64,000 nucleotides of DNA, taken from positions 79,541 to 143,540 of the forward strand of contig CAWARN010000018.1 of assembly GCA_963784455.1 (NCBI GenBank), written 5' to 3'. The notes beneath the pieces are model-generated. The model saw nothing but the letters and a program-made list of their open reading frames with translations, was not told where the DNA came from and did not search any database. The DNA comes from an uncultured Acidobacteriota bacterium (GTDB lineage: Bacteria; Acidobacteriota; Vicinamibacteria; Vicinamibacterales; Fen-181). Below, in pieces: positions 1 through 64,000 of this stretch. Position 1 is the stretch's first letter; each line of letters opens with the position of its first letter. Both the position numbers and the translations under genes were made by a program.

Positions 1-1
1 C

Positions 2-1649
2 TCCGCGGACAAGACGCTGCGGGTCTGGGATGTCAGCTCCGGCCAGGGGGTGGCCGTGCTGAATGGCCACACGGATGCGGTCCGGTCGGTCGGCATCAGT
101 GCCGACGGGCGGCGCATCGTCTCCGGTTCGGCGGACGGCACGGTTCGCGTCTGGCAGACGCCTCAGGTGCGGCGATTCGATGTGCCGGACTCTCGGCGGA
201 GCGTCCACATTGCAGTGAGCGCCGATCTGAACCGCGTCGCAAGCCTGACGAACGAAGGATTGCAGGTCTGGAGCCCGAATGCTCCCGACATGATCGCGTC
301 TGTGGCTAGCTCCGCCTTCCGCAGTGTGGACAGCAGCTACGGCGCCCTGTCGATGAGCGCAGACGGCCGCAGGCTTGTCTGGATTACCGGCGACGATGCG
401 ATTCGCGTGTGGAACGTGGGCGAGCCAAACGCCACGGTGCTCGGCCGTCATGGTCGGTCGGTGACCGCATTGGCGGTGAGTCCGGACGGCACGCGCGTCG
501 CGTCTGGCGCGGTCGAGAACACGGAGAACTACACCGTTCGAATCTGGGACGTGGAGTCCGGGCGACCGCCACGGATCCTCGCGCAGCCGGGACGAATCGG
601 CGCGTTGGTCTTCAGCCCCGATGGAAAGCATCTCGCAGGCGGCGTTGGCACGTCGGTCGTCGTGTGGGACGTCGAGACAGGGTCCGTCCCCTTCAAAGCG
701 GAAGGACACCAGAAGCAGATCGACTTGCTGGTGTTCAGTCCGAACGGACGACGCCTGGCGTCGGCTTCGTCAACCCCCTGGGCCTCGCTATCGGACGCCG
801 AGCGATCCGTCAGGCTGTGGGACGCCTCGTCTGGCAGGCCTGTGGGCGTATTCAGCGGCCAGCAGGGCCCCGTGATGTCCTTGGCCTTCGATCCCGTCGG
901 AACGCGTGTCGTGTCCGGCCACGACGACGGGACGGTCCAGGTATGGGACGCGATATCGAATCAGCCGCTGCTCAAGTTCGCGGTGACTGCTGGCGCCCTG
1001 CAGTGCCTGCGATTCGGCCCGGACGGGATCCGGCTGCTGGCCGCATCGAGCAGGTTCGCCTTCGTCCTGGACAGCCGCTCTCCGTACGACCCTGGCGTCG
1101 AGCGGATCGTCAGCGATCTGTTCACCGAGCTTGCGTCCAGCGCCGACGTCAGGGCCCGCCTGCGGGCGGATCGCTTGCTGGACGACGCCGTCCGTCAGGC
1201 GGCGCTTGCCCAGGTTGAACGGCGTGGCGATGACCCCAAGCGGCTCAACACCGAGAGCTGGCGGATTGTGAAGGCGCCTGGTGGGCGCCCCGAGGACTAC
1301 ACGCGGGCGGTCGCTTATGCCCGCACCGCGACGCGCCTGGTGCCGTTCCAGCGGAGCTACGTGAATACGCTGGGCGCGGCGTTGTACCGGACGGCGCAGT
1401 ACCGACGAGTGCCTGACGGTCCTGCAGCGCGAGCTGCTCCTCACCGACGAGCCCGGCATCTCGAATCTGGCCTTCACGGCCATGGCGCACTATCGACTCG
1501 GGTCGCACGATAAGGCCGCCGCGGTCCTCGCTCAACTTCGGAAGGCAGCCGCCAACCGCTCCGCCGATCGAGAAGTGGCGGCGCGGCTCGCGGAGGTAGA
1601 AGCACTGCTGCAGGGGAAGCCGTCTGCGCCGGAGCCAGCGCGAAAGTGA
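2..1649 (+). CDS. WD40-repeat protein with TPR-like C-terminal tail; 5' end outside the window; one frame break near 1402
   Basis: Translation from nt 2 gives repeated WD40 units (SADKTLRVWD, LNGHTDAVRSV..SGSADGTVRVWQ, GHDDGTVQVWD). ORF 50..1513 turns to Arg/Ala-rich nonsense after ..YRTAQY. The next frame reads DECLTVLQRELLLTDEPGISNLAFTAMAHYRLGSHDKAAAVLAQLRK.. to TGA 1647-1649. Confidence 0.75.
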
Positions 1650-1794
1650 GCAGGGGAACCATACGATGCTCACCGTGCTGCCTGCAAACGGCTCCGGCCA
1701 CACCGTTGAACACACGACGATGGTCCGGGTGCTGGGAGATAGCGGCCTCGTCGTCCAACCGGTGACGCGAGCCTGGAGTCCCTGCGTCTCCGCA

Positions 1795-2205
1795 ATGACC
1801 GAACCCGAACGCCCCGCCGACGCCCCGTTCCGCCCACGTCGCTTCCCGACCACGCGCTGGAGTGTCGTGCGCGCGGCCGCCGGCACCGCGTCTCCAGAGG
1901 CGCGCGCGGCGCTCGAGTGTCTGTGCAGGACGTATTGGGCGCCGGTCTACGCGTTCGTCCGTCAGTCCGGGCGGTCGGCGGACGACGCGCAGGATCTGAC
2001 TCAGGCCTTCTTCGCCCGGGTCATCGAGAAGGCCGAAGGAGCCGTTCGCGCGGCCGTCCATCGCCTGCGGCGTCGATTCGGGCGTTGCCTGCGCGAAACG
2101 CTGGCCGACACCGTGGACGATCCGGCCGACATCGATGCCGAGCTGGCCTACCTGCTGGACGTCCTGTCGCGGCGTCATCAGGCGAGTTTGCTGGACCAGC
2201 CGTAG
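1795..2205 (+). CDS. ECF-type sigma-70 factor remnant (FPTTRWS class) with apparent in-frame internal deletion
   Basis: ATG 1795 gives MTEPERPADAPFRPRRFPTTRWSVVRAAAG..CLCRTYWAPVYAFVRQSGRSADDAQDLTQAFFARVIEK (region 2). This joins directly to EGAVRAAVHRLRRRFGRCLRETLADTVDDPADIDAELAYLLDVL (region 4). The product is about 136 aa, against roughly 200 or more for this class as I recall it. Confidence 0.6.
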   Translation: MTEPERPADAPFRPRRFPTTRWSVVRAAAGTASPEARAALECLCRTYWAPVYAFVRQSGRSADDAQDLTQAFFARVIEKAEGAVRAAVHRLRRRFGRCLRETLADTVDDPADIDAELAYLLDVLSRRHQASLLDQP

Positions 2206-2209
2206 GGGG

Positions 2210-2229
2210 TAGATACGGTATACTATCTA
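2210..2229 (+). promoter_or_regulatory. Palindromic operator-like site overlapping a TATACT -10 element upstream of brnT
   Basis: TAGATACGGTATACTATCTA has TAGATA/TATCTA arms. TATACT lies at 2219-2224, 12 nt before ATG 2237. The segment is locally AT-rich in otherwise GC-rich DNA. Confidence 0.4.
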
Positions 2230-2236
2230 TACCCTC

Positions 2237-2497
2237 ATGGACTTCGAATTCGACGGGCGAAAGAGCCAGTTGAACATGACGAAACACGGCATCGACTTCG
2301 TCGACGCCCAGGCGCTCTGGGATGACCCCGACCTGTTGGAGGTGCCGCTCAGGGTCCAGGACGAGCCCCGGGCGCTCGTCGTCGGGCGCATCGGCGAGAC
2401 GCACTGGTCGGCCGTCATCACCTACCGGCAGGCGCGCATCCGGATCATCTCCGTGAGGCGATCTCGAGGTGAGGAGCGAGCGTTGTATGAAAGCTAG
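2237..2497 (+). CDS. brnT: BrnT-family (DUF497) ribonuclease toxin
   Basis: 86 aa: MDFEFDGRKSQLNMTKHGIDFVDAQALWDDPDLLEV...RIRIISVRRSRGEERALYES. This matches the BrnT/DUF497 pattern. It overlaps the downstream antitoxin gene. Confidence 0.8.
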   Translation: MDFEFDGRKSQLNMTKHGIDFVDAQALWDDPDLLEVPLRVQDEPRALVVGRIGETHWSAVITYRQARIRIISVRRSRGEERALYES

Positions 2498-2720
2498 GGC
2501 ACTGGACAAGCTGTTCGACGCCGGAGGCGACGTGTCCGGCTTCCTCGAGCTTGCCAACGCGAGGAGGGCCAACCAGACCCCCAGGCGAGTGAACGTGGAC
2601 TTCCCGGCCTGGATGATCCACAGCCTGGACAAGGAGGCCGGCCGGCTAGGCGTGACCCGTCAGTCAATCATCAAGGTCTGGATCTCCGAACGCCTGGGCC
2701 GCACATCCGCGTCGCACTGA
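2487..2720 (+). CDS. brnA: BrnA-family (CopG/RHH-like) antitoxin
   Basis: ATG 2487 lies inside the brnT 3' end (11-nt overlap). Product: MKARALDKLFDAGGDVSGFLELANARRANQTPRRVNVDFPAWMIHSLDKEAGRLGVTRQSIIKVWISERL, typical of BrnA. Confidence 0.75.
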   Translation: MKARALDKLFDAGGDVSGFLELANARRANQTPRRVNVDFPAWMIHSLDKEAGRLGVTRQSIIKVWISERLGRTSASH

Positions 2721-2841
2721 CCCGCCGCCAACTTGGGCAACCAGTTCCTGGCCCGCCCCAGCGCGTGGCGCAGGGAGGTTGCCGCATTGCGCGGAACCGA
2801 GGGGCCTAGACTATCCCACGTCTGAAAGGCCGGCGGGCAGG

Positions 2842-2994
2842 TCAGAGTCGGAGCAGGCGAGCGAGCCACGACTTGGGGCGCGGGCACTGGCAGCGCTCGG
2901 CCGGCGGCACGCCGCGCAGTACCTCGTCCACATGCCGCCCGCAGCCCACCCACGTGGGCTTCCCGCAGATCCGACAGACGCTCCGGTGGCACAT
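2842..2994 (-). CDS. Small cysteine-rich hypothetical protein (about 50 aa)
   Basis: MCHRSVCRICGKPTWVGCGRHVDEVLRGVPPAERCQCPRPKSW.. with CxxC..C.C..CxC spacing. I recall similar small conserved proteins, but the family is not named with confidence. Confidence 0.4.
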   Translation of the reverse strand: MCHRSVCRICGKPTWVGCGRHVDEVLRGVPPAERCQCPRPKSWLARLLRL

Positions 2995-3208
2995 CAGGGC
3001 TGCTCCCCACCTCTCCCTGCCACGCGGCATGGGCCGGACACCATCGACTCTGATCGCGGACTCCTGTCCAGTCTAGCGCAGAGCGACGCGAGTTGCCGCA
3101 ATCGAGGACTTCCCGCAGCCGAGGGTATTGCGCTCGGCGTTCGCTGCCACTACTCTTCCAGACGCGCCCGTCGTCGGCATTCAAGGACACACCCGTCAGG
3201 AGTGACTC

Positions 3209-4544
3209 ATGAGGATGGCGACTCGCGTCCCCTGGATACCCGTCACGCTCGCACTCTCGCTGCTGGGGGCGAGTGCGTCCGCAGACGACTGGCCGACCTG
3301 GCGCGGACCTTCCGGTACCGGCGCCTCGAGCGAAACGCGGCTGCCCCAGTCGTGGAGCGACACCGAGAACATCGCGTGGCGAGCGCGCCTGACCGGTGTC
3401 GGCGTGTCGTCGCCGGTGGTATGGGGCGACCGCGTGTTCGTCACGTCTCAGGTCGGAAGCGGGGCCAGCCGGGAGGGGCCCCGGCTCGGGCAGGGTAGCG
3501 ATGCCTCCCCAACGGAGCGCGCGCTGGCAAGCGGGGCGACAGCGGGGCCGGCCGTGAAGTTCCTCGTCGAGGCGTTCGGCTGCGCCAACGGGCAGCGCGC
3601 GTGGACGTTCGAACTCGCAGCAGAGGGCGACCTTCCCGCGGTCCACGAAAAGCACAACCTCGCAAGTGCGAGCCCGGTCGTCGACGGGGAGCGCGTGTAC
3701 GCGGTGTTCGGTTCAGGGCAGGTCGTCGCCGTGGACATGACAGGCAAGCGAGTCTGGAGCCGGAATCTCGCCAGAGAGTTCGCGCCCTTCGCGATCAACT
3801 GGGGCCCGGCCAGCTCGCCGACGCTGTACCGCGGATCGCTCATCGTCGTGTGCTACCACGAGACCGCGTCGTACCTGCTGGCGCTCGACGCCCGCACGGG
3901 CAAGCAGCTCTGGAAGACCGACCGCCCCAAGGGCGTCCTGTCGTACAGCACTCCCATCGTCGTGCCGGGCCCGCAAGGCGGGGAACTCATCGTGAACTCC
4001 ACCGCGGGCATCGAAGCCTACGACCCGGCGACCGGCGCGGCACTCTGGCACGTTCGACGAACCGATCCGGATGGCCATTCCCGTCGCGATGTACGACAAC
4101 GGTGTCATCTATCTTTCGCGCGGGTACCGCAGCGGCCCGTACATGGCCATCCGCCCGGGAGGGCGGGGCGAGATCTCCAAGACGCACGTGGTGTGGCGCG
4201 TTCCGACCGGCGCCCCGTATGTCTCCTCGCTCCTGTACTACGACGGGCTGCTCTACATGGCGGGCGACACGGGCATCATCACGTGCGTCGACGCGAAGAC
4301 GGGCGAGCAGGTCTGGCGTCAGCGTCTCGGGGGCATCTACACGGCGTCTCCCGTCGCAGGCGACGGCAAGATCTACCTGTTCGCCGAATCGGGCGAAGCC
4401 GTGGTGATGCGCGCGGGGCGAACGCCCGAGGTGCTGGTGCGCAACACGATCGACGGCCGCATCCTGGCATCGCCCGCGATCTCCGGTGGCCGCATCTTCA
4501 TTCGCACCGACGATGGGGTCATCGCGGTCGGCGGGCGGAGGTAA
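3209..4544 (+). CDS. Secreted PQQ-like beta-propeller repeat protein; one frame break near 4052
   Basis: Signal peptide MRMATRVPWIPVTLALSLLGASASA, then DDWPTWRGPSGTG and repeated beta-propeller blades. ORF 3209 is sensible up to ..PATGAALWH. The next frame continues FDEPIRMAIPVAMYDNGVIYLSRGY...GRIFIRTDDGVIAVGGRR (ORF 4071..4544). Confidence 0.75.
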
Positions 4545-4652
4545 CGGCCGCGGTTGCCTCCGGGTGCGAACCTGGCGAATGTGACTGTCGGCGGACGCGA
4601 CGGCCCGCCGCGTCCGAAGATAGGCTAGACTGTCGCTCTCTGGAGGGTCGTG

Positions 4653-6006
4653 ATGCGTGTGCGAGTTGTCGTGATGATGTTCGGTCTTGCGCTGTTCCTC
4701 GGACTGGCTTCAGCGGCGAGGGCGCAGACCCAGCCCACCACGGACAAGGCGGCGTCCGGCGCCGCGGCCCAGGCGGCCCCGGCCGACGATCCTGTGCGCA
4801 CGCTCGTGGGCCGGCTCGACCTGGAGAGATACAAGGCGACCATCAAGGGCCTGACGAAGTTCGGCGACCGGCGCCAGGGCACTGACCGCAACCGGGCCGC
4901 CAACGACTGGATCGAGGCGCAGCTCAAGAGCTACGGCTGCACGCCGACCGAGCGCATCACGTACGACTACCAGCCGGCGCCGCGCGCCGCCGCCGGCGCC
5001 GCGGCGACCGGGGGCGCGCGAGGCGAGGCCGGCGCGCCGCGCGGGCGCTCGCGGCGAGGCGCGCGGCGCGGCAGCGGCCGCGGGGGCCGCGGGCCGCAGG
5101 CCAGGGCGAGGCGGCGGCGCAGGCGGGCGCGGCGGCGCACCGGCACAAGGGCTACCGCGGGCCGACCGGCGTCAACAACGATCCGAAGAAGCAGACCGAC
5201 GTCGAAGCTCCGCGAGCTGGACATGCAGCCGACGACGCCCGGGCCGCGCGAAGAGGTGTACTGCACGAAGGTCGGATCGACCCATCCCGAAGAGATGTAC
5301 ATCGTCGTCGGCGCACATGGACGGCATCGGCTACGCGGAAGGCGGCGAACGACAACGGATCGGGCACGGCGATCGTCATGGAACTGGCGCGCATCTTCAG
5401 CATGCCCGACGTCCAGACCGAGCGGTCGATCCGCTTCATCCTCTGGAACAACGAGGAGACCGGGCTCAACGGCGCGCGCGCCTACGTCGAACAGCGGCGT
5501 GACCTCCAGGGCAAGGAGAACCCGCCCGGGTCCGGCAAGTACCCCGAGCCGAAGTGGCTCGGCATGATCCAGCACGACATGATGCTGTACGACCACGGCA
5601 TGCCGCGCGCCGACGGCACGCTGCCGCCCGAGCAGCGGCCCGAGGCCGACGTCAACGTGGAGTTCGCCGGCACGTCGAAGATGGTGAACGACGCGCAGGC
5701 GCTCGCGTGGGCGCTCAAGAGCGCGAACGACCGCTACGCGACCGACTACCCGGCGACGGTGGGCAACCGGATGTCGAACACCGACTCGGTGCCGTTCCAG
5801 GACATCGTGGCGGCCGTCAGCCTGCGCGAGGCCGAGCGGCTGTCGCAGGTCGGCGCCGGGCTGGGACCCGACCTGGCACACGATCCTCGACATGTACGCG
5901 AACTTCAGCGACAAGGACTTCCGGCTGGGCCTCAACGCCGCTCAGACGACGCTGGCCGGCCGTCGCGCAGCTGACGGGCGCGAAGACCGACGGTGCGAAG
6001 AAGTAG
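4653..6006 (+). pseudogene. M28-family metallopeptidase with about 7 successive +1 frame jumps
   Basis: Signal peptide plus the ..TIKGLTKFGDRRQGTDRNRAANDWIEAQLKSYG motif. The conserved blocks sit in rotating frames: GPTGVNNDPKKQTDV (frame 2), KLRELDMQPTTPGPREEVYCTKVGSTHPEEMYIVVGA (0), MDGIGYAE (1), AANDNGSGTAIVMELARIF...DIVAAVSLREAER (2), WDPTWHTILDMYANFSDKDFRLGLNAAQTTLA (0), AVAQLTGAKTDGAKK (1). Confidence 0.7.
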
Positions 6007-6009
6007 GGG

Positions 6010-6584
6010 CTACGGCGCGAACGCGCGCCACAGGGTGTCGATGGCGCCTTCGAGCACCGCGTCGGGCATGCGCCCGTCGTGGGCGCCCATCCGTTCAAAG
6101 AACGCAACCGACTCGGCAAGGGAGAAGACGAGGAGGGCGGCAGCTCCCGGATCCACTGCGGCGATCCGGCGCGCGTTCCTCTCTCGAGCGAAGAACTCCA
6201 CCAGGCCTCGCCGCAAGGCGTTGAGCGGCGAGTCGGGATGTCGCCGGGCAAACGCCTCGAACTCGAACCCGGGGTAGAGAGCAGCGGCAGCAGCACCGGC
6301 ATCGAGTCGCGGAAGTAGTCCACCATCGCCGCCGTAATGCTCGCCAGCTTGCCGCGGGCGCTGTGGCCCGGAGCCTCGAAGAGCGCCTGGAGATCCACGG
6401 CCGGCAGCGCCATGGCGGCGAAGAACAGATCCGCCTTCGTCGCATATCGCTGGAACACCAGCGCCTCGGACACGCCGGACCGCTTCGCGATCTCCCTGGT
6501 CGTTCCCGCGAATCCGCGCTCGACGAACACATCGCGCGCGCACGTCAGCAGGTCCTCGTCTGAGATGGTCTTCCGTCGTCCCAT
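6010..6584 (-). CDS. TetR/AcrR-family transcriptional regulator; one frame break near 6278
   Basis: N-terminal HTH MGRRKTISDEDLLTCARDVFVERGFAGTTREIAKRSGVSEALVFQRYATKADLF. After ..MPVLLPLLS the sensible reading moves to the frame of ORF 6010..6543 (YPGFEFEAFARRHPDSPLNALRRGLVEFF...DTLWRAFAP). Confidence 0.7.
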
Positions 6585-6678
6585 CGATCTCCGTTCATCC
6601 CGGGACTATGGCCCGCAGGAAACGCGATGGCCGCCGGCGCGCCATGAACGCACGCGCGGCGTTCGTGAGTGCTGCGGG

Positions 6679-7429
6679 TCAGCGCCTGAAGGCTCGGATG
6701 TAGAACGTCGCCGGCGCGGTGCCCTGCTCCAGCACGAGGAAGCCCGCACTCTCCATCATCGTCGTCCATCCCGACCGGATATCGCCGGCCTTGGCGCCGT
6801 GCATCATCGCCGGGCCATACGCGAACCGCATCCAGGCATCGGGGTACATGATCTCGAGAAGGAACTCGCCGCCGGGCCTCACGACGCGCGCCGCCTCGGC
6901 CAGCGCACCCGGAATGTCGTTCCGCGCCAGGTGGTCGATGGCATAGGTGCTGACGATGGCGTCGAACGAGGCGTCCGGGAACGGCAGCCTCCGCATGTCG
7001 GCGGAAACGACTTCGGCGCGCCCGTCGACGCCCGCCGCGCGCAGGTTCGCCTTCAGCTTGTCGGGACCGTGGTCGCTGATGTAGGTCGCGCTGAAGTTGT
7101 CGAGCGCGACCAGCGTCGTCTTCGGCCGCTCCAGCAGGACCATGATCGACGAGCGCCCAGAATCCGGCGCCGATATCGAGGACGCGACCGGCTCCGTCAG
7201 CGAGGTAGGCCGGCGTCGGAATCGTCGGGAGTTCGTTGAAGCGGAAGACGAACTGGACCACGAGGAATGCCGAGAGGGCCCAGACCGCCACTGCTCCGAT
7301 CAAGACCTTCGGCAGCCAGGGCCAGCGGCGAAGCCATGCGAGCAGCAAAAGCGGCACGGCCACACCGAGGACGAGGATGTGGCCGTACATCCACCAGCCG
7401 GTGTATCCAAAGTTAATAAGTGAGCGCAT
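6679..7429 (-). CDS. Class I SAM-dependent methyltransferase with N-terminal membrane segment; one frame break near 7161
   Basis: ORF 6545..7429 gives hydrophobic helices, then ..GRVLDIGAG (motif I). The next frame continues SGRSSIMVLLERPKTTLVALDNFS...FDAIVSTYAIDHL...VVRPGGEFLLE (ORF 6679..7143). Confidence 0.7.
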
Positions 7430-7546
7430 GCTTATATATTGAACGAGGTGCCGTACCCTGTCAAGGCCAGGTGTCCAAACGTAGAGCTAGCGTAAGCGTG
7501 GCTCGCAGGACACCCTCCAAGACAGCTTGGCGGACGGTTCACGCGC

Positions 7547-7897
7547 CTAACGGTGCCGCAGCCCAATTGGACCACGCGAAGGCCGTCGGCGTGGCGACGT
7601 CGCGGTGTGCGAGCTGCCGACTCGAGGAGCCCCGCGCCGTTCCAGCGCATCGTCCGACCAGTTCCACCACTTCAGCAGCTCGGGCTGATGGCGGCTGGTG
7701 TTCGCGAAGTAGACGGCGCAACGAAAGACATATAGCAGGCAGCGGTCCTGGACGACGCCCCGCAGTGCGTTGCTGCGGGCGTAGAGCCGTTCAGGGTCTC
7801 TGCCGCGCAGGCCGGTCGGGTCCTCGACGCCGAGCGCGCGCAGGTCGGCCGCGATGCTCGGCCCCACGCCCGGTATCGCCTGCAGGGGATCCTTCAT
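7547..7897 (-). CDS. Helix-hairpin-helix domain protein (pathogenicity-locus/Cdd1-like)
   Basis: MKDPLQAIPGVGPSIAADLRALGVEDPTGLRGRDPERLYARSNALRGVVQDRCLLYVFRCAVYFANTS..LLKWWNW. Its ATG overlaps the hom stop codon (ATGA). Confidence 0.6.
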   Translation of the reverse strand: MKDPLQAIPGVGPSIAADLRALGVEDPTGLRGRDPERLYARSNALRGVVQDRCLLYVFRCAVYFANTSRHQPELLKWWNWSDDALERRGAPRVGSSHTATSPRRRPSRGPIGLRHR

Positions 7898-8982
7898 TGC
7901 ACCCTCCGCGCCACGGCCACCAGGTCGGTGACGAGCGCATAGGCGGTCTGCGTCAGGCCGCCGCCGAGTTGGGCGACTGCGAACGCGCCGAGCAGGTCGG
8001 TCTCGAGTTGCAGCGCGTTCTGCTGGCCGCCGAGTGTCGAGAATAGGTGCTCCGCCGGCAGCTCCTCGATGCCGACGCGTACGGCCACGTCGGCGCCGCG
8101 CCGTTCTCCCCGCGCGACCAGCCTTAACCTGTTTCCGCGCCCGACGGCCGCCCGCACCGCCGCTCCCGTCAGGTGACCGATGCCGGTGCGCTCCACCTGC
8201 TGCGGCGTCAGCCGTGCGTCCAGCAGGACGTTCGCCAGCGCCGACGCCTTGGCCGCGGCGTCCCATCCGTCCACGTCGAGCGACGCATCGGCTTCGGCGA
8301 TGCCCGCAGCCTGCATGTCGGTCAGCGCGTCTCCGAACTCGCGCCCGTTCTCCATCGCGGTGATGATGAAGTTCGTCGTGCTGTTGACGACACCGCTGAA
8401 GCCGGAGATGCGCACGGCCGGCAGCGTGTCGCGGACCATGTTGAAGACGGGGACGCCATCCATCACGGCGCCCTCGAAGAGAAAGCTCCGATCCGCGGCC
8501 CTCGCGAGCGCCGCGAGTTCGGCGTACGCGAACGCCGCCGGCCCCTTGTTGGCGGTGATGACGTGTGCGCCGGCGCGCAGACCCGCCCGCACGTGGTCAA
8601 TTGCAGGCTGACCGGCGTCAATGTCCAGGACCGTCGTTTCGACGACGACGAGCGGCCGGGTGCTGCCAGCCTGGCGCGTCGCTTCCGCCAGTTGCTCGAT
8701 CAACGCCACGCCGGACGCCGGCGGCAGCGCGAGCAGTGCGGCGGTCGAGCCCTGCGCGTCGATTGCGGCCAGCGGCTCACCGCGCTCCACGAGTTCCAGC
8801 GCTCGCGCAAGGTCGAGGCCGTGCAAGTCCCGGGCGACGCCGTGCCTCGCCGTCGCGATCCCGATGACACGCCAGTCGATCTGATGAACGGCACGCAGTT
8901 CGTCGGCGCGCTCGTCCAGGAGGCGGACGAACCGCCGCCCGACATTGCCGAAACCGATCAGGACGAGATCGGGACAGAACAT
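7894..8982 (-). CDS. hom: Homoserine dehydrogenase
   Basis: 362 aa: LIGFGNVGRRFVRLL (NAD-binding site), ..HVITANKGPAAFAYAEL.., FLFEGAVMDGVPVFNMV.., SGFSGVVNSTTNFIIT.., DASLDVDGWDAAAKASALANV. These are hallmark Hom motifs. Confidence 0.9.
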   Translation of the reverse strand: MFCPDLVLIGFGNVGRRFVRLLDERADELRAVHQIDWRVIGIATARHGVARDLHGLDLARALELVERGEPLAAIDAQGSTAALLALPPASGVALIEQLAEATRQAGSTRPLVVVETTVLDIDAGQPAIDHVRAGLRAGAHVITANKGPAAFAYAELAALARAADRSFLFEGAVMDGVPVFNMVRDTLPAVRISGFSGVVNSTTNFIITAMENGREFGDALTDMQAAGIAEADASLDVDGWDAAAKASALANVLLDARLTPQQVERTGIGHLTGAAVRAAVGRGNRLRLVARGERRGADVAVRVGIEELPAEHLFSTLGGQQNALQLETDLLGAFAVAQLGGGLTQTAYALVTDLVAVARRVQ

Positions 8983-8993
8983 GGGCTCAAGGC

Positions 8994-10106
8994 TCAGGGC
9001 TCAAGGAGTTGCTCCAGCCGCGACAACCCTTCCAACAGTTCCGCCGCCGGGCCTCCGAAGCCGATGCGGAGGAAGCCGTCCATTCCGAAGTGGCCGCCCG
9101 GCACCACCAGCACCCCCTTCTCCTCGCGCAGTCTCGTCGTCAGCGCAACGGAGTCGATCGGCCGACGGTAGCGCAGGTAGACGATCGCCCCGGCCTCCGG
9201 CGGGATGAAGGAGAACAGACCGGGCCTCGCTGACAGCCACGCCGACAGCGCCGGCCAGTTCGCGTTCAGGATGCCTCGGGTCCGCGCCAGGATGCGCGCG
9301 CGAGTCGCGGGCGCCAGGGCGATCGCGGCCAGCCGGTCGCTGACCGCGCCGGGCGCGATGCTCGTGTAGTCGTGGTGCGCCCACGTGTTCTCGACGAACG
9401 CCGGCGGCCCGATGATCCAGCCGATGCGGAGGCCGGGCAGGCCGTATGCCTTTGACAGGCCGCTGGTGACCAGCGCGCGCTCGTAGCGGCCCCAGACCGA
9501 CGGCGTCTCGCCGCCCGACAACTCGGCACCGCGGTAGATCTCGTCGGACAGCACCCATGTCCCGTACCGCCCGGCCTCGCGGCAGATCGCGTCAAGCGTC
9601 GCCGCGTCGAAGCAGGCGCCGGTCGGGTTGTTCGGATTGCAGATGATCACGAGCTTCGTCTTCGGCGTGAGCAGCGACCGAAGTTCGTCCACGTCGGGCC
9701 GCCAGCGGCCGTCGCACTCGCGGAGCGGCCACTCCCGAACCGTTCCCGCGAACGCGTGCGCCAGGCCCCACGTCTGCATGTAGTTCGGCGCCATCATCAC
9801 GACTTCGTCGCCAGGATCCAGCAGGCTCCACGTCGCGCAGAAGTTCGCTTCGGACCCGCCGTTCGTCACGTGGATGTGGTCTGGGGTCGCGCCCGGGTAG
9901 AGCGCCGCGATGGCCGAACGCAGCGGGATCGTGCCGTTTGTCTGCGTGTATCCGAGCGCCACGTCCAGCAGACGCCGGCGGTCGCCCTCGCCGTCCAGCA
10001 GTTCGCCGACCGTGAGTGGGTGTACGCCGCTCTCCGACAGGTTGATCTCGACCTGGTTTTCCCAGGTGGACTGCATCCGCTCCATTTCGAACGGGACGAT
10101 CTTCAC
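8994..10106 (-). CDS. PLP-dependent aminotransferase, class I/II
   Basis: GTG 10106 gives VKIVPFEMERMQSTWENQVEINLSESGVHPL...ICNPNNPTG...SGLSKAYGLPGLRIGW (PLP-lysine motif). The upstream 375 codons of ORF 8994..11234 are read-through across a divergent promoter and another gene. Confidence 0.85.
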   Translation of the reverse strand: MKIVPFEMERMQSTWENQVEINLSESGVHPLTVGELLDGEGDRRRLLDVALGYTQTNGTIPLRSAIAALYPGATPDHIHVTNGGSEANFCATWSLLDPGDEVVMMAPNYMQTWGLAHAFAGTVREWPLRECDGRWRPDVDELRSLLTPKTKLVIICNPNNPTGACFDAATLDAICREAGRYGTWVLSDEIYRGAELSGGETPSVWGRYERALVTSGLSKAYGLPGLRIGWIIGPPAFVENTWAHHDYTSIAPGAVSDRLAAIALAPATRARILARTRGILNANWPALSAWLSARPGLFSFIPPEAGAIVYLRYRRPIDSVALTTRLREEKGVLVVPGGHFGMDGFLRIGFGGPAAELLEGLSRLEQLLEP

Positions 10107-10163
10107 AGGCGCCCTCCCTCGCGGCCATGCCCGGCCACTCGCCGCGCGGTATATGCTACTTCG

Positions 10164-10841
10164 ATGCTGACCCGCGTTGACGCCGTTCTCTTCGACCTCG
10201 ACGGCACCCTCGTCGACACGATACCGCTCATCCTCGCGTGTTACCAGCACACGCTGGCCGCGCATCTGCCTGGATACGATCCCGGCCGGAAGGCGATCAT
10301 CGGCAACCTGGGCCGCTCGCTCGACGACATCCTGTTCGACTATGCCTCGGGCGCTGGCGCGGCCGATCCTGGGGCCACCTCGCGCGAGATGCTCACGACC
10401 TATCGAGCGTTCCAGCGGGAGACCCTCAGCCGGCTCATCCGCCCGTACGAGGGAATGCGCGAAGCGCTCGAGCAGCTGCGCGGGCGCGGCCTGACGCTCG
10501 GCCTTGTGACGAGCAAGGTGGAGTGGGCGGCGCGCGAGTGCTACGAGTACCACGGCCTTGGCGAGTTCCTCTCGATCGGCGTCTTCCACGACGACACCGA
10601 ACGGCACAAGCCCGACCCCCAGCCGCTGCTGTACGCCGCGGCGAAGGGCGGGCTGGATGCGGCGCGGACGGTGTACGTGGGTGACAGCGTGCACGACATG
10701 GCGGCGGGGAAGGCCGCGGGGATGCGGACGATTGCGGCGCTCTGGGGGCCCTTCGAGCGCGAGGACCTGGTGCGGGCCGGCGCCGACGAACTGGCGGAGC
10801 GGCCGGCGGATTTGCTGACGATCATCGCACCGGCCCACTGA
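10164..10841 (+). CDS. HAD-superfamily hydrolase (phosphoglycolate phosphatase / PpaX-like)
   Basis: MLTRVDAVLFDLDGTLVDT (motif I), LVTSK (motif II), VYVGDSVHDMAAGKAAG (motif IV). Confidence 0.85.
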   Translation: MLTRVDAVLFDLDGTLVDTIPLILACYQHTLAAHLPGYDPGRKAIIGNLGRSLDDILFDYASGAGAADPGATSREMLTTYRAFQRETLSRLIRPYEGMREALEQLRGRGLTLGLVTSKVEWAARECYEYHGLGEFLSIGVFHDDTERHKPDPQPLLYAAAKGGLDAARTVYVGDSVHDMAAGKAAGMRTIAALWGPFEREDLVRAGADELAERPADLLTIIAPAH

Positions 10842-10850
10842 TCGGCGTGC

Positions 10851-10954
10851 CGGCCGATGAGACGTCAGTCGTGGCCCGGTTCGTCGGCTCCGGGCTCCGC
10901 TCGGCGGACCTCGCAAGTCGCCCTTCGCGCCGACCCGGTCCGCGCCTGCCTCTC
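10851..10954 (+). repeat. About 104-nt structured intergenic repeat, copy A (copy B at 29166-29268, opposite strand)
   Basis: CCGATGAGACGTCAGTCGTGGCCCGGTTCGTCGGCTCCGGGCTCCG..AAGTCGCCCTTCGCGCCGACCCGGTCCGCGCCTGCCTCTC recurs as the reverse complement at 29166-29268, with a few substitutions and a 2-nt indel. Internal arms CCGG..GTCGGC / GCCGAC-CCGG can pair. Confidence 0.8.
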
Positions 10955-11193
10955 CGGCGCCGGCGGGCGAGGCGCCCGCCACGGGCCGACGGGCATTGTG
11001 GGATGCCCGCGCGAGCGAGCATGCGAGCAGTGCCGACGGTCGGCTGCACCAACCAGGAGCCGCAGGCGCAGACTCGCCCGGAGGCGCTCTGAGCCATGCC
11101 GACTGGCTCACGCGAATTCCACCGGCCGAGGCGACTGGTTCGGCACTGTCGAGCGCGAGCGAGGGCGGGCGCCCGCAATGACCGGAGGCCGCT

Positions 11194-11213
11194 CGCGGCG
11201 CTGAAGCGCCGCG
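11194..11213 (-). repeat. GC-rich 8-bp stem with UUCA tetraloop, 22 nt after the TonB-receptor stop
   Basis: CGCGGCGC-TGAA-GCGCCGCG on the + strand, so the minus-strand transcript has a UUCA loop. The architecture matches the hairpins at 18576, 20973 and 32981. No U-tract follows. Confidence 0.5.
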
Positions 11214-11235
11214 CCACAACGAGAGGTGCGGCAAG

Positions 11236-13959
11236 CTAGAACCGCGTCCTCCACATGATCGACAGGTTCCGCCCCGGCGCGTCGATGCCCCACGCGATGC
11301 CGCGATAGTTCTTGTCGGTCATGTTCTCGAAGTCGATCAACAGCTCGCTGTGGCCGCCGAACCGGAACGCACCCCTGACGCCGACCGTCGTGTAGCCAGC
11401 CACGTCCGTGTACAGCGGCGCGGAGGAAGCCGTGCCGAGCACGCGCGCCTGCACCTGCGCAAGCGTCTCTCCAGTCAGGGTCAGCGTGTCGTCGGCGTTC
11501 CCCGCCACGCCGTCAGGGCCCGGCGACACCCATCCCCTTACCGTCGCGCCGTTGTAGAAGAAGCTCTTGATGGCGCTGGTTGAACGCGTCGCGCCCGTCC
11601 GCCGGTCCTCGAGGTCGAGCGTCGAGAGCCGCGTCTGGCGCGCGGCGGCGTGCAGGTACCCCTCGACCCACCAGCGCGCCGACGGCAGCATGTAGCGGAC
11701 CTTCAGGTACCCGTCCGGCGCCGGCGTGCCCCCCTCGATGTTCGGCGGCGCGCCCGTCGCGCGGTCGGCCGCGTGCAGGTAGGTGAATTCGGTCTGCACC
11801 AGCCACGCCTTCGACACGTTCCAGCGCAGCGAGTGCTCGAACCCGTAGATGCGCGCGTCGCCGTAGTTGGTCCGCACCAGCACCGGCGACGTGCTCGCCG
11901 GGACGTAGACCACGCCGTTCGCCCCCTGGGACGAGATCACCTGGTCGCCGAGCGGCTGGCCGACGGCGCCCTGCGGCAGGATCAACGACTGGTAGGCGAT
12001 GTTGTCGTAGACGTCGTTGGCGAACGCGAAGAAGTCGGTGCTGAGCGACCCGCGGCGGTAGTGGACTCCCACCTCGTACGACAGGCTGGTTTCCGGCCAG
12101 ACCTGCTCGGTCGGTATGCCGGTCGACACCGCGCTCGCGTTGGCCGTCGACCCCACCGTCGCCCCCCGTCCCTCCACTTCCTTGGCCGACACCTGGTAGC
12201 CCGACCCGGTCAGCCCCACCGTGCCAAGGTCCGTGATACTCGGCGCGCGGAAGCCGCGGCTGACGTTCGCCGTGAAGCTCAGGCCATTGAGGTCAGGCGT
12301 CACCGAGACGCCCGCGCGAAACGACGCGTTCGACACGCTCAGAGAGTCGTCCGGCCATAGCCTCTGGCCGTTGACGACCGGGCTGTCGGTAGCGAGCGAT
12401 TTGTAGGCCGCCCAGCTATAGCGGGCATTCAGCAATACCTGCAGCCGGTTGGGGATGGCGTCGAAGACATCCTGCACGTAGCCCGCGCCGCTGCGGTAGG
12501 TTGCGTTGTCGGGCACGCGGCCGCGCCGGACTGACGTCACCTGAGTCACCGGGTTGTAGCCGGTAGACGGCGCGTGGACGCGCTCGGGGTAGTACTCGCC
12601 GCCGAACAGCAGGTTGTGCCGCTCGCCGAGCCGCTTGGTCGCCTGCGCCTGGAAACCTTGCGCGTTCGTCCGCTCGGGTTCGCTCGTGATCGTGTTCTTG
12701 GGGTTGCCGTTTCCGCCCTGGTTCACGCGCTCCTCGTACTGCGAGTTGTACGAGTAGCTGGCCGTCACTTGGTCGAACCATCCGAAGCCGACGCGCTGGT
12801 ACTTCGCATAGAAGAAGTCGAGCGAGAGGTCCCGCAGGTCCGCCAGCAGGTTGCCGTCGCCGCCGAGCAGTTGGTCGTACCGCTTGCCGTCCGGCTGCTG
12901 CGTCCGGCTGTAGTTCAGCATCACCTGCTGGTTGGCGGTCGGCGCCCAGTTCATGCGGACGTAGCCGCCGTAGTGGTTGAAGCCCGTCTCGGGCAGGTTC
13001 GCGGGCATCAGCCTGTCCGACGACACCCCGAGGAACCTGGTGACCGCCGCGTGCGAGTCGATCCCGCCGCCGGGGCGCATGTCGTTGACCGTCCGCCCCG
13101 CCACATTGCCGAAGATGCCGAACGTGCCGGCCTGGTAGCCGAGCGCCAGGTTGGCGCCGACGTTCGAGCTCGCGGTCCCGCCTCTCGCCGCGAAGATCCC
13201 GTGCACGCCGGCGCTTCCGACGCCCGCAAGCGATGGCACCTGGGTCAGGAACTGCACGCTGCCCCCCAGCGCGTCGCTGCCGTACTGCGCGCTGTTGGCG
13301 CCCCGCAACACCTCGACCCCCTGGAGGTTGGTCGGCTCGATGAAATCCAGGAACGTGTTGACGCCCCCTCGCGCCGTCGACGTGGAGTAGCGGACGCCGT
13401 CCACGAACACGTTCACCTTGGCGCCCGTCAGGCCCCGGACATAGATGCCGGCCATCGTCGGGCTCGTCCGCAGTAGGTGCACGCCGGTCTGCTCGGCCAC
13501 CGCCTGCCCGACCACCTCCTTGGCGTTCATCTCGATGCCGACCTCGTCGATGATCGTCACGGCCTGCCCGGTGGCGGCGACGTCCTGCACCATGCCCCGC
13601 GTTCCCGTCACGCTGACCGTCGTCTCCACTCCCTCGATCGCCAGCGTCACGGCGACGCCGTCGGCGCCGCCCTCGCCCGGCGCCACCGCCATGCGCGTTT
13701 CGGCGAAGCCCGGCGCCAGCACCACCAGCACGTAGCGACCCGGCCTCACCGTCGCGAACTCGAACCGCCCTCGGTCGTTGGTCTTCGTCGAGCCGACGAC
13801 CGTCTGCTCAGCCGTCTGCAGCGACACGCTGGCGCCGACGACCACGCCTCCGCTCGTATCGCGGACCGTGCCGGTCATACCGCCTTCGGTCGCGCCCGCG
13901 CCGGCCACGAGCGCTGCCAGGAAGAGAACCGTCAGGAAGAACACAAAGGGACGACGCAT
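11236..13959 (-). CDS. TonB-dependent receptor with N-terminal carboxypeptidase-regulatory-like domain
   Basis: MRRPFVFFLTVLFLAALVAGAGA signal, then GTVRDTSGGVVVGASVSL..DRGRFEF..RPGRYVL (CarboxypepD_reg), a plug region (VTIIDEVGIE..GVHLLR..GIYVRGL), a long beta-barrel and terminal ..NLSIMWRTRF. Confidence 0.9.
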   Translation of the reverse strand: MRRPFVFFLTVLFLAALVAGAGATEGGMTGTVRDTSGGVVVGASVSLQTAEQTVVGSTKTNDRGRFEFATVRPGRYVLVVLAPGFAETRMAVAPGEGGADGVAVTLAIEGVETTVSVTGTRGMVQDVAATGQAVTIIDEVGIEMNAKEVVGQAVAEQTGVHLLRTSPTMAGIYVRGLTGAKVNVFVDGVRYSTSTARGGVNTFLDFIEPTNLQGVEVLRGANSAQYGSDALGGSVQFLTQVPSLAGVGSAGVHGIFAARGGTASSNVGANLALGYQAGTFGIFGNVAGRTVNDMRPGGGIDSHAAVTRFLGVSSDRLMPANLPETGFNHYGGYVRMNWAPTANQQVMLNYSRTQQPDGKRYDQLLGGDGNLLADLRDLSLDFFYAKYQRVGFGWFDQVTASYSYNSQYEERVNQGGNGNPKNTITSEPERTNAQGFQAQATKRLGERHNLLFGGEYYPERVHAPSTGYNPVTQVTSVRRGRVPDNATYRSGAGYVQDVFDAIPNRLQVLLNARYSWAAYKSLATDSPVVNGQRLWPDDSLSVSNASFRAGVSVTPDLNGLSFTANVSRGFRAPSITDLGTVGLTGSGYQVSAKEVEGRGATVGSTANASAVSTGIPTEQVWPETSLSYEVGVHYRRGSLSTDFFAFANDVYDNIAYQSLILPQGAVGQPLGDQVISSQGANGVVYVPASTSPVLVRTNYGDARIYGFEHSLRWNVSKAWLVQTEFTYLHAADRATGAPPNIEGGTPAPDGYLKVRYMLPSARWWVEGYLHAAARQTRLSTLDLEDRRTGATRSTSAIKSFFYNGATVRGWVSPGPDGVAGNADDTLTLTGETLAQVQARVLGTASSAPLYTDVAGYTTVGVRGAFRFGGHSELLIDFENMTDKNYRGIAWGIDAPGRNLSIMWRTRF

Positions 13960-14112
13960 CAGCCGACTCCTCGGGAAATGGGGGCCTCGGCCTGCTCGAT
14001 GCCAAAGCTCACGGAGTATTGGCCAAATCGCCATCTACTACCAGCGGTCGTAGTCAGGGGCGGCTCTCGGCCCAGGGCTCTTGGCTCCCGGCTTTGGTCT
14101 ACAATCCTCAAC

Positions 14113-15294
14113 ATGGGTTCCATCGATCCGGCCGCCGCGCAGCTGTCGGCGGATGAGATCCGCCGCTACAGCCGGCACCTGGTGCTGCCAGAAGTCGGCC
14201 TCGCGGGACAGCGGGCGATCAAGGCCGCGAAGGTCCTCTGCGTCGGCGCCGGGGGCCTGGGTTCTCCGGTCTCCATGTATCTCGCCGCGGCAGGCGTCGG
14301 CACCCTCGGCCTCGTCGACTACGACGTCGTCGACTTCAGCAACCTGCATCGGCAGATCCTGCACATGACCCGCGACGTCGGCCGGCCGAAGATCGAGTCG
14401 GCCCGCGAGCGGCTGACGGGGATCAACCCGGAGGTTCGCGTCGAGACCCACGCGTTCGCGCTGTGCTCCGCAAACGCCCTCGACCTCGTCTCGCGCTACG
14501 ACATCGTGGTGGACGGCTCCGACAACTTCCCGACGCGCTACCTCGTGAACGACGCGTGCGTGCTCATGCGCCGGCCGTACGTGTACGGCAGCATCTTCCG
14601 CTTCGAAGGCCAGGCCTCCGTATTCGCCGCCCCCGGCGGCCCCTGCTACCGGTGCCTCTACCCCGAGCCGCCGCCGCCCGGCCTCGTTCCGAGCTGCGCC
14701 GAAGGGGGCGTGCTCGGCGTCGTCCCCGGCATCATCGGCACCATCCAGGCCGCCGAGGCGCTGAAGCTGATCCTGAAGGCCGGCGAGACGCTCGTCGGCC
14801 GGATTCTGATTCTGGACTCCCTCGGGATGAAGTTCCGCGAGATTCGCCTCGCGCGCGACCCCGAGTGCCCGGTGTGCGGCGACGACCCGAGCATCCGCGC
14901 GCTGCAGGACTACGAGCAGTTCTGCGGGACGACGATTCCGGGCCAGGCAACCGAGACAGCCGGGACGACCGGGGCCGCCGACTTCGACGTCGCTCCCGAG
15001 GATCTCTACCGCGCCGTCGCGCAGGGCCGAACGCCGCTCCTGCTGGACGTCCGCGAACCGATGGAATTCCAGCTCGCGCGGCTGCCGGGCGCGCTCCTCA
15101 TCCCACTCGGCAGCCTCGCCGAGAGGCTCGGCGACATCGACGGCACCCGCGACATCGTCGTCTACTGCCACCACGGCATCCGCAGCGTCCAGGCCACGCA
15201 TCTGCTGCGGGCGGCCGGCTTTCACGCCCGAAACCTCACGGGCGGGATCGCGGCCTGGGCCGACCGGGTCGATCCGACGATGGTGCGGTACTGA
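14113..15294 (+). CDS. moeB: Molybdopterin-synthase adenylyltransferase (MoeB/MoeZ type) with C-terminal rhodanese domain
   Basis: YSRHLVLPEVGLAGQRAIKAAKVLCVGAGGLGSP (ThiF/MoeB nucleotide fold), CYRCLYPEPP..PSCAEGGVLG, CPVCG, then rhodanese LLLDVREPMEF...VVYCHHGIRS. Confidence 0.9.
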   Translation: MGSIDPAAAQLSADEIRRYSRHLVLPEVGLAGQRAIKAAKVLCVGAGGLGSPVSMYLAAAGVGTLGLVDYDVVDFSNLHRQILHMTRDVGRPKIESARERLTGINPEVRVETHAFALCSANALDLVSRYDIVVDGSDNFPTRYLVNDACVLMRRPYVYGSIFRFEGQASVFAAPGGPCYRCLYPEPPPPGLVPSCAEGGVLGVVPGIIGTIQAAEALKLILKAGETLVGRILILDSLGMKFREIRLARDPECPVCGDDPSIRALQDYEQFCGTTIPGQATETAGTTGAADFDVAPEDLYRAVAQGRTPLLLDVREPMEFQLARLPGALLIPLGSLAERLGDIDGTRDIVVYCHHGIRSVQATHLLRAAGFHARNLTGGIAAWADRVDPTMVRY

Positions 15295-15355
15295 CGACAG
15301 CCCAGCATCTCGCGATTTTGCGAACTGGCGATCTTGCGAAGTGGTGTCCGCTGGT

Positions 15356-15384
15356 TTGCATTTCGGCTGCCGGTTCCCTAAAAT
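15356..15384 (+). promoter_or_regulatory. Sigma-70-like promoter of the isc operon with a possible IscR site just downstream
   Basis: TTGCAT (15356-15361), 17-nt spacer, TAAAAT (15379-15384). It is followed by ATAGGACTACTGAGGTCGTATTT, which resembles Rrf2/IscR-type operators. Confidence 0.45.
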
Positions 15385-15417
15385 AGGACTACTGAGGTCG
15401 TATTTAAGATTGCCCCT

Positions 15418-15882
15418 ATGCTCAGGCTGTCGAAGAAGGCCGATTACGCGCTGATCGCCATGAAACACCTGGCCCTCCGTGAGGGACAGGGCTCGGCCAG
15501 CGCACGCGAAATCGCGGAGCGGTCCTCGATTCCCGTCGAGTTGATGGCGAAAGTGCTGCAGCGGTTGGCTCGGCGGGGTCTGCTCTCGTCCCAGCAGGGC
15601 ACCCGTGGCGGCTATCAGTTGACCAGAGATTCGGAGACTATTTCGGTCGCTGATGTCATCCAGGCGATTGACGGCCCGTTGACCGTCACCGCCTGCTCCG
15701 CCCATAACGAGCGCTGCGGGCAGTTTGCGACGTGCAACGTCCGCGACCCGCTCTGGAAGATCCGCGAGCTGATCGTCACGGCGCTCTCGACGTGCTCCGT
15801 GTCCGAGATGGCCTCGGAAACCACCGTCGTCGCGTCCGCCGCGGCAGTGCCGCAGCCGGTCGCCACACCCCAGGCAGGATAG
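15418..15882 (+). CDS. iscR: Rrf2-family Fe-S cluster regulator IscR
   Basis: [19 protein letters not shown]...[42 protein letters not shown], plus the Cys cluster [14 protein letters not shown]. It lies directly upstream of iscS. Confidence 0.85.
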
Positions 15883-15890
15883 CTGAGACG

Positions 15891-17099
15891 ATGCTGACGC
15901 TTCCGATCTACATGGACAACCACGCCACGACGCCGCTCGACCCTCGGGCGCTCGAGGCGATGATGCCGTATCTCACCGACCGTTTCGGCAACGCCGCGAG
16001 CCGCAACCATGCCTTCGGCTGGCAGGCCGAGGAAGCGGTGGAGGTGGCGCGCAAGCAGGTGGCGGCGCTGATTGGCGCGACGGCGAAGGAGATCGTCTTC
16101 ACGAGCGGCGCGACCGAGTCCGATAACCTCGCGATCAAGGGCGCGGCCCACATGTATCGCGAGAAGGGCAACCACATCATCACCGTTGTCACCGAGCACA
16201 AGGCGGTCATCGACACGTGCAAGCGCCTCGAGAAGGAGGGCTTCGACGTGACGTACCTGCCGGTCGGGCGAGACGGCCTCGTCGATCTGGATCAGCTCCG
16301 CGCGGCCATCACCGGCCGCACGATTCTCGTCAGCATCATGGCGGCCAACAACGAGGTCGGCGTGCTGCAGCCGATCGCCGAGATTGGCAGAATCACGCGC
16401 GAGCGCGGCGTGCTGTTCCACACCGACGCGGTGCAGGCGGCGGGGAAGGTGCCGTTCGACGTCGACGCGGCGTTCGTCGACATGGCGTCGCTGTCGGCGC
16501 ACAAGATGTACGGCCCGAAAGGCGTCGGCGCGCTCTACGTGCGGCGCCGGAACCCGCGGGTGTTGCTGACGCCGATCATCGACGGCGGCGGCCACGAGCG
16601 CGGCATGCGCTCCGGCACACTGAACGTGCCGGGCATCGTCGGGTTTGGCCAGGCGGCCGCGCTCTGCCGCGAGGAGCTGCCGGCCGAATCCGCGCGCGTG
16701 GCGGCGCTCCGCGATCGGCTCCACGACGGGCTTCGCCGGAATCTCGAGGACATCTTCGTCAACGGGTCGATGACGCACCGGCTGCCCGGGAACCTGAACC
16801 TGAGCTTCGCCTACGTCGAGGGCGAGTCGCTGCTGATGGGAATCGGCGACGTGGCGGTGTCGTCGGGGTCGGCGTGCACGTCGGCAACGCTCGAGCCGTC
16901 GTACGTGCTGAAGGCGCTCGGCGTCGGCGACGAGCTGGCGCACTCGTCGATCCGGTTCGGCCTCGGCCGGTTCAATACCGAGGAGGAAGTGGATTTCGTC
17001 GTCGACAAGCTGTCGGCGGTGGTCGTGCGGCTGCGGGAGATGTCGCCGCTCTACGAATTCGCGAGGGAGAGCGGGAAGCTGCTGAAGATGGCGGACTGA
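15891..17099 (+). CDS. iscS: Cysteine desulfurase IscS
   Basis: [41 protein letters not shown]...[20 protein letters not shown]...[17 protein letters not shown]. Confidence 0.95.
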
Positions 17100-17134
17100 G
17101 CGCCGCCTGCGTTCGCGCCGCGCCGGAGGGAACG

Positions 17135-17530
17135 ATGTCGTATTCGGAGAAGGTCATCGATCACTACAACAACCCGCGCAACGTCGGGGCGCTGCCCAAG
17201 GACGATGCGACGGTTGGCACGGGGCTGGTCGGGGCGCCGGAGTGCGGCGATGTGATGAAGCTGCAGGTCAAGGTGAACCCCGAGACGGGCGTCATCGACG
17301 ACGCGAAGTTCAAGACGTTCGGGTGCGGCTCGGCGATCGCGAGCTCGAGCCTGGCGACCGAGTGGCTGAAGGGCAAGACGCTGGAGCAGGCGCTCGAGAT
17401 CAAGAACGTGGACATCGTGCAGGAGCTGAGCCTTCCGCCGGTCAAGATCCACTGTTCGGTGCTGGCCGAGGATGCGATCAAGGCGGCGATTGCCGACTAC
17501 AAGCGGAAGCAGGGGAATGGGAACTCATGA
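17135..17530 (+). CDS. iscU: Fe-S cluster scaffold IscU
   Basis: MSYSEKVIDHYNNPRNVGALP...GAPECGDVMKLQVKV...FKTFGCGSAIASSS...LPPVKIHCSVLAEDAIKAAI. Confidence 0.95.
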   Translation: MSYSEKVIDHYNNPRNVGALPKDDATVGTGLVGAPECGDVMKLQVKVNPETGVIDDAKFKTFGCGSAIASSSLATEWLKGKTLEQALEIKNVDIVQELSLPPVKIHCSVLAEDAIKAAIADYKRKQGNGNS

Positions 17531-17853
17531 TTCAAGTGACCGAGACGGCAGCTAAGCGCATCAAGATGCTGATGGCCAAGCAGGGGCTGGCCGAGGGCGG
17601 CCTCCGCGTGGGCATCAAGGGCGGCGGGTGCTCGGGCCTGAGCTACACGTTCGCGTGGGAGACCGAGGCGCGGGTCGGCGACGAAGTCATCGAGGGCCCC
17701 GACAGCACGAGGATCTTCGTAGACAAGAAGAGCTTCATCTACCTGAACAACACGGTTCTCGACTACGACACGAGCCTGATGAGCAAGGGCTTCGTGTTCC
17801 AGAACCCGAACGCCAAGGGGACGTGCGGCTGCGGCACGTCGTTCACGGTCTAG
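17527..17853 (+). CDS. iscA: Fe-S cluster insertion protein IscA
   Basis: MIQVTETAAKRIKMLM...LRVGIKGGGCSGLSY...FQNPNAKGTCGCGTSFTV. ATGA overlap with the iscU stop. Confidence 0.9.
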   Translation: MIQVTETAAKRIKMLMAKQGLAEGGLRVGIKGGGCSGLSYTFAWETEARVGDEVIEGPDSTRIFVDKKSFIYLNNTVLDYDTSLMSKGFVFQNPNAKGTCGCGTSFTV

Positions 17854-17863
17854 CGGAGGCGGC

Positions 17864-18561
17864 GTGTCGAGCGAAATGCGGACGCTGGTGCTTCAGTCCT
17901 GTCGGCATTGCGGCGCGGGCGCGCCGACCGAGGTCCACTTCTGCCCCCAGTGCGAGCGGATTCTGACGCTGACTCGCCACGGCGACTACTTCAGCTTCTT
18001 CGGCCTTCCGCGCAAGCTCGTCGTCGACCTGGCGGATCTCGACGTCAGATTCCGCCGCTTGAGCCGGCAGTTCCACCCCGACTACTTCTACACGGCATCG
18101 GGCCCGGAGCGGCTCGCGAGCCTCGAGCGCGCGTCGTACCTGAATGACGCGTATCGCGTGCTGCGGCAGCCGTTGGATCGGGCGGAGTACTTCTCAAGCT
18201 CGAGGGGCTGCCGAGCGTCGGCACGCATCAGGACGCGCAGGAACTGCCGGCGGGTGTGCTCGAGGAGATGTTCGCGCTCAACGAGGAGCTCGACGAGATC
18301 CGTGGGGCTCGCGAGGCGGGCGCCTCCCCCGAGCAGCTCGGCGCGCGGATCGAGGCGGCCCGGCGGCCGGTTGAGGAGCGGGCGGCCCGGCAGGAGGCGC
18401 AGCTCGAGGCGCTGTTCCTGCGGTGGGACAAGCAGGTGGACGAGCAGGCGCCGCGCGACGTGCAGCGCGCGACGCTGGAGTCGATTCGCGGCCTGCTGCA
18501 GGAGCGGAGCTACATCGCGAACCTGATTGCCACCGCGAGCCGCGAGGGCGGCCAGTCATAG
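17864..18561 (+). CDS. hscB: Co-chaperone HscB (J-domain) with N-terminal CxxC..CxxC module; one frame break near 18192
   Basis: [22 protein letters not shown], then the J-domain [11 protein letters not shown]...[10 protein letters not shown] (HPD). After ..LDRAEY the sensible frame changes to [37 protein letters not shown]...[11 protein letters not shown] (frame of ORF 18256..18561). Confidence 0.75.
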
Positions 18562-18575
18562 ACTAGACGTCGTAG

Positions 18576-18595
18576 CGCGGGTCTTCAGACCCGCG
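18576..18595 (+). repeat. GTAG-CGCGGGTC-TTCA-GACCCGCG hairpin, 14 nt after the hscB stop
   Basis: Perfect 8-bp stem with a TTCA loop. The same 20-mer occurs at 20973-20992 and 32981-33000. Confidence 0.6.
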
Positions 18596-18610
18596 TTCGG
18601 TCATCGCGCC

Positions 18611-20470
<1,860 letters not shown>

Positions 20471-20473
20471 AAA

Positions 20474-20558
20474 TGATCAGTGGCTAGTGGTCAGTGACTA
20501 GTGATCAGTGGATCACGCGTGATCGACTAGCCACTAGCCACTGCCCACCGGCCACTAC
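20474..20558. repeat. About 85-nt lower-GC palindromic element, copy A (between hscA and fdx)
   Basis: TGATCAGTGGCTAGTGGTCAGTGACTAGTGATCAGTGGATCACGCGTGATCGACTAGCCACTAGCCACTG.. has long imperfect inverted arms around a CACGCGTG centre. A related copy lies in the opposite orientation at 27823-27900. Confidence 0.75.
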
Positions 20559-20581
20559 GGCCCGCAACGCGAGCGGTCCCT

Positions 20582-20956
20582 ATGCCGAGAGTGGTCTTCA
20601 TCGCTAATGGCGAGCGGAGAGCATTCGACGTCGATCTGGCGTCGATGCCCTACGAGCATCATGGCCTGCCGGGATCGCTGCTCGACGTGGCGATGAACGT
20701 CGGCGTGCCGATCGAGCACACCTGCGGCGGCCACTGCGCGTGCACCACCTGCCACGTGATCATCAAAGCCGGTGCCGAGAATCTGAGCGCGCTCGTCGAC
20801 GAGGAAGCGGACCGGCTCGACACCGCGTGGGAGGTCGGGCCGCAGTCGCGCCTCGCGTGCCAGGCCGTCGTGAAGGGCGACGTGGAGTGCGAGATCCCCG
20901 CCTACTCGCGCAACTACGTGCTGGAAGGCGGCGGCATCCGGCTGGGGAAGAGGTAG
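20582..20956 (+). CDS. fdx: ISC-type [2Fe-2S] ferredoxin
   Basis: ..GLPGSLLDVAMNVGVPIEHTCGGHCACTTCHVIIK...QSRLACQAVV: C-x5-C-x2-C...C ligands of adrenodoxin-type ferredoxins, in the position fdx normally occupies in isc operons. Confidence 0.9.
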   Translation: MPRVVFIANGERRAFDVDLASMPYEHHGLPGSLLDVAMNVGVPIEHTCGGHCACTTCHVIIKAGAENLSALVDEEADRLDTAWEVGPQSRLACQAVVKGDVECEIPAYSRNYVLEGGGIRLGKR

Positions 20957-20972
20957 CGCGGGTCTGGTGTAC

Positions 20973-20992
20973 CGCGGGTCTTCAGACCCGCG
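20973..20992 (+). repeat. CGCGGGTC-TTCA-GACCCGCG hairpin, 16 nt after the fdx stop
   Basis: Identical 20-mer to 18576 and 32981. It is preceded by a partial duplicate, GTAGCGCGGGTC, at 20953-20964. Confidence 0.6.
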
Positions 20993-21003
20993 ATCGGGCG
21001 CCT

Positions 21004-21210
21004 ATGCTCTGGACCGATTTCGACGACATCGCCGTCGCCCTTGCGGATGCGCATCCCTCCGCGGATCCGCTGACCGTGCGCTTCACGGACCTGCGCGAGT
21101 GGGTCCTGAGACTCCCCGGATTTCGCGACGATCCGGCGGCCTCGAGCGAGGGCCGGCTGGAGGCCATCCAGATGGCGTGGTATGAGGAGTGGAAGGACAG
21201 AACGGTGTAG
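21004..21210 (+). CDS. iscX: Fe-S assembly protein IscX
   Basis: MLWTDFDDIAVALADAHPSADPLTVRFTDLREWVLRLPGFRDDP...EAIQMAWYEEW. This is the IscX/YfhJ pattern, and the gene is last in the isc cluster. Confidence 0.8.
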   Translation: MLWTDFDDIAVALADAHPSADPLTVRFTDLREWVLRLPGFRDDPAASSEGRLEAIQMAWYEEWKDRTV

Positions 21211-21219
21211 AATCTGCTC

Positions 21220-21647
21220 ATGGCGCGCGCCCGTCCGGCTGCCGGTATCCTCGCCTTCCTCCTCCTCTTCTTCGCGCCGGCAGTGAGAGCCCAGCAGCAG
21301 GCCCTCCAGTCGGCCGCCGCGCCAGCGCCCCAGGCTCAGTCGCAGCCCCAACCTCCGCCCCCCACGGCCGAGGCGATGGGCGTATCGCTGAAGAACATCA
21401 GACGGCAGGCGTCAGCCCCTCCCGGGACCGAGCGAGGGCCGGGGGACGGGCTGCGCTACGACTTCTTCGTGGATGTGTTTGGCAAGCGGCCCGCCATCGA
21501 CTTCTTCAAGGACTTCGACCTGTCGAGGGGGGAGCGGTCCGCTACGGCAGCGTGACGCACCAGGAGCTTCTCGACGCCGCCACGCCGTACCCGTTCCACA
21601 TCTATACCGGCGGCATCAACGTGCTGCCGAGCGGAAAGAAGAGGTAG
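21220..21647 (+). CDS. Secreted hypothetical protein; one frame break in a G-run near 21526-21531
   Basis: Signal peptide MARARPAAGILAFLLLFFAPAVRAQ. ORF 21220 stops soon after ..FKDFDLSRG. The adjacent frame continues GAVRYGSVTHQELLDAATPYPFHIYTGGINVLPSGKKR to 21647. Confidence 0.45.
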
Positions 21648-21681
21648 CGGGGTAGGCCGGGCGCCCGCTTCCGGACACCCG

Positions 21682-22587
21682 TCACCGGCGCGGAAGCGGG
21701 TGAAGGACGTCTGCAATCGCCTCGGCTGCATCCGCGAGCCTGGGTCCCGGCACCACGAATTCGTCACCGACTAGCAGCGCCACACGCCCTTCCCGCACGG
21801 CGGGTAGGGCGGTGAGCGACTGCCACGCCGCCCGTTCGCGATCGATCTGCTCGGCGGACAGCGTGCGCCCGTAGTGCAGATCGATGACGATTTCCGGGGC
21901 GGCGGCCAGGATCGCCTCGGTGCCGATTCTGACCGCCTCCCGCTTCTCGCCCGCGAGCACGTTCTCGCCGCCCGCGAGCGACACGATATCGGCGAGGAAC
22001 CCGACGCCGCCGCTCGCGTCGATCCCGCGGAGCGCCCCCGGCTCTCGGCCGAACACCAGCAGCGTCCGCGGGCGCTTACGTCCGGCGACGCGCGCGCGGA
22101 TTGCGTCGAAGCGCGCCTCGAGGACCGCGGCCACCTGCTCCGCCTCCTGCGTGCGGCCGACCGCCTGACCGAGCCTGCGAACGGTGCCCATCAGGTTGCC
22201 GAGGCCGCCCATGACATAGGGAAACGTCGCGATGCCGGCCCGCTCGAGCTTCTCGCGGACCTCCGGCGTGGATCCGTAGACCACCACGAGATCGGGCTGC
22301 AGCCTGAGGATCCGCTCGATATCGGGGTCGAGCAGCGCGCCCACCCTGGTGAGTCCCTTCACCTCTGGCGGCCACGTGTCGAAGCTGCTGACGGCCACCA
22401 CGTGCGGTCCCGCACCGATCGCAAACAGCATCTCGGTGACGGCCGGGACAATCGACACGATGCGCCGCGGCGGTCCGGCGGAGCGCCGCTCGCGCGCGGA
22501 CGGGGCAGCGCCCGGCGCGCAGGCGGCGAACACCACGGCGCACGCCACGCACATCGTCACCGGAGATAGGCGGGGGAGGTACGGCAT
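21682..22587 (-). CDS. Periplasmic substrate-binding protein of a cobalamin/iron-siderophore ABC importer (BtuF-like)
   Basis: MPYLPRLSPVTMCVACAVVFAAC (lipoprotein-like signal), RIVSIVPAVTEMLFAIGAG..VVAVSSF..., PDLVVVYG. Last gene of the riboswitch-led operon. An alternative start exists at 22620. Confidence 0.8.
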   Translation of the reverse strand: MPYLPRLSPVTMCVACAVVFAACAPGAAPSARERRSAGPPRRIVSIVPAVTEMLFAIGAGPHVVAVSSFDTWPPEVKGLTRVGALLDPDIERILRLQPDLVVVYGSTPEVREKLERAGIATFPYVMGGLGNLMGTVRRLGQAVGRTQEAEQVAAVLEARFDAIRARVAGRKRPRTLLVFGREPGALRGIDASGGVGFLADIVSLAGGENVLAGEKREAVRIGTEAILAAAPEIVIDLHYGRTLSAEQIDRERAAWQSLTALPAVREGRVALLVGDEFVVPGPRLADAAEAIADVLHPLPRR

Positions 22588-22978
22588 GCTCGCACTACGC
22601 TTCTGAGCTCCGGTCGGCATCGTCCGCCAGCCCCCCTCGTCGGTCAGGGTATCACGCACGCCGTGTGACGGGGTGCAGTGGTCCACGATCGGAAGACAAC
22701 CACAAAGCACACAGAGAACTCGGAGGCTCCACGGCTGCCTGCGCTGCTTCAACCGGGCGGCGCCACCGAACGGTGGCGCCAGGCGGCCGAGCGGCGCGCA
22801 GCGCAAGCGAGCCCGGTCGAGTCCCACAGCCGGGTTCGCCTGCGCTGTGCACCGCTCGGCGCTCCGGGCCTTCGGCCCGGCCCCGGTTGAAGCGCACCGG
22901 TGGAAATCGCCGCCACGCGTGACGCGGCCGGCCTCCGTGTTCCTCCGTGTCCTCCGTGGTTCAAATCGTGAGCGAGCG
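22588..22978 (-). repeat. Repeat- and hairpin-rich intercistronic spacer inside the btu-like operon
   Basis: Three tandem CCTCCGTG(T/G) units at 22932-22959 face a related inverted motif, AACCACAAAGCACACAGAGAAC, at 22698-22719. Between them lie GGCGCCACC-GAAC-GGTGGCGCC, a long imperfect hairpin of about 69 nt (22789-22857), and CCGGGCC-TTC-GGCCCGG. Confidence 0.55.
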
Positions 22979-23980
22979 TCAGCCGCGGCGGATCAGGAGC
23001 CACAGGAAGAACGGGCCGCCGATCATCGCCGTCAGGATGCCGACGGGCAGCACCATCGGCGCGATGAGCGTCCGCGCGGCCACGTCGCAGACGACGAGGA
23101 ACGCCGCGCCGAACAGCGTTGCGGCTGGAAGCACGAGCCGATGATCGGACCCCACCAGCAGTCGCACCAGGTGCGGCACGATGATGCCGATGAAGCCGAT
23201 CGGCCCGCCGAGCGACACCGCCGCGCCGGTGGCGAGCGACGCGCTGAAGAAGGCCAGGCGCTGCGTCCGCACCACGTCCACGCCGCGCGCCGACGCCGCG
23301 TCGGCGCCGAGCGTCAGCAGGTTCAACGACCGCGGCATCCACGCGAACACGGCGAACGCCAGCAGCGTGAACGGCAGCGCCGCCACGATCGGCGCGTAAC
23401 TGCCGACGTCCAGGTCGCCCATCAGCCACCGCACCGTCCTCATCGTCTGGGAGAAATCGGCGAGGTACTGGACGAAAAGGATGAGCGCCGAGAAGAACGC
23501 GTTGAGGGTGATGCCCGCCAGCAGCAGCACGTTCGTCGAGAGGCCGCGGCGGCGGATAGTGGACAGCACGTAGACAATCGCCACCGCGCCGAGCGCGCCA
23601 GCGAAGCTGGCGACCGGCACCGTCGAGACGCCGGCGAAGGCGAGCGACACAGGGAACGTAATCGACAGCATCGCCCCGAGCGCCGCGCCCGCCGACACGC
23701 CCAGGGTGAACGGCGTGGCCAGCGGGTTGCGGAGCAGCGCCTGAAACACGACGCCCGACGCGGCGAGCGCCGCGCCCACGAGGGCGGCCGCCAGCGTTCG
23801 GGGCAGCCGGGAGATGAAGAAGATCTGCGCGTCGGTGTTGTCCGCGAACGGAATGCTCCGGTCGAAGACGCGCCGCAGCGAAATCGGGACGGAGCCGACG
23901 ACCGGCGCGACCAGGCATGCCGCCACGGCCAGGATGCCGAACACCAGAACGGTGAGAAGGACGCGGCGTCGCAGCGTCAT
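22979..23980 (-). CDS. FecCD-family ABC permease (BtuC-like)
   Basis: MTLRRRVLLTVLVFGILAVAACL...RLPRTLAAALVGAALAASGVVFQALLRNPLATPFTLGVSAGAALG...GPIGFIGIIVPHLVRLLVGSDHR. ATGA overlap with the upstream ATPase gene. Confidence 0.9.
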   Translation of the reverse strand: MTLRRRVLLTVLVFGILAVAACLVAPVVGSVPISLRRVFDRSIPFADNTDAQIFFISRLPRTLAAALVGAALAASGVVFQALLRNPLATPFTLGVSAGAALGAMLSITFPVSLAFAGVSTVPVASFAGALGAVAIVYVLSTIRRRGLSTNVLLLAGITLNAFFSALILFVQYLADFSQTMRTVRWLMGDLDVGSYAPIVAALPFTLLAFAVFAWMPRSLNLLTLGADAASARGVDVVRTQRLAFFSASLATGAAVSLGGPIGFIGIIVPHLVRLLVGSDHRLVLPAATLFGAAFLVVCDVAARTLIAPMVLPVGILTAMIGGPFFLWLLIRRG

Positions 23981-24777
23981 TCGGCTCGCCCCACCGCGCC
24001 CGTCCGGCGAAGCGGCACCACGGTCAGGTGGCCGGCGCCGGAGTGGAAGTGGACGTCCGCCTCGACGTCGTAGAGCGCGCGCACCGACTCGCGCGTCAGC
24101 ACCTGGTCGGTGAGCCCGGCCGCCAGCACGCGCCCCTCGCGAAGCAGAACCAGGCGCCGGCACAGGCCGGCCGCCAGGTTGAGGTCGTGCGTGGCCACCG
24201 CCATCGTCACGCCGCGCTCGGCGTTCAGCCGGCGCAGCAGCGTCGCGATCTCGATCTGGTAGCCTGGATCGAGCGCCGTGGTCGGCTCGTCGAGCAGCAT
24301 CAGGCCGGCCGACTGCGCCAGCGCGCTCGCGATGATCACCCGCTGCTTCTCGCCGCCGCTGAGCGTCGGGAACAGGCGATCCTCGAGGGCGAGCGTGCCC
24401 GTCGCGGCCAGCGCCTCGCGCGCAATCGCCAGGTCCTGCTGGCTCTCGAGCTCGAAGGCGCCGAGGTGCGGGTATCGGCCCATGAGCACGACCTCGAGCA
24501 CCGAGTACTCAAACGAGAGCCGGGTCTCCTGCGGGACGACCGCAATGCGCTTCGCGACTTCGCGCCTGGGAATACGGGCCAGGTCGCGTCCGTCGATCAT
24601 GACGCGGCCCGATGCCGGCGTCAGCATGCCGCCGAGCAGCCGCAGCAGTGTGGTCTTCCCCGAGCCGTTCGGCCCCAGGATGCCGACCAGGTCGCCGGGC
24701 GGGACCTCCAGCGACACGCCGTGCAGGCCGGCCGGCCCTGGGCCGTAAACGAAGCTGACGTCAGCGGCCTGCAGCAA
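23977..24777 (-). CDS. ABC transporter ATP-binding protein (BtuD/FepC-like)
   Basis: GILGPNGSGKTTLLRLL (Walker A), LSGGEKQRVIIASAL (signature), LMLLDEPTTALD (Walker B). TTG start. It overlaps the receptor gene by 17 nt. Confidence 0.9.
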   Translation of the reverse strand: MLQAADVSFVYGPGPAGLHGVSLEVPPGDLVGILGPNGSGKTTLLRLLGGMLTPASGRVMIDGRDLARIPRREVAKRIAVVPQETRLSFEYSVLEVVLMGRYPHLGAFELESQQDLAIAREALAATGTLALEDRLFPTLSGGEKQRVIIASALAQSAGLMLLDEPTTALDPGYQIEIATLLRRLNAERGVTMAVATHDLNLAAGLCRRLVLLREGRVLAAGLTDQVLTRESVRALYDVEADVHFHSGAGHLTVVPLRRTGAVGRAE

Positions 24778-27058
24778 CCCGCACCCCGATCATCCCGTTG
24801 CGGCCGAGCGCCGGAAACCCGTACGTCTCCTCGTAGGACCGGTCGAACAAGTTCCCGATCCGGCCGATCACTTCGACCGCCCGCACGATCCTCCACGACG
24901 CGCCGACGTCGACCGACGAGAACCCGGGATTCGTGAACAGGCCGCCCCACGTGCCGTAGGTGGGCTCGACGTCGAGCGTGTGCGAGCGGCCGCCGACGCG
25001 GCCGAACGCGGTCAGCGATCCTCGCACGAACGTCAGATCGAGAGCGGCCAGGTGCCGCGGTCGGCGCAGGAGCGGATCGCCGACGACGAACGGCGGCGGC
25101 GCTTCGTCTAGGCTGTCCACCGCGAGGATCGCGGTGTCGAGGAACGTGTAGGACGCCCGGGCGGTCAGGCCCCATCCCGCGCGGAACGCCGCCGACAGCT
25201 CGACTCCCTGCGCCCTGGCGTTCGAGATGTTGTCGGTCCGGTAGCGGCTGGCATCCGCCAGCGCCGGGCCGACGGCGACGATGAGGTCGTCATAGCGGTT
25301 GAAGAAGGCCGTGGCGCCGACGACGAGTCGCTCGCGAAGAAACGCCTGGTCCGCGCCCGCCTCTACGCTCCGGCTCCTCTCGGGCAAGAGGGCGGGGTTG
25401 TCGGTGAACGCGATCTCGAGCGCGTCCGGGGCGCGGATGCCCGTGCCGGCCGCCGCGTGAATCCGCGTCCAGCCCCGAGTGCCGTCGCGCGGCCCCGCGA
25501 GCACGAACGCCGCCGAGAGACGGGGGTTTGCCGACCAGCGCGCATCCTCGGGCAGCGCCGGCCGCGGCGAGTAGTAATCGGAGCTGGCCGGCATCGCGTC
25601 GCGCACCAGGTGCTCGACGCGCAGGCCGGCCGTCAGGCTGAGCGGCGACAGCGGCTGGTAGCGCGCCTCCGCAAAGAGCCCCGCCACCGAGCGCCGGATG
25701 GGCAGCGGCCCGGTCTGGTCCGCGGTGATGAACGTGCTCGTCGCCCGCTCGCGCAGGACTTCGATGCCGGCCGACAGCGCAAGCGAGGCGGTCAGATCGG
25801 CGTCGGTCTGCGAGCGGATCGTCGCCCGACTGGACGCGGTCGCCGACAGTCCGTAGGCGCTGGTGAAATCGCTCGAGAGATCGAAGTAGTTCGCGCTGAC
25901 GGTCTGATGGAGCGCGTGCCCCCCGGCCGAGAACTGCTGCGTCCACCGGCCGCCCGCCTGGATCGAACTCGTGACGCCGCGCGCGAGCCGGTCGACCGCC
26001 GTGTACGCGCCAATCGGGTTCGAGCCGTACGGGCCCGGATAGCCGCGATCGCCCGACACGTAGCGCAGCGACCCGCGGACGTCCGCGCCGCCGGCCCCCC
26101 GCCACCCGATTGAAATCCCTGCGTTGTCAGAGAGGTAGTCGTCGTTCGAGACCTGCTCGCCCGTGGCGGGCGCGATCCCCGTGTACCCGTCGCTCGCCGT
26201 GCGCTCGGCCGACCCGCCCCAACTCCAGGAGCCGCGGGAACCCCACGTCCCGGCGCTGACGCGGGAGGTGCCGAAGCTCCCGCCCTCGACGAGCACCTCG
26301 ACGCGCGGGCGGCCGGTGTGCTTCGTCACGACATGCACCACCGCGCCGATGGCGTCCGCACCGAAAAGGGCGCTCTCGGGCCCGCGCACGACTTCGATCC
26401 GTTCCACCTGGTTCGCGGTCAGCGTCGAGAAGTCGTAGCCGCCGCCGAAGGCGTTGGCCTTGATCCCGTCGACCATCACGAGCGTGTAGTCCGATTCGCC
26501 GCCGCGCGGGAAGAGCGACGTCACCGCGCCGCGGCCGCCGTTGCGCGAGACGGTCAGGCCAGGGACGAAGCGGAGCGCGTCGGCGACCGTTTCGGTCTGT
26601 GCCGCCTGCAAATCGCGGCTCGAGATGACGGTGACAGAATCCGCCGCCCGTGCGAGCGGCATCTCCACCTGCGAGGCCGACACCACGACCGATTCGGTCA
26701 GGGCGCTGACGTGCAGCCCGAATGCGACGCGCGTCTCCTCGCCGGGCGCGGCGACGATCGCGAGCGGCTCGCCGCGGAAACCGTCCGCCGCGACCCGGAG
26801 TTCGTAGCGGCCCGGAGCGACGCGGTCGAACTGGAACTCGCCCTCCGCAGAGGTTTCAGCGGAGGCGACGACCGACAGGGGGCTCGCCAGCACGACATGC
26901 GCGTGCGGCACCCGCGCGCCGGCGGGGTCCGAAACCGTCCCACGCACCACCGCAGTTTCCGGGGTGATGATCCCGGCACTTGCGTGTGCGGCGACGAGGA
27001 CCAGGACGATGAAGGGGGGTCCTCCGGATCGGAGGAAGACACGGAGAAATGAGAGCAT
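24761..27058 (-). CDS. TonB-dependent receptor (BtuB-like), CarboxypepD_reg N-terminus
   Basis: Signal peptide, GTVSDPAGARVPHAHVVL..EGEFQF..APGRYEL, plug (DSVTVISSRDL...ALRFVPGLTV...LFPRGGESDYTLVMVDGIKAN), barrel, terminal ..GMIGVRVAAGR. A cobalamin riboswitch lies immediately upstream. Confidence 0.9.
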   Translation of the reverse strand: MLSFLRVFLRSGGPPFIVLVLVAAHASAGIITPETAVVRGTVSDPAGARVPHAHVVLASPLSVVASAETSAEGEFQFDRVAPGRYELRVAADGFRGEPLAIVAAPGEETRVAFGLHVSALTESVVVSASQVEMPLARAADSVTVISSRDLQAAQTETVADALRFVPGLTVSRNGGRGAVTSLFPRGGESDYTLVMVDGIKANAFGGGYDFSTLTANQVERIEVVRGPESALFGADAIGAVVHVVTKHTGRPRVEVLVEGGSFGTSRVSAGTWGSRGSWSWGGSAERTASDGYTGIAPATGEQVSNDDYLSDNAGISIGWRGAGGADVRGSLRYVSGDRGYPGPYGSNPIGAYTAVDRLARGVTSSIQAGGRWTQQFSAGGHALHQTVSANYFDLSSDFTSAYGLSATASSRATIRSQTDADLTASLALSAGIEVLRERATSTFITADQTGPLPIRRSVAGLFAEARYQPLSPLSLTAGLRVEHLVRDAMPASSDYYSPRPALPEDARWSANPRLSAAFVLAGPRDGTRGWTRIHAAAGTGIRAPDALEIAFTDNPALLPERSRSVEAGADQAFLRERLVVGATAFFNRYDDLIVAVGPALADASRYRTDNISNARAQGVELSAAFRAGWGLTARASYTFLDTAILAVDSLDEAPPPFVVGDPLLRRPRHLAALDLTFVRGSLTAFGRVGGRSHTLDVEPTYGTWGGLFTNPGFSSVDVGASWRIVRAVEVIGRIGNLFDRSYEETYGFPALGRNGMIGVRVAAGR

Positions 27059-27124
27059 CGCCGTTCCTTCGGCGTCATTCGCGCCGAGCCCCCGCGCGCG
27101 TCAGGCGCGAGGACGGAATGGACG

Positions 27125-27310
27125 TGCCGGGCGGCCAGGTTTCCTGACTCGCGGATCCGCGCGACCGCTGCCGTCTTCCCATGCCTCCAGGCACAGTGAC
27201 GGGACCTTTCGAGAGGTCCTCTGCGGCGTTCGCTCCCCGCTTACAGTGGCGTGACCGTGTGGGCTTCGAACCCACTTCGCTTGGTCGCCGGCGAATCGTC
27301 GGTTGTGGAG
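27125..27310 (-). promoter_or_regulatory. Cobalamin (B12) riboswitch
   Basis: The minus strand reads ..AAGCGAAGUGGGUUCGAAGCCCACACGGUCACGCCACUGUAAGCGGGGAGC...GUCACUGUGCCUGGAGGCAUGGGAAGACGG...GAGUCAGGAAACCUGGCCGCC. It carries the GCCACUG element, GGGAAG and a B12-box-like AGUCAGGAAACCUGCC-type motif. It ends about 65 nt before the receptor ATG. Confidence 0.8.
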
Positions 27311-27333
27311 GACAGTATAGAACAGAAGACGGT

Positions 27334-27789
27334 CTATCGCGCCAGACTTGCGATCTCCCGGACAACCTCCTCGTGCGTCGGGAAGTCGAACTGCGACGAG
27401 GCGACGAAGCTGTAGCGGATGAGGCCCTGGCGATCGACGAGAAACAGCGCGGGCCGCGCGATGTTCCACGCGCCGAACCCGACCGGGTGCCAGACGCCGT
27501 ACGCCTTCACCGTCTCCCGCGAGTCGTCTACGAGAATGTTGAAGGGCAGGCCGGTCTCTTCGATGAAGCGCCGCACCTTCTCCGACCGCTGCGCGACGAC
27601 GGCGACCACCTGCACGCCGAGCGAGAGGTACTCCATCGAGTGGTGTGCCAGTTCACCGAACTGGCGGCGGCAGTTCGGTCACCACGTGCCCCGGTGGAAC
27701 GCCAGCAGCACCGGGCCGAGGAGGAGGTAGTCGGCGAGCGAGTGCGCCTCGCCGCGCTGGTTCGGCAGCGCGAACGGCGGGGCGGGCAT
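27334..27789 (-). CDS. Peroxiredoxin-like (AhpC/TSA, redoxin) protein with in-frame UGA at the catalytic Cys position; candidate selenoprotein
   Basis: ATG 27789: MPAPPFALPNQRGEAHSLADYLLLGPVLLAFHRGTW-[TGA 27681-27679]-PNCRRQFGELAHHSMEYLSLGVQVVAVVAQ...PFNILVDDSRETVKAYGV... to the stop at 27334. The total length of 456 nt is in frame. W-U-P-x-C-R-R-Q aligns with the WCPxC redox motif of this family. Confidence 0.7.
27655..27679 (-). promoter_or_regulatory. SECIS-like hairpin directly 3' of the in-frame UGA
   Basis: The RNA reads UGA-CCGAACUG-CCGCCGC-CAGUUCGG-U. The stem is a perfect 8 bp, or 9 bp with A:U from the UGA. The 7-nt loop contains G residues 13-16 nt after the U of UGA. Confidence 0.5.
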
Positions 27790-27822
27790 GCCGGGGAGGA
27801 GTGTGGGATGCAGCATAGAGTC

Positions 27823-27900
27823 GTAGTGGCTAGTGGTCAGTGGCTAGTATGACACGCGTGATCCACTAGTCACTGATCACAAGCCACTAGCCACTTCTAG
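27823..27900. repeat. About 80-nt lower-GC palindromic element, copy B (between the Prx-like gene start and moeA stop)
   Basis: GTAGTGGCTAGTGGTCAGTGGCTAGTATGACACGCGTGATCCACTAGTCACTGATCACAAGCCACTAGCCACTTCTAG. Arms AGTGGCTAGTGG/CCACTAGCCACT and TCAGTGGCTAGT/ACTAGTCACTGA surround CACGCGTG. It is similar to the reverse complement of 20474-20558. Confidence 0.75.
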
Positions 27901-29120
27901 AAGAGGATCACGTCGACAACCTGTCCCTTCTCCACAATGTCCGTCTGCGCCGGAATCTCGATGTACCCGTCGGCCTGCGACATGCTGGTGATGTCGCCCG
28001 ACGCCTTGAACGCCGGCATCGCCGTCCCCTCCACCACTCGCACCGTGTAGAACTGGTGGCGTCCGGTGGTGGACACGACGCGCTGCCCGAGCGGCAGCCG
28101 GACCGTGCGCTCCACCGCCTCGGGCAGCCTGGCCATCCGGCGCAGCATCGGCGCGACCAGCATGTAGCCGTTCGACAGGCACGAGGTCGGGTAACCCGGC
28201 ATGCCGATGACCGGCGTGCCGTCGATGATTCCGAACAGCGTCGGCTTTCCCGGCTTCACCGCAATCCCGTGGAACACGATCTTCCCGCGAGCGGCGATGG
28301 CGTCGAGGATCAGATCGCGCTCGCCGACCGAACTCCCGCCCGAGAAGATCACGAGATCCTCGGCGAGCGCCGTGTCGAGAGCGCGGTCGAGATCTTCCAG
28401 CGTGTCCGCCGATGTCGGGTAAGGCACCGGCACCGCGCCGTGCTCAGCAACGATCGCGGACAGCGTGAATCTGTTGATGTCGTAGATCTGGCCCGGGGCG
28501 AGCGCGCGTCCGGGCGAGACAATCTCGTTGCCGGTCGACAGGATGGCCACGCGCGGCCGCTCGAAGACCTCGACACGATCGATCCCGAGCGCAGCGACGG
28601 CGCCGACGCGGCTCGATGTCAGGTAATCGCCGGCCGCCAGCACAGGCTGGCCGACCTGGATGTCCGCGCCCTGCCGGCCGACGTTCTGGCCCGGGTACAC
28701 CGGGCCGAACACTCGCACCGTTCCGGCGTCGTCCTTTTCCGTCTCCTCGACCATCACCACCGCATCGGCGCCGTCAGGCATCGGCGCGCCGGTGGCGATC
28801 TCGGCGCAGCCGCCGCGCTCGATGGCGCGCGTCGGCACCTGGCCCGTGTAGACCTTCTCGACGACGTGAAACACCCGCGGGCTGAACGGCCCCGCGCCGA
28901 ACGTGTCGGCCGCGATGACGGCATAGCCGTCCATCGCGGCGCGCGTGAAGGGAGGGACGTCCTGCGCCGCCACGATTGCGGAGGCCAGCACGCGCTGGTG
29001 GGCCGACTCGAGCGACACGGTCTCGACGCGCGCCACCGGCCGCGCCGCGCCGCGCATCAGCGCCCGCGCCTCCTCGAGCGGAATCGTCTCACGAATCGGC
29101 CGCATTGATTGCTCGGACAT
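27897..29120 (-). CDS. moeA: Molybdopterin molybdotransferase MoeA
   Basis: MSEQSMRPIRETIPLEEARALM...PPFTRAAMDGYAV...IATGAPMPDGADAVVMVE...ILSTGNEIV...SGGSSVGERDL...GIAVKPGKPTLFG. Confidence 0.9.
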   Translation of the reverse strand: MSEQSMRPIRETIPLEEARALMRGAARPVARVETVSLESAHQRVLASAIVAAQDVPPFTRAAMDGYAVIAADTFGAGPFSPRVFHVVEKVYTGQVPTRAIERGGCAEIATGAPMPDGADAVVMVEETEKDDAGTVRVFGPVYPGQNVGRQGADIQVGQPVLAAGDYLTSSRVGAVAALGIDRVEVFERPRVAILSTGNEIVSPGRALAPGQIYDINRFTLSAIVAEHGAVPVPYPTSADTLEDLDRALDTALAEDLVIFSGGSSVGERDLILDAIAARGKIVFHGIAVKPGKPTLFGIIDGTPVIGMPGYPTSCLSNGYMLVAPMLRRMARLPEAVERTVRLPLGQRVVSTTGRHQFYTVRVVEGTAMPAFKASGDITSMSQADGYIEIPAQTDIVEKGQVVDVILF

Positions 29121-29165
29121 AGGGCTGCGCTTCCGCTTCCAGCTGGCAGCTGCCAGCCGGCACCC

Positions 29166-29268
29166 GAGAGGCAGGCGCGGACCGGGTCGGCGCGAAGGGC
29201 GACTTGAGGTCTGCCGAACGGAGCCCGGAGCCGACGAACCGGGCCACGACTGACGTCTCATCGCCGGC
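29166..29268 (-). repeat. About 103-nt structured intergenic repeat, copy B (between moaB and moeA)
   Basis: Reverse complement of 10851-10954 with few differences. On the minus-strand operon transcript it reads in the same sense as copy A does behind the + strand HAD gene. Confidence 0.8.
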
Positions 29269-29280
29269 CCCGCGTCCAAA

Positions 29281-29305
29281 GCCCTGAGCCCTGAGCCCTG
29301 AGCCC
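29281..29305. repeat. Heptamer tandem repeat (GCCCTGA) x3.5
   Basis: GCCCTGAGCCCTGAGCCCTGAGCCC lies just 3' of the moaB stop. A related GGGCTCAAGGCTCAGGGCTCAAGG stretch sits at 8983-9006, at the hom/aminotransferase junction. Confidence 0.6.
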
Positions 29306-29309
29306 GCGT

Positions 29310-29813
29310 CTACCTCGACGCCTCCCGCACCAGATGCCCCAGTTCCGGCAGCACGAGCTTGGTCATCGCCAGCCGCACGGCGTTCTCCGACCCGGGCAGC
29401 GAGAAGATCACTCTGTTCTTCGCCAGCCCCGCGCACGCCCGGCTGAGCATCGCCGCCGAGCCAATCTCCTGGAAGCTCAGCATCCGGAACAGCTCGCCGA
29501 ACCCGTCCAGCCGCTTTTCGAGCAGCGCGTCGATCGCCTCGAACGTCGTGTCGCGCGAGGTGATCCCGGTGCCGCCCGTCGTGATGACGACCTGCACATT
29601 CGGGTTGGCCAGCTGATCGCGGATCGCTGCGGCCACCTGGTCCGGCTCGTCGCGCACGATCTTCCGCCCGGCCACCTGGTGCCCGCCCGCCCACAGAAGG
29701 TCGAAGATGGCGCGCCCGCTGAGGTCGGTGGCCTCCGTTCGCGAGTCGCTGATCGTCAGGATGTAACAACTGGCGACAGCCGGCGACTGCGCCTTGTGCT
29801 CCAGATGTCCCAT
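29310..29813 (-). CDS. moaB: Molybdenum cofactor biosynthesis protein MoaB/MogA family
   Basis: MGHLEHKAQSPAVASCYILTISDSRTEATDLSGRAI...VVITTGGTGITSRDTTFEAI...LSRACAGLAKNRVIFSLPGSENAV. Confidence 0.85.
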   Translation of the reverse strand: MGHLEHKAQSPAVASCYILTISDSRTEATDLSGRAIFDLLWAGGHQVAGRKIVRDEPDQVAAAIRDQLANPNVQVVITTGGTGITSRDTTFEAIDALLEKRLDGFGELFRMLSFQEIGSAAMLSRACAGLAKNRVIFSLPGSENAVRLAMTKLVLPELGHLVREASR

Positions 29814-29873
29814 GGGGGAATCATATCGTAGACCGCCACATCGGGTCGCCGGCGGTGTAGGATTGCGCTGTCC

Positions 29874-30578
29874 ATGCCACCAGTCTTCGAGATCCGAGGC
29901 CTGACGAAGATCTACACGATGGGGGAGGTCGACGTGCACGCCCTCCGCGGCATCGACCTCGATATCGACGACGGCCGGTTCGTCGTCATCCTCGGGCATT
30001 CGGGCAGCGGCAAGTCGACGCTGCTCAACATCGTCGGCGGCCTCGACTTCCCGACGTCGGGAAGCGTCAGTTACCGGGGGCAGGATTCGACGGCGGCCAG
30101 CGAACGCGCCCTCACGGCGTTCCGACGCCACAAGGTCGGCTTCGTCTTCCAGTTCTACAACCTGATCCCGAGCCTGACCGCCCGGGAGAACGTCGACCTC
30201 GTCACCGAGATCTCCGACGACCCGATGCCGTCAGTGGCGGCCCTCGCCCTCATGGGCCTGGCCGACCGCGCCGATCACTTCCCCGCGCAGATGTCGGGCG
30301 GCGAGCAGCAGCGCGTCGCCATCGCACGCGCCATCGCCAAGCGCCCGGACGTCCTGCTGTGCGACGAGCCGACGGGCGCCCTCGACATCACCACCGGCGT
30401 CGTCGTCCTCGACGCGCTGGCGCGCGTGAACAGCGAACTCGGGACGACCGTGGCGGTGATTACGCACAACGCCGCGATCTCCGCGATGGCCGACCGGGTG
30501 GTGACGCTGGCGGACGGGCGGATCGTCAGCGACCAGGCGAACGCGGTGCGGGCCGCGGCGGGAGACATCAGGTGGTGA
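29874..30578 (+). CDS. ABC transporter ATP-binding protein (MacB/LolD-like)
   Basis: [20 protein letters not shown] (Walker A), [33 protein letters not shown] (signature), [12 protein letters not shown] (Walker B). Confidence 0.9.
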
Positions 30579-32972
30579 GGCGCCGCGCCGCCCGCCTGCG
30601 CGGACTGTCGCCGCTCGACCGGAAGCTGGCCCGCGATTCTCTGGTCGGCCAAGGGGCAGGTGGTCGCCATCGCGCTCGTCGTGGCGGCAGGCATCGCGCT
30701 CTTCGTCACCCTGTTCTCGACGTTCGATTCGCTCGACCTGTCGCTCCGGACCTACTACGACCGTTACCGCTTCGCCGACGTCTTCCTGTCGCTGACACGC
30801 GCCCCGCAGTCGCTCCAGGCGGAGATAGAGGCGATTCCCGGCGTGGCGCAGGTCGAGACGCGTGTCGTCATGGACGTGACGATCGACGTGGCCGGCCTGG
30901 CCGAGCCGGCCACCGGGCGGCTGATTTCGATCCCCGCGGGCCGGCCTCCCGCGCTCTGCGACGTGTTCCTGCGCGCCGGGCGCACGATCGAAGCCGGCCA
31001 TCCCGACGAGGTGCTCGTCAGCGAGTCGTTCGCGAAGGCCCACGGCCTGCGTCTGGGCGACGCCGTCGCCGCTATCATCAACGGGCGCCGCCGCGAAATG
31101 CGGATTGTCGGCCTCGCGTTGTCGCCCGAGTACATCTACCAGATCAGGCCCGGCGAGCTGATGCCGGACGAGAAGCGCTTCGGCGTGTTCTGGATGGAGC
31201 GGCGCGCGCTGGCCGCCGCGTTCCAGATGGAGGGCGCCTTCAACAACGTCGTGCTGAAGCTGATGCACGACGCGTCGGAGCCGGACGTCATCGCCCGGCT
31301 CGACCGCCTGATCGACTCCCGGTACGGCGGCACCGGGGCGACGCCCCGCGCACTTCAGGCGTCACACTGGTTCCTGGCCAACGAGCTGACGCAGCTGAAG
31401 TCCTCCGGCGTCATCGTGCCCGTGATCTTCCTTGGCGTCGCCGCGTTCCTGGTGAACGTGGTGCTCTCCCGCATCGTCTCGGTGCAGCGGACGCAGATAG
31501 CGGCCGTCAAGGCGCTCGGGTACGGCGACCGCGACATCGCCGCGCACTACGTGAAGTGGAGCCTCGTGGTGGCGACGCTCGGGTCGGCCGCGGGCGTCGG
31601 CCTGGGCGCCTGGTTCGGCTGGGCGACGACGAAGCTGTACACGCAGTTCTTCCACTTCCCGTTGCTGCTCTACCGGCTCAACGTGCGCGTGGCCATCCTC
31701 GGCATCCTGATCGGTGCGGCGGCCGCCATGCTGGGCGCCCTCGGCGCGGTGAGGAGGGCGGTCAAGCTGCCTCCTGCCGAGGCGATGCGCCCCGAGCCTC
31801 CGGCCAGCTTCGCCGAGAGCTGGCCCGAGCGACTGGGCCTCAGACGCCTGCTGTCGCAGCCCGCGCGGATCATCCTGCGGACACTGCAGCGGCACCCCGC
31901 GCGAGTGGCGATGTCGGTGACGGGCATCGCGCTCGGCGCCTCGCTGATGGTGATCGGCAACTTCTCGATGGACGCGGTCGACGAGATGGTTCGCGTCCAG
32001 TTCGACGTGGCGCAGCGCTACGATTTGATGGTGTCGTTCGTCCAGCCGACGTCCGCCCGGGCCCTCGATGAAATGACCCGCCTGCCCGGGGTGATGGACG
32101 TCGAACCGTTCCGGGCCGTCGCGGCGCGCCTGAGAGTCGGGTCGCGCTCGCGCAACATCGGCGTGTTCGGGGTGCTCGACGGGAGCCGCCTCAACCGGGT
32201 GGTCGACGCGTCACGCGGCCCGATTGCCCTGCCGCGCGACGGCATCGTGCTCTCGAGGGCGCTGGCGGATGTGCTGGCGGTGCGGCGCGGTGAGCCGGTG
32301 ACCGTCGAGGTGCTCGAGGGGAACAGGCCCGTCCGGCAGGTGGTGGTGGCCGACCTCGTCGACGATTACCTGGGCACGAACGCCTACATGTCGCTCGGCG
32401 CGCTCCGCGGGCTGATGCAGGAGGGCCAGACGCTGTCGGGCGCCTATCTGCAGGTGGACCGCGAATCCGCCCGCACGCTGTACGATCGGCTCAAGGCGAC
32501 GCCGCGTGTGGCAGGCGTCATGCTGAAGCGGGCGGCCGTCGAGAGCCTGCAGAAGACGATGGCCGAGATGATGCGCAAGGTGCAGGCGATCTACATCGCG
32601 TTCGCGAGCGTCATCGCGTTCGGCGTCGTCTACAACAGCGTGAGGATCTCGCTCTCGGAACGCGCGCGGGAGCTGGCGACCCTCAGGGTCATCGGCTTCA
32701 CCCGCGGCGAGGTGTCGTACGTGCTGCTGGGAGAGCTGGCGCTGGTGACGATCGCGGCGGTGCCACTCGGGCTGCTGATCGGCTATGGCTTTGCGGCGGC
32801 GATCATCCCGCTGACGAACAGCGAGATGTTTCGGATCCCGCTCGTGGTCAGTCCGAACACCTATGCGCTGGCGGCGATGACGATCGTGATTGCGACGATC
32901 ATCTCGGCGATGGTCGTCCGCCGGCGCCTGGATCAGCTGGATCTCGTCGAGGTGTTGAAGACGCGGGAGTGA
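30575..32972 (+). CDS. FtsX/MacB-type ABC permease; one frame break in a G-run at 30653-30656
   Basis: GTG 30575 overlaps the ATPase stop: [30 protein letters not shown] 30660 then continues (Q)[16 protein letters not shown]...; GGCCAAGGGGCAGGTGG has one G too many for a continuous frame. There are two FtsX-type 4-helix modules and a C-terminal ..[14 protein letters not shown]. Confidence 0.85.
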
Positions 32973-32980
32973 GGGTGTAG

Positions 32981-33000
32981 CGCGGGTCTTCAGACCCGCG
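32981..33000 (+). repeat. CGCGGGTC-TTCA-GACCCGCG hairpin, 8 nt after the permease stop
   Basis: Third identical copy, preceded by GGTGTAG as at 20966. It is followed by the ATCTTGCG ATCTTGCG ATCT direct repeat at 33005-33024. Confidence 0.6.
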
Positions 33001-33038
33001 TACCATCTTGCGATCTTGCGATCTGGGGACCGCGCGAT

Positions 33039-34259
33039 ATGACGAGAACGACCAAACGGCGGATTGCCTTCTGGGGCACGGTGGGCGTGGCGCTCGCGGC
33101 GGCGCTCGCGATCATGACGAGGCCGCAGCCGGTGCCGGTGGACTTCGCCGCGGTCTCGCGCGGGGCGATGGTCGAAACGCTGGACCACGAGGGCCGGACG
33201 CGGGTGCGCGAGCGCTACGTCGTGTCGGCGCCCGTGGCCGGGCGCGTGCTTCGCATCGAGCTGAGGCCGGGCGACCGGGTCGTCGCCAACCAGACCGTGA
33301 TCGCGACGTTCGCGCCCGGGGCCTCGTCGCTCCTCGACGCGCGGAGCCGGGCCGGCGCGACCTCGCGCGTCAGCGAAGCGGAAGCGCTGTTCGAGCAGGC
33401 CAAGGCCCAGCGGGAGGTGGCTCGCGTGCAGAGCCAGCACGCCAAGGAGGAGCGCGACCGCGCCCAGAACCTCGCGAAGTTCGGGCTGATGACCGCCGAA
33501 GGCCTCCAGGCGGCGGAGACCCAGGCGACAGCCAGTGAACGCTCGCTCGATGCCGCCGAGGCTGCCGTGCGGGCGTCCTCGCACGAGGTGGAGGCGGTCC
33601 GCGCGACGCTGGTCGAGCCCGGGTCCACGCCGGCAGGCACGACCGGCACCCCGTCGAAGGGCGTCACGCTGACGCTTCGCTCCCCGATCAACGGCGTGGT
33701 CCTGGAACGCCATCGCGAGAGCGAAACGGTCGTGATGCAGGGGGAGCCGCTCGTCACCGTGGCCGACACGTCGGCGCTCGAGGTCGTCGCGGACTTCCTG
33801 TCGAGCGACGCCGTACGCATTCAGCCTGGCATGCGCGCGTTCATCGAGCAGTGGGGCGGCGTCCAGCCGCTCGCCGCGGTCGTCCGCCGGGTGGAACCGG
33901 CCGCGTTCCTGAAGATGTCGGCGCTCGGCGTCGAGGAGCAGCGCGTCTGGGTGGTCCTTGACCTCACAGAGCCGGCCACGGCCGGGCGGGCCCTGGGCGA
34001 CGGATACCGCGTCGAGGCGCGCGTCGTGACCTGGGAGGGCAGCGACGTGACCAGGGTGCCGGTGAGCAGCCTGTTCCGCCGGGGTACCGGTTGGGCCGTA
34101 TTCGTCGAAGAGGGCGGCCTGGCGCGCGAGCGCCCGGTGCAGATCGGCCACCGCAACGGGAACTTCGCGGAAGTCCTCTCCGGGGTGTCGGTCGGCGCGA
34201 AGGTTGTCATCTACCCGCCAGACAGCGTGTCGGACGGCTCCCACATCGCCGCGAGATAG
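33039..34259 (+). CDS. HlyD-family periplasmic adaptor (MacA-like)
   Basis: N-terminal anchor MTRTTKRRIAFWGTVGVALAAALAI, lipoyl-like SAPVAGRVLRIELRPGDRV, coiled-coil region, LRSPINGVVLE...GEPLVTVAD. Confidence 0.85.
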   Translation: MTRTTKRRIAFWGTVGVALAAALAIMTRPQPVPVDFAAVSRGAMVETLDHEGRTRVRERYVVSAPVAGRVLRIELRPGDRVVANQTVIATFAPGASSLLDARSRAGATSRVSEAEALFEQAKAQREVARVQSQHAKEERDRAQNLAKFGLMTAEGLQAAETQATASERSLDAAEAAVRASSHEVEAVRATLVEPGSTPAGTTGTPSKGVTLTLRSPINGVVLERHRESETVVMQGEPLVTVADTSALEVVADFLSSDAVRIQPGMRAFIEQWGGVQPLAAVVRRVEPAAFLKMSALGVEEQRVWVVLDLTEPATAGRALGDGYRVEARVVTWEGSDVTRVPVSSLFRRGTGWAVFVEEGGLARERPVQIGHRNGNFAEVLSGVSVGAKVVIYPPDSVSDGSHIAAR

Positions 34260-34272
34260 GATCGCCATATCT

Positions 34273-36150
34273 ATGCGAAGACGCGCTGCTGCGTTGGCCA
34301 TCCTGCTGTCAGGCCTCGTCGTCCTCCCGCTGGCGGCGTTCCTGCCCGCGGCGCCACAGGCGCAAGCCAGGCCACCGCTCGACAAGGCCGCCGAGAAATG
34401 GGTGCAGGACACGCTGAAGAAGATGACGCTCGACGAGAAGGTCGGGCAGCTGCTGGCGCCGTCGATCGACGCGATGGTGACCAGCACCGACAGCGAGGTC
34501 TACGAGAAGAAGCTGCATCTGGTCCGCGACCTGAAGGTGGGCGCGATCCATGTGTTCGGCGGGTCCGAGCCGATGCCGGCCGCGTTGCTCAACCCGAACT
34601 ATCCGTCCGGCGGGAGCGCGAGCCGCAAGGGCGACCCGCTCGCGGCGGCGACGTTCCTCAACCGGCTGCAGCAGGCCTCGGCCATCCCGCTGTTGACCAC
34701 CGCCGACTTCGAGGGCGGGGCGGGGTACATCCTGAACGGCACGACGCGGCTGCCGCGCGCGATGGCGATTGCGGCGACGCGCGACCCGCAGCTTGCCTAC
34801 AAGGCGGGAGTCGTCTCGGCGACCGAGGCGCGGGCCATCGGCATCACGGTCGACTTCTACCCGGTCCTGGACGTCAACAACAACCCGCGCAACCCGATCA
34901 TCAACATCCGGTCGTTCGGCGAGGACGTCGGCCTCGTCTCCCGGATGGGCGTTGCCTACATGCGCGGCATCCAGGCGGGCGGCGCGCTGGCGACGGCCAA
35001 GCACTTCCCGGGCCACGGCGATACCACCGTGGATACCCACCTCGGCCTGGCGAAGATCGACCACCCGCGCGAGCATCTCGACAAGGTGGAACTGCCGCCG
35101 TTCCGCGCGGCGGCGGACGCCGGGATCGACGCGTTCATGTCGAGCCACATCATCCTTCCGGCGCTCGACCCGGCGCCCGGCATCCCGGCCACGCTTAGCC
35201 GGCCGATTCTGACCGGGCTGCTCCGCGGCGAGATGAAGTTCGACGGCCTGATCTTCACCGACTCGATGGGAATGGACGCCATCTCCAGGAACTTCGGCGA
35301 CGACAGGGCCGCGGTGATGGCGGTGAGGGCCGGCGTGGATTTCGTTCTCCACTCGCCCGACGAGGACGCGGCGTTCAAGGCGATCAAGGCGGCGGTGGAA
35401 TCGGGCGAGATCGACCGCGGTCAGGTGGACCGATCGGTGGAGCGCATCCTTCGGGTGAAGGCACGCCTCGGCCTGCACAAGTCGCGTGTCGTCGACGTGA
35501 ACGCGGTGGAGGCGAAGATCGGCGGTCGCGCGCACGAGGCGGTGAACGCGGAGATCTGCGAGCGCGCCATCACGCTGATCAAGGACGACCGGAACCAGGT
35601 GCCGCTCGCGGCAGGCAAGGGCGCGAGCATCCTATACCTGTCCGTGCTCGACTACCCGAGCGGCTGGCGCGAGGGCGTGCCGAGCCGGTCGGTGGTGCCG
35701 GCGCTGAAGAAGCGCTGGCCGAACGTGACGGCGGTCGAGATCTCGGACAAGACGACGCCGAGCGAACTGGACATGGTGAAGGCACTGGCGCGCCGCGCCG
35801 ACGCCGTCGTTGCGGGCGTGTTCGTGCGGATTGCATCCTCCAGCGGCCGGATGGACCTGTCGCTGCAGGCGGTGTCGCTGCTCGAATCGGTGGCCGCCGA
35901 CCAGAAGAAGCCGTTCGTCGCGGTGATCTTCGGCAACCCCTACACGGCGATGGCGCTGTCGAAGCTGCCGGCGCAGATCCTGACGTACGAGTTCACCGAC
36001 GCGATGGAGGCGGCGGCGGTGCGGGCGCTGGCAGGCGAGATCGCGATCGGCGGCAAGCTGCCGATCGCCCTGCCCGAGATGTATCCGTTCGGCCACGGTC
36101 TGACGCGCGCGCCCCGCGCCGAGCGCCCGCCGACCATCGCCTCGTGGTGA
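34273..36150 (+). CDS. Glycoside hydrolase family 3 (beta-N-acetylhexosaminidase/NagZ-like), secreted
   Basis: Signal peptide MRRRAAALAILLSGLVVLPLAAF, MTLDEKVGQLL, ..INIRSFGED.., KHFPGHGDT..DTH, IFTDSMGMDAI. Confidence 0.85.
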   Translation: MRRRAAALAILLSGLVVLPLAAFLPAAPQAQARPPLDKAAEKWVQDTLKKMTLDEKVGQLLAPSIDAMVTSTDSEVYEKKLHLVRDLKVGAIHVFGGSEPMPAALLNPNYPSGGSASRKGDPLAAATFLNRLQQASAIPLLTTADFEGGAGYILNGTTRLPRAMAIAATRDPQLAYKAGVVSATEARAIGITVDFYPVLDVNNNPRNPIINIRSFGEDVGLVSRMGVAYMRGIQAGGALATAKHFPGHGDTTVDTHLGLAKIDHPREHLDKVELPPFRAAADAGIDAFMSSHIILPALDPAPGIPATLSRPILTGLLRGEMKFDGLIFTDSMGMDAISRNFGDDRAAVMAVRAGVDFVLHSPDEDAAFKAIKAAVESGEIDRGQVDRSVERILRVKARLGLHKSRVVDVNAVEAKIGGRAHEAVNAEICERAITLIKDDRNQVPLAAGKGASILYLSVLDYPSGWREGVPSRSVVPALKKRWPNVTAVEISDKTTPSELDMVKALARRADAVVAGVFVRIASSSGRMDLSLQAVSLLESVAADQKKPFVAVIFGNPYTAMALSKLPAQILTYEFTDAMEAAAVRALAGEIAIGGKLPIALPEMYPFGHGLTRAPRAERPPTIASW

Positions 36151-36175
36151 TCGCGCGCCGGAGTGCCTGCCGGCG

Positions 36176-37618
36176 TCATTTGCCGGGGGCGGCCTCTGGC
36201 TGGAGACTCAATCCGCGCAGGACCAGGCGGAGCGTCGGTTCGCCCTCGACGGGCGGCCGCCAGCCGGCCAACTGCCAGTCCGCCGGCGGCGGCAGCAGCC
36301 ACACGTGCACATCGCGCCTGCCCGTCGCGAGCGCGACCGCGTCGGGCAATAGCGTGCCAAACGCGGCGGCGATGCTCTGACGAGGATCCTCTCGATCGCG
36401 AATGACCAACGCGCTCTCACGAGGCTGGCTCGACAGGATGGTCCGCAGTTGAGGGAGCACGGCCGCGCTCACGCGGGCGGGAGCCAGCCATCTTTCGTTG
36501 CGTGACCAGTAGATCGGCACGGCAATCATCGTCACGACGACGAGCACAGCGGCTGTCGGCGCAACGGCTATTCGTTTCGACGCGTCAACAACCAGCGACA
36601 CCCACATCGCCGCCGCCAGGGCCACACCGACCGAAGGGAAGCACGCGTAGAGGCTGGACCTGATCGGCAGCCAGACCGTGAGCGCATAGCCGCCGGCGAG
36701 CCAGGCCGCCCCCATGGCGAGCAGCCGACAGTGCTCCTGCTGCAATCGCGCCATCCGCCTGAGGGCGAGCGTGACGACCAGCGCGACCGCCACGCTGAAC
36801 GTCGCGGCCCGGTCCAGATAGGAGAAGACGTTGAAGATCAGCAGACTCGGGTCGGTCGAGAAGCGGTAGAACGGCGGGGCCGATGACGGAGTGAACGCGC
36901 CGGAGTGCGAGCGCAGGACGAGATAGGCGACCAGCGGCACGAACAACGCGAGCGCGGACGCGGAAAGCCAGCGGAGACGATTCCTCCTGGCTCCTTCGAC
37001 TTCAGGCAGCAGGAACACCCATGCCAGCAGGATGACCGGCAGCGCCACCGCCTCTTCCTTGGACAGCAGCGCGAGCAGGACGAAGACGGCCGTCTGCCAA
37101 CGTCGATGGCGCACCACGGCCGTGGCAGCCAGAACCGAGAAGAGCGTCAGCAGCAATGAGGTGCGGCCACTCATCCACAGCAACGCCATGTTGATGCCGT
37201 GCGGGTTCAGCGCCCACAGCCCGGCCGCGATGACTCCGGCGGTGGCCGGAAGGCCGAGTGCCCTGGCGAGTCGCGCGATGGCGATGGCAGCCAGAAGCAG
37301 CAAAAGCGCGTTCGTCCACCCGTAGCCGAGTGGCGCCAGCCCGAACAGAGCGCGATCGAGGGCGAACGTCACTGCCACCACCGGGCGGTAGAAGCCGGTG
37401 TTCTGCGAGAACAGCGAGACCGACTGCGAGAGGGAGTGGACGCCGCCCTGCTGAATCCAGCCGAAGTCGTCCTTGATGAACCCCGTGCCGATACCCGGCG
37501 CGTAAGCGGCGAGAAGCCAGATTCCGACGAGCAAGAGCAGCGGGTACTCGCAGCTTCTCCACAGACAACCCCCTCGCCGGCGAATGACGCCGCGCCGAGA
37601 TCGATCGCCGTCGGCCAC
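36176..37618 (-). CDS. Polytopic membrane protein, possibly a GT-C-fold (PMT_2/ArnT-like) glycosyltransferase
   Basis: 480 aa with at least 10 hydrophobic segments. The early loop IKDDFGWIQ..FYRPV resembles the DD/DE loop of dolichyl/undecaprenyl-phosphate-sugar transferases. The assignment is tentative. Confidence 0.5.
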   Translation of the reverse strand: MADGDRSRRGVIRRRGGCLWRSCEYPLLLLVGIWLLAAYAPGIGTGFIKDDFGWIQQGGVHSLSQSVSLFSQNTGFYRPVVAVTFALDRALFGLAPLGYGWTNALLLLLAAIAIARLARALGLPATAGVIAAGLWALNPHGINMALLWMSGRTSLLLTLFSVLAATAVVRHRRWQTAVFVLLALLSKEEAVALPVILLAWVFLLPEVEGARRNRLRWLSASALALFVPLVAYLVLRSHSGAFTPSSAPPFYRFSTDPSLLIFNVFSYLDRAATFSVAVALVVTLALRRMARLQQEHCRLLAMGAAWLAGGYALTVWLPIRSSLYACFPSVGVALAAAMWVSLVVDASKRIAVAPTAAVLVVVTMIAVPIYWSRNERWLAPARVSAAVLPQLRTILSSQPRESALVIRDREDPRQSIAAAFGTLLPDAVALATGRRDVHVWLLPPPADWQLAGWRPPVEGEPTLRLVLRGLSLQPEAAPGK

Positions 37619-37789
37619 GGCGCCATCTCGGGCGGCTCGCTGGCGCCGCGGTCGGCGAGTCTACCACGGTTCGAGCGGGCCCGGTCCGTGCGGCCGCCGG
37701 CGGCTTTGCGGCAAGGCGGCGGAGGTTGTGATAAAGTACCTAGTTCCTGGCCGTTTCGCACGCCCGTGCGGGGCGGTGACCTCCAGCGC

Positions 37790-37866
37790 GCGCCCTTAGC
37801 TCAGTTGGATAGAGCGTCTGGCTACGAACCAGGAGGTCGCAGGTTCGAGTCCTGCAGGGCGCGCCA
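37790..37866 (+). tRNA. tRNA-Arg (anticodon ACG), CCA encoded
   Basis: GCGCCCTTAGCTCAGTTGGATAGAGCGTCTGGCTACGAACCAGGAGGTCGCAGGTTCGAGTCCTGCAGGGCGCGCCA. Acceptor GCGCCCT/AGGGCGC, D-loop AGTTGGATA, anticodon loop CTACGAA, T-arm GCAGG-TTCGAGT-CCTGC. Confidence 0.95.
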
Positions 37867-38141
37867 CTTCCAAACCATTGTAAATCAGAGACTTATCTCC
37901 CTGGCGTTCCTCGCTGCCTGAGAAGGTGCCAGGAGTGTCGGTGAGTCGCCTGTCCCTGCCGCGCTGCACGGGCTCACGGCGCCAGCACCGGATCTCCAAA
38001 CCAATCAAGAAGCTCGGGCGGTTGCTCCGGTCCGCGTCGATCGGTCGCCGCGGTGCGGGCCTGCAACGAACTTGCAGGACTCTCCAGCTTCCCGGAGTCA
38101 CTCATCTCCCCCAGGAGCCGCTGACTGCCTGGTCGGCCAGC

Positions 38142-38170
38142 TTGACATAACAACCTATGAGTTGTATGGT
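38142..38170 (+). promoter_or_regulatory. Sigma-70-like promoter with internal palindrome upstream of hicA
   Basis: TTGACA (38142-38147), 17-nt spacer containing CAAC-CTATGA-GTTG, TATGGT (38165-38170). The hicA ATG is only 3 nt downstream, so the exact promoter or start-codon assignment is uncertain. Confidence 0.35.
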
Positions 38171-38173
38171 TCG

Positions 38174-38356
38174 ATGGTGCAGGGCAAGGACTTGGTGCAG
38201 CTTCTGAAGAAGCACGGGTGGACGGAGGCCCACGTCCGCGGATCGCACCACATCCTCAGCAAGGGAGGGCATCACCTATCGGTGCCGGTTCACGCCGGCA
38301 AGGAACTCGGGAAGGGGCTCCTGCACGAACTGCTGAAAAGGGCTGGACTGAAATGA
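38174..38356 (+). CDS. hicA: HicA-family mRNA interferase toxin
   Basis: MVQGKDLVQLLKKHGWTEAHVRGSHHILSKGGHHLSVPVHAGKELGKGLLHELLKRAGLK. This is the canonical HicA length and GSHH motif. Confidence 0.85.
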   Translation: MVQGKDLVQLLKKHGWTEAHVRGSHHILSKGGHHLSVPVHAGKELGKGLLHELLKRAGLK

Positions 38357-38823
38357 GCAAGAGGCAGGCTGCTGCGGTTCCCTTGGAGCTCCCGAGGGTG
38401 GAGTACGCCGCGCGTGTTAGGAACCAGGGCGGAGGCGGCTACCTCGTCGAGTTCCCGGACCTGCCCGGGTGCCTAACGGAAGGCGACACACTCGAGGACG
38501 CTCTCGGCAACGCGGCCGAGGCGTTGTCGGGCTGGCTCTTCGTAGCGATCAAGGCGAACCAGCATGTCCCGGTCCCGACCGTGCGCCGCGGCCGGAACTA
38601 TCACCTTGTGGAACCCGATCTCGACGTGACGCTGCCCCTGCTGATCCTCTGGGCACGCAAGAGCAGGGGCCTGACCCAGGTGCAGATGGCGCGCAGCCTG
38701 GGCGTCACGCAGCAGGCGTACCGGAAGTTCGAGATTCCAGGGAAGAGCAATCCGCGTTTGAAGACGCTCTCGAGGCTGTGTGACACCTTGGGCCTGACGC
38801 TGGAACTCCGGCCGGTTGCGTGA
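38353..38823 (+). CDS. hicB: HicB-family antitoxin with C-terminal XRE-type HTH
   Basis: ATGA overlap with hicA. ..GGGYLVEFPDLPGCLTEGDTLEDALGNAAEALSGWL (HicB fold), then RGLTQVQMARSLGVTQQAYRKFE (HTH). Confidence 0.85.
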   Translation: MSKRQAAAVPLELPRVEYAARVRNQGGGGYLVEFPDLPGCLTEGDTLEDALGNAAEALSGWLFVAIKANQHVPVPTVRRGRNYHLVEPDLDVTLPLLILWARKSRGLTQVQMARSLGVTQQAYRKFEIPGKSNPRLKTLSRLCDTLGLTLELRPVA

Positions 38824-38977
38824 ATCTCTCTCACAGGCTGTGAGAGAACTGAAGGTCGGCGACACTGCCCGGAAGCACTCCCGGGACTCGCGACGGATTG
38901 GTTGAGATCCACTCGGTGGGCCGCCTGCGCCCGCTCGGCTTTCGCAGGTGCGGGTACAAATGGGGCGGAGGTGGAGC

Positions 38978-39219
38978 ATGGCTCTCAACGACCACGACAG
39001 AATCGAGAGGAATCCGCGTGTCGCCGGTGGGGAGCCGTCATCAAGGGGACGAGGGTGCCGCTCAGGACCGCGCTCGCGAGCCTGGCGGAGGGCGCGACCG
39101 CTGACGAGATCCTGAGGGATTGTCCGACGCTCGCGGAGCGGGACATTCGTGCGGCCATCGCGTTCGCTGCAGCGTCGGCGCAAGAGGATCTGCCTGTCGC
39201 CGAGGCCCACGTGCGATGA
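38978..39219 (+). pseudogene. DUF433-family antitoxin-like gene, frame-broken copy
   Basis: Nearly identical to 42999-43241, but GGGGAAGCCGTCATC there is GGGGAGCCGTCATC here (1 nt missing near 39033). MALNDHDRIERNPRVAGGE therefore runs out of frame before ..VIKGTRVPLRTALASLAEGATADEILRD... Confidence 0.65.
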
Positions 39220-39263
39220 GAATCAAGCTCGATTCGACGCCCGCCATCCGACAACGTCGCTGA
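39216..39263 (+). pseudogene. Remnant of a DUF5615 (PIN-like) toxin gene with about 330 bp deleted
   Basis: Shares ATGAGAATCAAGCTCGA with the intact copy at 43238. It then jumps to sequence matching the last 40 nt or so of that gene (..CGCCCGCCATC..) at a CTCGA microhomology, leaving a 15-codon ORF. Confidence 0.6.
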
Positions 39264-39327
39264 CCGCCCCCACTGAACAGGACCGCAAGGCCAGCCCCGA
39301 CTGAGAACACCTAGTACCTGGATTACC

Positions 39328-39374
39328 GGTCGCAGGTTCGAGTCCTGAGCGAAGTCGAAGGGAAGGGCGCGCCA
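39328..39374 (+). repeat. Degenerate tRNA-Arg 3'-half copy (T-arm, 17-nt insertion, acceptor strand and CCA)
   Basis: GGTCGCAGGTTCGAGTCCTG matches tRNA positions 37836-37855. AGCGAAGTCGAAGGGAA is inserted. GGGCGCGCCA matches the tRNA 3' end. Confidence 0.7.
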
Positions 39375-39415
39375 CTCCTTCCCGGGCACGAATCACTGAC
39401 AGACACTCGCCAAGA

Positions 39416-41371
39416 TCAATGAGGGGACGCCACGGCCGGCTCCACGCGGAATCGCAAGTGCTGGACGGCACGGCGGTCTTCCGCCGTCGCTTCGAAAGTC
39501 AGGAGGTAGTCCCCTGGCACGAGCCCTTCCCCGGTCAGCGGCCACGTGACGTCGGCGGTCCGCGCCCGCGCGAACGCATCCGGCAGCAACCGCCAGGTGT
39601 TCGTGCTCCTGACCACGTCGTGCGCATCTGTCAGGCGGACCGTCATGACGACGGGCTCGGGCGGCCGCGTGCCACCCTGGTAGACGCGCAGGAACGCCAC
39701 CGCCTCGTCCCCAGGCCCGAAGATGCGGGCGGCCGTGGGCGTCACGGGCAGCAGGTCGGCGAACAGGGATCTGGACGAGGCGAGAGGCGCGGGCCGCTTC
39801 TCGAGGACGACGCCCGACAGGCTGAGCGGGTCCTTCTCGAAACGAGGAATCTCCACCGTCGTGAACACGCTGCCGGCGCGGCCGTCGACCACGGCCGCGA
39901 TGCGGATCTCGTAGCGGCCCGGGGCGAGCGGAAGCCGTGACATCACCTCGAACTCGCTGCCGCTTCGTGCGTCAGGAGGGAACGTCAGCTCGAGTGTCTG
40001 GCGGTAGAGGCCCTTTGACCGTCCCTCCATGTCGAACGCGGCCGCAACGACCTCGACGCGCTTTCGCGGAGCGGCAGCACCCGGCGTCGACCCGATGGGC
40101 GCGGGATCGCGGAGCGCCAGCACGCCGACGAGTTCGGCCGTCCTGCCGCTGCGCGCGGCGAACGCGGCCGTGGTCGCCCGCAGGAGCACGTCGCTCACCG
40201 GGAACCCCTGCTGGATGGCCTGATCCACCTGCTGGACGACGGTACGAGTCGGGGACTTCCCCTTGGATGGTTGGGGCGCGAAGTACCCCGTGCGCGTTCG
40301 GACATCCAGGCCTGGCCGGTTGACCCTGACGCTGATGCGGCGAAACCGCCCGTCGGCCCGCGCGTGCGTCGTCTGGTAGCCGATCAGGTAGTAAGCGCTG
40401 CTCTCGCGGAACATCTGGCTGACGTGGGCCTCCGGCGTGTTCGTGGCACGGACGCGACGGCCGCCCGTCGCCTCGGCGAGCCCGATCTCGTTCGGCGAGG
40501 CTGGGGCGCCCGTCAGCCCGCGTGGGTCGTACGAGTAGACGCTGACGTTGGCGAGCTGGAGGTTCGCGAACATCGTCCGGATCGCGTCGAGGCCCTTGAA
40601 CTCGTCAGGCCGTTCTGAGATTTCGGCGCCGGTACTCAGCTGCGGGCTGATGAACACCAGCAGTTTCCGCCCGCCTGGAGCCGTGCGCAACACGTCGGCC
40701 ACCCGGGAAATCGTGTCGACCGCGCAGCCGCCCGGCCGCAGCCGGCACCCGAGCGGCTGCCCTGCTTCCCCCCAGCCATGAGGCGTGAACGCCTCGACGG
40801 CAGTCCGGAGCTTCCGTCGGTCGCTCGTGAAGCTCTCCACGCGGCCGAGGAAGGTGTACATGACCGCAGCGAGGTCGGATGGCCCGAGCCCGTCGATGAC
40901 CGTGTTGGCGATCTCGCTGAGCGACTTGGTCTCGCCGCGGTCGACGTCGATATTGGCGTCGTCAAGGACGAGCAGCACCAGCCGCCGGGTCTGGATGTCG
41001 TTCGAGACGACATCCGGCGCGACCTCGCGCATCCAGGCCGGCGCGTCGGCCTCGGGCTCCGGCACGTCGACTTCCTCGAACGTCTGGATGGCCTGCGGGT
41101 CGCCGTTCTCCGTTACCGTGAAGTCCTCTGCGCGGAGCCCTTTCACCGGGCGGCGGTCGTTGTCGAGGACGACGACGTCGATCGGGACGAGATCGACGCC
41201 CGAGCGGAACGTCGGACGGGGCTGCTGCGGTTGGACCTGAGGGGCGGACGCGAGCTCGTGCCGCCCGCCTGCGCCGAGTGCGGCCGACAGGCTTGCCAAC
41301 GCCAGCAGCACGCGAGGAAGGGCGGTCGTGATTGACACGGAGGCTCTCGGCCGTCGCGCGGATGATACCAT
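39416..41371 (-). CDS. VWA-domain protein (acidobacterial VWFA-related type), secreted
   Basis: Signal-like N-terminus, ..PTFRSGVDLVPIDVVVLD..RPVKGLRAEDFTVTENG.PQ.I..F, VLLVLDDANIDVDR (VWA MIDAS-like region), a long C-terminal beta-rich region. Confidence 0.8.
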   Translation of the reverse strand: MVSSARRPRASVSITTALPRVLLALASLSAALGAGGRHELASAPQVQPQQPRPTFRSGVDLVPIDVVVLDNDRRPVKGLRAEDFTVTENGDPQAIQTFEEVDVPEPEADAPAWMREVAPDVVSNDIQTRRLVLLVLDDANIDVDRGETKSLSEIANTVIDGLGPSDLAAVMYTFLGRVESFTSDRRKLRTAVEAFTPHGWGEAGQPLGCRLRPGGCAVDTISRVADVLRTAPGGRKLLVFISPQLSTGAEISERPDEFKGLDAIRTMFANLQLANVSVYSYDPRGLTGAPASPNEIGLAEATGGRRVRATNTPEAHVSQMFRESSAYYLIGYQTTHARADGRFRRISVRVNRPGLDVRTRTGYFAPQPSKGKSPTRTVVQQVDQAIQQGFPVSDVLLRATTAAFAARSGRTAELVGVLALRDPAPIGSTPGAAAPRKRVEVVAAAFDMEGRSKGLYRQTLELTFPPDARSGSEFEVMSRLPLAPGRYEIRIAAVVDGRAGSVFTTVEIPRFEKDPLSLSGVVLEKRPAPLASSRSLFADLLPVTPTAARIFGPGDEAVAFLRVYQGGTRPPEPVVMTVRLTDAHDVVRSTNTWRLLPDAFARARTADVTWPLTGEGLVPGDYLLTFEATAEDRRAVQHLRFRVEPAVASPH

Positions 41372-41759
41372 CGCCCTCGCGAACCCTGCTGGACAATCGT
41401 CGATCCGGCTGCAGTGAACGCGCTGAGTGCCGCCCGCTGAACCGGAGTGTTCGATGGATGTGGAGCCCGAGGAACGCGACCAGTAGTGGCGCTCCTGGTC
41501 GTCTCACTCTGCGACCGGTGGGAGTAACGGTGGGACTCATTCGTGCTTGGGTGAGGAACTCGAGAAGATTCGGGCACTCCTGAGAACGCCTATGGAGCGG
41601 GCCAGACGGCAGGGCGGGCGAATTCCTTAGGAAAACGGAGTGTGATGAGACACGAGCGTGGCCCCTTGAGGGGCTGGCGCTCGCCGGACTATGCGCGCCT
41701 GCAACGGACTTGCAGGACCGTCCCGGTTTCTCGGTTCATTTGAGCGACTCACCCGCTGC

Positions 41760-41788
41760 TTGACGACTATACGCAAATAGCGTATATT
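41760..41788 (+). promoter_or_regulatory. Sigma-70-like promoter with a perfect palindromic operator upstream of the HigB2-like gene
   Basis: TTGACG (41760-41765), 17-nt spacer, TATATT (41783-41788). TATACGC-AAATA-GCGTATA (41768-41786) overlaps the spacer and the -10 element. Confidence 0.45.
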
Positions 41789-42152
41789 TACTCCCGCGGA
41801 ATTCATCGAAGCGCCGTGCTTCACGCAGGTCCTTCCAGCCTATCTTGACGTTGAGGATTATCGCGAACTGCAACTCCACCTTGCGCGCGATCCCGAGGCC
41901 GGTGATGTCATCCCCGGGACCGGTGGGTTCCGGAAACTCCGATGGCCGGACCGGCGCCGGGGCAAGGGGAAACGGGGCGGTCTCAGAGTCATCTATTACT
42001 ACTTGGTTTCGGACACGCAGGTCCGGTTCATGGCAATCTACGGCAAGGACGAGGCTGCCGACCTCAGCCCGGCGGAACGACGGGCGCTCAAGATCGCGAT
42101 CGATGAGGAACTACGTCGGCGGGCGGACATTCGCCGCGTGCGTGAGAAGTGA
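41781..42152 (+). pseudogene. HigB2/RelE-like toxin homolog lacking any ATG/GTG/TTG start near its conserved N-terminus
   Basis: Open frame after TAG 41778-41780: ..EFIEAPCFTQVLPAYLDVEDYRELQLHLARDPEAGDVIPGTGGFRKLRWPDRRRGKGKRGGLRVIYYYLVSDTQVRFMAIYGKDEAADLSPAERRALKIAIDEEL.. to TGA 42150-42152. The first ATG/GTG/TTG in frame is a TTG about 73 codons in. Confidence 0.6.
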
Positions 42153-42155
42153 ATC

Positions 42156-42509
42156 ATGGCTGAGAGAAAGAAAGCCCGCAGCGTCGCGACGCGCCACCTG
42201 TTCCACGAGCTAATGTCGGGCGTCCAGGCGATGCGCGCGCATCGCGAGGGTCAAGTGACGCTCCGAACGCATCACGTCGAGCCCATCGCGGTTCCGCCCG
42301 TCGACCCGGACTTCGTCCGTGAAACCCGCGAAGCGCTCCACATGTCGCGCCAGGTATTCGCGTTCAGGATCGGCGTGAACCCACGGACGCTCGAACGGTG
42401 GGAGCAGGGGAGGAGCAAGCCGAACGAACAGGCCGCCGTTCTTCTCTGGCTTGTTCGGAAGTACCCCGACACCCTGGATCGACTCGAGTCGCTCGGTGTG
42501 CCTGCCTGA
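42156..42509 (+). CDS. XRE-family HTH antitoxin (HigA2-like)
   Basis: MAERKKARSVATRHLFHELMSGVQAMRAHREG...REALHMSRQVFAFRIGVNPRTLERWEQGRSKPNEQAAVLLWLVRKYPDTL. It starts 4 nt after the toxin-like ORF. Confidence 0.8.
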   Translation: MAERKKARSVATRHLFHELMSGVQAMRAHREGQVTLRTHHVEPIAVPPVDPDFVRETREALHMSRQVFAFRIGVNPRTLERWEQGRSKPNEQAAVLLWLVRKYPDTLDRLESLGVPA

Positions 42510-42530
42510 CACCACCTGGCACGTGGTCTT

Positions 42531-42796
42531 CCGGTCGCAGGTTTCACGCTGTTCCGCGTGCAAGATCATGCAAGGTTTTCCAAAACACGCGCTCCTTGCA
42601 CGCCCCACGCCGCCACGGGATGTGACAGCCGACCCCGTATTCCAAGGGTCGGCTGTAGATGAGCTCCGACACAGGTTGTGCTACGAACCAGGAGGTCGTC
42701 CGCTTTCGCTCGCGGGGATTCGGGTGAGCTGCGGCGAGACCGCGCCGCAGCGCAAGGCGCGGAGGCGGGCAGGTTCGAGTCCTGCAGGGCGCGCCA
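42531..42796 (+). repeat. 266-nt hairpin-rich repeat unit ending in a tRNA-Arg-derived T-arm/acceptor/CCA, copy 1
   Basis: Contains GGTCGCAGGTT (tRNA-like), hairpins GCGTGCAAG..CTTGCACGC and CAGCCGACCC..GGGTCGGCTG, and GCTACGAACCAGGAGGTCG (42680-42698, identical to the tRNA). A 70-nt insert follows (42699-42768) with hairpin GCTGCGGCG-AGACCG-CGCCGCAGC, then GCAGGTTCGAGTCCTGCAGGGCGCGCCA (42769-42796). Confidence 0.75.
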
Positions 42797-42998
42797 CTTC
42801 TTCCCCTAGTGAATCAACGACTTATCGTCTGAGGCCTCGTCGTCCCTGCAATGTGCCAGGAGCGCACCGCCGCCCTCGCTTGCAGCGAACTTGCATGGTC
42901 TTCCGGGTGTCGTGACGATTCGGCTAGGATCCACTCGACGGGCTGCCTGCGCCCGCCCGGCTCGCGCAGGTGCGGGTACAATGGGGCGGAGGTGGAGC

Positions 42999-43241
42999 AT
43001 GGCTCTCAACTACCACGACAGAATCGAGCGAAATCCGCGCCTCGCCGGTGGGGAAGCCGTCATCAAGGGGACGAGGGTGCCGCTTCGGACGGTGCTCGCG
43101 AGTCTGGCGGAGGGCGCGACGGTTGACGAGATCCTTAAGGACTTTCCTACGCTTACGGAGCGGGACATTCGTGCGGCGATAGCGTTCGCTGCGGCGTCGG
43201 CGCAGGAGGACCTGCCAGTCGCCGAGGCCCACGTGCGATGA
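42999..43241 (+). CDS. DUF433-family antitoxin-like protein
   Basis: MALNYHDRIERNPRLAGGEAVIKGTRVPLRTVLASLAEGATVDEILKDFPTLTERDIRAAIAFAAASAQEDL. GGAGGTGGAGC lies ahead of the ATG. ATGA overlap with the downstream gene. Confidence 0.8.
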   Translation: MALNYHDRIERNPRLAGGEAVIKGTRVPLRTVLASLAEGATVDEILKDFPTLTERDIRAAIAFAAASAQEDLPVAEAHVR

Positions 43242-43624
43242 GAATCAAGCTCGACGAGAATGTGCCCAGCCAACTGGCCTCGGTGCTGACTGAATTGGGG
43301 CACGACGTTGACACAGTCCCATCCGAAGGCATCGCCGGGAGGGACGACGCCATCGTGTGGCAGGCCGCCCAAGCCGGCCGGCGCTTTCTCGTGACGCAGG
43401 ACCTGGACTTCTCTGACGTCAGGAAGTACACACCGGGCACACATTTCGGCGTTCTGCTGGTCAGGCTTCCGGAACCAGGGCGGACGGCGTTGTTGGAGAG
43501 GATTGCGACGCTGTTTCAGGTTGAGGACGTCAAGAGCTGGGGCGGTTGCATCATTATCGCGACACCGCACAAGACTCGAGTTCGCCGCCCGCCATCGAAA
43601 ACCACCGACGAAGGCGACCGCTGA
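43238..43624 (+). CDS. DUF5615-family (PIN-like) putative toxin
   Basis: MRIKLDENVPSQLASVLTELGHDVDTVPSEGIAGRDDAIVWQAAQAGRRFLVTQDLDFSDVRKYTPGTHFGVLLVRL.. This is the family that usually pairs with DUF433. Confidence 0.8.
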   Translation: MRIKLDENVPSQLASVLTELGHDVDTVPSEGIAGRDDAIVWQAAQAGRRFLVTQDLDFSDVRKYTPGTHFGVLLVRLPEPGRTALLERIATLFQVEDVKSWGGCIIIATPHKTRVRRPPSKTTDEGDR

Positions 43625-43673
43625 ACAGGACCGCAACTTCAGGTGTGACTGAGAACACCTGACACCTGGAACT

Positions 43674-43939
43674 CCGGGCGCAGGTGTCACGCTGTTCCGC
43701 GTGCAAGATCATGCAGGGTTTTCCAGAACACGCGCTCCTTGCACGCCCCACGCGGCCACGCGATGTGACAGCCGACCCCGTATTTCAGGGGTCGGCTGTA
43801 GATGAGCTCCGACACAGGTTGTGCTACGAACCAGGAGGTCGTCCGCTTTCGCTCGCGGGGATTCGGGTGAGCTGCGGCGAGACCGCGCCGCAGCGCAAGG
43901 CGCGGAGGCGGGCAGGTTCGAGTCCTGCAGGGCGCGCCA
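43674..43939 (+). repeat. 266-nt hairpin-rich repeat unit ending in a tRNA-like 3' end, copy 2
   Basis: Near-identical to 42531-42796 with only a handful of substitutions. tRNA-identical blocks lie at 43823-43841 and 43912-43939, and the same 70-nt insert sits between them. Confidence 0.75.
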
Positions 43940-44234
43940 ACCCTTCCCGGGTCCATTCCGGGGACACAGGCGAAACTCTCGCGCTGAACCGACTCTCGAT
44001 CGGCTCATGGCTCTGGGCCTATCACCGTTCCGGACCTCCTGAACACGGACCTCCTGAACAGTAGTGCCAGGACCGGAAACAGGTCATACTCCCTCCGAAC
44101 GCTCCGGTCGTGTCTCGCCACGACCGTCTTTCAGAACAACCCAACGACCGGTGCAAGGCCTGTCGGCTGGCACTCTGTGCCGTTGTTGCGTGTCGTTGAG
44201 GATGGCTCGAGAGTCACCGCGACTGGAGGGATCA

Positions 44235-44726
44235 ATGGAGAAGCGTGCGGCGTTGGTCGTTCTGACGATGGTGCTGATGGCGTCGTCGCTACTGTTCGCT
44301 CAGAAGGACAAGACTCAACTGTTCAAGGTGTACGTCTTCACGGCAGAGGCGAAGTACGTCGACGCCGAGTCCAAAGCTCGCGCGGATTCGGTCAAGGACC
44401 TCCGCAGGTTCCTCGAGAACAAGAAGAAGACACTTGTCCTGGTCGACGACCAACGCACCGCAGACATGACGCTGGAAGTGCTGGGCCGAGACATTGTGCC
44501 CACGGGCAACATGACGACAGCGTGGGACCCGGTCCTGGGAGAGACAAAGACCACTCAGGACAGCGGCAGCACGCTTTGGGTGAAGATGACTGTCGGCGAC
44601 TACTCGACGAGGATTATCGGTCATGGCCCCGCGTTCGCTGCCGCGTATAGAGTGGCCGCGGATGATATCTCAGCGAAGGTCGACCGGTCGATCAAGGATA
44701 ATGGCGCGAAGGTCGATCGCAAGTGA
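44235..44726 (+). CDS. Secreted hypothetical protein (163 aa), lower GC than its surroundings
   Basis: MEKRAALVVLTMVLMASSLLFAQ signal peptide, then a Lys/Asp-rich mature part with no recognisable motif. GGAGGG lies upstream of the ATG. Confidence 0.55.
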   Translation: MEKRAALVVLTMVLMASSLLFAQKDKTQLFKVYVFTAEAKYVDAESKARADSVKDLRRFLENKKKTLVLVDDQRTADMTLEVLGRDIVPTGNMTTAWDPVLGETKTTQDSGSTLWVKMTVGDYSTRIIGHGPAFAAAYRVAADDISAKVDRSIKDNGAKVDRK

Positions 44727-44852
44727 GTCGGCGTTGGGGCGGACCGGGACGGTCCGTCCCGGGTGTGCCACTCCTCCAGCAGTTGTCCGCGGTTCGGCGA
44801 GTGCTCGAGCGCAGCGGCGCGTGTCGCCCGTAGTCGGGCAGGGAGCAGAGGA

Positions 44853-46109
44853 ATGAGCGAGAAGGTCGTTCTGGCGTACAGCGGGGGGCTCGACACGTCG
44901 GTCATCCTCACATGGCTGATCGAACAGCGGCTACGATGTCGTGGCGTTCGTGGCCGACGTCGGCCAGCAGCGACGACTTCGACGCGGTGCGCAAGAAGGC
45001 GCTGCAAGGCCGGCGCGCGCAAGGTCTACGTCGAGGACCTCAAAGAGGAGTTCGTCACCGATTACATCTTCCCCGCGATCAAGGCCAACGCGATCTACGA
45101 GGGGCGCTACCTGCTCGGCACCGCCCTCGCGCGGCCGCTGATCGCGAAGCGTCAGAGTCGAGATCGCCGCGCGTGAGCAGGCGCAGTACGTGTCGCCACG
45201 GCGCCACGGGCAAGGGCAACGACCAGGTGCGATTCGAACTGGCCTACTACGCGCTCGATCCGAAGATCAAAGTCATCGCGCCGTGGAAGGACGCCCGAGT
45301 TCCTCGCGCAGTTCCAGGGGCGGTCCGACCTGATCGCGTACGCGGCCAGGCACGGCATCGAGGTCAAGGCGACCATCGCCAAGCCGTACAGCGAGGACGA
45401 GAACCTGCTGCACATCAGCCACGAGGCGGGCATCCTCGAGGACCCGAGCCGCCCGGCCGCCGAGGAGCGTCTACTCGCGGACCGTGTCGCCGGAGCGCGC
45501 GCCAGACAAGCCGACGCACATCGTCATGACGTTCAAGGACGGCATCCCGGTTCGCGTCGAGAACCTCGACGACGGAACCGTGCACGCGAAGCCGCTGGAG
45601 CTGTTCCAGTACCTGAACGACGCTCGGCGCAGCGAACGGCATCGGCCGGATGGACATGGTGGAGAACCGATTCGTCGGGATCAAGTCGCCGCGGCGTGTA
45701 CGAGACGCCCGGCGGCACGATCCTGCGACGCGCCCATCGCGACATCGAGAGCATCGCCATGGACCGCGAGGTGATGCGCCTGCGCGACATGCTCGCCGCC
45801 GAAGTTCGCCGAGCTGATCTACAACGGCTTCTGGTTCAGCCCCGAAATGGACTTTCTCATGGCCGCCATCGACAAGAGCCAGGAGGTCATCGACGGCCGG
45901 GTCTGGCTCAAGCTGTACAAGGGCAACGTCTACGCCACGGCCCGCGAGAGCCCAGCTCGCTCTACGACCAGGAGCTGTCGAGCATGGACATCGAGGGCGG
46001 CTTCAACCAGCAGGACTCGGCCGGGTTCATCAGGATCAACGCTATCCGCCTGATGGCGCACAGCGCGATCATGCACGGCAAGCACAAGCGGTGGGGGCTC
46101 GACGAGTAG
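44853..46109 (+). pseudogene. argG: Argininosuccinate synthase with 11 frame jumps
   Basis: All conserved ArgG blocks are present and colinear but rotate through frames: [25 protein letters not shown] | [14 protein letters not shown] | [12 protein letters not shown] | [24 protein letters not shown] | [13 protein letters not shown] | [20 protein letters not shown] | [28 protein letters not shown] | VYSRTVSPE.. | LGAANGIGRMDMVENRFVGIKS | RGVYETPGGTIL.. | [16 protein letters not shown].. | [11 protein letters not shown]... Confidence 0.85.
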
Positions 46110-46142
46110 GGCCAATCGGGCGGGATGGCCTGACGACAGGCA

Positions 46143-47738
46143 TCAGCCCGGGATCGCGTGGCGTCCGATGATGGCCTCGGCCACGCGGACGCCGTCGGCA
46201 GCGGCCGACATGATGCCCCCGGCATGGCCTGCACCTTCGCCCGCGGGGTAGATCCCGCCGATGCTCCCTTCGCATTCAGCCGAACGTGGCATGCGCACGG
46301 GCGAGGACGTGCGGGTCTCGACTCCGGTGAGCACGGCATCGGGCAGATCGAAGCCCTCGACGCGCCTGCCGAAGTGGGGCAGCGCCATGCGGAGCGTCTC
46401 GACGACGTACGGCGGGAGGCAGCCACCGAGATCCGCAGGCTGCACGCCCGGGCGGTAGCTGGGAGCCACCCTGCCCAGGGCTCCACTCGGCACCCCGCGC
46501 AGCAGATCACCCACGAGTTGCACCGGAGCGGCATGGCTCGCGCCACCCAGCGCGAAGGCGAGCGCTTCCCAGTGCCGCTGGAATTCGAAACCGGCCAGCG
46601 GCGAGTTCGAGGGAAAGTCCTGGGGAGAGACGCCGACGACCACCGCCGCGTTGGCATTGGCAGCGCCGCGCGCGGACTGGCTCATGCCGTTGGTCACCAC
46701 GCCTCCCGGCTCGGAAGCCGCGGCAATCACCTCGCCGCCAGGGCACATGCAGAACGTGTAGGCGCTGCGGCCATTGGGGGCATGGCAGGCCAGCTTGTAG
46801 TCCGCCGGTCCGAGGCGCGGGTGTCCGGCACAGCTTCCGAACTGCGCCAGGTCGATGAGCCGCTGCGGGTGTTCGATGCGGACGCCCACCGAGAAGGGCT
46901 TCGGCACCATGTGCAGGCCGGCCTCGTGGAGCATCGCCACGGTGTCGCGCGCGCTGTGCCCGATGGCCATCACGCAGACGCTGGCGGGCAGCGTCTCGCC
47001 CGTGTGGAGCCGCACGCCTCGAAGAGAGCCGCCGTCCAGCACCAGGCCGGTCACCCGGTGTTCGAACCGCACCGACGCCCCGAGGGACTCCAGATGCTTC
47101 CGCAGCCTGACGACCACGCTGCGAAGCCGGTCCGTGCCCACGTGGGGCTTCGCCGACACGAGGATTGATCGGTCGGCCCCCGCCGCGACGAACTCCTGCA
47201 GCACCTTGCGGCAGCGCGGGTCGTTGATCAGCGTGGTCAGCTTGCCGTCCGAGAACGTTCCCGCTCCCCCTTCGCCAAACTGCGCGTTCGACTCGGGGGC
47301 GAGCGCACCGCCGTTCCAGAAGCCCTCCACGTCGCGGCAGCGTTGCGGGATCGGTGTGCCTCGCTCGAGGACGACCGGCCGGTAGCCGCCCTGCGCCAGG
47401 ATGAGCGCCGCGAAGAGCCCGGCGGGGCCGGTACCCACCACTACGGGCCGATGCGGCAGCGGCCGCGCCCCGGGCGCCACCGGGTGATAGGTCTCGTCAG
47501 GCGTCGGCGTGATCTTCCGGGCGGAGGCGGCGGCCAGGAGCGGCGCTTCGTTGGCGACCGTCACATCGACCGAGTACGTCAGCTGAATCGCGTGCCTCTT
47601 GCGCGCGTCGATCGCCTGGCGGCGCACGTCCCAGTGCTGCAGCGCGGATGGCCTCACGCCCAGCGCGCGCGCCACGGCGTCCGCGAGCGCCTCGGGCTTG
47701 TGATCGAGCGGCAGGTGGATGTCGTGAACGCGGATCAC
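46143..47738 (-). CDS. FAD-dependent dehydrogenase (COG2509-like)
   Basis: 531 aa: PVVVGTGPAGLFAALILAQGGYRPVVLERG (dinucleotide fold), GEGGAGTFSDGKL, CMCPGGEVI, GIYPAGEGAGHAGGIMSAAADG. Confidence 0.8.
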   Translation of the reverse strand: MIRVHDIHLPLDHKPEALADAVARALGVRPSALQHWDVRRQAIDARKRHAIQLTYSVDVTVANEAPLLAAASARKITPTPDETYHPVAPGARPLPHRPVVVGTGPAGLFAALILAQGGYRPVVLERGTPIPQRCRDVEGFWNGGALAPESNAQFGEGGAGTFSDGKLTTLINDPRCRKVLQEFVAAGADRSILVSAKPHVGTDRLRSVVVRLRKHLESLGASVRFEHRVTGLVLDGGSLRGVRLHTGETLPASVCVMAIGHSARDTVAMLHEAGLHMVPKPFSVGVRIEHPQRLIDLAQFGSCAGHPRLGPADYKLACHAPNGRSAYTFCMCPGGEVIAAASEPGGVVTNGMSQSARGAANANAAVVVGVSPQDFPSNSPLAGFEFQRHWEALAFALGGASHAAPVQLVGDLLRGVPSGALGRVAPSYRPGVQPADLGGCLPPYVVETLRMALPHFGRRVEGFDLPDAVLTGVETRTSSPVRMPRSAECEGSIGGIYPAGEGAGHAGGIMSAAADGVRVAEAIIGRHAIPG

Positions 47739-47741
47739 GGA

Positions 47742-48989
47742 TCATCCCCTGCCCGAGGCTGATTCGGCCGCCCGCAAGCCGGCCACGTAGCCCGAGGACC
47801 AGGCCCACTGCAGGTTGTACCCGCCGCAGTCGCCGGTGACGTCCAGCAGTTCTCCGGCCAGGTACAGCGCTTCGACCTTCCGGGACTGCAGCGATTCGGG
47901 ATCGACGTCGGCGCAGTCGATTCCCCCGCACATCACGTGCGCCTCGTTGTAGGAGAGCGAGCCGGTGACCGTCAGCGTCCAGGTCTTGCAGAGCGCGGCC
48001 AGGCGAGGCGCGAGAGCCGCACTGCCGCTCGCCGGCGCGGCCTTCATGAGTCCGGCCGTGGCCAGCAGCGGCAGGATCAGGCGCTTGTTGCAGAATCCGA
48101 TCAGCGCATGCTCGAGCGTGGCGTCGCCGGCGCGTTCGAAGCGCGACCGCAGGTGCTCGGACAACGTCGACTGGTCCCACTCCGGGAACAGATCGAGGGC
48201 GAGCCGGACCGCGCGGCCGTCGTGCAGCGCTCTGGCCGCCGGCAGGCTCAGCTGGATGAGCGGCGGCCCGGACAGGCCGTACTCGGTGAACAGGACCTCG
48301 CCCCGCTGGGACCGGGTCGGGCCACCCGCAATGTCGAGCGTGACGTTCGCGTCGACCTTCGTCCCCTTGAGCTGCCGGTTGTACGGGCAGTCAGTCTTGA
48401 GCGGGACCAACCCCGCGTAGGCCGGCACGAGGCGGTGCCCAAGGCTCGTCGCCAGCCGGATGCCGCTTTCGCCGCCTCCCAGATGCGGCATGGCCTTGCC
48501 CCCCGCGGCGAGCACTACGGCTGCCGCTTCGGTGCACTCGCTGGAGTGAATCACGGTGAACGACAGACTGCCGGCGACGATGCGGCTCGCGTCGGCGCCC
48601 ACCATCGTCCGCACGCCAAGCCGTTGCGCCTCGAAGCGCAAGACGTCGAGCACGGCGGATGCCTGTCCGCAGAGGGGATAAATCTCCCCGTCATCCTCGA
48701 TCGTGGTGAGGATGCCGAGGTTGTCGAAGAAGGCGAGGGTGTCCGCCACACCGAACTGGCGCAGCACCGCGGAGACGAAGCCGGGGTTCCTGCCGTGGTA
48801 GTTCGTATCGGCGACTTCTGCGTGGCTCAGGTTGCACCGGCCGTTGCCCGTGGCCAGCAGTTTCCTGCCGACCCGGTCCTGGCGTTCGAGCAGGCACACC
48901 GAGGATCCAGCCCGCGCCGCCGTGATCGCGGCCATGAGGCCCGACGGGCCGCCGCCCACGACCGCCACGGAGTATCGATGGTCAGCCAC
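47742..48989 (-). CDS. HI0933/BaiN-like flavoprotein (NAD(P)/FAD-dependent oxidoreductase)
   Basis: [63 protein letters not shown]. It ends 3 nt before the preceding gene start. Confidence 0.85.
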
Positions 48990-49276
48990 GGGACACCATT
49001 GTATGGCGAATGCTCCTGCCCAGTGGTGCCTGGAGCGGAAACAGGGAAGACTCCGTCAGATCACGTGCTCGCGGGACTTGATGCCGAGCCAGAAACGACG
49101 ATAATCAGCCCTGTGCCTGAGCGGCGAGGCGGACCGCTCGGGCGGCGGGGGCTCCCCGTGATCGCGCGCGCTCGCCCGACCGGGCTCGGGCGGGCGGTCT
49201 TGCTGCGTCATGGGAACCGGCGGGCCGAGCGTTGCGGTCGTGGCCTTCCGGTCACCAGGCAAGTGGAGGCAGCTCA

Positions 49277-52200
49277 ATGGGCGACGGACAGCAGCCAGGC
49301 GTGTCGGGTGTCGGGGCATCGGCTCGTGGCGGTGGATCGGCGATCTTGTGGGGCCTGTCGGCGCTTCTCGCCCACGCCGCTCTACTTGACGCCGCCGTCG
49401 AGACCTTCTGGAGTGGGTCACCGCTGCGGTGGTGGATCTGCCCAGCGCTGGTCCTCTTCACGACGCTCAGCGTCTGGGCGTGGCGTCCGTCGGGCAAGCT
49501 CCTGCGCCGCTTCGGCCCTTCGGCCGCCGCTTCGACAGCCGCCTTGGGGTTCCTCGCGCTCCTGGCCGTCACGGCTTGGCTGCCGGCCGGCCAGGCGGCA
49601 GGGGTCCGACTGTTACTCCAGTCGACTTCCAGAGTGCTGACCGCGGTGCTGGCGCTGGCGGTCCTCCTCGCCGCCATCGTACTGGTTCGCGCAGCCGGCG
49701 CCCTCGCGCCGACCCCCAGACTCGTCACGCGAGCCGTCGTCGCCGGACTCGGCGTGTACGCGCTGGCCGCACTCGGGATGGCGCTTCGCGACGAGCTTCC
49801 GTTCTCAGGTTTGCAGGGCGGCGCGTTCTGGCAGCGGTTGCCCCACTGGCTGCAGGGAACCTACCTGGGCGTCGCGGCACTGCTGCCGCTCGCCATCCTC
49901 GCGCTGCTGATATCGATCATCGGAAGCCTTCGCCGCAAGCAGCCGGTGCGTGCCGCGATTCACCAGGTGACCGCGCTCGTCATGGCATTCGTCATGGCGA
50001 TTGGCGGGATTGAGGCTCCTGGGCGCCCGAGCGCCGAAGCCGGCATCGACACGTCACGAGCGGACGCCCCGCGCACGGGAAGCGTCACCCCTCGGCCCAT
50101 CGACGTCACCTCGCCGGACGGGCGAGCGCAATGGGCGCGATCAATGAGCGCGCTCGAAGCCGCCGAGAAGGAGATCCCCGGAGACACCTTCGACCCGCGG
50201 GCGATCGTGGAGTCGGTCGGCGCCGATCCCGTGAAGTTGTTCTCGTGGGTCAGAGACAACACGTACTGGATTCCCTACCGCGGCGCTCTTCGAGGGGCCA
50301 GCGGCGTCCTGATGGACCGCCTGGGCAACAGCCTCGACCGCGCGCTCCTCCTCGGGGCGTTGCTCGAGGCGGCCGGGCACAAGATCCGCCTCGCCCACGC
50401 CACGCTTCCCGGCTCGCAGGCGGAAGCCCTGGTTGGCAAGGTCAGACCGATTCCCGCGAATTGGGTGCAGACGGTGCCAGGCCCGACAGCCGATCAGGTG
50501 AAGGCGAACTCGGACACTCTCGCCAAGGCGTACGAGCTGAACGCGACCCGCCTGCAGGACGACTACAACAGGGTCGCGCTGGAAGGGCATGCGTTCTACG
50601 AGGAAATGCGGCGACGGGTGCCGGCGCAGGCGCAGGCGCTCGCGTCGATTGTGGACAAGGGCGCCGCTACCGACGATCCGCAGGGAAAGTCGCTGGCAGC
50701 GATCGCCGATCACTGGTGGGTGCAGCGGTTGGACGGGCAGCAGTGGGTGGACATGGATCCGCTCCTTCCCGACTCGCAGCCGGCCGCGGCGCAGGCCGCG
50801 GCGTCCAGGACATTCTCGCTGAGCCCGCTGAAAGGGACGGCCTCCCTTCCGGCCGAGTTCTGTCATGAGGTGACGATTCGAGTGGTCATCGAACAGTGGA
50901 CGTCCGGCGTCGTGAAGGAGAAGGTGCCGCTGAAGTACTCGTTCCGGGCAGCCGACGCGGTCGGCCGCCCGATGGTCCTGCAGAACGTGCCTGTGGCATT
51001 GGCGAAATCGGCCGAGTCTGAACCGGGCAAAGACCCGCTCGTCGACCTGGGCGCAAGACTCGCCGGGCAGTCGAAGTGGCTGCCTCGCCTGACGGTTGGT
51101 GAGCAGGTCATTGGAACCACCGCTTTCACCGACGCCGGCGACCTGGTGGACGCCAGGGACGGCGGTTCCTCCCCGGGCTCTTCGGTGGGTGGCGGCGCGG
51201 CGGGCCTGTTCGGGGGCCTGTCCGGCGGAACGGCGGCAGAACCGGAGCGCGGCGGATCGCTGTCAGCCGAGTGGATCGAGTACGAGGTCCGCGTCCCGGG
51301 TGAAGCCGCGAGAATCGTGCGACGGACGATGTTCGACGCCCTCGGCCCGGCAAGAGAGCAACGGCCTGTCAGGGCCCCTGATGACGGAGAAGCGGCCCGA
51401 GCGGCTCGGGCATTTGGACTGGTTCACGCGACTCAGATCCTGCCCGTGACGTGCGCACTGTCGAAAGCGTTTGTCGCCCGGCAGATTGCCCGGGAGGTCC
51501 TCGGCAATTGGCCGACCCTCGGCGCCGGCGTGGATCGGATATCGGGGAGTGCCATCGACCAGCGTCAGGTTGCCACAGCCAAGCCCATCTTCGCCCGGCT
51601 CTATTCCCTGGCCGTCACCCGCTTCGCCGGGAATCCTGGTGCCGGAGATGCGTATCTGGATCAGCCGAACCTCCTCTCCTATCACGCGTCGTTCTTCCGT
51701 GACTCGAGCGGCGCTGCCGCGGGGTTGATGGCTTTCGACATCGTGACGAACGACGTCGCCGTCCGGTCCGGGGCGAAGGCAACGCCGTTCGAGGTCCGCC
51801 TGGCGCAAGGGGTGGCAGACACCAACGCGGAGGGGTTACTCGGAAACAGTGTCATGACCACTAACGCCGCGCTGCTGTTTCAACAGGCGGGCGGGACCAC
51901 CTCCCCGATCGTGATCCGGTCGAAAGACGACGGCGCGTTCAGCGCCCTCTCATGGCCGCCTGTGGTGCGAGGCCAGGTGGAGCGGGATCTCGAGGCCGGG
52001 AATGTGGTCGTCGTTCCTCGGGCGTCGGCCCGGGCGACTACGGTAAGGGACTGCGTCTGGTGGCGCGTCAATCCCAGAACCGGCCAGAGTCTGGGCATGG
52101 GCGGACCCGGATGGGGCCAGTCGATGACCGAGAAGGCCGTCATCTACGGGATTCTCGTGATGGGGTTCTTCGACGCTGGCGCCTTGGTGTGCATGGGCAT

Positions 52201-52468
52201 CATTCGGTCAAGGCGCAAGGGGCTGGCGGCGTCCGCGACGCCCGAGGAGCAGAAGACCTACTGGAGGCAGGAACAGGCCGACAGGAACACGTGCATCTGC
52301 GCCGGGGCCGGGACGGCGGTCGCCTTCGCGGCCATTCTTGCCGGCCCGGTTTTCGGCGCCGGCGCAGCAGCAGCCGGCGCCGTCGCCAAGGCGGCGACGT
52401 GGGGGGGGATCATCGGGGGCATCTCAGCGGCGGTCTGTCCGGCATTCGCCGTGCCGGACGAAACGTAG
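49277..52468 (+). CDS. Large polytopic membrane protein with a central transglutaminase-like core (TgpA-like architecture)
   Basis: GGAGG lies 7 nt before ATG 49277. There are about 7 N-terminal hydrophobic helices. Core: LFSWVRDNTYWIPYRGALRGASGVLMDRLGNSLDRALLLGALLEAAGHKIRL ... DHWWVQRLDGQQWVDMDP (His and Asp present, Ser where the nucleophile Cys is expected). Hydrophobic segments recur at the C-terminus. Confidence 0.65.
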   Translation: MGDGQQPGVSGVGASARGGGSAILWGLSALLAHAALLDAAVETFWSGSPLRWWICPALVLFTTLSVWAWRPSGKLLRRFGPSAAASTAALGFLALLAVTAWLPAGQAAGVRLLLQSTSRVLTAVLALAVLLAAIVLVRAAGALAPTPRLVTRAVVAGLGVYALAALGMALRDELPFSGLQGGAFWQRLPHWLQGTYLGVAALLPLAILALLISIIGSLRRKQPVRAAIHQVTALVMAFVMAIGGIEAPGRPSAEAGIDTSRADAPRTGSVTPRPIDVTSPDGRAQWARSMSALEAAEKEIPGDTFDPRAIVESVGADPVKLFSWVRDNTYWIPYRGALRGASGVLMDRLGNSLDRALLLGALLEAAGHKIRLAHATLPGSQAEALVGKVRPIPANWVQTVPGPTADQVKANSDTLAKAYELNATRLQDDYNRVALEGHAFYEEMRRRVPAQAQALASIVDKGAATDDPQGKSLAAIADHWWVQRLDGQQWVDMDPLLPDSQPAAAQAAASRTFSLSPLKGTASLPAEFCHEVTIRVVIEQWTSGVVKEKVPLKYSFRAADAVGRPMVLQNVPVALAKSAESEPGKDPLVDLGARLAGQSKWLPRLTVGEQVIGTTAFTDAGDLVDARDGGSSPGSSVGGGAAGLFGGLSGGTAAEPERGGSLSAEWIEYEVRVPGEAARIVRRTMFDALGPAREQRPVRAPDDGEAARAARAFGLVHATQILPVTCALSKAFVARQIAREVLGNWPTLGAGVDRISGSAIDQRQVATAKPIFARLYSLAVTRFAGNPGAGDAYLDQPNLLSYHASFFRDSSGAAAGLMAFDIVTNDVAVRSGAKATPFEVRLAQGVADTNAEGLLGNSVMTTNAALLFQQAGGTTSPIVIRSKDDGAFSALSWPPVVRGQVERDLEAGNVVVVPRASARATTVRDCVWWRVNPRTGQSLGMGGPGWGQSMTEKAVIYGILVMGFFDAGALVCMGIIRSRRKGLAASATPEEQKTYWRQEQADRNTCICAGAGTAVAFAAILAGPVFGAGAAAAGAVAKAATWGGIIGGISAAVCPAFAVPDET

Positions 52469-52643
52469 CCGCGAGGGCCGCGGGAGGGCCGGCCTCGCGA
52501 TCCGGCCGGCTCCGGCTGCGGCCTCTACGCCAGCAGCTCAGCCCCCGGCCGCTCGACGTGGATCATCGTCGTATCGAGGAACGGCAGATCTGACGGCGAG
52601 GACAATAGCGTCGTTTCGGCAGGATCATGACGGGTGTGAGGCC

Positions 52644-53336
52644 ATGTTCATCGTGTACATCGTCGGTTGGATGCTGCTCATTCTGGTGGTTGGCGGCTGG
52701 CTCGTCGGCAGACAGCGCCGAAAAGCCGATGCCGGGATGAGGCAATTGGCGGCTTCCTTCGGGTTCACGCTCCTGGAGAACATGGAGGCGGTGGACCGGT
52801 CAATCGTTCCGGCCATGCGCCAGGCCGCGCTCGAGGCCCGCGAGAAGCTCCCTCCCTTCTTCCGCAAGCTGGCCGAGCGGCCGGCGAGGGGATTCTTGTG
52901 CGTCGCGGGCGTGGCCGATGGTGTCGAGGTCACCATCTTCCTGGAGTCCACTGGTTCGGGAAAGACCGAAACCAAGTATACGGTGGTCCGCGCCGACTAC
53001 CCGAAGCCGCTGCCCTTCGAGATGCGCATCGGCGCGGAGGGGGCGTTCACCCGCCTGGGCAAGGCGCTGTTCGAGCTTCGGGACCTCGAAATCGGTGACC
53101 CTGAATTCGACCGCGCGGTCCGCATCAAGACGGCCGACGAGGCGGCCGCGAAGGCGGCGCTCGGCAAGCCCGGCGTGAGAGATGCGGTACTCGGCCTGCT
53201 GGCCCTGTCGTCGTCGGCCTTCGCGACGAACGCGTACGCGCAGTGGGTGGAACAGGGCTACCGCTTCGACCCGGTGAAGACCCGAGACCGGGTGGCCGCC
53301 GTCGCGGCCGTCGCGCGGACGCTCGGCACGGATTGA
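52644..53336 (+). CDS. Single-pass membrane hypothetical protein (230 aa)
   Basis: MFIVYIVGWMLLILVVGGWLVGRQRRK anchor, then a soluble domain with no motif I recognise. Same strand as, and 176 nt after, the transglutaminase-like gene. Confidence 0.55.
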   Translation: MFIVYIVGWMLLILVVGGWLVGRQRRKADAGMRQLAASFGFTLLENMEAVDRSIVPAMRQAALEAREKLPPFFRKLAERPARGFLCVAGVADGVEVTIFLESTGSGKTETKYTVVRADYPKPLPFEMRIGAEGAFTRLGKALFELRDLEIGDPEFDRAVRIKTADEAAAKAALGKPGVRDAVLGLLALSSSAFATNAYAQWVEQGYRFDPVKTRDRVAAVAAVARTLGTD

Positions 53337-53359
53337 GGCCGGCGGGCTGGCCGGCGGCA

Positions 53360-53719
53360 TCACCCCTTCACGCCGAACCCCTTCTTCACCAGCAGGTTGC
53401 GAAGGCGATCGCGCAAATCGCCCTGCAGTTCGACCGCGTCGTCTCGCACGGCGCCACCCACCCCGCACGCCCGCTTCAGCTCCTGGCAGAGCTCCTTGAG
53501 GAAGGCGGCGTTACGCGGCAGGTCGTAGACGACGGTGACGGACTTGCCGCCGCGCCCAGCCTTCTCGAGCGCAGCTTCGCGACGACGCGAACCGGCACCG
53601 GCTCGTGTCCCCGCCGCAAAGCCGGCGCAGCGACAGTCCGTGGCCGGCCGGCCGCACCCGGGACACACCGTGCCGGAGCCGGTGGAGTAGACGAGCCGGG
53701 AGTTCTCGCGCGCCGCCAT
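53360..53719 (-). CDS. yciH: Translation initiation factor SUI1/YciH family
   Basis: MAARENSRLVYSTGSGTVCPGCGRP...RGGKSVTVVYDLPRNAAFLKELCQELKRACGVGGAV.DDAVELQGDLRDRLRNLLVKKGF. Confidence 0.85.
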   Translation of the reverse strand: MAARENSRLVYSTGSGTVCPGCGRPATDCRCAGFAAGTRAGAGSRRREAALEKAGRGGKSVTVVYDLPRNAAFLKELCQELKRACGVGGAVRDDAVELQGDLRDRLRNLLVKKGFGVKG

Positions 53720-53903
53720 GGCGCGATCATGCGCGAACTGCCGCAGCCCGGCAAGTGGGCGTCTCACGCGCGCGCAGGCTCATGACTGGCCTCGACACGT
53801 TCTGTCTGACTTCAAGGAGGAGTAGCGAAGAACCGCGACGACGGCGGCAGGTGTGCTAATGTTCCAGGATTCAACTCCGAATTGATATGCCCGGAGGCAC
53901 ACT

Positions 53904-55214
53904 GTGACCGATACGAAGATCACCCTGCCCGAGTCCGAGATTCCGACGCACTTCTACAACATCGCGCCGGATCTGCCGACGCCGCTGCCGCCGCCTCTGC
54001 ACCCGGGCACGCGTCAGCCGATCGGCCCGGAGGCCCTCGCCCCGATCTTCCCGATGGGACTGATCGCGCAGGAGATGTCTCAGGAGCCGATGATCGAGAT
54101 CCCCGACGAAGTGCGCGACATCTATCGCCTCTATCGGCCCAGTCCGATGTTCAGGGCGCGCGGTTTCGAGGAGGCGCTCGACACCCCGGCGCACATCTAC
54201 TACAAGTCGGAACACGTCAGCCCGGTGGGCAGCCACAAGCTGAATACCGCGATCATGCAGGCGTACGTCAACAAGCAGGAGGGCGTGAAGCGCATCGCGA
54301 CCGAGACGGGCGCAGGTCAGTGGGGCAGCGCCATGGCGTGCGCGTGCAGGCTGACCGGCCTCGAGTGCATGGTCTACATGGTTCGCATCAGCTACGACCA
54401 GAAGCCGTACCGGCGCATCATGATGAAGACCTACGGCGCCGACGTCGTCGCCAGCCCGTCGAATCTGACGCAGGCTGGTCGTAACATCCTGGCGCAGCAT
54501 CCCGATTCCTCCGGAAGCCTCGGCATCGCCATCTCGGAGGCGATCGAGGATGCGGCGAAGCGGGACGACACCAAGTACGCGCTCGGCAGCGTGCTCAACC
54601 ACGTGCTGCTGCACCAGACGATCATCGGCCAGGAAGCGAAGAAGCAGATGGAGCTGGCGGGCGAGTATCCCGACATCCTGATTGCCTGTCACGGCGGCGG
54701 CAGCAATTTCGCCGGCCTGGTGTTCCCGTTCCTCAAGGACAAGCTGAAGGGCGGGCGTTCTCTCCTTCGCGCCATCGCGGTGGAGCCGGCGGCGTGCCCG
54801 AGCCTGACGGCCGGGGCGCGCGAGTACGATTTCGGCGACACCGCGGGGACGACGCCGCTGATGATGATGCACACGCTCGGGCACGACTTCATGCCGGCGC
54901 CCGTGCACGCGGGGGGCCTCCGCTACCACGGGTCCGCGCCGCTCGTCAGCCACCTGCTCGCGGCGGGCGTGATCGAAGCCGAGGCGTATCACCAGGGCGA
55001 GGTCTTCGAGAGCGCGCTCACGTTCGCGCGATGCGAGGGCACGATTCCCGCTCCCGAGTCGGCTCACGCCATTCACAGCGTCGTGAAGCACGCGCTCGCG
55101 GCGAGGGAGTCGGGCGAGAAGAAGGTCATCGTCTTCAATCTGTCCGGGCACGGGGTATTCGACCTGGCGGCGTACGACTCGTACCTCACGGGTAAGATGG
55201 ATCCGAACGCGTAG
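53904..55214 (+). CDS. trpB2: TrpB-like PLP enzyme (tryptophan synthase beta chain 2 type)
   Basis: GTG start after GGAGG. ..[50 protein letters not shown]...[12 protein letters not shown]...GLRYHG. Confidence 0.9.
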
Positions 55215-55219
55215 CAGGA

Positions 55220-56290
55220 TTGGGATCTGGAGTGACGTTTCGCCCGACTGACGACCTTCGCATCCGTGACGTTCGCCCGCTGATTCCTCCGGCGATTCTC
55301 CTGGAGGAACTCCCCATCAGCGAGCGGGTGTCCAACACCGTCGCCGACGCGCGGGCCTCCGTGACCGAGGTTGTCCTCGGCAGAGACCCGCGCCTGGTGG
55401 CGGTGGTGGGCCCATGTTCGATCCACGACACCGGGGCGGCGCTGGAGTACGCCGTGCGGCTGAGAGCGATCGCCGCTCGATTCGCGGACAGCCTGGTCGT
55501 GGTCATGCGCGCGTACTTCGAGAAGCCGCGCACGGTCGTGGGCTGGAAGGGGTTGATCAACGATCCGGACCTTGACGGGAGCTACCACATCAACAAGGGG
55601 CTGAGGCTCGCGCGCAAGCTGCTGCTCGACGTGAATGAGCTGGGCCTGCCGACCGGCTCCGAGTTCCTCGACACCCAGATCCCCCAGCATGTCGCCGACC
55701 TGACCGCGTGGGCGGCCATCGGCGCCCGAACCGCCGAAAGCCAGGTCCACCGGGAGCTGGCATCGGGCCTCTCCATGCCCGTCGGATTCAAGAACAGCAC
55801 GCATGGTGATACGAAGGTCGCCATCGACGGCGTGCTCACGGCCCGCCAGCCGCACTGGTTCCCGGGCGTGACCAAGCAGGGCGTCGTCGCGATTCTGCAG
55901 ACTGGCGGCAACGATACCTGCCACGTCATTCTGCGGGGAGGCTCGCGAACCGGCCCCAACTACCAGGCCGATCGGATCGCCGAGGTGTGCGCCAAGCTCG
56001 GCGCCCAGGGACTGCCCCCGCGCGTCATGGTCGACTGTTCACACGGCAACAGCCAGCGTGACTACCGGAGGCAGAGCGAGGTGGCGTCGGAGCTCGGGCG
56101 CCAGATCGCGGCCGGGTCGCGGCAGGTGTTCGGGGTCATGCTCGAGAGCCACCTGGTCGAAGGCCGACAGGACTGCCAGGCAGGGCGGCCCCTGACCTAC
56201 GGCCAGAGCATCACAGACGCGTGCATCTCGATCGACGAGACCGAACGTGTGCTCGAACGGCTCGCCGGCGCGCAGCAGGCGCGCGGCTGA
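55220..56290 (+). CDS. aroG: 3-deoxy-7-phosphoheptulonate (DAHP) synthase, class I
   Basis: ..RLVAVVGPCSIHD...MRAYFEKPRTVVGWKGLINDP...AAIGARTAESQVHRELASGLSMPVGFKN...VMVDCSHGNS. The start is uncertain (TTG 55220 or GTG 55232). Confidence 0.9.
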   Translation: MGSGVTFRPTDDLRIRDVRPLIPPAILLEELPISERVSNTVADARASVTEVVLGRDPRLVAVVGPCSIHDTGAALEYAVRLRAIAARFADSLVVVMRAYFEKPRTVVGWKGLINDPDLDGSYHINKGLRLARKLLLDVNELGLPTGSEFLDTQIPQHVADLTAWAAIGARTAESQVHRELASGLSMPVGFKNSTHGDTKVAIDGVLTARQPHWFPGVTKQGVVAILQTGGNDTCHVILRGGSRTGPNYQADRIAEVCAKLGAQGLPPRVMVDCSHGNSQRDYRRQSEVASELGRQIAAGSRQVFGVMLESHLVEGRQDCQAGRPLTYGQSITDACISIDETERVLERLAGAQQARG

Positions 56291-56352
56291 CCCGAGAAGC
56301 GGGCTCAGACGATCGGCGGCGGCTGCAGCCTGGCGGATGGGGGCTCGAGGCC

Positions 56353-59300
56353 TCAGCCCGCGCCGGGCTGTTTCATCTTCTGGATCGCGGCGTCGGCATC
56401 GCGCAGGCGGTGGGTCAGCATCCTGATGACGCCCTCGGCGATCTCGACCTGCTCGTGGAGCAATTCGTAGAACTCCTCTGAACCGATGCGCAGGAGGTCG
56501 GTTTCGTCCACCGCCGCGGCGTCGGCGCTGCGCGGAACCTCGTCGAGCACCGCCATCTCGCCGAAGGCCTCGCCGGCGCCGAGGGTCGCCACGATGTGCG
56601 TGCCGCGCCGGATCCGAACCTGGCCGCGCACGATGACGAAGAGCGCGTCGCCCAGCTCTCCTTCCGCGAAGATCTTCTGGCCCGGCGAGTAGCTGCGCGG
56701 CTCGGCGATGCGCGCCAGAGGCGCGAGATCCTCGCTCGAGAGGCGAGCGAACACCGGCGCGCTCTTGAGGAACAGGATCTTCTCCACGGTCGACAGCATC
56801 GCGGCCTCCGGAGCGGGGGCGGTCCACCCCGCGCGGCTGAGTGTATTCCGGGCGCATCTGGCGACGACGGCGTCAGGGTCCTGGACCAACGGACGCAGGG
56901 CGCGCTCGACCTCCGCCGCGTCGGCCACAGCCGCGAAGGCGGCGATGCCTCCCTCGCGCACCAGCGGGTCCTCGTGGGTGATCGCTCGCAGCCCCTCATC
57001 GTGGCCGGCGGGATCCCGCAGGCCCGCGAGCGCCTCCAGTGCGGCGTAGGCGACTACCGGGTCGCGGTCTCGGCACAGGCGCCCGATGAATTCCGAGGGC
57101 TCTGGCGTCGGGGACACGAGGCTCCCCCTGTGCCTGATGCGCTCGGCGATCGGGCGGTCGTCGAGGAACGGCATGACGATGGGCCTGAGCGGCGCGTCGA
57201 GCAGCGTGTCGAGCACCTCCATCGCGTTGGCGCGGCGCCTGGGGTCGGTGAGGCGCTGGCGCACGAGGCGCAGCGCGGCCGGGTCGTAGCGCAGCTCCAG
57301 GGCCCGCAGGACGCGCCGGATCGCCCGCGCCTCGCGGAACTGGAAGAGGTCGGCCAGGAGGGGCGTCCCGTAGGTCGCTCGCGCGCGCTGCCACCCGGCC
57401 AGGCTGCCATAGGCCTCACCGATCTCGCGCGTGACCAGCTCCTCGATCCACGGCACGCGCTCCCCTTCACGGCGCAGCGCGTGCCGCAGATGGGAGAGCG
57501 CCGCGTAGACGCGCAGACGCAGGTGGCTGTCATCGACGCCGGTCAGGGCGCGCAACCGCTCGTAGGTGGCTGGCAGCGGAATGCGTCGCAGCAGACGCGG
57601 CACCAGCAGTCTGAGGCTGCGCGGCGTGGCCCGGTTCTCGAGCAGCCGGCACAGGGACGGGAGCGCGGCTTCCCCGGCGGCGACGAGCGCGTTGCCCGCC
57701 TGGCGGCGGCAGGGCGGGTCGGAGAGCGCCTGGACCAGCAGCGGCACCAGCCGCGGATCGGGACAGCTCGCCGCGGCTTTGAGGGCGGCCCGGCGCACCT
57801 GCGGCTCCGGGTCGGCGAGCAGCCGCCGAAGCGGCCTGAAGGCGCCGCGCCCCACGCTGCGGAGCACGCGGGCGGCCTCGACGCGCCCCTGGCGCTCGCC
57901 GGCGCCCAACAGCTGGCCGAGGTGGGCGCCGCCGACGATGCCCCCCTCGACGCCACCCGAGGCGAGCAGTCCGGCGGCGGCCTCGACGCGCACGTCGCGC
58001 GCGTGGTCGATCAGCAGCGGCGCCAGCGCCTCGACCCCTTCGTCGCCGGCGAGGGCGGCGTAGGCGCGCGCCGCCGCTGCGCGGACGTCGGGGTCGTCGT
58101 CGGCGAGAGCCCCGAGAACCGGCTCGACCGACGCACCGGGCAGCGTCGCGAGGCGGCCGAGAGCCGCGGCGCGCAAGGCGGGGGCGGCACGGACCGCGAG
58201 CGTCTCGACCGCGCGGATGAACCCGGCGGACTCCTCGTCACCGAGCTGCTCCAGGGCGATGAACGCCTGGCGCTCGTCCCCGTTTTCGAGCATTTCGATC
58301 AGCGCGCGGCGTCCGGCCGAGTCGAGGATGTACTCGCTGTCGAACGCCAGCGCCCCGCGGACGCTGAGCGTGGACTGCAGCGTCCGCAGGTAACGGCGCT
58401 GCACGAACGGGATCACGAGAAACCAGACGACCACGATCGGCACGGTGACGCCGGCGAGCTGCCCCACTGAGAGGATGGGCGCGAGCACGAGCAGCACCGC
58501 GCCTCCGACGCCGTAGGAGAGCGGCTTGACGACCGCGTCGAGGAACGCGCGCGTGCGCGCCTTGACCGCCGGCGCGAAGGGGACGTAGAGCGCCTGCAGC
58601 GTGGTCTCGTGGATGGTGTATTGGAAGCCGTTGTCGGCGAACTTCATCGGCGTGACGACGCCGAGCGTGGGGACGAAGAAGAGCAGGGCGCTGGCGCCGC
58701 CGAAAACCATCGGCATCACCGACATGCCCACGCCCACTCCCAGGCGCGCCAGCAGCCGCGGCGTGACGAAGATCTGGAACAGGAACGAGATGGTTCCGGT
58801 GGCGGCGTAGAAGAGGCTGAAGAAGCGCGCCAGCTCATCTCCCTGGTACGAGGCCCTGGCGATGGCTTTGAACTGGTAGTCGCCGATCGTGAGCGCCGTG
58901 AAGGCCATGAGGATCATCAGGGCCAGCACCCGCACGTACGGGTCGCCGACGATCCTGGGAGGCGGGCCGTGGCGCCTGGCGCGACGCGCCGGCGCCCTCC
59001 ACGCGCGGCTCCCTGGCCGAGCAGGAGCGCGAGGCCGGCGATGCAGGCCATCATGCCCGCGAGCACGAGGAGAAGCTGCGTCGTGCCGATGGCCTTGACG
59101 ATCGACCCGGCCACCAGGCCGACGATGACCACGCCCAGGATGCGCGCCGAGCCGATGGTGCCGAAGAGGCGCTTGGCCGAGCGCGCGTCGTGCAGGTCGT
59201 TGGCGAGGGTCCAGAATTGCACGATGAAGAGGTTGGCGGCGACCTCCGACCAGACGTAGAAGACCGGATAGATCCAGGTCACCGTGCCCGAGCGTGCCAC

Positions 59301-59681
59301 GGCCCACGTGGCCAGGTAGGTCACGATGCCGATGGCGACCGAGATGCCGATGAGTGCGTGGCGGGCGACCTTGTCGGCGAAGCGGCTGTAGACGACCACC
59401 GTCAGCGCCGACGCCACGCCGTAGAGGATGAACATCCACGGCAGCGCCTTCGACAGCGGGACAGGGAAGTAGGTCAGGAAGAGCGTGTCGCGCACCGTGC
59501 GGCCGAGAATGAAGACCGATGAGGCCAGCAGCAGGTGCAGGAAGAGCAGCGCCGTCCGTCGCCCCTCGCCGGGGCGGATGAGCAGCACCGACTCGAAGAC
59601 ATCGACGATGGCGGCCTTGAGGCTACTCAATGAGCAAGAGGATAGTCGACATCCGGACGGGACTCCAGCGTTACCAGCCAC
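56353..59681 (-). CDS. Fusion protein: Npt/MFS-like 12-TM transporter domain, HEAT repeats and a C-terminal cyclic-nucleotide-binding domain; one frame break near 58957
   Basis: N-terminus IRPGEGRRTALLFLHLLLASSVFILGRTVRDTLFL.., continued in the frame of ORF 56353..59439 from ..PRIVGDPYVRVLALMILM. HEAT-like DPDVRAAAARA / DPEPQVRRAALKA repeats. C-terminus FLKSAPVFARLSSEDL...FGEMAVLD..PRSA (cNMP-binding). The start is uncertain (59681, or TTG 59630). Confidence 0.8.
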
Positions 59682-59703
59682 CCTTGTGCTACCGTTGCGT
59701 CAG

Positions 59704-60306
59704 ATGACGCGCTTTCGCACTCCGGCCGCGGTGTTCGTGGTCGCCCTTCTGGGCTTCGGAATCGACGCCGGCGCGCAGACGACCGAGGTCGCGGCGTTCG
59801 GCGGCTTCGGTTTCGGCGGCTCGTTGGTGTCGTCCGCCACTGGCGGGAGCGCGGAGATCGAGGTCGGCCCGGTGTACGGCGGAGCGGTCAGCACGGCGCT
59901 CTCCAAGACGTGGCGTCTCGAGGGGCTCTTCTCGCGCCAGGAGAGTGGTGTCGCCGGAGAGCGGTCCGGGACCCATATCCACGTGGCCCAGGAGCGCTAT
60001 CTGGCCGGTTTCCAGGAAGAGCTGCCGTGGGGCAACCGGCGGGCCTTTGGCACGTTCCTCATCGGGGCCACCCGGTCCGTGCCCGCCGGCGCCGACGACG
60101 AGTGGTGGTTCACCATCGGCCTGAGCCTCGGCGTGAAGACGCAGTTGTCGGCCCGCGTCGGGCTCCGATTCGAGGCCCGCGGATACTACACGCCGGTCAC
60201 GGTCGGCGGTGTGACGGTCTGCGGTGCCGGCGGGTGCTTCTTCAAGTCCACAGGCTCCGGGGTGTTCCAGGGCGACGTCACCGCCGGGGTCTTCTTCGGC
60301 TTCTGA
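59704..60306 (+). CDS. Small outer-membrane beta-barrel protein
   Basis: MTRFRTPAAVFVVALLGFGIDAGAQ signal peptide, alternating hydrophobic beta-strands, C-terminal ..GDVTAGVFFGF (terminal aromatic residue). Confidence 0.6.
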   Translation: MTRFRTPAAVFVVALLGFGIDAGAQTTEVAAFGGFGFGGSLVSSATGGSAEIEVGPVYGGAVSTALSKTWRLEGLFSRQESGVAGERSGTHIHVAQERYLAGFQEELPWGNRRAFGTFLIGATRSVPAGADDEWWFTIGLSLGVKTQLSARVGLRFEARGYYTPVTVGGVTVCGAGGCFFKSTGSGVFQGDVTAGVFFGF

Positions 60307-60379
60307 ACATCGTCCCGCCGTCTTGCGGGCTGCCGAACCGCCACCGCGCATGGGAGCAGCGCGCGAAACAGGCGCTACG

Positions 60380-61855
60380 TCACCGGCGGCCCTCGCCGCC
60401 GCGCTGCGCCGCAGGGTCGGCGATCTCGCTCAGCGCCAGGCTCAGGAACATGAACGCGCCGATCGACTTCTGGTCGTTGGTCACCAGCGGCACGCCGACA
60501 TAGTAGTCGTAGAACCCGCCATTGCCGCCGAGACTGCCAACCTGCACCGTGCCGCGAATGTCCATGCGGTTGCCGGGCAGCAGGTCCACCTTGTGGTTCA
60601 GCACGCCGCGCGTGGCGCGGAGGGCGTGTCCGAGAAACTCCGCCGGCAGCCAGCCCCGCTGTGCACCCCGCGCCATCGCGTAGGCGAACATCAGCGTGCT
60701 CGACGTCTCGACGTAGTTCTTCGGCGCCGTCGGCTTGTCCACGATCTGGTACCACATGCCAGTGTCGCGATCCTGGTGCTTCAGCAGGCTCCGGCAGAGC
60801 GACTGGAAGATCGGCAGCACAGCCCGGCGGCCGGCGTGATCAGCCGGCAGCCCGTCCATCACGTCGGCCATCGCCATCGCGTACCAACCGATCGCGCGGC
60901 CCCAGAACTCGGGTGAGGTGCCGGTGTCCTTGTTCGCCCACGGCCGGCTCTTCGTCTCGTCCCACCCGTGGTAGTACAGGCCGGTCTTCGGGTCGTGCGT
61001 ATGCTGGTCGATGAGCGTGATTTGCCTGACCGCCTCGTCGTAGTACTTCGGCTGGCCAGTCCTGCGGCCGAACTGCACCGCGTACACGTCGGCCATGTAG
61101 ATCCCGTCCAGCCACATCTGGTTGGGGTACGTCGAACGGTGCCAATAGCCGCCGTCGCTCGTGCGGGGCTGCTTGTCGAGCTGCGTGGCGACGTACCGCG
61201 CCGCCTTCATGTACTTCTCTTCCCGCGTGCGCTCGTGCATCCACAGCAGGCTCGTGGCCGGCCGGATGCGGTCGAGGCTGTACAGCTCGAACGGGTACTC
61301 CTTGGGATCCAGCGATCCGTCGGGCGACACGAACCGGTCCAGGTACTCGCGGACGTAGGAGATGTCCTCGTCTCGACCGGTTCGCTCGGCGATCCGGTAG
61401 AGCGCATCTGCGATCATCCCCTCCGTGTAGTTCCAGTTGCCGAGATCGGCCGCCGCCGGGAAGAGCGTGCGGACGGAGGTGGCGATTCGGATCGGCCAGG
61501 CGAACGCCGCGTCCCGGGTCGCCTTGCCGGCCGTCGTGAATCGGCGGACCGCGCCCGTGGTGACGCCGCCGCCGGCGACCTCGTCAATGCGCCAGTAGTA
61601 GGTCGTGCCGGCCGGGAGCGTCTCGAGGAGGAAGGACGGCCGGTCCACCCGGCACTGGAACGGCGGCGGATTCGTGGTGCCGAAGTAGACGTCGTATCGC
61701 GTTCCCGCGCCGGGCGCCCACGACAACGCCACGTTGACCGGGACGCCCGCCGCCTTGTCAGCCGGGGTCGCAGCGGCCGAAGCCGCCTGCGGGGAATCCG
61801 CCGGCGCCGCCGCCAGCCATCCGACCGTGAGCGCGATCAGGAATACGCCGTTCAT
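60380..61855 (-). CDS. Glycoside hydrolase family 105/88 (unsaturated rhamnogalacturonyl/glucuronyl hydrolase-like) with an N-terminal Ig/Fn3-like domain
   Basis: Signal peptide, ..NVALSWAPGAGTRYDVYFGT.., then YTEGMIADAL..., NQMWLDGIYMADVY.., LYYHGWDE..., FWGRAIGWYAMAM.., YVETSSTLMFAYA. Confidence 0.8.
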   Translation of the reverse strand: MNGVFLIALTVGWLAAAPADSPQAASAAATPADKAAGVPVNVALSWAPGAGTRYDVYFGTTNPPPFQCRVDRPSFLLETLPAGTTYYWRIDEVAGGGVTTGAVRRFTTAGKATRDAAFAWPIRIATSVRTLFPAAADLGNWNYTEGMIADALYRIAERTGRDEDISYVREYLDRFVSPDGSLDPKEYPFELYSLDRIRPATSLLWMHERTREEKYMKAARYVATQLDKQPRTSDGGYWHRSTYPNQMWLDGIYMADVYAVQFGRRTGQPKYYDEAVRQITLIDQHTHDPKTGLYYHGWDETKSRPWANKDTGTSPEFWGRAIGWYAMAMADVMDGLPADHAGRRAVLPIFQSLCRSLLKHQDRDTGMWYQIVDKPTAPKNYVETSSTLMFAYAMARGAQRGWLPAEFLGHALRATRGVLNHKVDLLPGNRMDIRGTVQVGSLGGNGGFYDYYVGVPLVTNDQKSIGAFMFLSLALSEIADPAAQRGGEGRR

Positions 61856-61878
61856 GCCGGGGCCTTCGCGGGCGGCCG

Positions 61879-62863
61879 TCAGTACGGCCGTATCGACGAG
61901 ACCTGGCGCATGAAGTTCGTGGCCAGCTCGTTCGTGTCACGGGTGATGACCAGGCACTGCCCCTGGAAGTTCTTGTCGGTGCACACCTGCCAGCGACCGC
62001 CCGAGACGCGAATCGACGCCGCCATGTCGTTGAAGCCGACGTCGACGAGGTTGCGGACCTCCCGCTGCGTCTGGTACGAGCGCCCCCGGAAACCTGGTTC
62101 CAGGAACAGGGTCAGTGTGGGGACCATGTTCGCATCGCCGCGCTGCTCGTAGCCACCGCCCGTCCCACCCCCCGAGCGTCCCCCGCCCTCGTAGCCGCCG
62201 CCCGGGTATCCCGGAGCGTCCCCCGCTCTCGTAGCCGCCGCCGTACCCTCGGGATCCCCCGCCGGCGTTCCACCAGTTCTGGCCCTCTCGAATCGACGAG
62301 ATTCGGCCGGCCCATCCGAGGGCGCCCAGGTCAGGGACGTCCGCCGCGACCGAGCGGCAGCCCACGTAGTTGATGTCGGTGCAGATGACCCAACGCCCGC
62401 CCAGCACGCGCACCGACGCGATCCGATCGTTCAGGTTGACGCGCCTCAGGTCCGAGATGTCATCGGAGAACACCAGCGAGCGGCCGCGGAAGTTCGGCGC
62501 CGTATAGACCACGATGGCGGTTCCGCCGCCGCCGGAGCCGCCGCGAACCGGGCGCAGCGACGACACCGCGTCCTGCAGCCGGGTGCCGGACAGGTCGGAC
62601 ACCGACCGGGTGAAGTTCTCGCAGGTGCCCTGGAGGTTGGGCGCGCTGCACATCCGCCAGGTGCCGCTGCGAACGCGGAAGCTCGAGATCGTGTTCGACA
62701 TTCCCCAGTCGCGCAGGTCGTTCACGCCGTGCAGCAGCGTGACGCACCGGCCGCCGTAGTTCCTGTGCTCGCAGACCTGGATCTCGGCCGCCGCCGCCGC
62801 GGTCGCGCCGATGAAGAGCACGGTTACGACAAGCACCACCGCCGCCGCCGTCCGTCGAATCAT
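61879..62863 (-). CDS. Secreted multi-domain beta/gamma-crystallin-like protein with Gly/Tyr-rich repeat linker; one frame break near 62200-62210
   Basis: MIRRTAAAVVLVVTVLFIGATAAAA signal peptide. Greek-key units: IQVCEHRNYGGRCVTL..NTISSFRV, WRMCSAPNLQGTCENF..DAVSSLR, IVVYTAPNFRGRSLVF..DRIASVRV, WVICTDINYVGCRSV..GRISSIR, then (after the linker) LTLFLEPGFRGRSYQT..DMAASIRV, WQVCTDKNFQGQCLVI..RQVSSIR. Linker: GYGGGYESGGRSGYPGGGYEGGGRSGGGTGGGYEQRGD. Confidence 0.7.
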
Positions 62864-63089
62864 CGTCCCCTCCGTTCTTCGGGCGCTCTCGTCCCCTACC
62901 GCTGATGATAGGCCCACGCGGCGCCGCCGCACATCCGGCCTCGCCCGGCCGGCAGGTTCGGATTCCCGTCACAGAACCCGGTTGAGCCTACCTAGGATAG
63001 CCTGGCGCGAAACGGCCTGACTGTCCACTATTGGTCAGGTGCCGCCCCTCTGAGTCGGAGAGCCCGCGTGCGCGCCGGCCTACACCCGG

Positions 63090-64000
63090 CTAGCACTCCT
63101 TCTTCGCCGGCGCCTGGTACCACCCCTCGCGCGGCACGAGCTTCGGCTCCGCCGGGTCGCCCTCGTAGGCCGGGGTCATGATCTGCACGCCGTACTCGTT
63201 GAACACGTCGAGGATGTTCCGGTGCAGCGCCGTGTAAAGCCTGGGCATCAGCGCCGGCGTGTCGCTGTGGACGTTGATTTCGTAGGTGACGGCGAAATCG
63301 CCGAGCGCCGTCTGCAGAACGAACGGCGCCGGTTCCTTCAGGAGTCCTTCGGTCCGCTCCGCCGCCTCGAGCAGCATCGCTTCGACCTGGCGCCAGGGCG
63401 TCTCGTACCCGATGCCCACCGTCGTGTGGAGGATGAGGCCGCGCTGCTTCGCCAGCGTGCTGTAGTTGACAACGTCCGCTCCGAGGATCTGGGAGTTGGG
63501 AACGATGACCTCCTCGTTCTTCGGCGTCCGGAGGCGCGTGACCATCAAGCCGGCGGCCTCGACAGCGCCGACGTGTCCCCCGATCCTCACGATGTCGCCG
63601 GCGCGGAACGTCTGCCGGTAGGTCATGCTGTAGCCGGCGATCACGTTTCCGATGAACGACGACGAGCCCAGCGAAAAGACGACGCCGATGAAGAGCGAGA
63701 CACCCTTGAACGCGTCGGTTTGCGCGCCGGGCACGTACGGGTAGGCCACGACCGCTGCGAGCGCGAGGACGAGCAGCCGGACGAGCTTGTACGTGGGCGC
63801 GGCCCATTCGGGAGCGAAGGTCCCGAGCGTGACGGTGCCGGCCCCGACGGCGTCGAAGAACAAATGGATGATCTTCAACAGATAGCGCGTGATGAAGATA
63901 AAGACGGCGAGAAACACCAGTTTCGGGAAGGTCGAGATCGCGCCGTTCGCAAGGAAACGCAGCGGAACGACGATCATGCCCGCCAGGCCAAGGCCCAGGC
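63090..64000 (-). CDS. Mechanosensitive ion channel (MscS family); N-terminus outside the window
   Basis: ..FKGVSLFIGVVFSLGSSSFIGNVIAGYSMTYRQTFRAGDIVRIGGHVGAVEAAGLMVTRLRTPKNEEVIVPNSQI. The reading frame stays open to nt 64000. Confidence 0.85.
   Translation of the reverse strand, partial: LGLGLAGMIVVPLRFLANGAISTFPKLVFLAVFIFITRYLLKIIHLFFDAVGAGTVTLGTFAPEWAAPTYKLVRLLVLALAAVVAYPYVPGAQTDAFKGVSLFIGVVFSLGSSSFIGNVIAGYSMTYRQTFRAGDIVRIGGHVGAVEAAGLMVTRLRTPKNEEVIVPNSQILGADVVNYSTLAKQRGLILHTTVGIGYETPWRQVEAMLLEAAERTEGLLKEPAPFVLQTALGDFAVTYEINVHSDTPALMPRLYTALHRNILDVFNEYGVQIMTPAYEGDPAEPKLVPREGWYQAPAKKEC

Follow-up and report, generated by a model that had tools for sequence, protein, structure and literature searches.

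The minus strand of the window, by which we mean the whole stretch of 64,000 nucleotides analysed here, carries a single reading frame from 27816 to 27334 whose only interruption is the TGA at 27681-27679 (Table 1). The list of open reading frames shows it on that strand only as a 45-aa piece (27679..27816) and a 100-aa piece (27334..27636); the second of these had been pointed out in the preliminary description, together with a continuous frame running from an ATG at 27789 through the TGA. Our translation from 27789 to 27334 agrees with this frame: it reads MPAPPF...HRGTW, a stop and then PNCRRQFGEL..., with one stop only, and there are no other frame disruptions in the gene. The start proposed at 27789 did not hold. 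Among the window and its 15 close relatives, ATG 27789 is kept in only 5 of 16 sequences, whereas the position of ATG 27816, 45 codons before the UGA, has an ATG, a GTG or a start one codon off in all 16; the predicted conserved start is ATG 27816, not 27789. The B12 operon said to adjoin the gene is present, as a riboswitch-controlled set of a TonB-dependent receptor, an ABC ATPase, a FecCD permease and a periplasmic binding protein, but it is a set for uptake and not for biosynthesis.

Table 1. Coordinates of the candidate selenoprotein gene and of the RNA features downstream of its in-frame UGA.
Feature	Position in window	Strand	Description
Candidate selenoprotein gene	27816->27334	minus	160 codons; ATG 27816, Sec-UGA as codon 46, stop TAG 27336-27334
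In-frame UGA, residue 46	27679..27681	minus	Very probably read as selenocysteine, from Cys homologs and TGA conservation
UGC codon, Cys49	27670..27672	minus	UxxC partner of Sec46; invariant in all aligned sequences
Hairpin H1, CCGAACUG-CCGCCGC-CAGUUCGG	27656..27678	minus	nt 4-26; hairpin named in the preliminary description
Proposed SECIS H2, GCCAGUUC-GGU-GAACUGGC	27647..27665	minus	nt 17-35 from the U of UGA; from bSECIS model and conservation
H2 apical loop GGU (Gly51 codon)	27655..27657	minus	Putative SelB contact; fits the G[G|U] loop pattern

When Cys is put in place of U, the 160-aa product has a match to the Pfam family AhpC-TSA (PF00578) with an E-value of 6.3e-30 and 104 bits against a cut-off of 26, over profile positions 2-123 of 124 and residues 9-142 of the product, and residues 9-142 also match Redoxin (2e-23). 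The assignment to the AhpC/TSA fold is secure. Direct reading of the translation shows that Sec46 and Cys49 are the only Cys or Sec residues in the protein, forming the redox motif U46-P-N-C49 in the context W-U-P-N-C, and that a hydrophobic N-terminus is absent.

The UGA was described earlier as lying at the first Cys of WCPxC, giving UxxC, and the protein alignment bears this out: all 20 aligned homologs have Cys at the UGA column, within the motif HRGTW[C/U]PNC. We compared the codon at the nucleotide level in 80 species-level Acidobacteriota/Vicinamibacterales genomes and 79 JGI metagenome loci; it is TGA in 68 of each set and TGC or TGT in all others, so that the TGA form makes up about 85% of the related soil Acidobacteria loci. 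Including the window, our set contains 137 Sec loci with 107 distinct 45-mers. The criteria used for selenoproteins in the Sargasso Sea study were Cys homologs aligned to the UGA and a TGA kept in at least two different sequences; here, besides the 20 of 20 Cys homologs, we find 137 TGA loci versus 23 TGC/TGT loci. The 45 residues upstream of the UGA, part of which had been read as coding from the window alone, are conserved in the homologs, with dN/dS of 0.22-0.39; downstream of the UGA it is 0.13-0.37, and in 19 of 20 comparisons (against loci L001-L012) it is below 0.4 on both sides. Judged by these ratios, both halves of the gene are evidently under purifying selection.

Based on these findings and on the RNA structure considered below, we regard it as very probable that the frame encodes a 160-residue cytoplasmic, thioredoxin-fold, Prx-like thiol:disulfide oxidoreductase in which codon 46, UGA, is translated as selenocysteine. 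The earlier proposal of a UxxC selenoprotein cut short by gene callers is in line with this: the TGA recurs in 136 related loci and selection is purifying. A full-length Sec form of the protein is absent from a database of 5.8 billion proteins. Public genomes include some with 71-87% identity to the window, and the protein search gave no match above 70% identity; the Sec forms are therefore not called full-length. Since no curated NCBIfam model covers the protein, annotation pipelines will keep missing the gene. We thus very probably have a genuine but ordinary selenoprotein of a known class, absent from protein databases; well over a hundred Acidobacteriota assemblies in the public domain contain this conserved redox enzyme in split or truncated form.

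The published model of bacterial SECIS elements (bSECIS) asks for a loop of 3-9 nt with a G in its first two positions (pattern G[G|U]), an upper stem of 4-16 bp, a spacing of 16-37 nt and an energy of -7.5 kcal/mol or lower. In the window, hairpin H2 has an 8-bp stem, a 3-nt loop GGU, 21 nt between UGA and loop and an energy of -12.5 kcal/mol, and so lies within all four constraints; it is present in the minimum-free-energy fold of its 61-nt context and encodes part of R-Q-F-G-E-L-A. A hairpin that complies with the model is found in 137 of 137 Sec loci (104 of the H2 type and 33 of a shifted type, H3) versus 1 of 23 Cys loci. Over 69 Sec sequences (the genome set and the window), H2 is 98.5% paired and shows a single double compensatory change as well as alternation of A-U and G-U; its loop reads GGU in 58 sequences and GGC in 11. 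The Gly51 codon that forms this loop is replaced by Ala, Ser or Thr codons in all 12 Cys forms of the genome set; a few Cys forms from metagenomes keep Gly at the loop position, with other codons. Third-codon-position entropy is 0.00-0.63 bits in H2 versus roughly 0.8-1.9 for most other Arg, Gly and Leu columns, and the synonymous sites in the codons R-R/Q-F-G-E-L are frozen in Sec forms only.

These numbers have to be read with some care. Shuffled alignments equal the observed covariation score of H2 in 49 of 500 cases, true covariation being thin because the helix is almost invariant, and the conservation of H2 is partly confounded with amino-acid conservation. Among the 1,387 TGA triplets in the window, 19.5% are followed by a hairpin that passes a loose SECIS model and 0.65% by one that equals the real element; for random TGAs in this GC-rich DNA, hairpins of such quality occur in 0.65-4% of cases. 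A hairpin in a single sequence is therefore weak evidence, and the case goes far beyond chance only with the comparative data. In Rfam, no family matches the hairpin at the gathering threshold, with noise only at E <= 10, and no SECIS family was matched in the UGA region. The shifted hairpin H3 (nt 14-30, loop GUU, 17-nt spacing) lies in a register 4 nt away from H2 and is the better structure in a subclade of 33 loci. As a universal element we reject it: it has an energy of -4.5 kcal/mol in the window and is 68.9% paired across loci.

Selenocysteine might also be inserted with H1 as the working SECIS, or through a switch between H1 and H2, rather than with H2 alone. H1 is the hairpin that the preliminary description placed at once after the UGA, and it does exist as a perfect 8-bp stem with an energy of -11.2 kcal/mol in the window. 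Its pairing stands at 95% across Sec loci, the isolated 42-nt segment without upstream codons prefers H1-like pairing, with H1 dominating the fold of this segment in many loci, and some bacterial SECIS elements have been reported outside the consensus. Against this, H1 breaks two of the four bSECIS constraints, with a loop, CCGCCGC, that starts with CC and a distance of 8 nt after the UGA; this spacing had been placed at the short end of the SECIS range but lies outside the published 16-37 nt. The 5' arm of H1 consists of the Pro-Asn-Cys codons and is identical in Cys forms, while its Pro wobble position is free in the Sec sequences (G44/C19/A5/T1), where the pair is broken in 25 of 67. An energy of -7.5 kcal/mol is reached by H1 in 43 of 69 Sec loci versus 65 of 69 for H2. 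With the UGA at the A site, moreover, nt 4-11 downstream sit within the mRNA channel of the ribosome, and H1 would be unfolded at decoding. We consider a working role of H1 improbable; the working SECIS is most likely the overlapping second hairpin, H2, as judged from its fit to the model and its conservation.

Another reading, which we likewise hold to be improbable, accepts hairpin-aided recoding of the UGA but has a residue other than selenocysteine inserted: Cys, through a tRNA-Sec-like tRNA(Cys) and a SelB-type factor, or Trp or Cys by near-cognate read-through. It draws on the fact that no Sec machinery was found in the window or in the flanks of related loci. ARAGORN detected no tRNA-Sec in the window, 60 genome loci and 80 metagenome loci, its calls being tRNA-Arg(ACG) and one odd tRNA-Phe only; SelA, SelB and SelD had no matches in a Pfam search of 40 window ORFs, nor when the E. 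coli proteins were run by tblastn on the window and 160 loci (0.89 Mb, which says nothing on whole genomes). The absence of selA, selB, selD and tRNA-Sec from the 64-kb window and 0.82 Mb of related-locus flanks also stands against the favoured reading, though it carries no information on whole genomes. Sec use is documented for Acidobacteria; we found no paper in the literature linking Vicinamibacteria with selenocysteine, and no lineage detail in the BSepDB text. This reading can further appeal to the existence of tRNA-Sec-like tRNA(Cys) and allo-tRNAs in bacteria, the allo-tRNAs also in Acidobacteria. However, the reported hosts of selC*-type tRNA(Cys), namely anaerobic Firmicutes, Thermodesulfobacteria, Nitrospirae and Proteobacteria, do not include Acidobacteria, and the allo-tRNA anticodons listed in a review do not include the UGA-reading UCA. 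Insertion of Cys would bring no gain over TGC, yet TGA and a costly RNA constraint are kept in about 85% of loci, and the hairpin fits the SelB-type SECIS consensus.

The TGA could instead have arisen by nonsense mutation or through an error in sequencing or assembly, or mark a decaying pseudogene, with only the 45-aa and/or the 100-aa fragment being made. It is one base away from TGC and TGT, and gene finders see two fragments. However, 136 other loci, which differ in study, assembler and species, have this TGA as well, the gene has no further frame disruption, dN/dS is well below 1 on either side of the UGA, the start 45 codons upstream is conserved, and the RNA hairpin co-varies with TGA versus TGY. 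We consider this reading very unlikely, and the comparative data effectively refute it.

Elsewhere in the window, UGA is a stop codon. Window genes terminated by TGA carry complete domains, such as a FecCD domain (positions 2-311 of 311) ending at residue 392 of 394 and an Aminotran_1_2 domain ending at residue 740 of 746. A scan of the 64 kb for in-frame TGA with coding signal on both sides returned this gene alone; a second match was rejected as a selenoprotein gene, being two adjacent genes in the same frame. A genome-wide reassignment of UGA as an ordinary sense codon (for example for Trp or Gly), as used by some uncultured bacterial lineages, is thus refuted by stop-codon usage in the window, where a TGA closes many Pfam-supported genes whose domain model is complete up to the C-terminus, and since the homologs have Cys and not Trp or Gly at the UGA column, we give it practically no chance.

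For the favoured reading, selenocysteine inserted with the help of H2, we propose the following mechanism. H1 and H2 are mutually exclusive because the strand CAGUUCGG is common to both. A ribosome positioned at the UGA would hold the next ~10 nt within its mRNA channel, and H1 would therefore be melted at decoding. Its melting would free CAGUUCGG, which could then pair with GAACUGG and form H2 just outside the ribosome. SelB carrying Sec-tRNA(Sec) may bind the apical part of H2 and, competing with release factor 2, bring selenocysteine to the A site. In the finished protein, Sec46 would be the exposed nucleophile of U-P-N-C and attack an oxidised substrate, either a peroxide or a disulfide; Cys49 would resolve the intermediate so that an intramolecular selenenylsulfide is formed, and a thioredoxin-type reductant could recycle the latter.

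It is conceivable, and we put it forward tentatively, that the Sec-dominant state (~85% of species) is ancestral in Vicinamibacterales, a soil order that is abundant and for the most part aerobic. There would then have been several independent Sec-to-Cys reversions, one of them (L070) with a fossil SECIS, and in one subclade the SECIS would have been re-registered by 4 nt while the peptide stayed nearly constant. If this is true, soil Acidobacteriota would have a large unannotated dependence on selenium, and the gene would offer a natural system for SECIS evolution under coding constraint, including a possible co-translational H1/H2 switch. The gene itself suggests that a dominant order of soil bacteria makes routine use of Sec and therefore requires selenium. 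The family makes a compact case for the study of Sec/Cys exchange, with matched orthologs, a frozen SECIS, two registers and an apparent fossil SECIS; the understanding of the Sec insertion mechanism is unchanged by it.

Compared with the E. coli fdhF-type SECIS and the bSECIS consensus, H2 is likewise a coding-region hairpin with a small loop starting G-G-U, a 21-nt spacing (16-37 allowed), an 8-bp stem and an energy below -7.5 kcal/mol. It differs in its 3-nt loop and its perfect predicted stem without a bulged U, in the competing upstream hairpin that shares one of its strands, and in the 4-nt register shift in one subclade (GUU, 17 nt).

Among proteins of the same fold, the protein shares with ResA/TlpA/DsbE proteins a Sec position that corresponds to the N-terminal nucleophilic Cys of CxxC, and GTWCPHC of B. 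subtilis ResA (PDB 3c71), one of the two best solved relatives, aligns with the nearly identical GTWUPNC here. However, those proteins are membrane-anchored or periplasmic and act in cytochrome c maturation, whereas the present protein has no hydrophobic N-terminus, and the similarity to ResA ends at residue ~108. Identity with ResA is rejected by the NCBIfam ResA model (52 against a cut-off of 170), and that with the SelL-related redox protein by NF040769 (54.3 bits against 120, residues 11-108 only). The best full-length solved relative is Aeropyrum pernix BCP (PDB 2cx3; 7e-18, residues 9-158). The protein has the scaffold of BCP/PrxQ, including the C-terminal half, and in the HMMER alignment to 2cx3 its Cys49 falls on the peroxidatic Cys. 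The preliminary description, which placed the UGA at the catalytic Cys of a peroxiredoxin-like gene, was thus right about the N-terminal Cys of CxxC, but the peroxidatic Cys has its counterpart in the second Cys of this motif. Unlike BCP/PrxQ, the protein lacks both PxxxTxxC and a resolving Cys five residues further on, and has instead a CxxC-type pair with Sec first; the scores against NF006960 (60.5 bits versus 140) and NF053650 (33.9 versus 260) reject that identity. PrxU of the Eubacterium acidaminophilum type (TxxU) has the same Pfam domain and is also a Sec-dependent, thiol-type redox enzyme with a coding-region SECIS. In PrxU, however, Sec is the peroxidatic residue of TxxU, whereas here Cys occupies the peroxidatic position and Sec comes three residues earlier, at the Thr/Ser position; identity with PrxU is rejected by NF040737 (21.8 bits against a cut-off of 270).

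By its domain and motif, the predicted protein matches the definition of the Prx-like thiol:disulfide oxidoreductase selenoproteins, the family of Kryukov, Zhang and Gladyshev, in which PF00578 is combined with UxxC or UxxU (representative WP_010940744.1 of Geobacter sulfurreducens). It shares with them the AhpC-TSA domain, a thioredoxin-like UxxC where Sec-peroxiredoxin has TxxU, many Cys homologs and a SECIS hairpin that closely follows the UGA within the coding sequence. It differs as a lineage-specific branch with W-U-P-N-C from soil and sediment Vicinamibacterales/Acidobacteriota, in which Sec is the majority state (~85% of loci) and two SECIS registers occur in one orthologous group.

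The ORF list of the region holds, on the minus strand, only 27334..27636 (100 aa) and 27679..27816 (45 aa), and translation from 27789 to 27334 gives one frame with a lone internal stop, the TGA at 27681-27679, in the context ...LAFHRGTW*PNCRRQFGELAHH.... The preliminary description had reported the 100-aa ORF, the single frame and the TGA together with a hairpin of 8-9 bp after the UGA, and the ORF list, translation and folding confirmed them, the hairpin with 8 bp. Its proposed start, ATG 27789, is found in only 5 of 16 sequences (the window and 15 close loci), whereas a start 45 codons before the UGA (27816 in the window) occurs in all 16, as ATG, GTG or with a one-codon shift; we therefore place the beginning of the gene there (see table). 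When the UGA is read as Cys, the product from ATG 27816 has 160 residues and matches Pfam AhpC-TSA (6.3e-30, profile positions 2-123 of 124) and Redoxin (1.9e-23). Comparison with ten close relatives gives a dN/dS of 0.22-0.39 over the 45 codons upstream of the UGA (with a short-segment outlier of 0.79) and 0.13-0.37 over the 110 codons downstream, indicating that both halves are kept as protein.

Features of the region around the proposed selenoprotein gene (hairpins: the U of UGA is nt 1; window coordinate = 27682 minus n)
Feature	Position	Strand	Remark
MoaB/Mog-like protein	29313-30131	minus	upstream, beyond MoeA
MoeA	27897-29279	minus	upstream of selenoprotein gene
Selenoprotein gene (proposed)	27334-27816	minus	conserved start, single frame with UGA
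H1	nt 4-11 paired with 19-26	minus	CCGAACUG-CCGCCGC-CAGUUCGG
H2	nt 17-24 paired with 28-35; 27665-27647	minus	loop G25-G26-U27
H3	nt 14/16-20 paired with 24-28/30	minus	loop G21-U22-U23
Cobalamin riboswitch	27116-27315	minus	Rfam RF00174, 64.8 bits; 19 nt past selenoprotein stop
TonB-dependent receptor	24761-27058		after riboswitch
ABC ATPase	23977-24777		after riboswitch
FecCD permease	22979-24163		after riboswitch
Periplasmic binding protein	21682-22827		after riboswitch

Among 5.8 billion proteins searched we recovered 1,528 relatives; the top 120 of these are full-length (141-170 aa), 60-70% identical, named peroxiredoxin or BCP, and from Acidobacteriota and Vicinamibacterales. The UGA column is Cys in all 20 homologs aligned from these 120, within an invariant FHRGTW-C-PNCR, and the residues N-terminal to it are conserved as protein, which answers one of the refuting conditions named in the preliminary description. 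When bacterial genomes were scanned with one representative for each species, 80 related loci emerged, all from MAGs and all but two labelled Acidobacteriota/Vicinamibacterales. Directly following HRGTW, 68 of them carry TGA, among them all the closest relatives (83-87% protein identity), 7 carry TGC and 5 TGT; in JGI metagenome contigs, scanned independently, the counts were TGA 68, TGC 6 and TGT 5. Pooled with the window, this makes 137 TGA loci (107 distinct 45-nt downstream sequences) and 23 Cys loci. The two exceptions, labelled Rhodanobacter sp. (L043, JBDTXA010000013.1) and Actinomycetes (L076, CAWKDP010000012.1), match L044 and L075, both Acidobacteriota loci, at every one of the 45 nt examined, and are probably mis-binned contigs in their MAGs.

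In the bacterial SECIS consensus, the apical loop has 3-9 nt and starts with G at its first two positions (mostly G[G|U]), the upper stem has 4-16 bp, the UGA-to-loop spacing is 16-37 nt and the free energy does not exceed -7.5 kcal/mol (PMC13188914). H2, which we propose as the SECIS, agrees with all four features in the window (3-nt loop GGU, 8 bp, 21 nt, -12.5 kcal/mol), and folding the 61-nt context to its minimum free energy also yields it. H1, the hairpin singled out in the preliminary description, does have the perfect 8-bp stem (-11.2 kcal/mol), but it departs from the consensus in two of the four, with a spacing of 8 nt and a loop beginning with CC. The two are mutually exclusive because they share the strand CAGUUCGG. 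About 10 nt following the A-site codon sit inside the ribosome, and the 5' arm of H1 would therefore be unavailable at decoding; H2 would begin just outside the ribosome when the UGA is in the A site. Among 69 Sec sequences, H1 is 95% paired, its Pro wobble varies freely with the pair broken in 25 of 67, and its 5' arm consists of the Pro-Asn-Cys codons common to Cys forms. H2 is 98.5% paired in the same 69; it alternates A-U with G-U (20:32) and U-A with U-G (22:30) and contains one double compensatory change, covariation statistics that are modest because the helix hardly varies.

The strongest evidence for H2 is at synonymous sites. Third-position entropies of the codons R-R/Q-F-G-E-L are 0.00, 0.00, 0.00, 0.63, 0.55 and 0.22 bits in Sec loci, whereas the gene's Arg, Gly and Leu columns elsewhere mostly lie at roughly 0.8-1.9 bits, and the flanking third positions of Pro47, Arg50 and Ala57 vary freely. 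In the genome-set Cys loci, these same third positions vary and Ala, Ser or Thr takes the place of the loop-forming Gly codon; the Gly is retained in a few Cys forms from metagenomes. A model-compliant hairpin is present in 137 of 137 Sec loci versus 1 of 23 Cys loci. The single Cys exception, L070 (3121-3171, TGT), has an H2-like 8-bp hairpin (loop GCC, -9.4 kcal/mol), which is probably a fossil SECIS that has outlasted a recent change from Sec to Cys. In a subclade of 33 loci, nearly all of which read CGU-CGC-CGG-UUC-GGC-GAC after the UGA (L016, L026, L031, L034, L035, L037 and 25 metagenome loci, e.g. among L083-L162), H2 has a U-C mismatch and is weakened (mean -7.3), while the 7-bp H3, shifted by 4 nt, is strong (mean -11.5 kcal/mol, loop GUU, 17 nt spacing); two SECIS registers thus seem to be in use within this orthologous family. 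One hairpin in isolation is weak evidence in DNA of 68.6% GC: of the 1,387 TGA triplets in the window, a loose model accepts 19.5%; 4.0% attain -12.5 kcal/mol, and 0.65% equal H2 in stem length and loop start. What carries the case for a SECIS is the Sec-versus-Cys contrast together with the frozen synonymous sites.

It is conceivable, though very unlikely, that the hairpin directs a residue other than Sec, as a tRNA-Sec-like tRNA(Cys) does elsewhere; we rate this so low because a TGA with an RNA constraint, used just to insert Cys, would bring no gain over TGC. Genome-wide reassignment of UGA is excluded, since many Pfam-supported genes of the window end at TGA with a complete domain model, and a scan of the window found this gene alone to have an in-frame TGA with coding signal on both sides. 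Sequencing error, nonsense mutation or a pseudogene can be dismissed, given a TGA conserved across loci, purifying dN/dS on both sides and a retained start. Selenocysteine insertion is by far the most probable reading and the one we adopt. Searches for tRNA-Sec, SelA, SelB and SelD in the window and in the 0.82 Mb flanking the 160 related loci gave no hit, as expected if these genes are unlinked, and carry no information on the genomes as a whole. According to the literature, Acidobacteriota do include Sec users: Zhang et al. 2006 (PMC1794560) gave three selenoprotein families for Acidobacteria, and Occallatibacter riparius has three selenoprotein genes (PMC12013277); we found no publication on Sec in Vicinamibacteria. 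ARAGORN called a 93-nt "tRNA-Phe" (GAA) of unusual length and geometry, with its anticodon at position 31, in a related locus (L045:3870-3962, minus strand); the call is false or else marks an atypical tRNA-like element.

The gene does lie between moeA/moaB and a B12 operon, as had been described; the B12 genes, together with the riboswitch, form an uptake operon. The moeA-Prx-riboswitch order is kept in the window's clade (L001-L013, L018) and lost in more distant loci, and we found no evidence of a functional link. The moeA-Prx spacer (27824-27895) is an imperfect palindrome with 35-nt arms of AGTGGCTAGT/ACTAGCCACT units; in close relatives this spacer also holds palindromes, built of other short repeats (e.g., CTGGCAG in L001, GGCTCA/TGAGCC in L003, GGCTCTC/GAGCC in L012), a pattern conserved in architecture though not in sequence. 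The palindrome may serve as a terminator or an operator, or may be REP-like. About 10 kb from the molybdenum cofactor genes, 13477-17096 and 18527-20953 (plus strand) form a sulfur-mobilisation/Fe-S cluster neighbourhood of a ThiF+rhodanese fusion (MoeB/MoeZ-like), a class-V aminotransferase (cysteine desulfurase type), HscA (Hsp70) and a 2Fe-2S ferredoxin, none of which has an in-frame TGA. A tRNA-Arg(ACG) lies at 37790-37866 (plus strand); many related loci also carry it, 2-7 kb from their Prx gene. A few kb beyond it in the window comes a stretch of lower G+C (about 41500-45000; 61-65%, the mean being 68.6%) in which Pfam recognises few ORFs and which contains an HTH/MqsA-like antitoxin ORF (42156-42506); this stretch may be a small mobile island.

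The protein database holds no full-length relative above 70% identity, despite public genomes encoding Sec forms 71-87% identical to the window protein; gene callers evidently truncate or split these Sec genes, as the preliminary description had predicted, and the gene is a correct and useful annotation catch. As a kind, Prx-like UxxC selenoproteins are well known, catalogued since 2004-2006, and a 2026 database holds about 57,000 bacterial selenoprotein genes. Modestly new are the predominance of Sec across a major soil order, the two SECIS registers in one orthologous family and the Cys form with an apparent fossil SECIS.

Sec46 and Cys49 are the sole Sec/Cys residues of the protein and its N-terminus is not hydrophobic, from which we infer a cytoplasmic enzyme cycling via an intramolecular selenenylsulfide; its substrate may be a peroxide or a disulfide. 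Every NCBIfam model stays below its cut-off (BCP 60.5/140, SelL-related 54.3/120, ResA 52/170, PrxU 21.8/270), so this branch lacks a curated model. Among solved structures the best match is Aeropyrum BCP (2cx3; 7e-18, residues 9-158), whose peroxidatic Cys aligns with Cys49 and whose Ser/Thr three residues earlier aligns with the Sec position. The GTWCPHC of ResA (3c71) aligns with GTWUPNC, which would make Sec the N-terminal nucleophile of a thioredoxin-type CxxC. Judged by its sequence, the protein fits the definition of the Prx-like thiol:disulfide oxidoreductase family, PF00578 with a thioredoxin-like UxxC (PMC1088965; PMC9312934; PMC13188914); whereas Sec-peroxiredoxins carry TxxU, members of this family, including the window protein, carry UxxC instead.

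Follow-up and report, generated by a model that had tools for sequence, protein, structure and literature searches.

The window analyzed here, a 64-kb stretch of DNA from a Vicinamibacteria-like acidobacterium of soil or sediment, raises the question of how one tRNA gene came to be followed by further sets of its own 3′ pieces set among toxin–antitoxin (TA) genes. Our analyses indicate that the 3′ side of tRNA-Arg(ACG) is probably an integrative-element hotspot, now occupied by a tandem array of small, integrase-less remnants similar to cis-mobilizable elements (CIMEs).

Three Sets of tRNA-Arg Pieces Follow the Intact Gene

ARAGORN detected a single tRNA in the 64 kb, and Rfam agreed with it on the intact tRNA-Arg(ACG) gene that an earlier note on this DNA had placed at 37790-37866. 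This gene is the anchor of the array, on its attL side; a GH3 gene upstream of it is syntenic with the tRNA in about 18 relatives. The gene and the pieces derived from it are:

37790-37866, plus strand: intact tRNA-Arg(ACG) (ARAGORN; Rfam tRNA, 69 bits)
39266-39374, plus strand: composite tRNA piece joined to a shortened right arm (sequence comparison)
42680-42796, plus strand: tRNA-Arg piece made of gene positions 32-50, a 70-nt palindromic insert (42699-42768) and positions 50-77
43618-43939, plus strand: second right arm R (motif at 43702) and second interrupted tRNA piece (43823-43939, insert 43842-43911)

The three further sets of 3′ pieces (39328-39374, 42680-42796 and 43823-43939) are far beyond chance. 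Specifically, the T-arm 16-mer GCAGGTTCGAGTCCTG occurs at exactly four sites (37839, 39332, 42769 and 43912) versus 0.05 expected, and GCTACGAACCAGGAGGTCG at three (37821, 42680 and 43823) versus 0.04 expected, so that the anticodon-loop stretch does recur where the earlier note had seen it. The tRNA-derived pieces are identical to the gene over all 125 nt. None of them contains the D arm or the 5′ strands of the acceptor and anticodon stems, and identity begins abruptly at gene position 32.

The 42680 and 43823 copies have the same build, with an identical insert. The piece corresponding to 42680-42796 is uninterrupted in the related locus L219, and the insert is present in L225-L228. The composite piece joins gene positions 46-65 (39328-39347) to positions 67-77 (39364-39374) across 16 nt that are similar to the right end of a longer palindromic insert of L226 and L219. 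Within 39266-39374, the right-arm internal sequence GGTCGCAGGTT aligns with the true T arm, therefore placing a deletion between the two, and the composite piece is the product of that deletion. The coordinates and sequences first given for these copies thus stand, but the copies are not contiguous tRNA halves, interrupted as they are by 70-nt inserts and by 16 nt.

Conserved Arms Frame Each tRNA Piece

Each junction is built in the same way, as right arm, tRNA piece and left arm, and each unit runs from left arm A through TA cargo and right arm R to a copy of tRNA gene positions 32-77. Besides the arms listed above, we delimited:

37867-38110, plus strand: left arm A1, with motif TGCAACGAACTTGCAGG at 38062
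41678-41788, plus strand: left-arm remnant, with motif TGCAACGGACTTGCAGG at 41700 (self-alignment, promoter scan)
42503-42679, plus strand: right arm R, with motif TGCAAGATCATGCAAG at 42559 and the internal T-arm-like GGTCGCAGGTT
42797-42998, plus strand: left arm A2 and DUF433 upstream region, with motif TGCAGCGAACTTGCATG at 42881

All A and R arms contain a paired motif (TTGCAA-like, TGCAAG-type), with 5 sites versus 0.17 expected. It was found nowhere else in the 64-kb window, and across 2 Mb of other loci it was limited to the array's own family. The arms, the 70-nt insert and the tRNA pieces are likewise confined to the array within the 64 kb searched, which answers the earlier concern that they might be a dispersed repeat. 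In relatives the arms also accompany tRNA fragments: A1 shows 92% identity with L219:2678-2913, directly after the fragment there, R shows 87-92% identity with three L219 copies, each adjoining a fragment, and A2 shows 84% identity with L110:1056-1190, directly after a tRNA-Arg fragment.

Self-alignment confirmed the proposal that the array holds two paralogous modules, with 85% identity between 38878-39264 and 42900-43290; two further matches link 39224-39337 to 43570-43685 (74%) and 37839-37935 to 42769-42862 (79%). The two alternating flank types described earlier are not cleanly separated: visual alignment also matches the sequence that follows 39374 (CTCCTTCCCGGGCACGAATCACTGAC) to the A-type flank beyond 42796 (CTTCTTCCCCTAGTGAATCAACGAC). 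Around the second module lies a 303-nt repeat unit (42503-42805 versus 43646-43948, 94% identity), in which 16 of 177 arm positions mismatch versus none of the 117 positions in the tRNA piece and insert. Overall, arms diverge by 9-22% between units, while the tRNA pieces are unchanged over 125 nt. Judged from these alignments, this pattern would fit either units that had diverged before they arrived or recombination that homogenized the pieces. A crossover in the anticodon loop alone leaves the identical insert shared by the two 303-nt repeats unexplained, which indicates homologous recombination or gene conversion.

Toxin–Antitoxin Pairs Are the Main Cargo

The array carries HicAB, HigB-2/HigA and DUF433/DUF5615(PIN) genes, together with one larger gene:

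38177-38823, plus strand: TA pair hicA (38177-38356) and hicB-HTH (38353-38823)
38978-39263, plus strand: decayed DUF433 and DUF5615 remnant (self-alignment, ORF reading)
39416-41371, minus strand: VWA-domain protein, 651 aa (NCBIfam TIGR03436, 4.8e-47)
41781-42509, plus strand: higB-2 (41781-42152) and higA-like HTH antitoxin (42156-42509)
42999-43624, plus strand: intact DUF433 antitoxin (42999-43241) and DUF5615/PIN-like toxin (43238-43624)

As had been read from the sequence, the first module contains hicAB (Pfam HicA_toxin, 2e-16; HicB_lk_antitox and HTH_3) and a decayed DUF433/DUF5615 pair, and a VWA gene and a HigB2-like/HTH pair lie between the modules. The hicA/hicB-HTH region has 95% nucleotide identity with two L219 copies, and the promoter scan placed a promoter-like site for hicA just past arm A1 (38142-38170). 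In the decayed pair, a 1-nt deletion near 39040 shifts the DUF433 frame, and a ~280-bp internal deletion leaves 15 codons of DUF5615 (39216-39263). The intact pair matches DUF433 (1.3e-21), DUF5615 (7e-21) and PIN_10. DUF433/DUF5615 pairs elsewhere adjoin fragments of other tRNAs, and at tRNA-Pro loci the fragment and the TA pair lie on opposite strands.

The higB-2 product matches PDB HigB-2 chains (E 1.3e-21), and the higA-like antitoxin matches Pfam HTH_3 and MqsA_antitoxin. A higB-2 promoter/operator is predicted at 41760-41788 (TTGACG-17-TATATT). The start position reads ATA (41784-41786) versus ATG in the relative L110, and the higB-2 start codon appears to have been lost. The VWA gene, with a host-like G+C of about 0.70, has no homologue in the L219, L226 and L228 arrays and is cargo specific to the source genome.

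The pieces closely follow the TA operons on the coding strand, as would be seen if the tRNA halves were functional RNAs; as 3′-UTR tRNA-like structures or as decoys, they could serve to regulate or buffer nearby RNase toxins (HicA, HigB-2 and PIN). The insert can form a hairpin with a 10-bp closing stem, four insert variants show G-U-compatible changes and two compensatory pairs, and the association of DUF433/DUF5615 with fragments of other tRNA identities in other genomes points the same way. Nevertheless, we consider this reading highly improbable, given the missing 5′ portions of the pieces, a fold stability equal to that of shuffles (z = -0.01), Rfam matches to tRNA alone, the existence of the TA block without any tRNA piece and the opposed strands at tRNA-Pro loci.

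The Array Is Arranged Differently in Relatives

Close relatives carry the arms and cargo at 86-95% nucleotide identity in other arrangements; in L219, L226 and L228, both the number and the order of these arms and of the tRNA pieces differ from those in the window. L219 contains at least three tRNA fragments and two hicAB copies, and L226 and L228 differ again. In L228, higBA, R and a fragment are followed directly by a gene for an FAD-dependent protein, so that this locus is without the 1143-bp DUF433/DUF5615 unit. L231 and L232 have higA-hicAB-DUF433-DUF5615 as a single block and no tRNA pieces with it; the block can therefore occupy the locus without att repeats. In metagenome contigs, position 38102 is connected with 41761, and 42498 with 38111; no public sequencing run contains the source genome itself (at most 11% of words matched). 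The variation at the tRNA supports the earlier proposal that the zone is an accretion hotspot, decayed or without an integrase, or else a segmental duplication, and that TA modules are its main surviving cargo.

The note had ended the zone at 43939, but variability continues to about 46140:

43940-46140, plus strand: further variable segment (G+C 0.59)
46143-47738, minus strand: FAD-dependent protein gene (Pfam FAD-depend_C)

The flank at 43940-44004 is conserved after terminal fragments in L190, L177, L217 and L100. Beyond it, 44235-44726 is an ORF of low G+C that resembles a lipoprotein gene, and many frameshifts interrupt an argG copy at about 44850-46110. The segment is absent from L228 and L232, L219 has other genes in its place, and no distal repeat could be recognized for it. 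The FAD gene is 90-93% identical in nucleotide sequence to those of L219, L228 and L232, where it lies next to either the final tRNA piece or the TA block, and it is the hotspot's conserved chromosomal right boundary.

These comparisons also bear on whether repeats were misjoined or duplicated in assembling a metagenome-assembled genome. The window is apparently from an uncultured genome and argG contains many single-base indels, yet such an artefact is very unlikely: independent assemblies from other samples (L219 and L225-L228) show the same junction types, namely R-fragment-A1, insert inside fragment and fragment-FAD gene; long ORFs nearby are intact; and the repeated units differ by 6-22% and are therefore not collapsed or duplicated reads.

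Integrases Converge on the Same tRNA Gene in Other Vicinamibacteria

The reported lack of an integrase held for the 64-kb window and extended to 9.6 kb of the closest relative's array. In other Vicinamibacteria, tyrosine integrases directly adjoin the same tRNA-Arg. Phage_integrase proteins converge on the intact gene in L102, L141 and L216; a full homologue is present at L129, and remnants at L146, L176 and L166. Across other Acidobacteriota loci (Vicinamibacteria), 21 displaced fragments each begin 17-20 nt ahead of the T stem, next to unrelated sequence. They share one boundary with the window, whose repeats start in the anticodon loop as do displaced fragments in many other genomes. L141 (tRNA and integrase) and L190 (fragment and flank) lie 12 kb apart on one contig, the L190 flank has 83% identity with window 43912-44004, and together they bound a complete island at this tRNA. 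Prophage contigs have the same 32-mer at each end. No element with both these arms and an integrase was found, and we therefore infer the mobilizing step.

An alternative needs no further site-specific events: one ancient integration could have been followed by in-place tandem or segmental duplication through unequal homologous recombination and differential loss of TA pairs. The three units do resemble differently deleted copies of one triple-TA element, RecA-type recombination could act on junction repeats as long as these (~400-560 nt, including the 303-nt repeat), conversion or duplication would account for both the identical insert of the two junctions and an identity that increases towards the tRNA piece, and no integrase is present. 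However, divergence has reached 22% between arms A1 and A2 and 15% between the DUF433 copies, whereas the tRNA pieces, although non-functional, are unchanged over 125 nt; barring conversion from the tRNA gene, uniform divergence would have altered them (0.91^117, ~2e-5, for one junction). Slots with the same arms also hold unrelated cargo by strain (VWA here, another 1.75-kb segment in L228), and the clade has integrases that target tRNA-Arg. We thus regard in-place duplication alone as unlikely, although less so than the two alternatives above.

Discussion

The most plausible origin of the array is site-specific integration into the anticodon loop of tRNA-Arg, with later reshuffling through recombination between repeats. 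Against this reading stand the lack of an integrase, the identical insert in the two 303-nt repeats, the TA block of L231 and L232 that has no tRNA pieces and the missing distal repeat of the segment 43940-46140. Williams is said to have defined, in 2002, sublocation classes of tyrosine integrases, with tRNA-targeting islands and prophages that use an anticodon-loop crossover. As in such islands and prophages, the direct repeat here spans the anticodon loop to the CCA end, an intact tRNA lies on one side and a displaced half on the other, and Phage_integrase-family proteins adjoin this tRNA in relatives; unlike them, the window has no integrase, and its islands are reduced to arms and TA genes.

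Chromosomal integron cassette arrays and CALINs also string together small units, of which many are TA pairs, with recombination-site-like repeats between them. The array shares with these its small TA-rich units separated by a repeated site and its cargo differences between strains. In contrast to integron arrays, it contains no attC-type sites and no IntI, a tRNA half flanked by ~200-nt arms serves as its repeated site, and its TA pairs have their own predicted promoters. Several Dehalococcoides ssrA islands reportedly resemble the array in standing in tandem behind ssrA, with direct repeats of its 3′ end between them. These ssrA-specific genomic islands differ from the array in carrying their own integrases and metabolic cargo and in targeting a tmRNA gene rather than a tRNA gene (PMC3146451).

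In organization the array also resembles CIMEs, for which tandem accretion is an established model from ICESt1-related elements of Streptococcus thermophilus (PMC5704250). As in CIMEs, attL and attR are kept while integrase and transfer genes are absent, elements stand in tandem behind the target gene with copies of its 3′ end between them, and the array fits a model in which elements integrate, decay and are joined by new ones (PMC5704250). The array differs in its very small units (~1.1-1.5 kb) with TA pairs only, its acidobacterial host and the extra palindromic inserts at its junctions; it has no known partner ICE/IME or integrase, and its mobilization too is something we infer.

In the mechanism that we propose, one or more elements would have integrated by a tyrosine-recombinase crossover in the anticodon loop, each integration restoring the tRNA with the copy brought by the element and displacing the old 3′ half downstream. 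The integrase may have been lost, or absent from the element from the outset. All units may derive from one ancestor with three consecutive TA pairs (higBA, hicAB and DUF433/DUF5615), a different pair being retained in each. Units would now be gained, lost and reordered by recombination between the R-tRNA piece-A junctions of ~400-560 nt, which would be either homologous or carried out by an integrase acting in trans from another locus. The earlier note had missed the fragment interruptions, the conserved left and right arms, this putative triple-TA ancestor and the apparent loss of the higB-2 start codon.

The TA-islet stack at tRNA-Arg is an ordinary kind of genomic hotspot, unusually well resolved here. 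As addiction modules, its TA pairs may delay the loss of the array, and toxin decay may already be under way, with higB-2 apparently lacking its start codon and the first-copy DUF5615 deleted.

Displaced Pieces of tRNA-Arg(ACG) Delimit an Array of Small Units

The only tRNA gene of the window, a tRNA-Arg(ACG), has the array immediately on its 3′ side, where direct repeats of its own 3′ part form boundaries at 39328, 42680 and 43823. The T-arm 16-mer of this gene occurs four times in the 64-kb window, in each case between 37.8 and 43.9 kb (0.05 expected), and the 19-mer running from the anticodon loop to the variable loop occurs three times (0.04 expected). Within the copies, 125 of 125 tRNA-derived nucleotides match the tRNA-Arg gene. 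The pieces are as follows (gene positions are those within the 77-nt tRNA gene):

37790–37866, plus strand: tRNA-Arg(ACG), intact (Rfam, 69 bits)
39328–39374: composite tRNA piece; gene positions 46–65, 16 nt, gene positions 67–77
42680–42796: interrupted tRNA piece; gene positions 32–50, a 70-nt insert, gene positions 50–77
43823–43939: interrupted tRNA piece; gene positions 32–50, an identical 70-nt insert, gene positions 50–77

The earlier note had placed these copies correctly, as rechecked in the window sequence, but its description of them as 3′ halves of the tRNA needs amendment since none is contiguous: two carry the 70-nt insert and the copy at 39328 carries 16 nt. Likewise, the zone had been given as 37790–43939, but the variable zone reaches ~46140. 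No degenerate tRNA fragment was found at this right end near 46140, where the alignment score fell below the shuffle mean. A genome scan of species representatives for a split fragment (anticodon part, 55 to 85 nt, T arm) gave no match.

Within the variable zone, an argG (argininosuccinate synthase) copy at 44850–46110 is broken up among four or more reading frames, and the neighboring long ORFs are intact. Relative to related contigs it shows single-base indels at 44926, 44971, 45004, 45157, 45687, 45689 and 45951, and the segment is missing from three comparison loci of other genomes (L228, L232 and L219). The broken argG is either a true pseudogene in a variable segment or a local patch of assembly error.

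Conserved Arms and a Palindromic Insert Mark the Junctions

Self-alignment of the window revealed the following repeats.

Repeated segments of the window, with percentages from the self-alignment
38878–39264 versus 42900–43290: DUF433 and start of DUF5615, 85%
39224–39337 versus 43570–43685: end of DUF5615 and following sequence, 74%
42503–42805 versus 43646–43948: 303-nt junction unit, 94%
37839–37935 versus 42769–42862: tRNA end and left flank, 79%
38042–38090 versus 41678–41728: left-arm remnant, 78%

The units are separated by junctions of ~400 to 560 nt, every one of which has the same order: a right arm (R; 42503–42679, with a second copy from 43618), a tRNA piece and a left arm (A; A1 at 37867–38110 and A2 at 42797–42998). 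Both arm types carry the paired motif TGCA[AG][CG]-N4-5-TGCANG. Its five sites in the window all fall within arms (0.17 expected), and across 2 Mb of other loci the motif is specific to this element family. That the repeats might belong to a dispersed element is not borne out within the 64 kb, where arms and insert have no further copies outside the array; viral contigs gave no match to the arms or to their motif. Repeats of GTGAACAATTGTGAACAA after the tRNAs of many relatives, at first taken as arm-type sites, proved to be the reverse complement of an integrase C terminus (ELFTIVH).

A T-arm-like piece, GGTCGCAGGTT, lies inside R, and a deletion between this internal GGTCGCAGGTT and the true T arm accounts for the odd copy at 39328. 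The two 303-nt junctions differ at 16 of 177 positions in the arm and at 0 of 117 across fragment and insert, a pattern that a crossover limited to the anticodon loop leaves unexplained and that points to homologous exchange. More generally, the tRNA pieces are unchanged whereas the arms differ by 9 to 22%, which argues against long divergence in place unless conversion is invoked.

In 2.08 Mb of loci, inserts with the terminal inverted repeats TCCGCCTCCGC/GCGGAGGCGG occurred nowhere but within tRNA-Arg sequences or immediately behind them: in the window at 42699–42768 and 43842–43911, at L219:9622, and in L226, L225, L227, L228 and L202. One type, of 70 to 96 nt, lies between gene positions 50 and 50; the other, of 107 to 144 nt, follows the CCA end, with 13 nt of the acceptor end (GCAGGGCGCGCCA) duplicated on its flanks. 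Another element family may have left these inserts as scars, or they may be a small palindromic element or structured DNA. An RNA gene composed of insert and tRNA pieces is unsupported because the combined sequence folds no better than its shuffles.

Two short repeats lie beyond the last tRNA-Arg fragment. A ~45-nt motif, GTCCATTCCGGnGACAyAGG..CTGAAC (window 43949–44004), follows such fragments in four other Acidobacteriota genomes (L190, L177, L217 and L100) with different downstream genes; the L217 copy is tandem in part, and that of L100 is palindromic. A 33-nt stretch, CTCCTGnnCAGTnGTGCCnGGAnCGGAAACAGG, is present at 44051–44083 upstream of a lipoprotein-like ORF and again at 49013–49045 upstream of a 1078-aa ORF (49232). 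The second copy sits right at the point at which the nucleotide match to L219 stops (49012), and the stretch may represent a regulatory motif common to both places or else a short repeat.

Units Differ in Number, Order and Cargo among Related Strains

Close strains were found via the FAD gene on the right (46143–47738) and via the right arm. These strains share the right flank at 90 to 93% nucleotide identity, and at the same site the number of units, their order and their cargo vary among L219, L226, L228 and L231/L232. An absence of such variation would have spoken against the accretion reading in the earlier note; the variation is there.

In L219, where the FAD gene is 90% identical at the nucleotide level, there are three uninterrupted fragments of gene positions 32–77, each preceded by the same right arm (87 to 92% identity to the window), together with two hicAB copies (95%) and a higA after left arm A1. 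No integrase was found in the 9.6 kb of this array, in which IS1595 and IS256 transposases are present. L226 has the order fragment, A1-hicAB-R-fragment, with an insert of the 70-nt type. L228 reads DUF5615-R-truncated fragment, 1.75 kb of unrelated cargo and higBA-R-fragment (with insert), after which the FAD gene begins at once with its stop codon; the 1143-bp DUF433/DUF5615 unit and the next 2.2 kb of the window are accordingly missing from this strain. In L231 and L232, higA-hicAB-DUF433-DUF5615 forms a single block, 56 nt from the FAD gene and free of tRNA pieces. Metagenome contigs contain the joins 38102–41761 and 42498–38111, giving the order A1-higBA-hicAB. We infer that the three units of the window descend, through different deletions, from one triple toxin–antitoxin (TA) element. 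At most 11% of the region's words were present in public sequencing runs.

The flanking genes assign the window to Vicinamibacteria-like Acidobacteriota; exact searches of the public protein collection with three window proteins gave no match. Upstream, a GH3 hydrolase gene is syntenic with tRNA-Arg(ACG) in ~18 relatives. A 480-aa multi-pass membrane protein is encoded between the two in the window (36176–37618, minus strand), and in several relatives (e.g., L189, L131, L129 and L146) the GH3 gene directly adjoins the tRNA; the upstream side of the window tRNA has therefore also gained a gene. A synteny search with the membrane protein returned only relatives at 42 to 44% identity with no tRNA-Arg nearby.

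The Units Carry Predicted Toxin–Antitoxin Pairs and a VWA Gene

The units contain TA pairs and a VWA gene and nothing else. G+C content is 0.62 to 0.66 over the TA modules versus ~0.70 in the surroundings and the VWA gene, and the TA pairs have their own promoter-like sites. The overlapping hicA and hicB genes are a predicted type II TA pair (Pfam HicA_toxin, 2e-16; HicB_lk_antitox and HTH_3). A 78%-identical HicB is encoded by a hicAB pair on a 51.8-kb contig in a context unrelated to the array.

Between the modules, as the earlier note had recognized, lie a VWA gene (minus strand; 651 aa; TIGR03436, 5e-47) and a HigB-2-like toxin gene followed by an HTH_3 antitoxin gene, the toxin matching HigB-2 chains of the PDB at E 1.3e-21 (phmmer). 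At 41784–41786 higB-2 has ATA where the 77%-identical homolog in L110 has its ATG start, and no alternative start codon lies upstream of residue 75. Judged from this replacement of the start codon, the HigB-2 toxin of the window is probably silent or inactive. The L231 copy of this toxin is internally deleted. Loss of the toxin, with retention of the antitoxin, has occurred repeatedly.

The third pair, intact in the second module, combines DUF433 (Pfam, 1e-21) with DUF5615 (7e-21; also PIN_10) in genes overlapping by 4 nt, and this pairing is kept in 80 of 80 loci. The combination of DUF433 (COG2442) and a PIN-like partner has been predicted to form a TA pair (PMC2701414), and we regard the window pair as a predicted type II system. 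The first-module pair is indeed decayed, its DUF433 being frameshifted and its DUF5615 reduced to 15 codons.

Elsewhere in the Acidobacteriota, related DUF433/DUF5615 pairs adjoin 3′ fragments of tRNAs other than tRNA-Arg. In ten loci (L017, L019, L024, L028, L031, L033, L045, L051, L065 and L068) a tRNA fragment lies ~170 nt before DUF433; further cases are L010, L012, L015, L016 and L008. Halves of tRNA-Pro(CGG) beside the pair lie on the opposite strand, with the intact tRNA-Pro ~4 kb away, and tRNA-Ser(CGA) ends number up to three in L012, with an orphan T arm in L008. This TA family seems often to be carried at the edges of tRNA-integrating islands. At L031:6417–9132, 613-aa and 306-aa ORFs lie between tRNA-Pro and the pair; their translations, by eye, suggested a helicase ending in a DUF559-like region and a primase-like protein, which may be defense-type cargo, and no integrase-like ORF was evident by eye in this interval. 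The more distant L110 (27–563 and 2099–3663), with an A2-type arm and higBA, has a HipA-like toxin gene before its tRNA fragment and an IS3-family insertion within the unit, and is another TA-rich array that lacks an integrase.

Integrases Occur at the Same tRNA in Relatives

Searches of the window with four integrase seeds and a profile gave no significant tyrosine recombinase match, in agreement with the earlier note; a marginal integrase-like tblastn match within the VWA gene (E 0.013) was put down to chance. Thus, the window lacks the recombinase gene beside the att site expected of an island. At the same tRNA in relatives, Phage_integrase proteins are encoded directly after the intact tRNA-Arg and converge on it in L102, L141 and L216, an integrase is also present in L129, and remnants occur in L146, L176 and L166. 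None of the integrase-bearing elements found has the A and R arms.

Public genomes were also scanned for exact occurrences of the 3′-terminal 32-mer of the tRNA. In ~60 Acidobacteriota loci, fragments account for 21 of the copies; these start 17 to 20 nt upstream of the T stem, the same boundary as in the window, and adjoin unrelated DNA. Several contigs have two or three copies 10 to 40 kb apart, and two prophage contigs have one at both ends. L141, with tRNA and integrase, and L190 are on one contig, 12 kb apart; in L190 the flank behind a tRNA-Arg fragment shows 83% identity to window 43912–44004.

Discussion

Every unit has tRNA pieces and conserved arms on both sides; attL and attR are kept and genes for integration and transfer are absent, as in a cis-mobilizable element (CIME). 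The array pattern matches the CIME and accretion model (PMC5704250). The analysis thus favors the accretion hotspot or duplication first proposed from the sequence, a known phenomenon that is real and well delimited here.

The repeat boundary, the arms and the strain-level gain and loss of whole units are established, as are integrases with this target in the clade. The elements would have integrated by crossover in the tRNA-Arg anticodon loop, the integrase would then have been lost, and recombination between junctions, either homologous or catalyzed in trans, may later have reshuffled the units.

The locus differs from integrons and CALINs in that its units are separated by R-tRNA piece-A junctions rather than attC-like sites; an Rfam scan of 36000–46000 at E ≤ 1 gave the tRNA as its only credible match, and no attC-like sites were found. 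Also unlike those systems, the window has no IntI (no tyrosine recombinase), and its TA pairs have their own promoter-like sites instead of a common promoter. We consider it unlikely that the array is a working tRNA-anchored cassette system, in which the junction (R, tRNA-Arg half and A, with a paired TTGCAA motif per arm) would be a composite recombination site on which a tyrosine integrase specific to tRNA-Arg and encoded elsewhere would act in trans, capturing, excising and reordering small cassettes with TA or other cargo. If true, this would be an integron-like mechanism at tRNA att sites, which to our knowledge is undescribed for such sites or for Acidobacteriota.

The accretion array leaves the current understanding of integrative elements unchanged. 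It defines testable pieces, namely a 46-nt att repeat from the anticodon loop, two conserved arms sharing a binding-type motif and candidate integrases from relatives, and it singles out HicAB, HigB-2/HigA and DUF433/PIN as three candidate TA families for functional study in this phylum. The locus is a well-resolved case, in the poorly studied Vicinamibacteria, of a tRNA integration hotspot decaying into a stack of tiny addiction-module islets, and it also displays the reshuffling of such stacks between strains.
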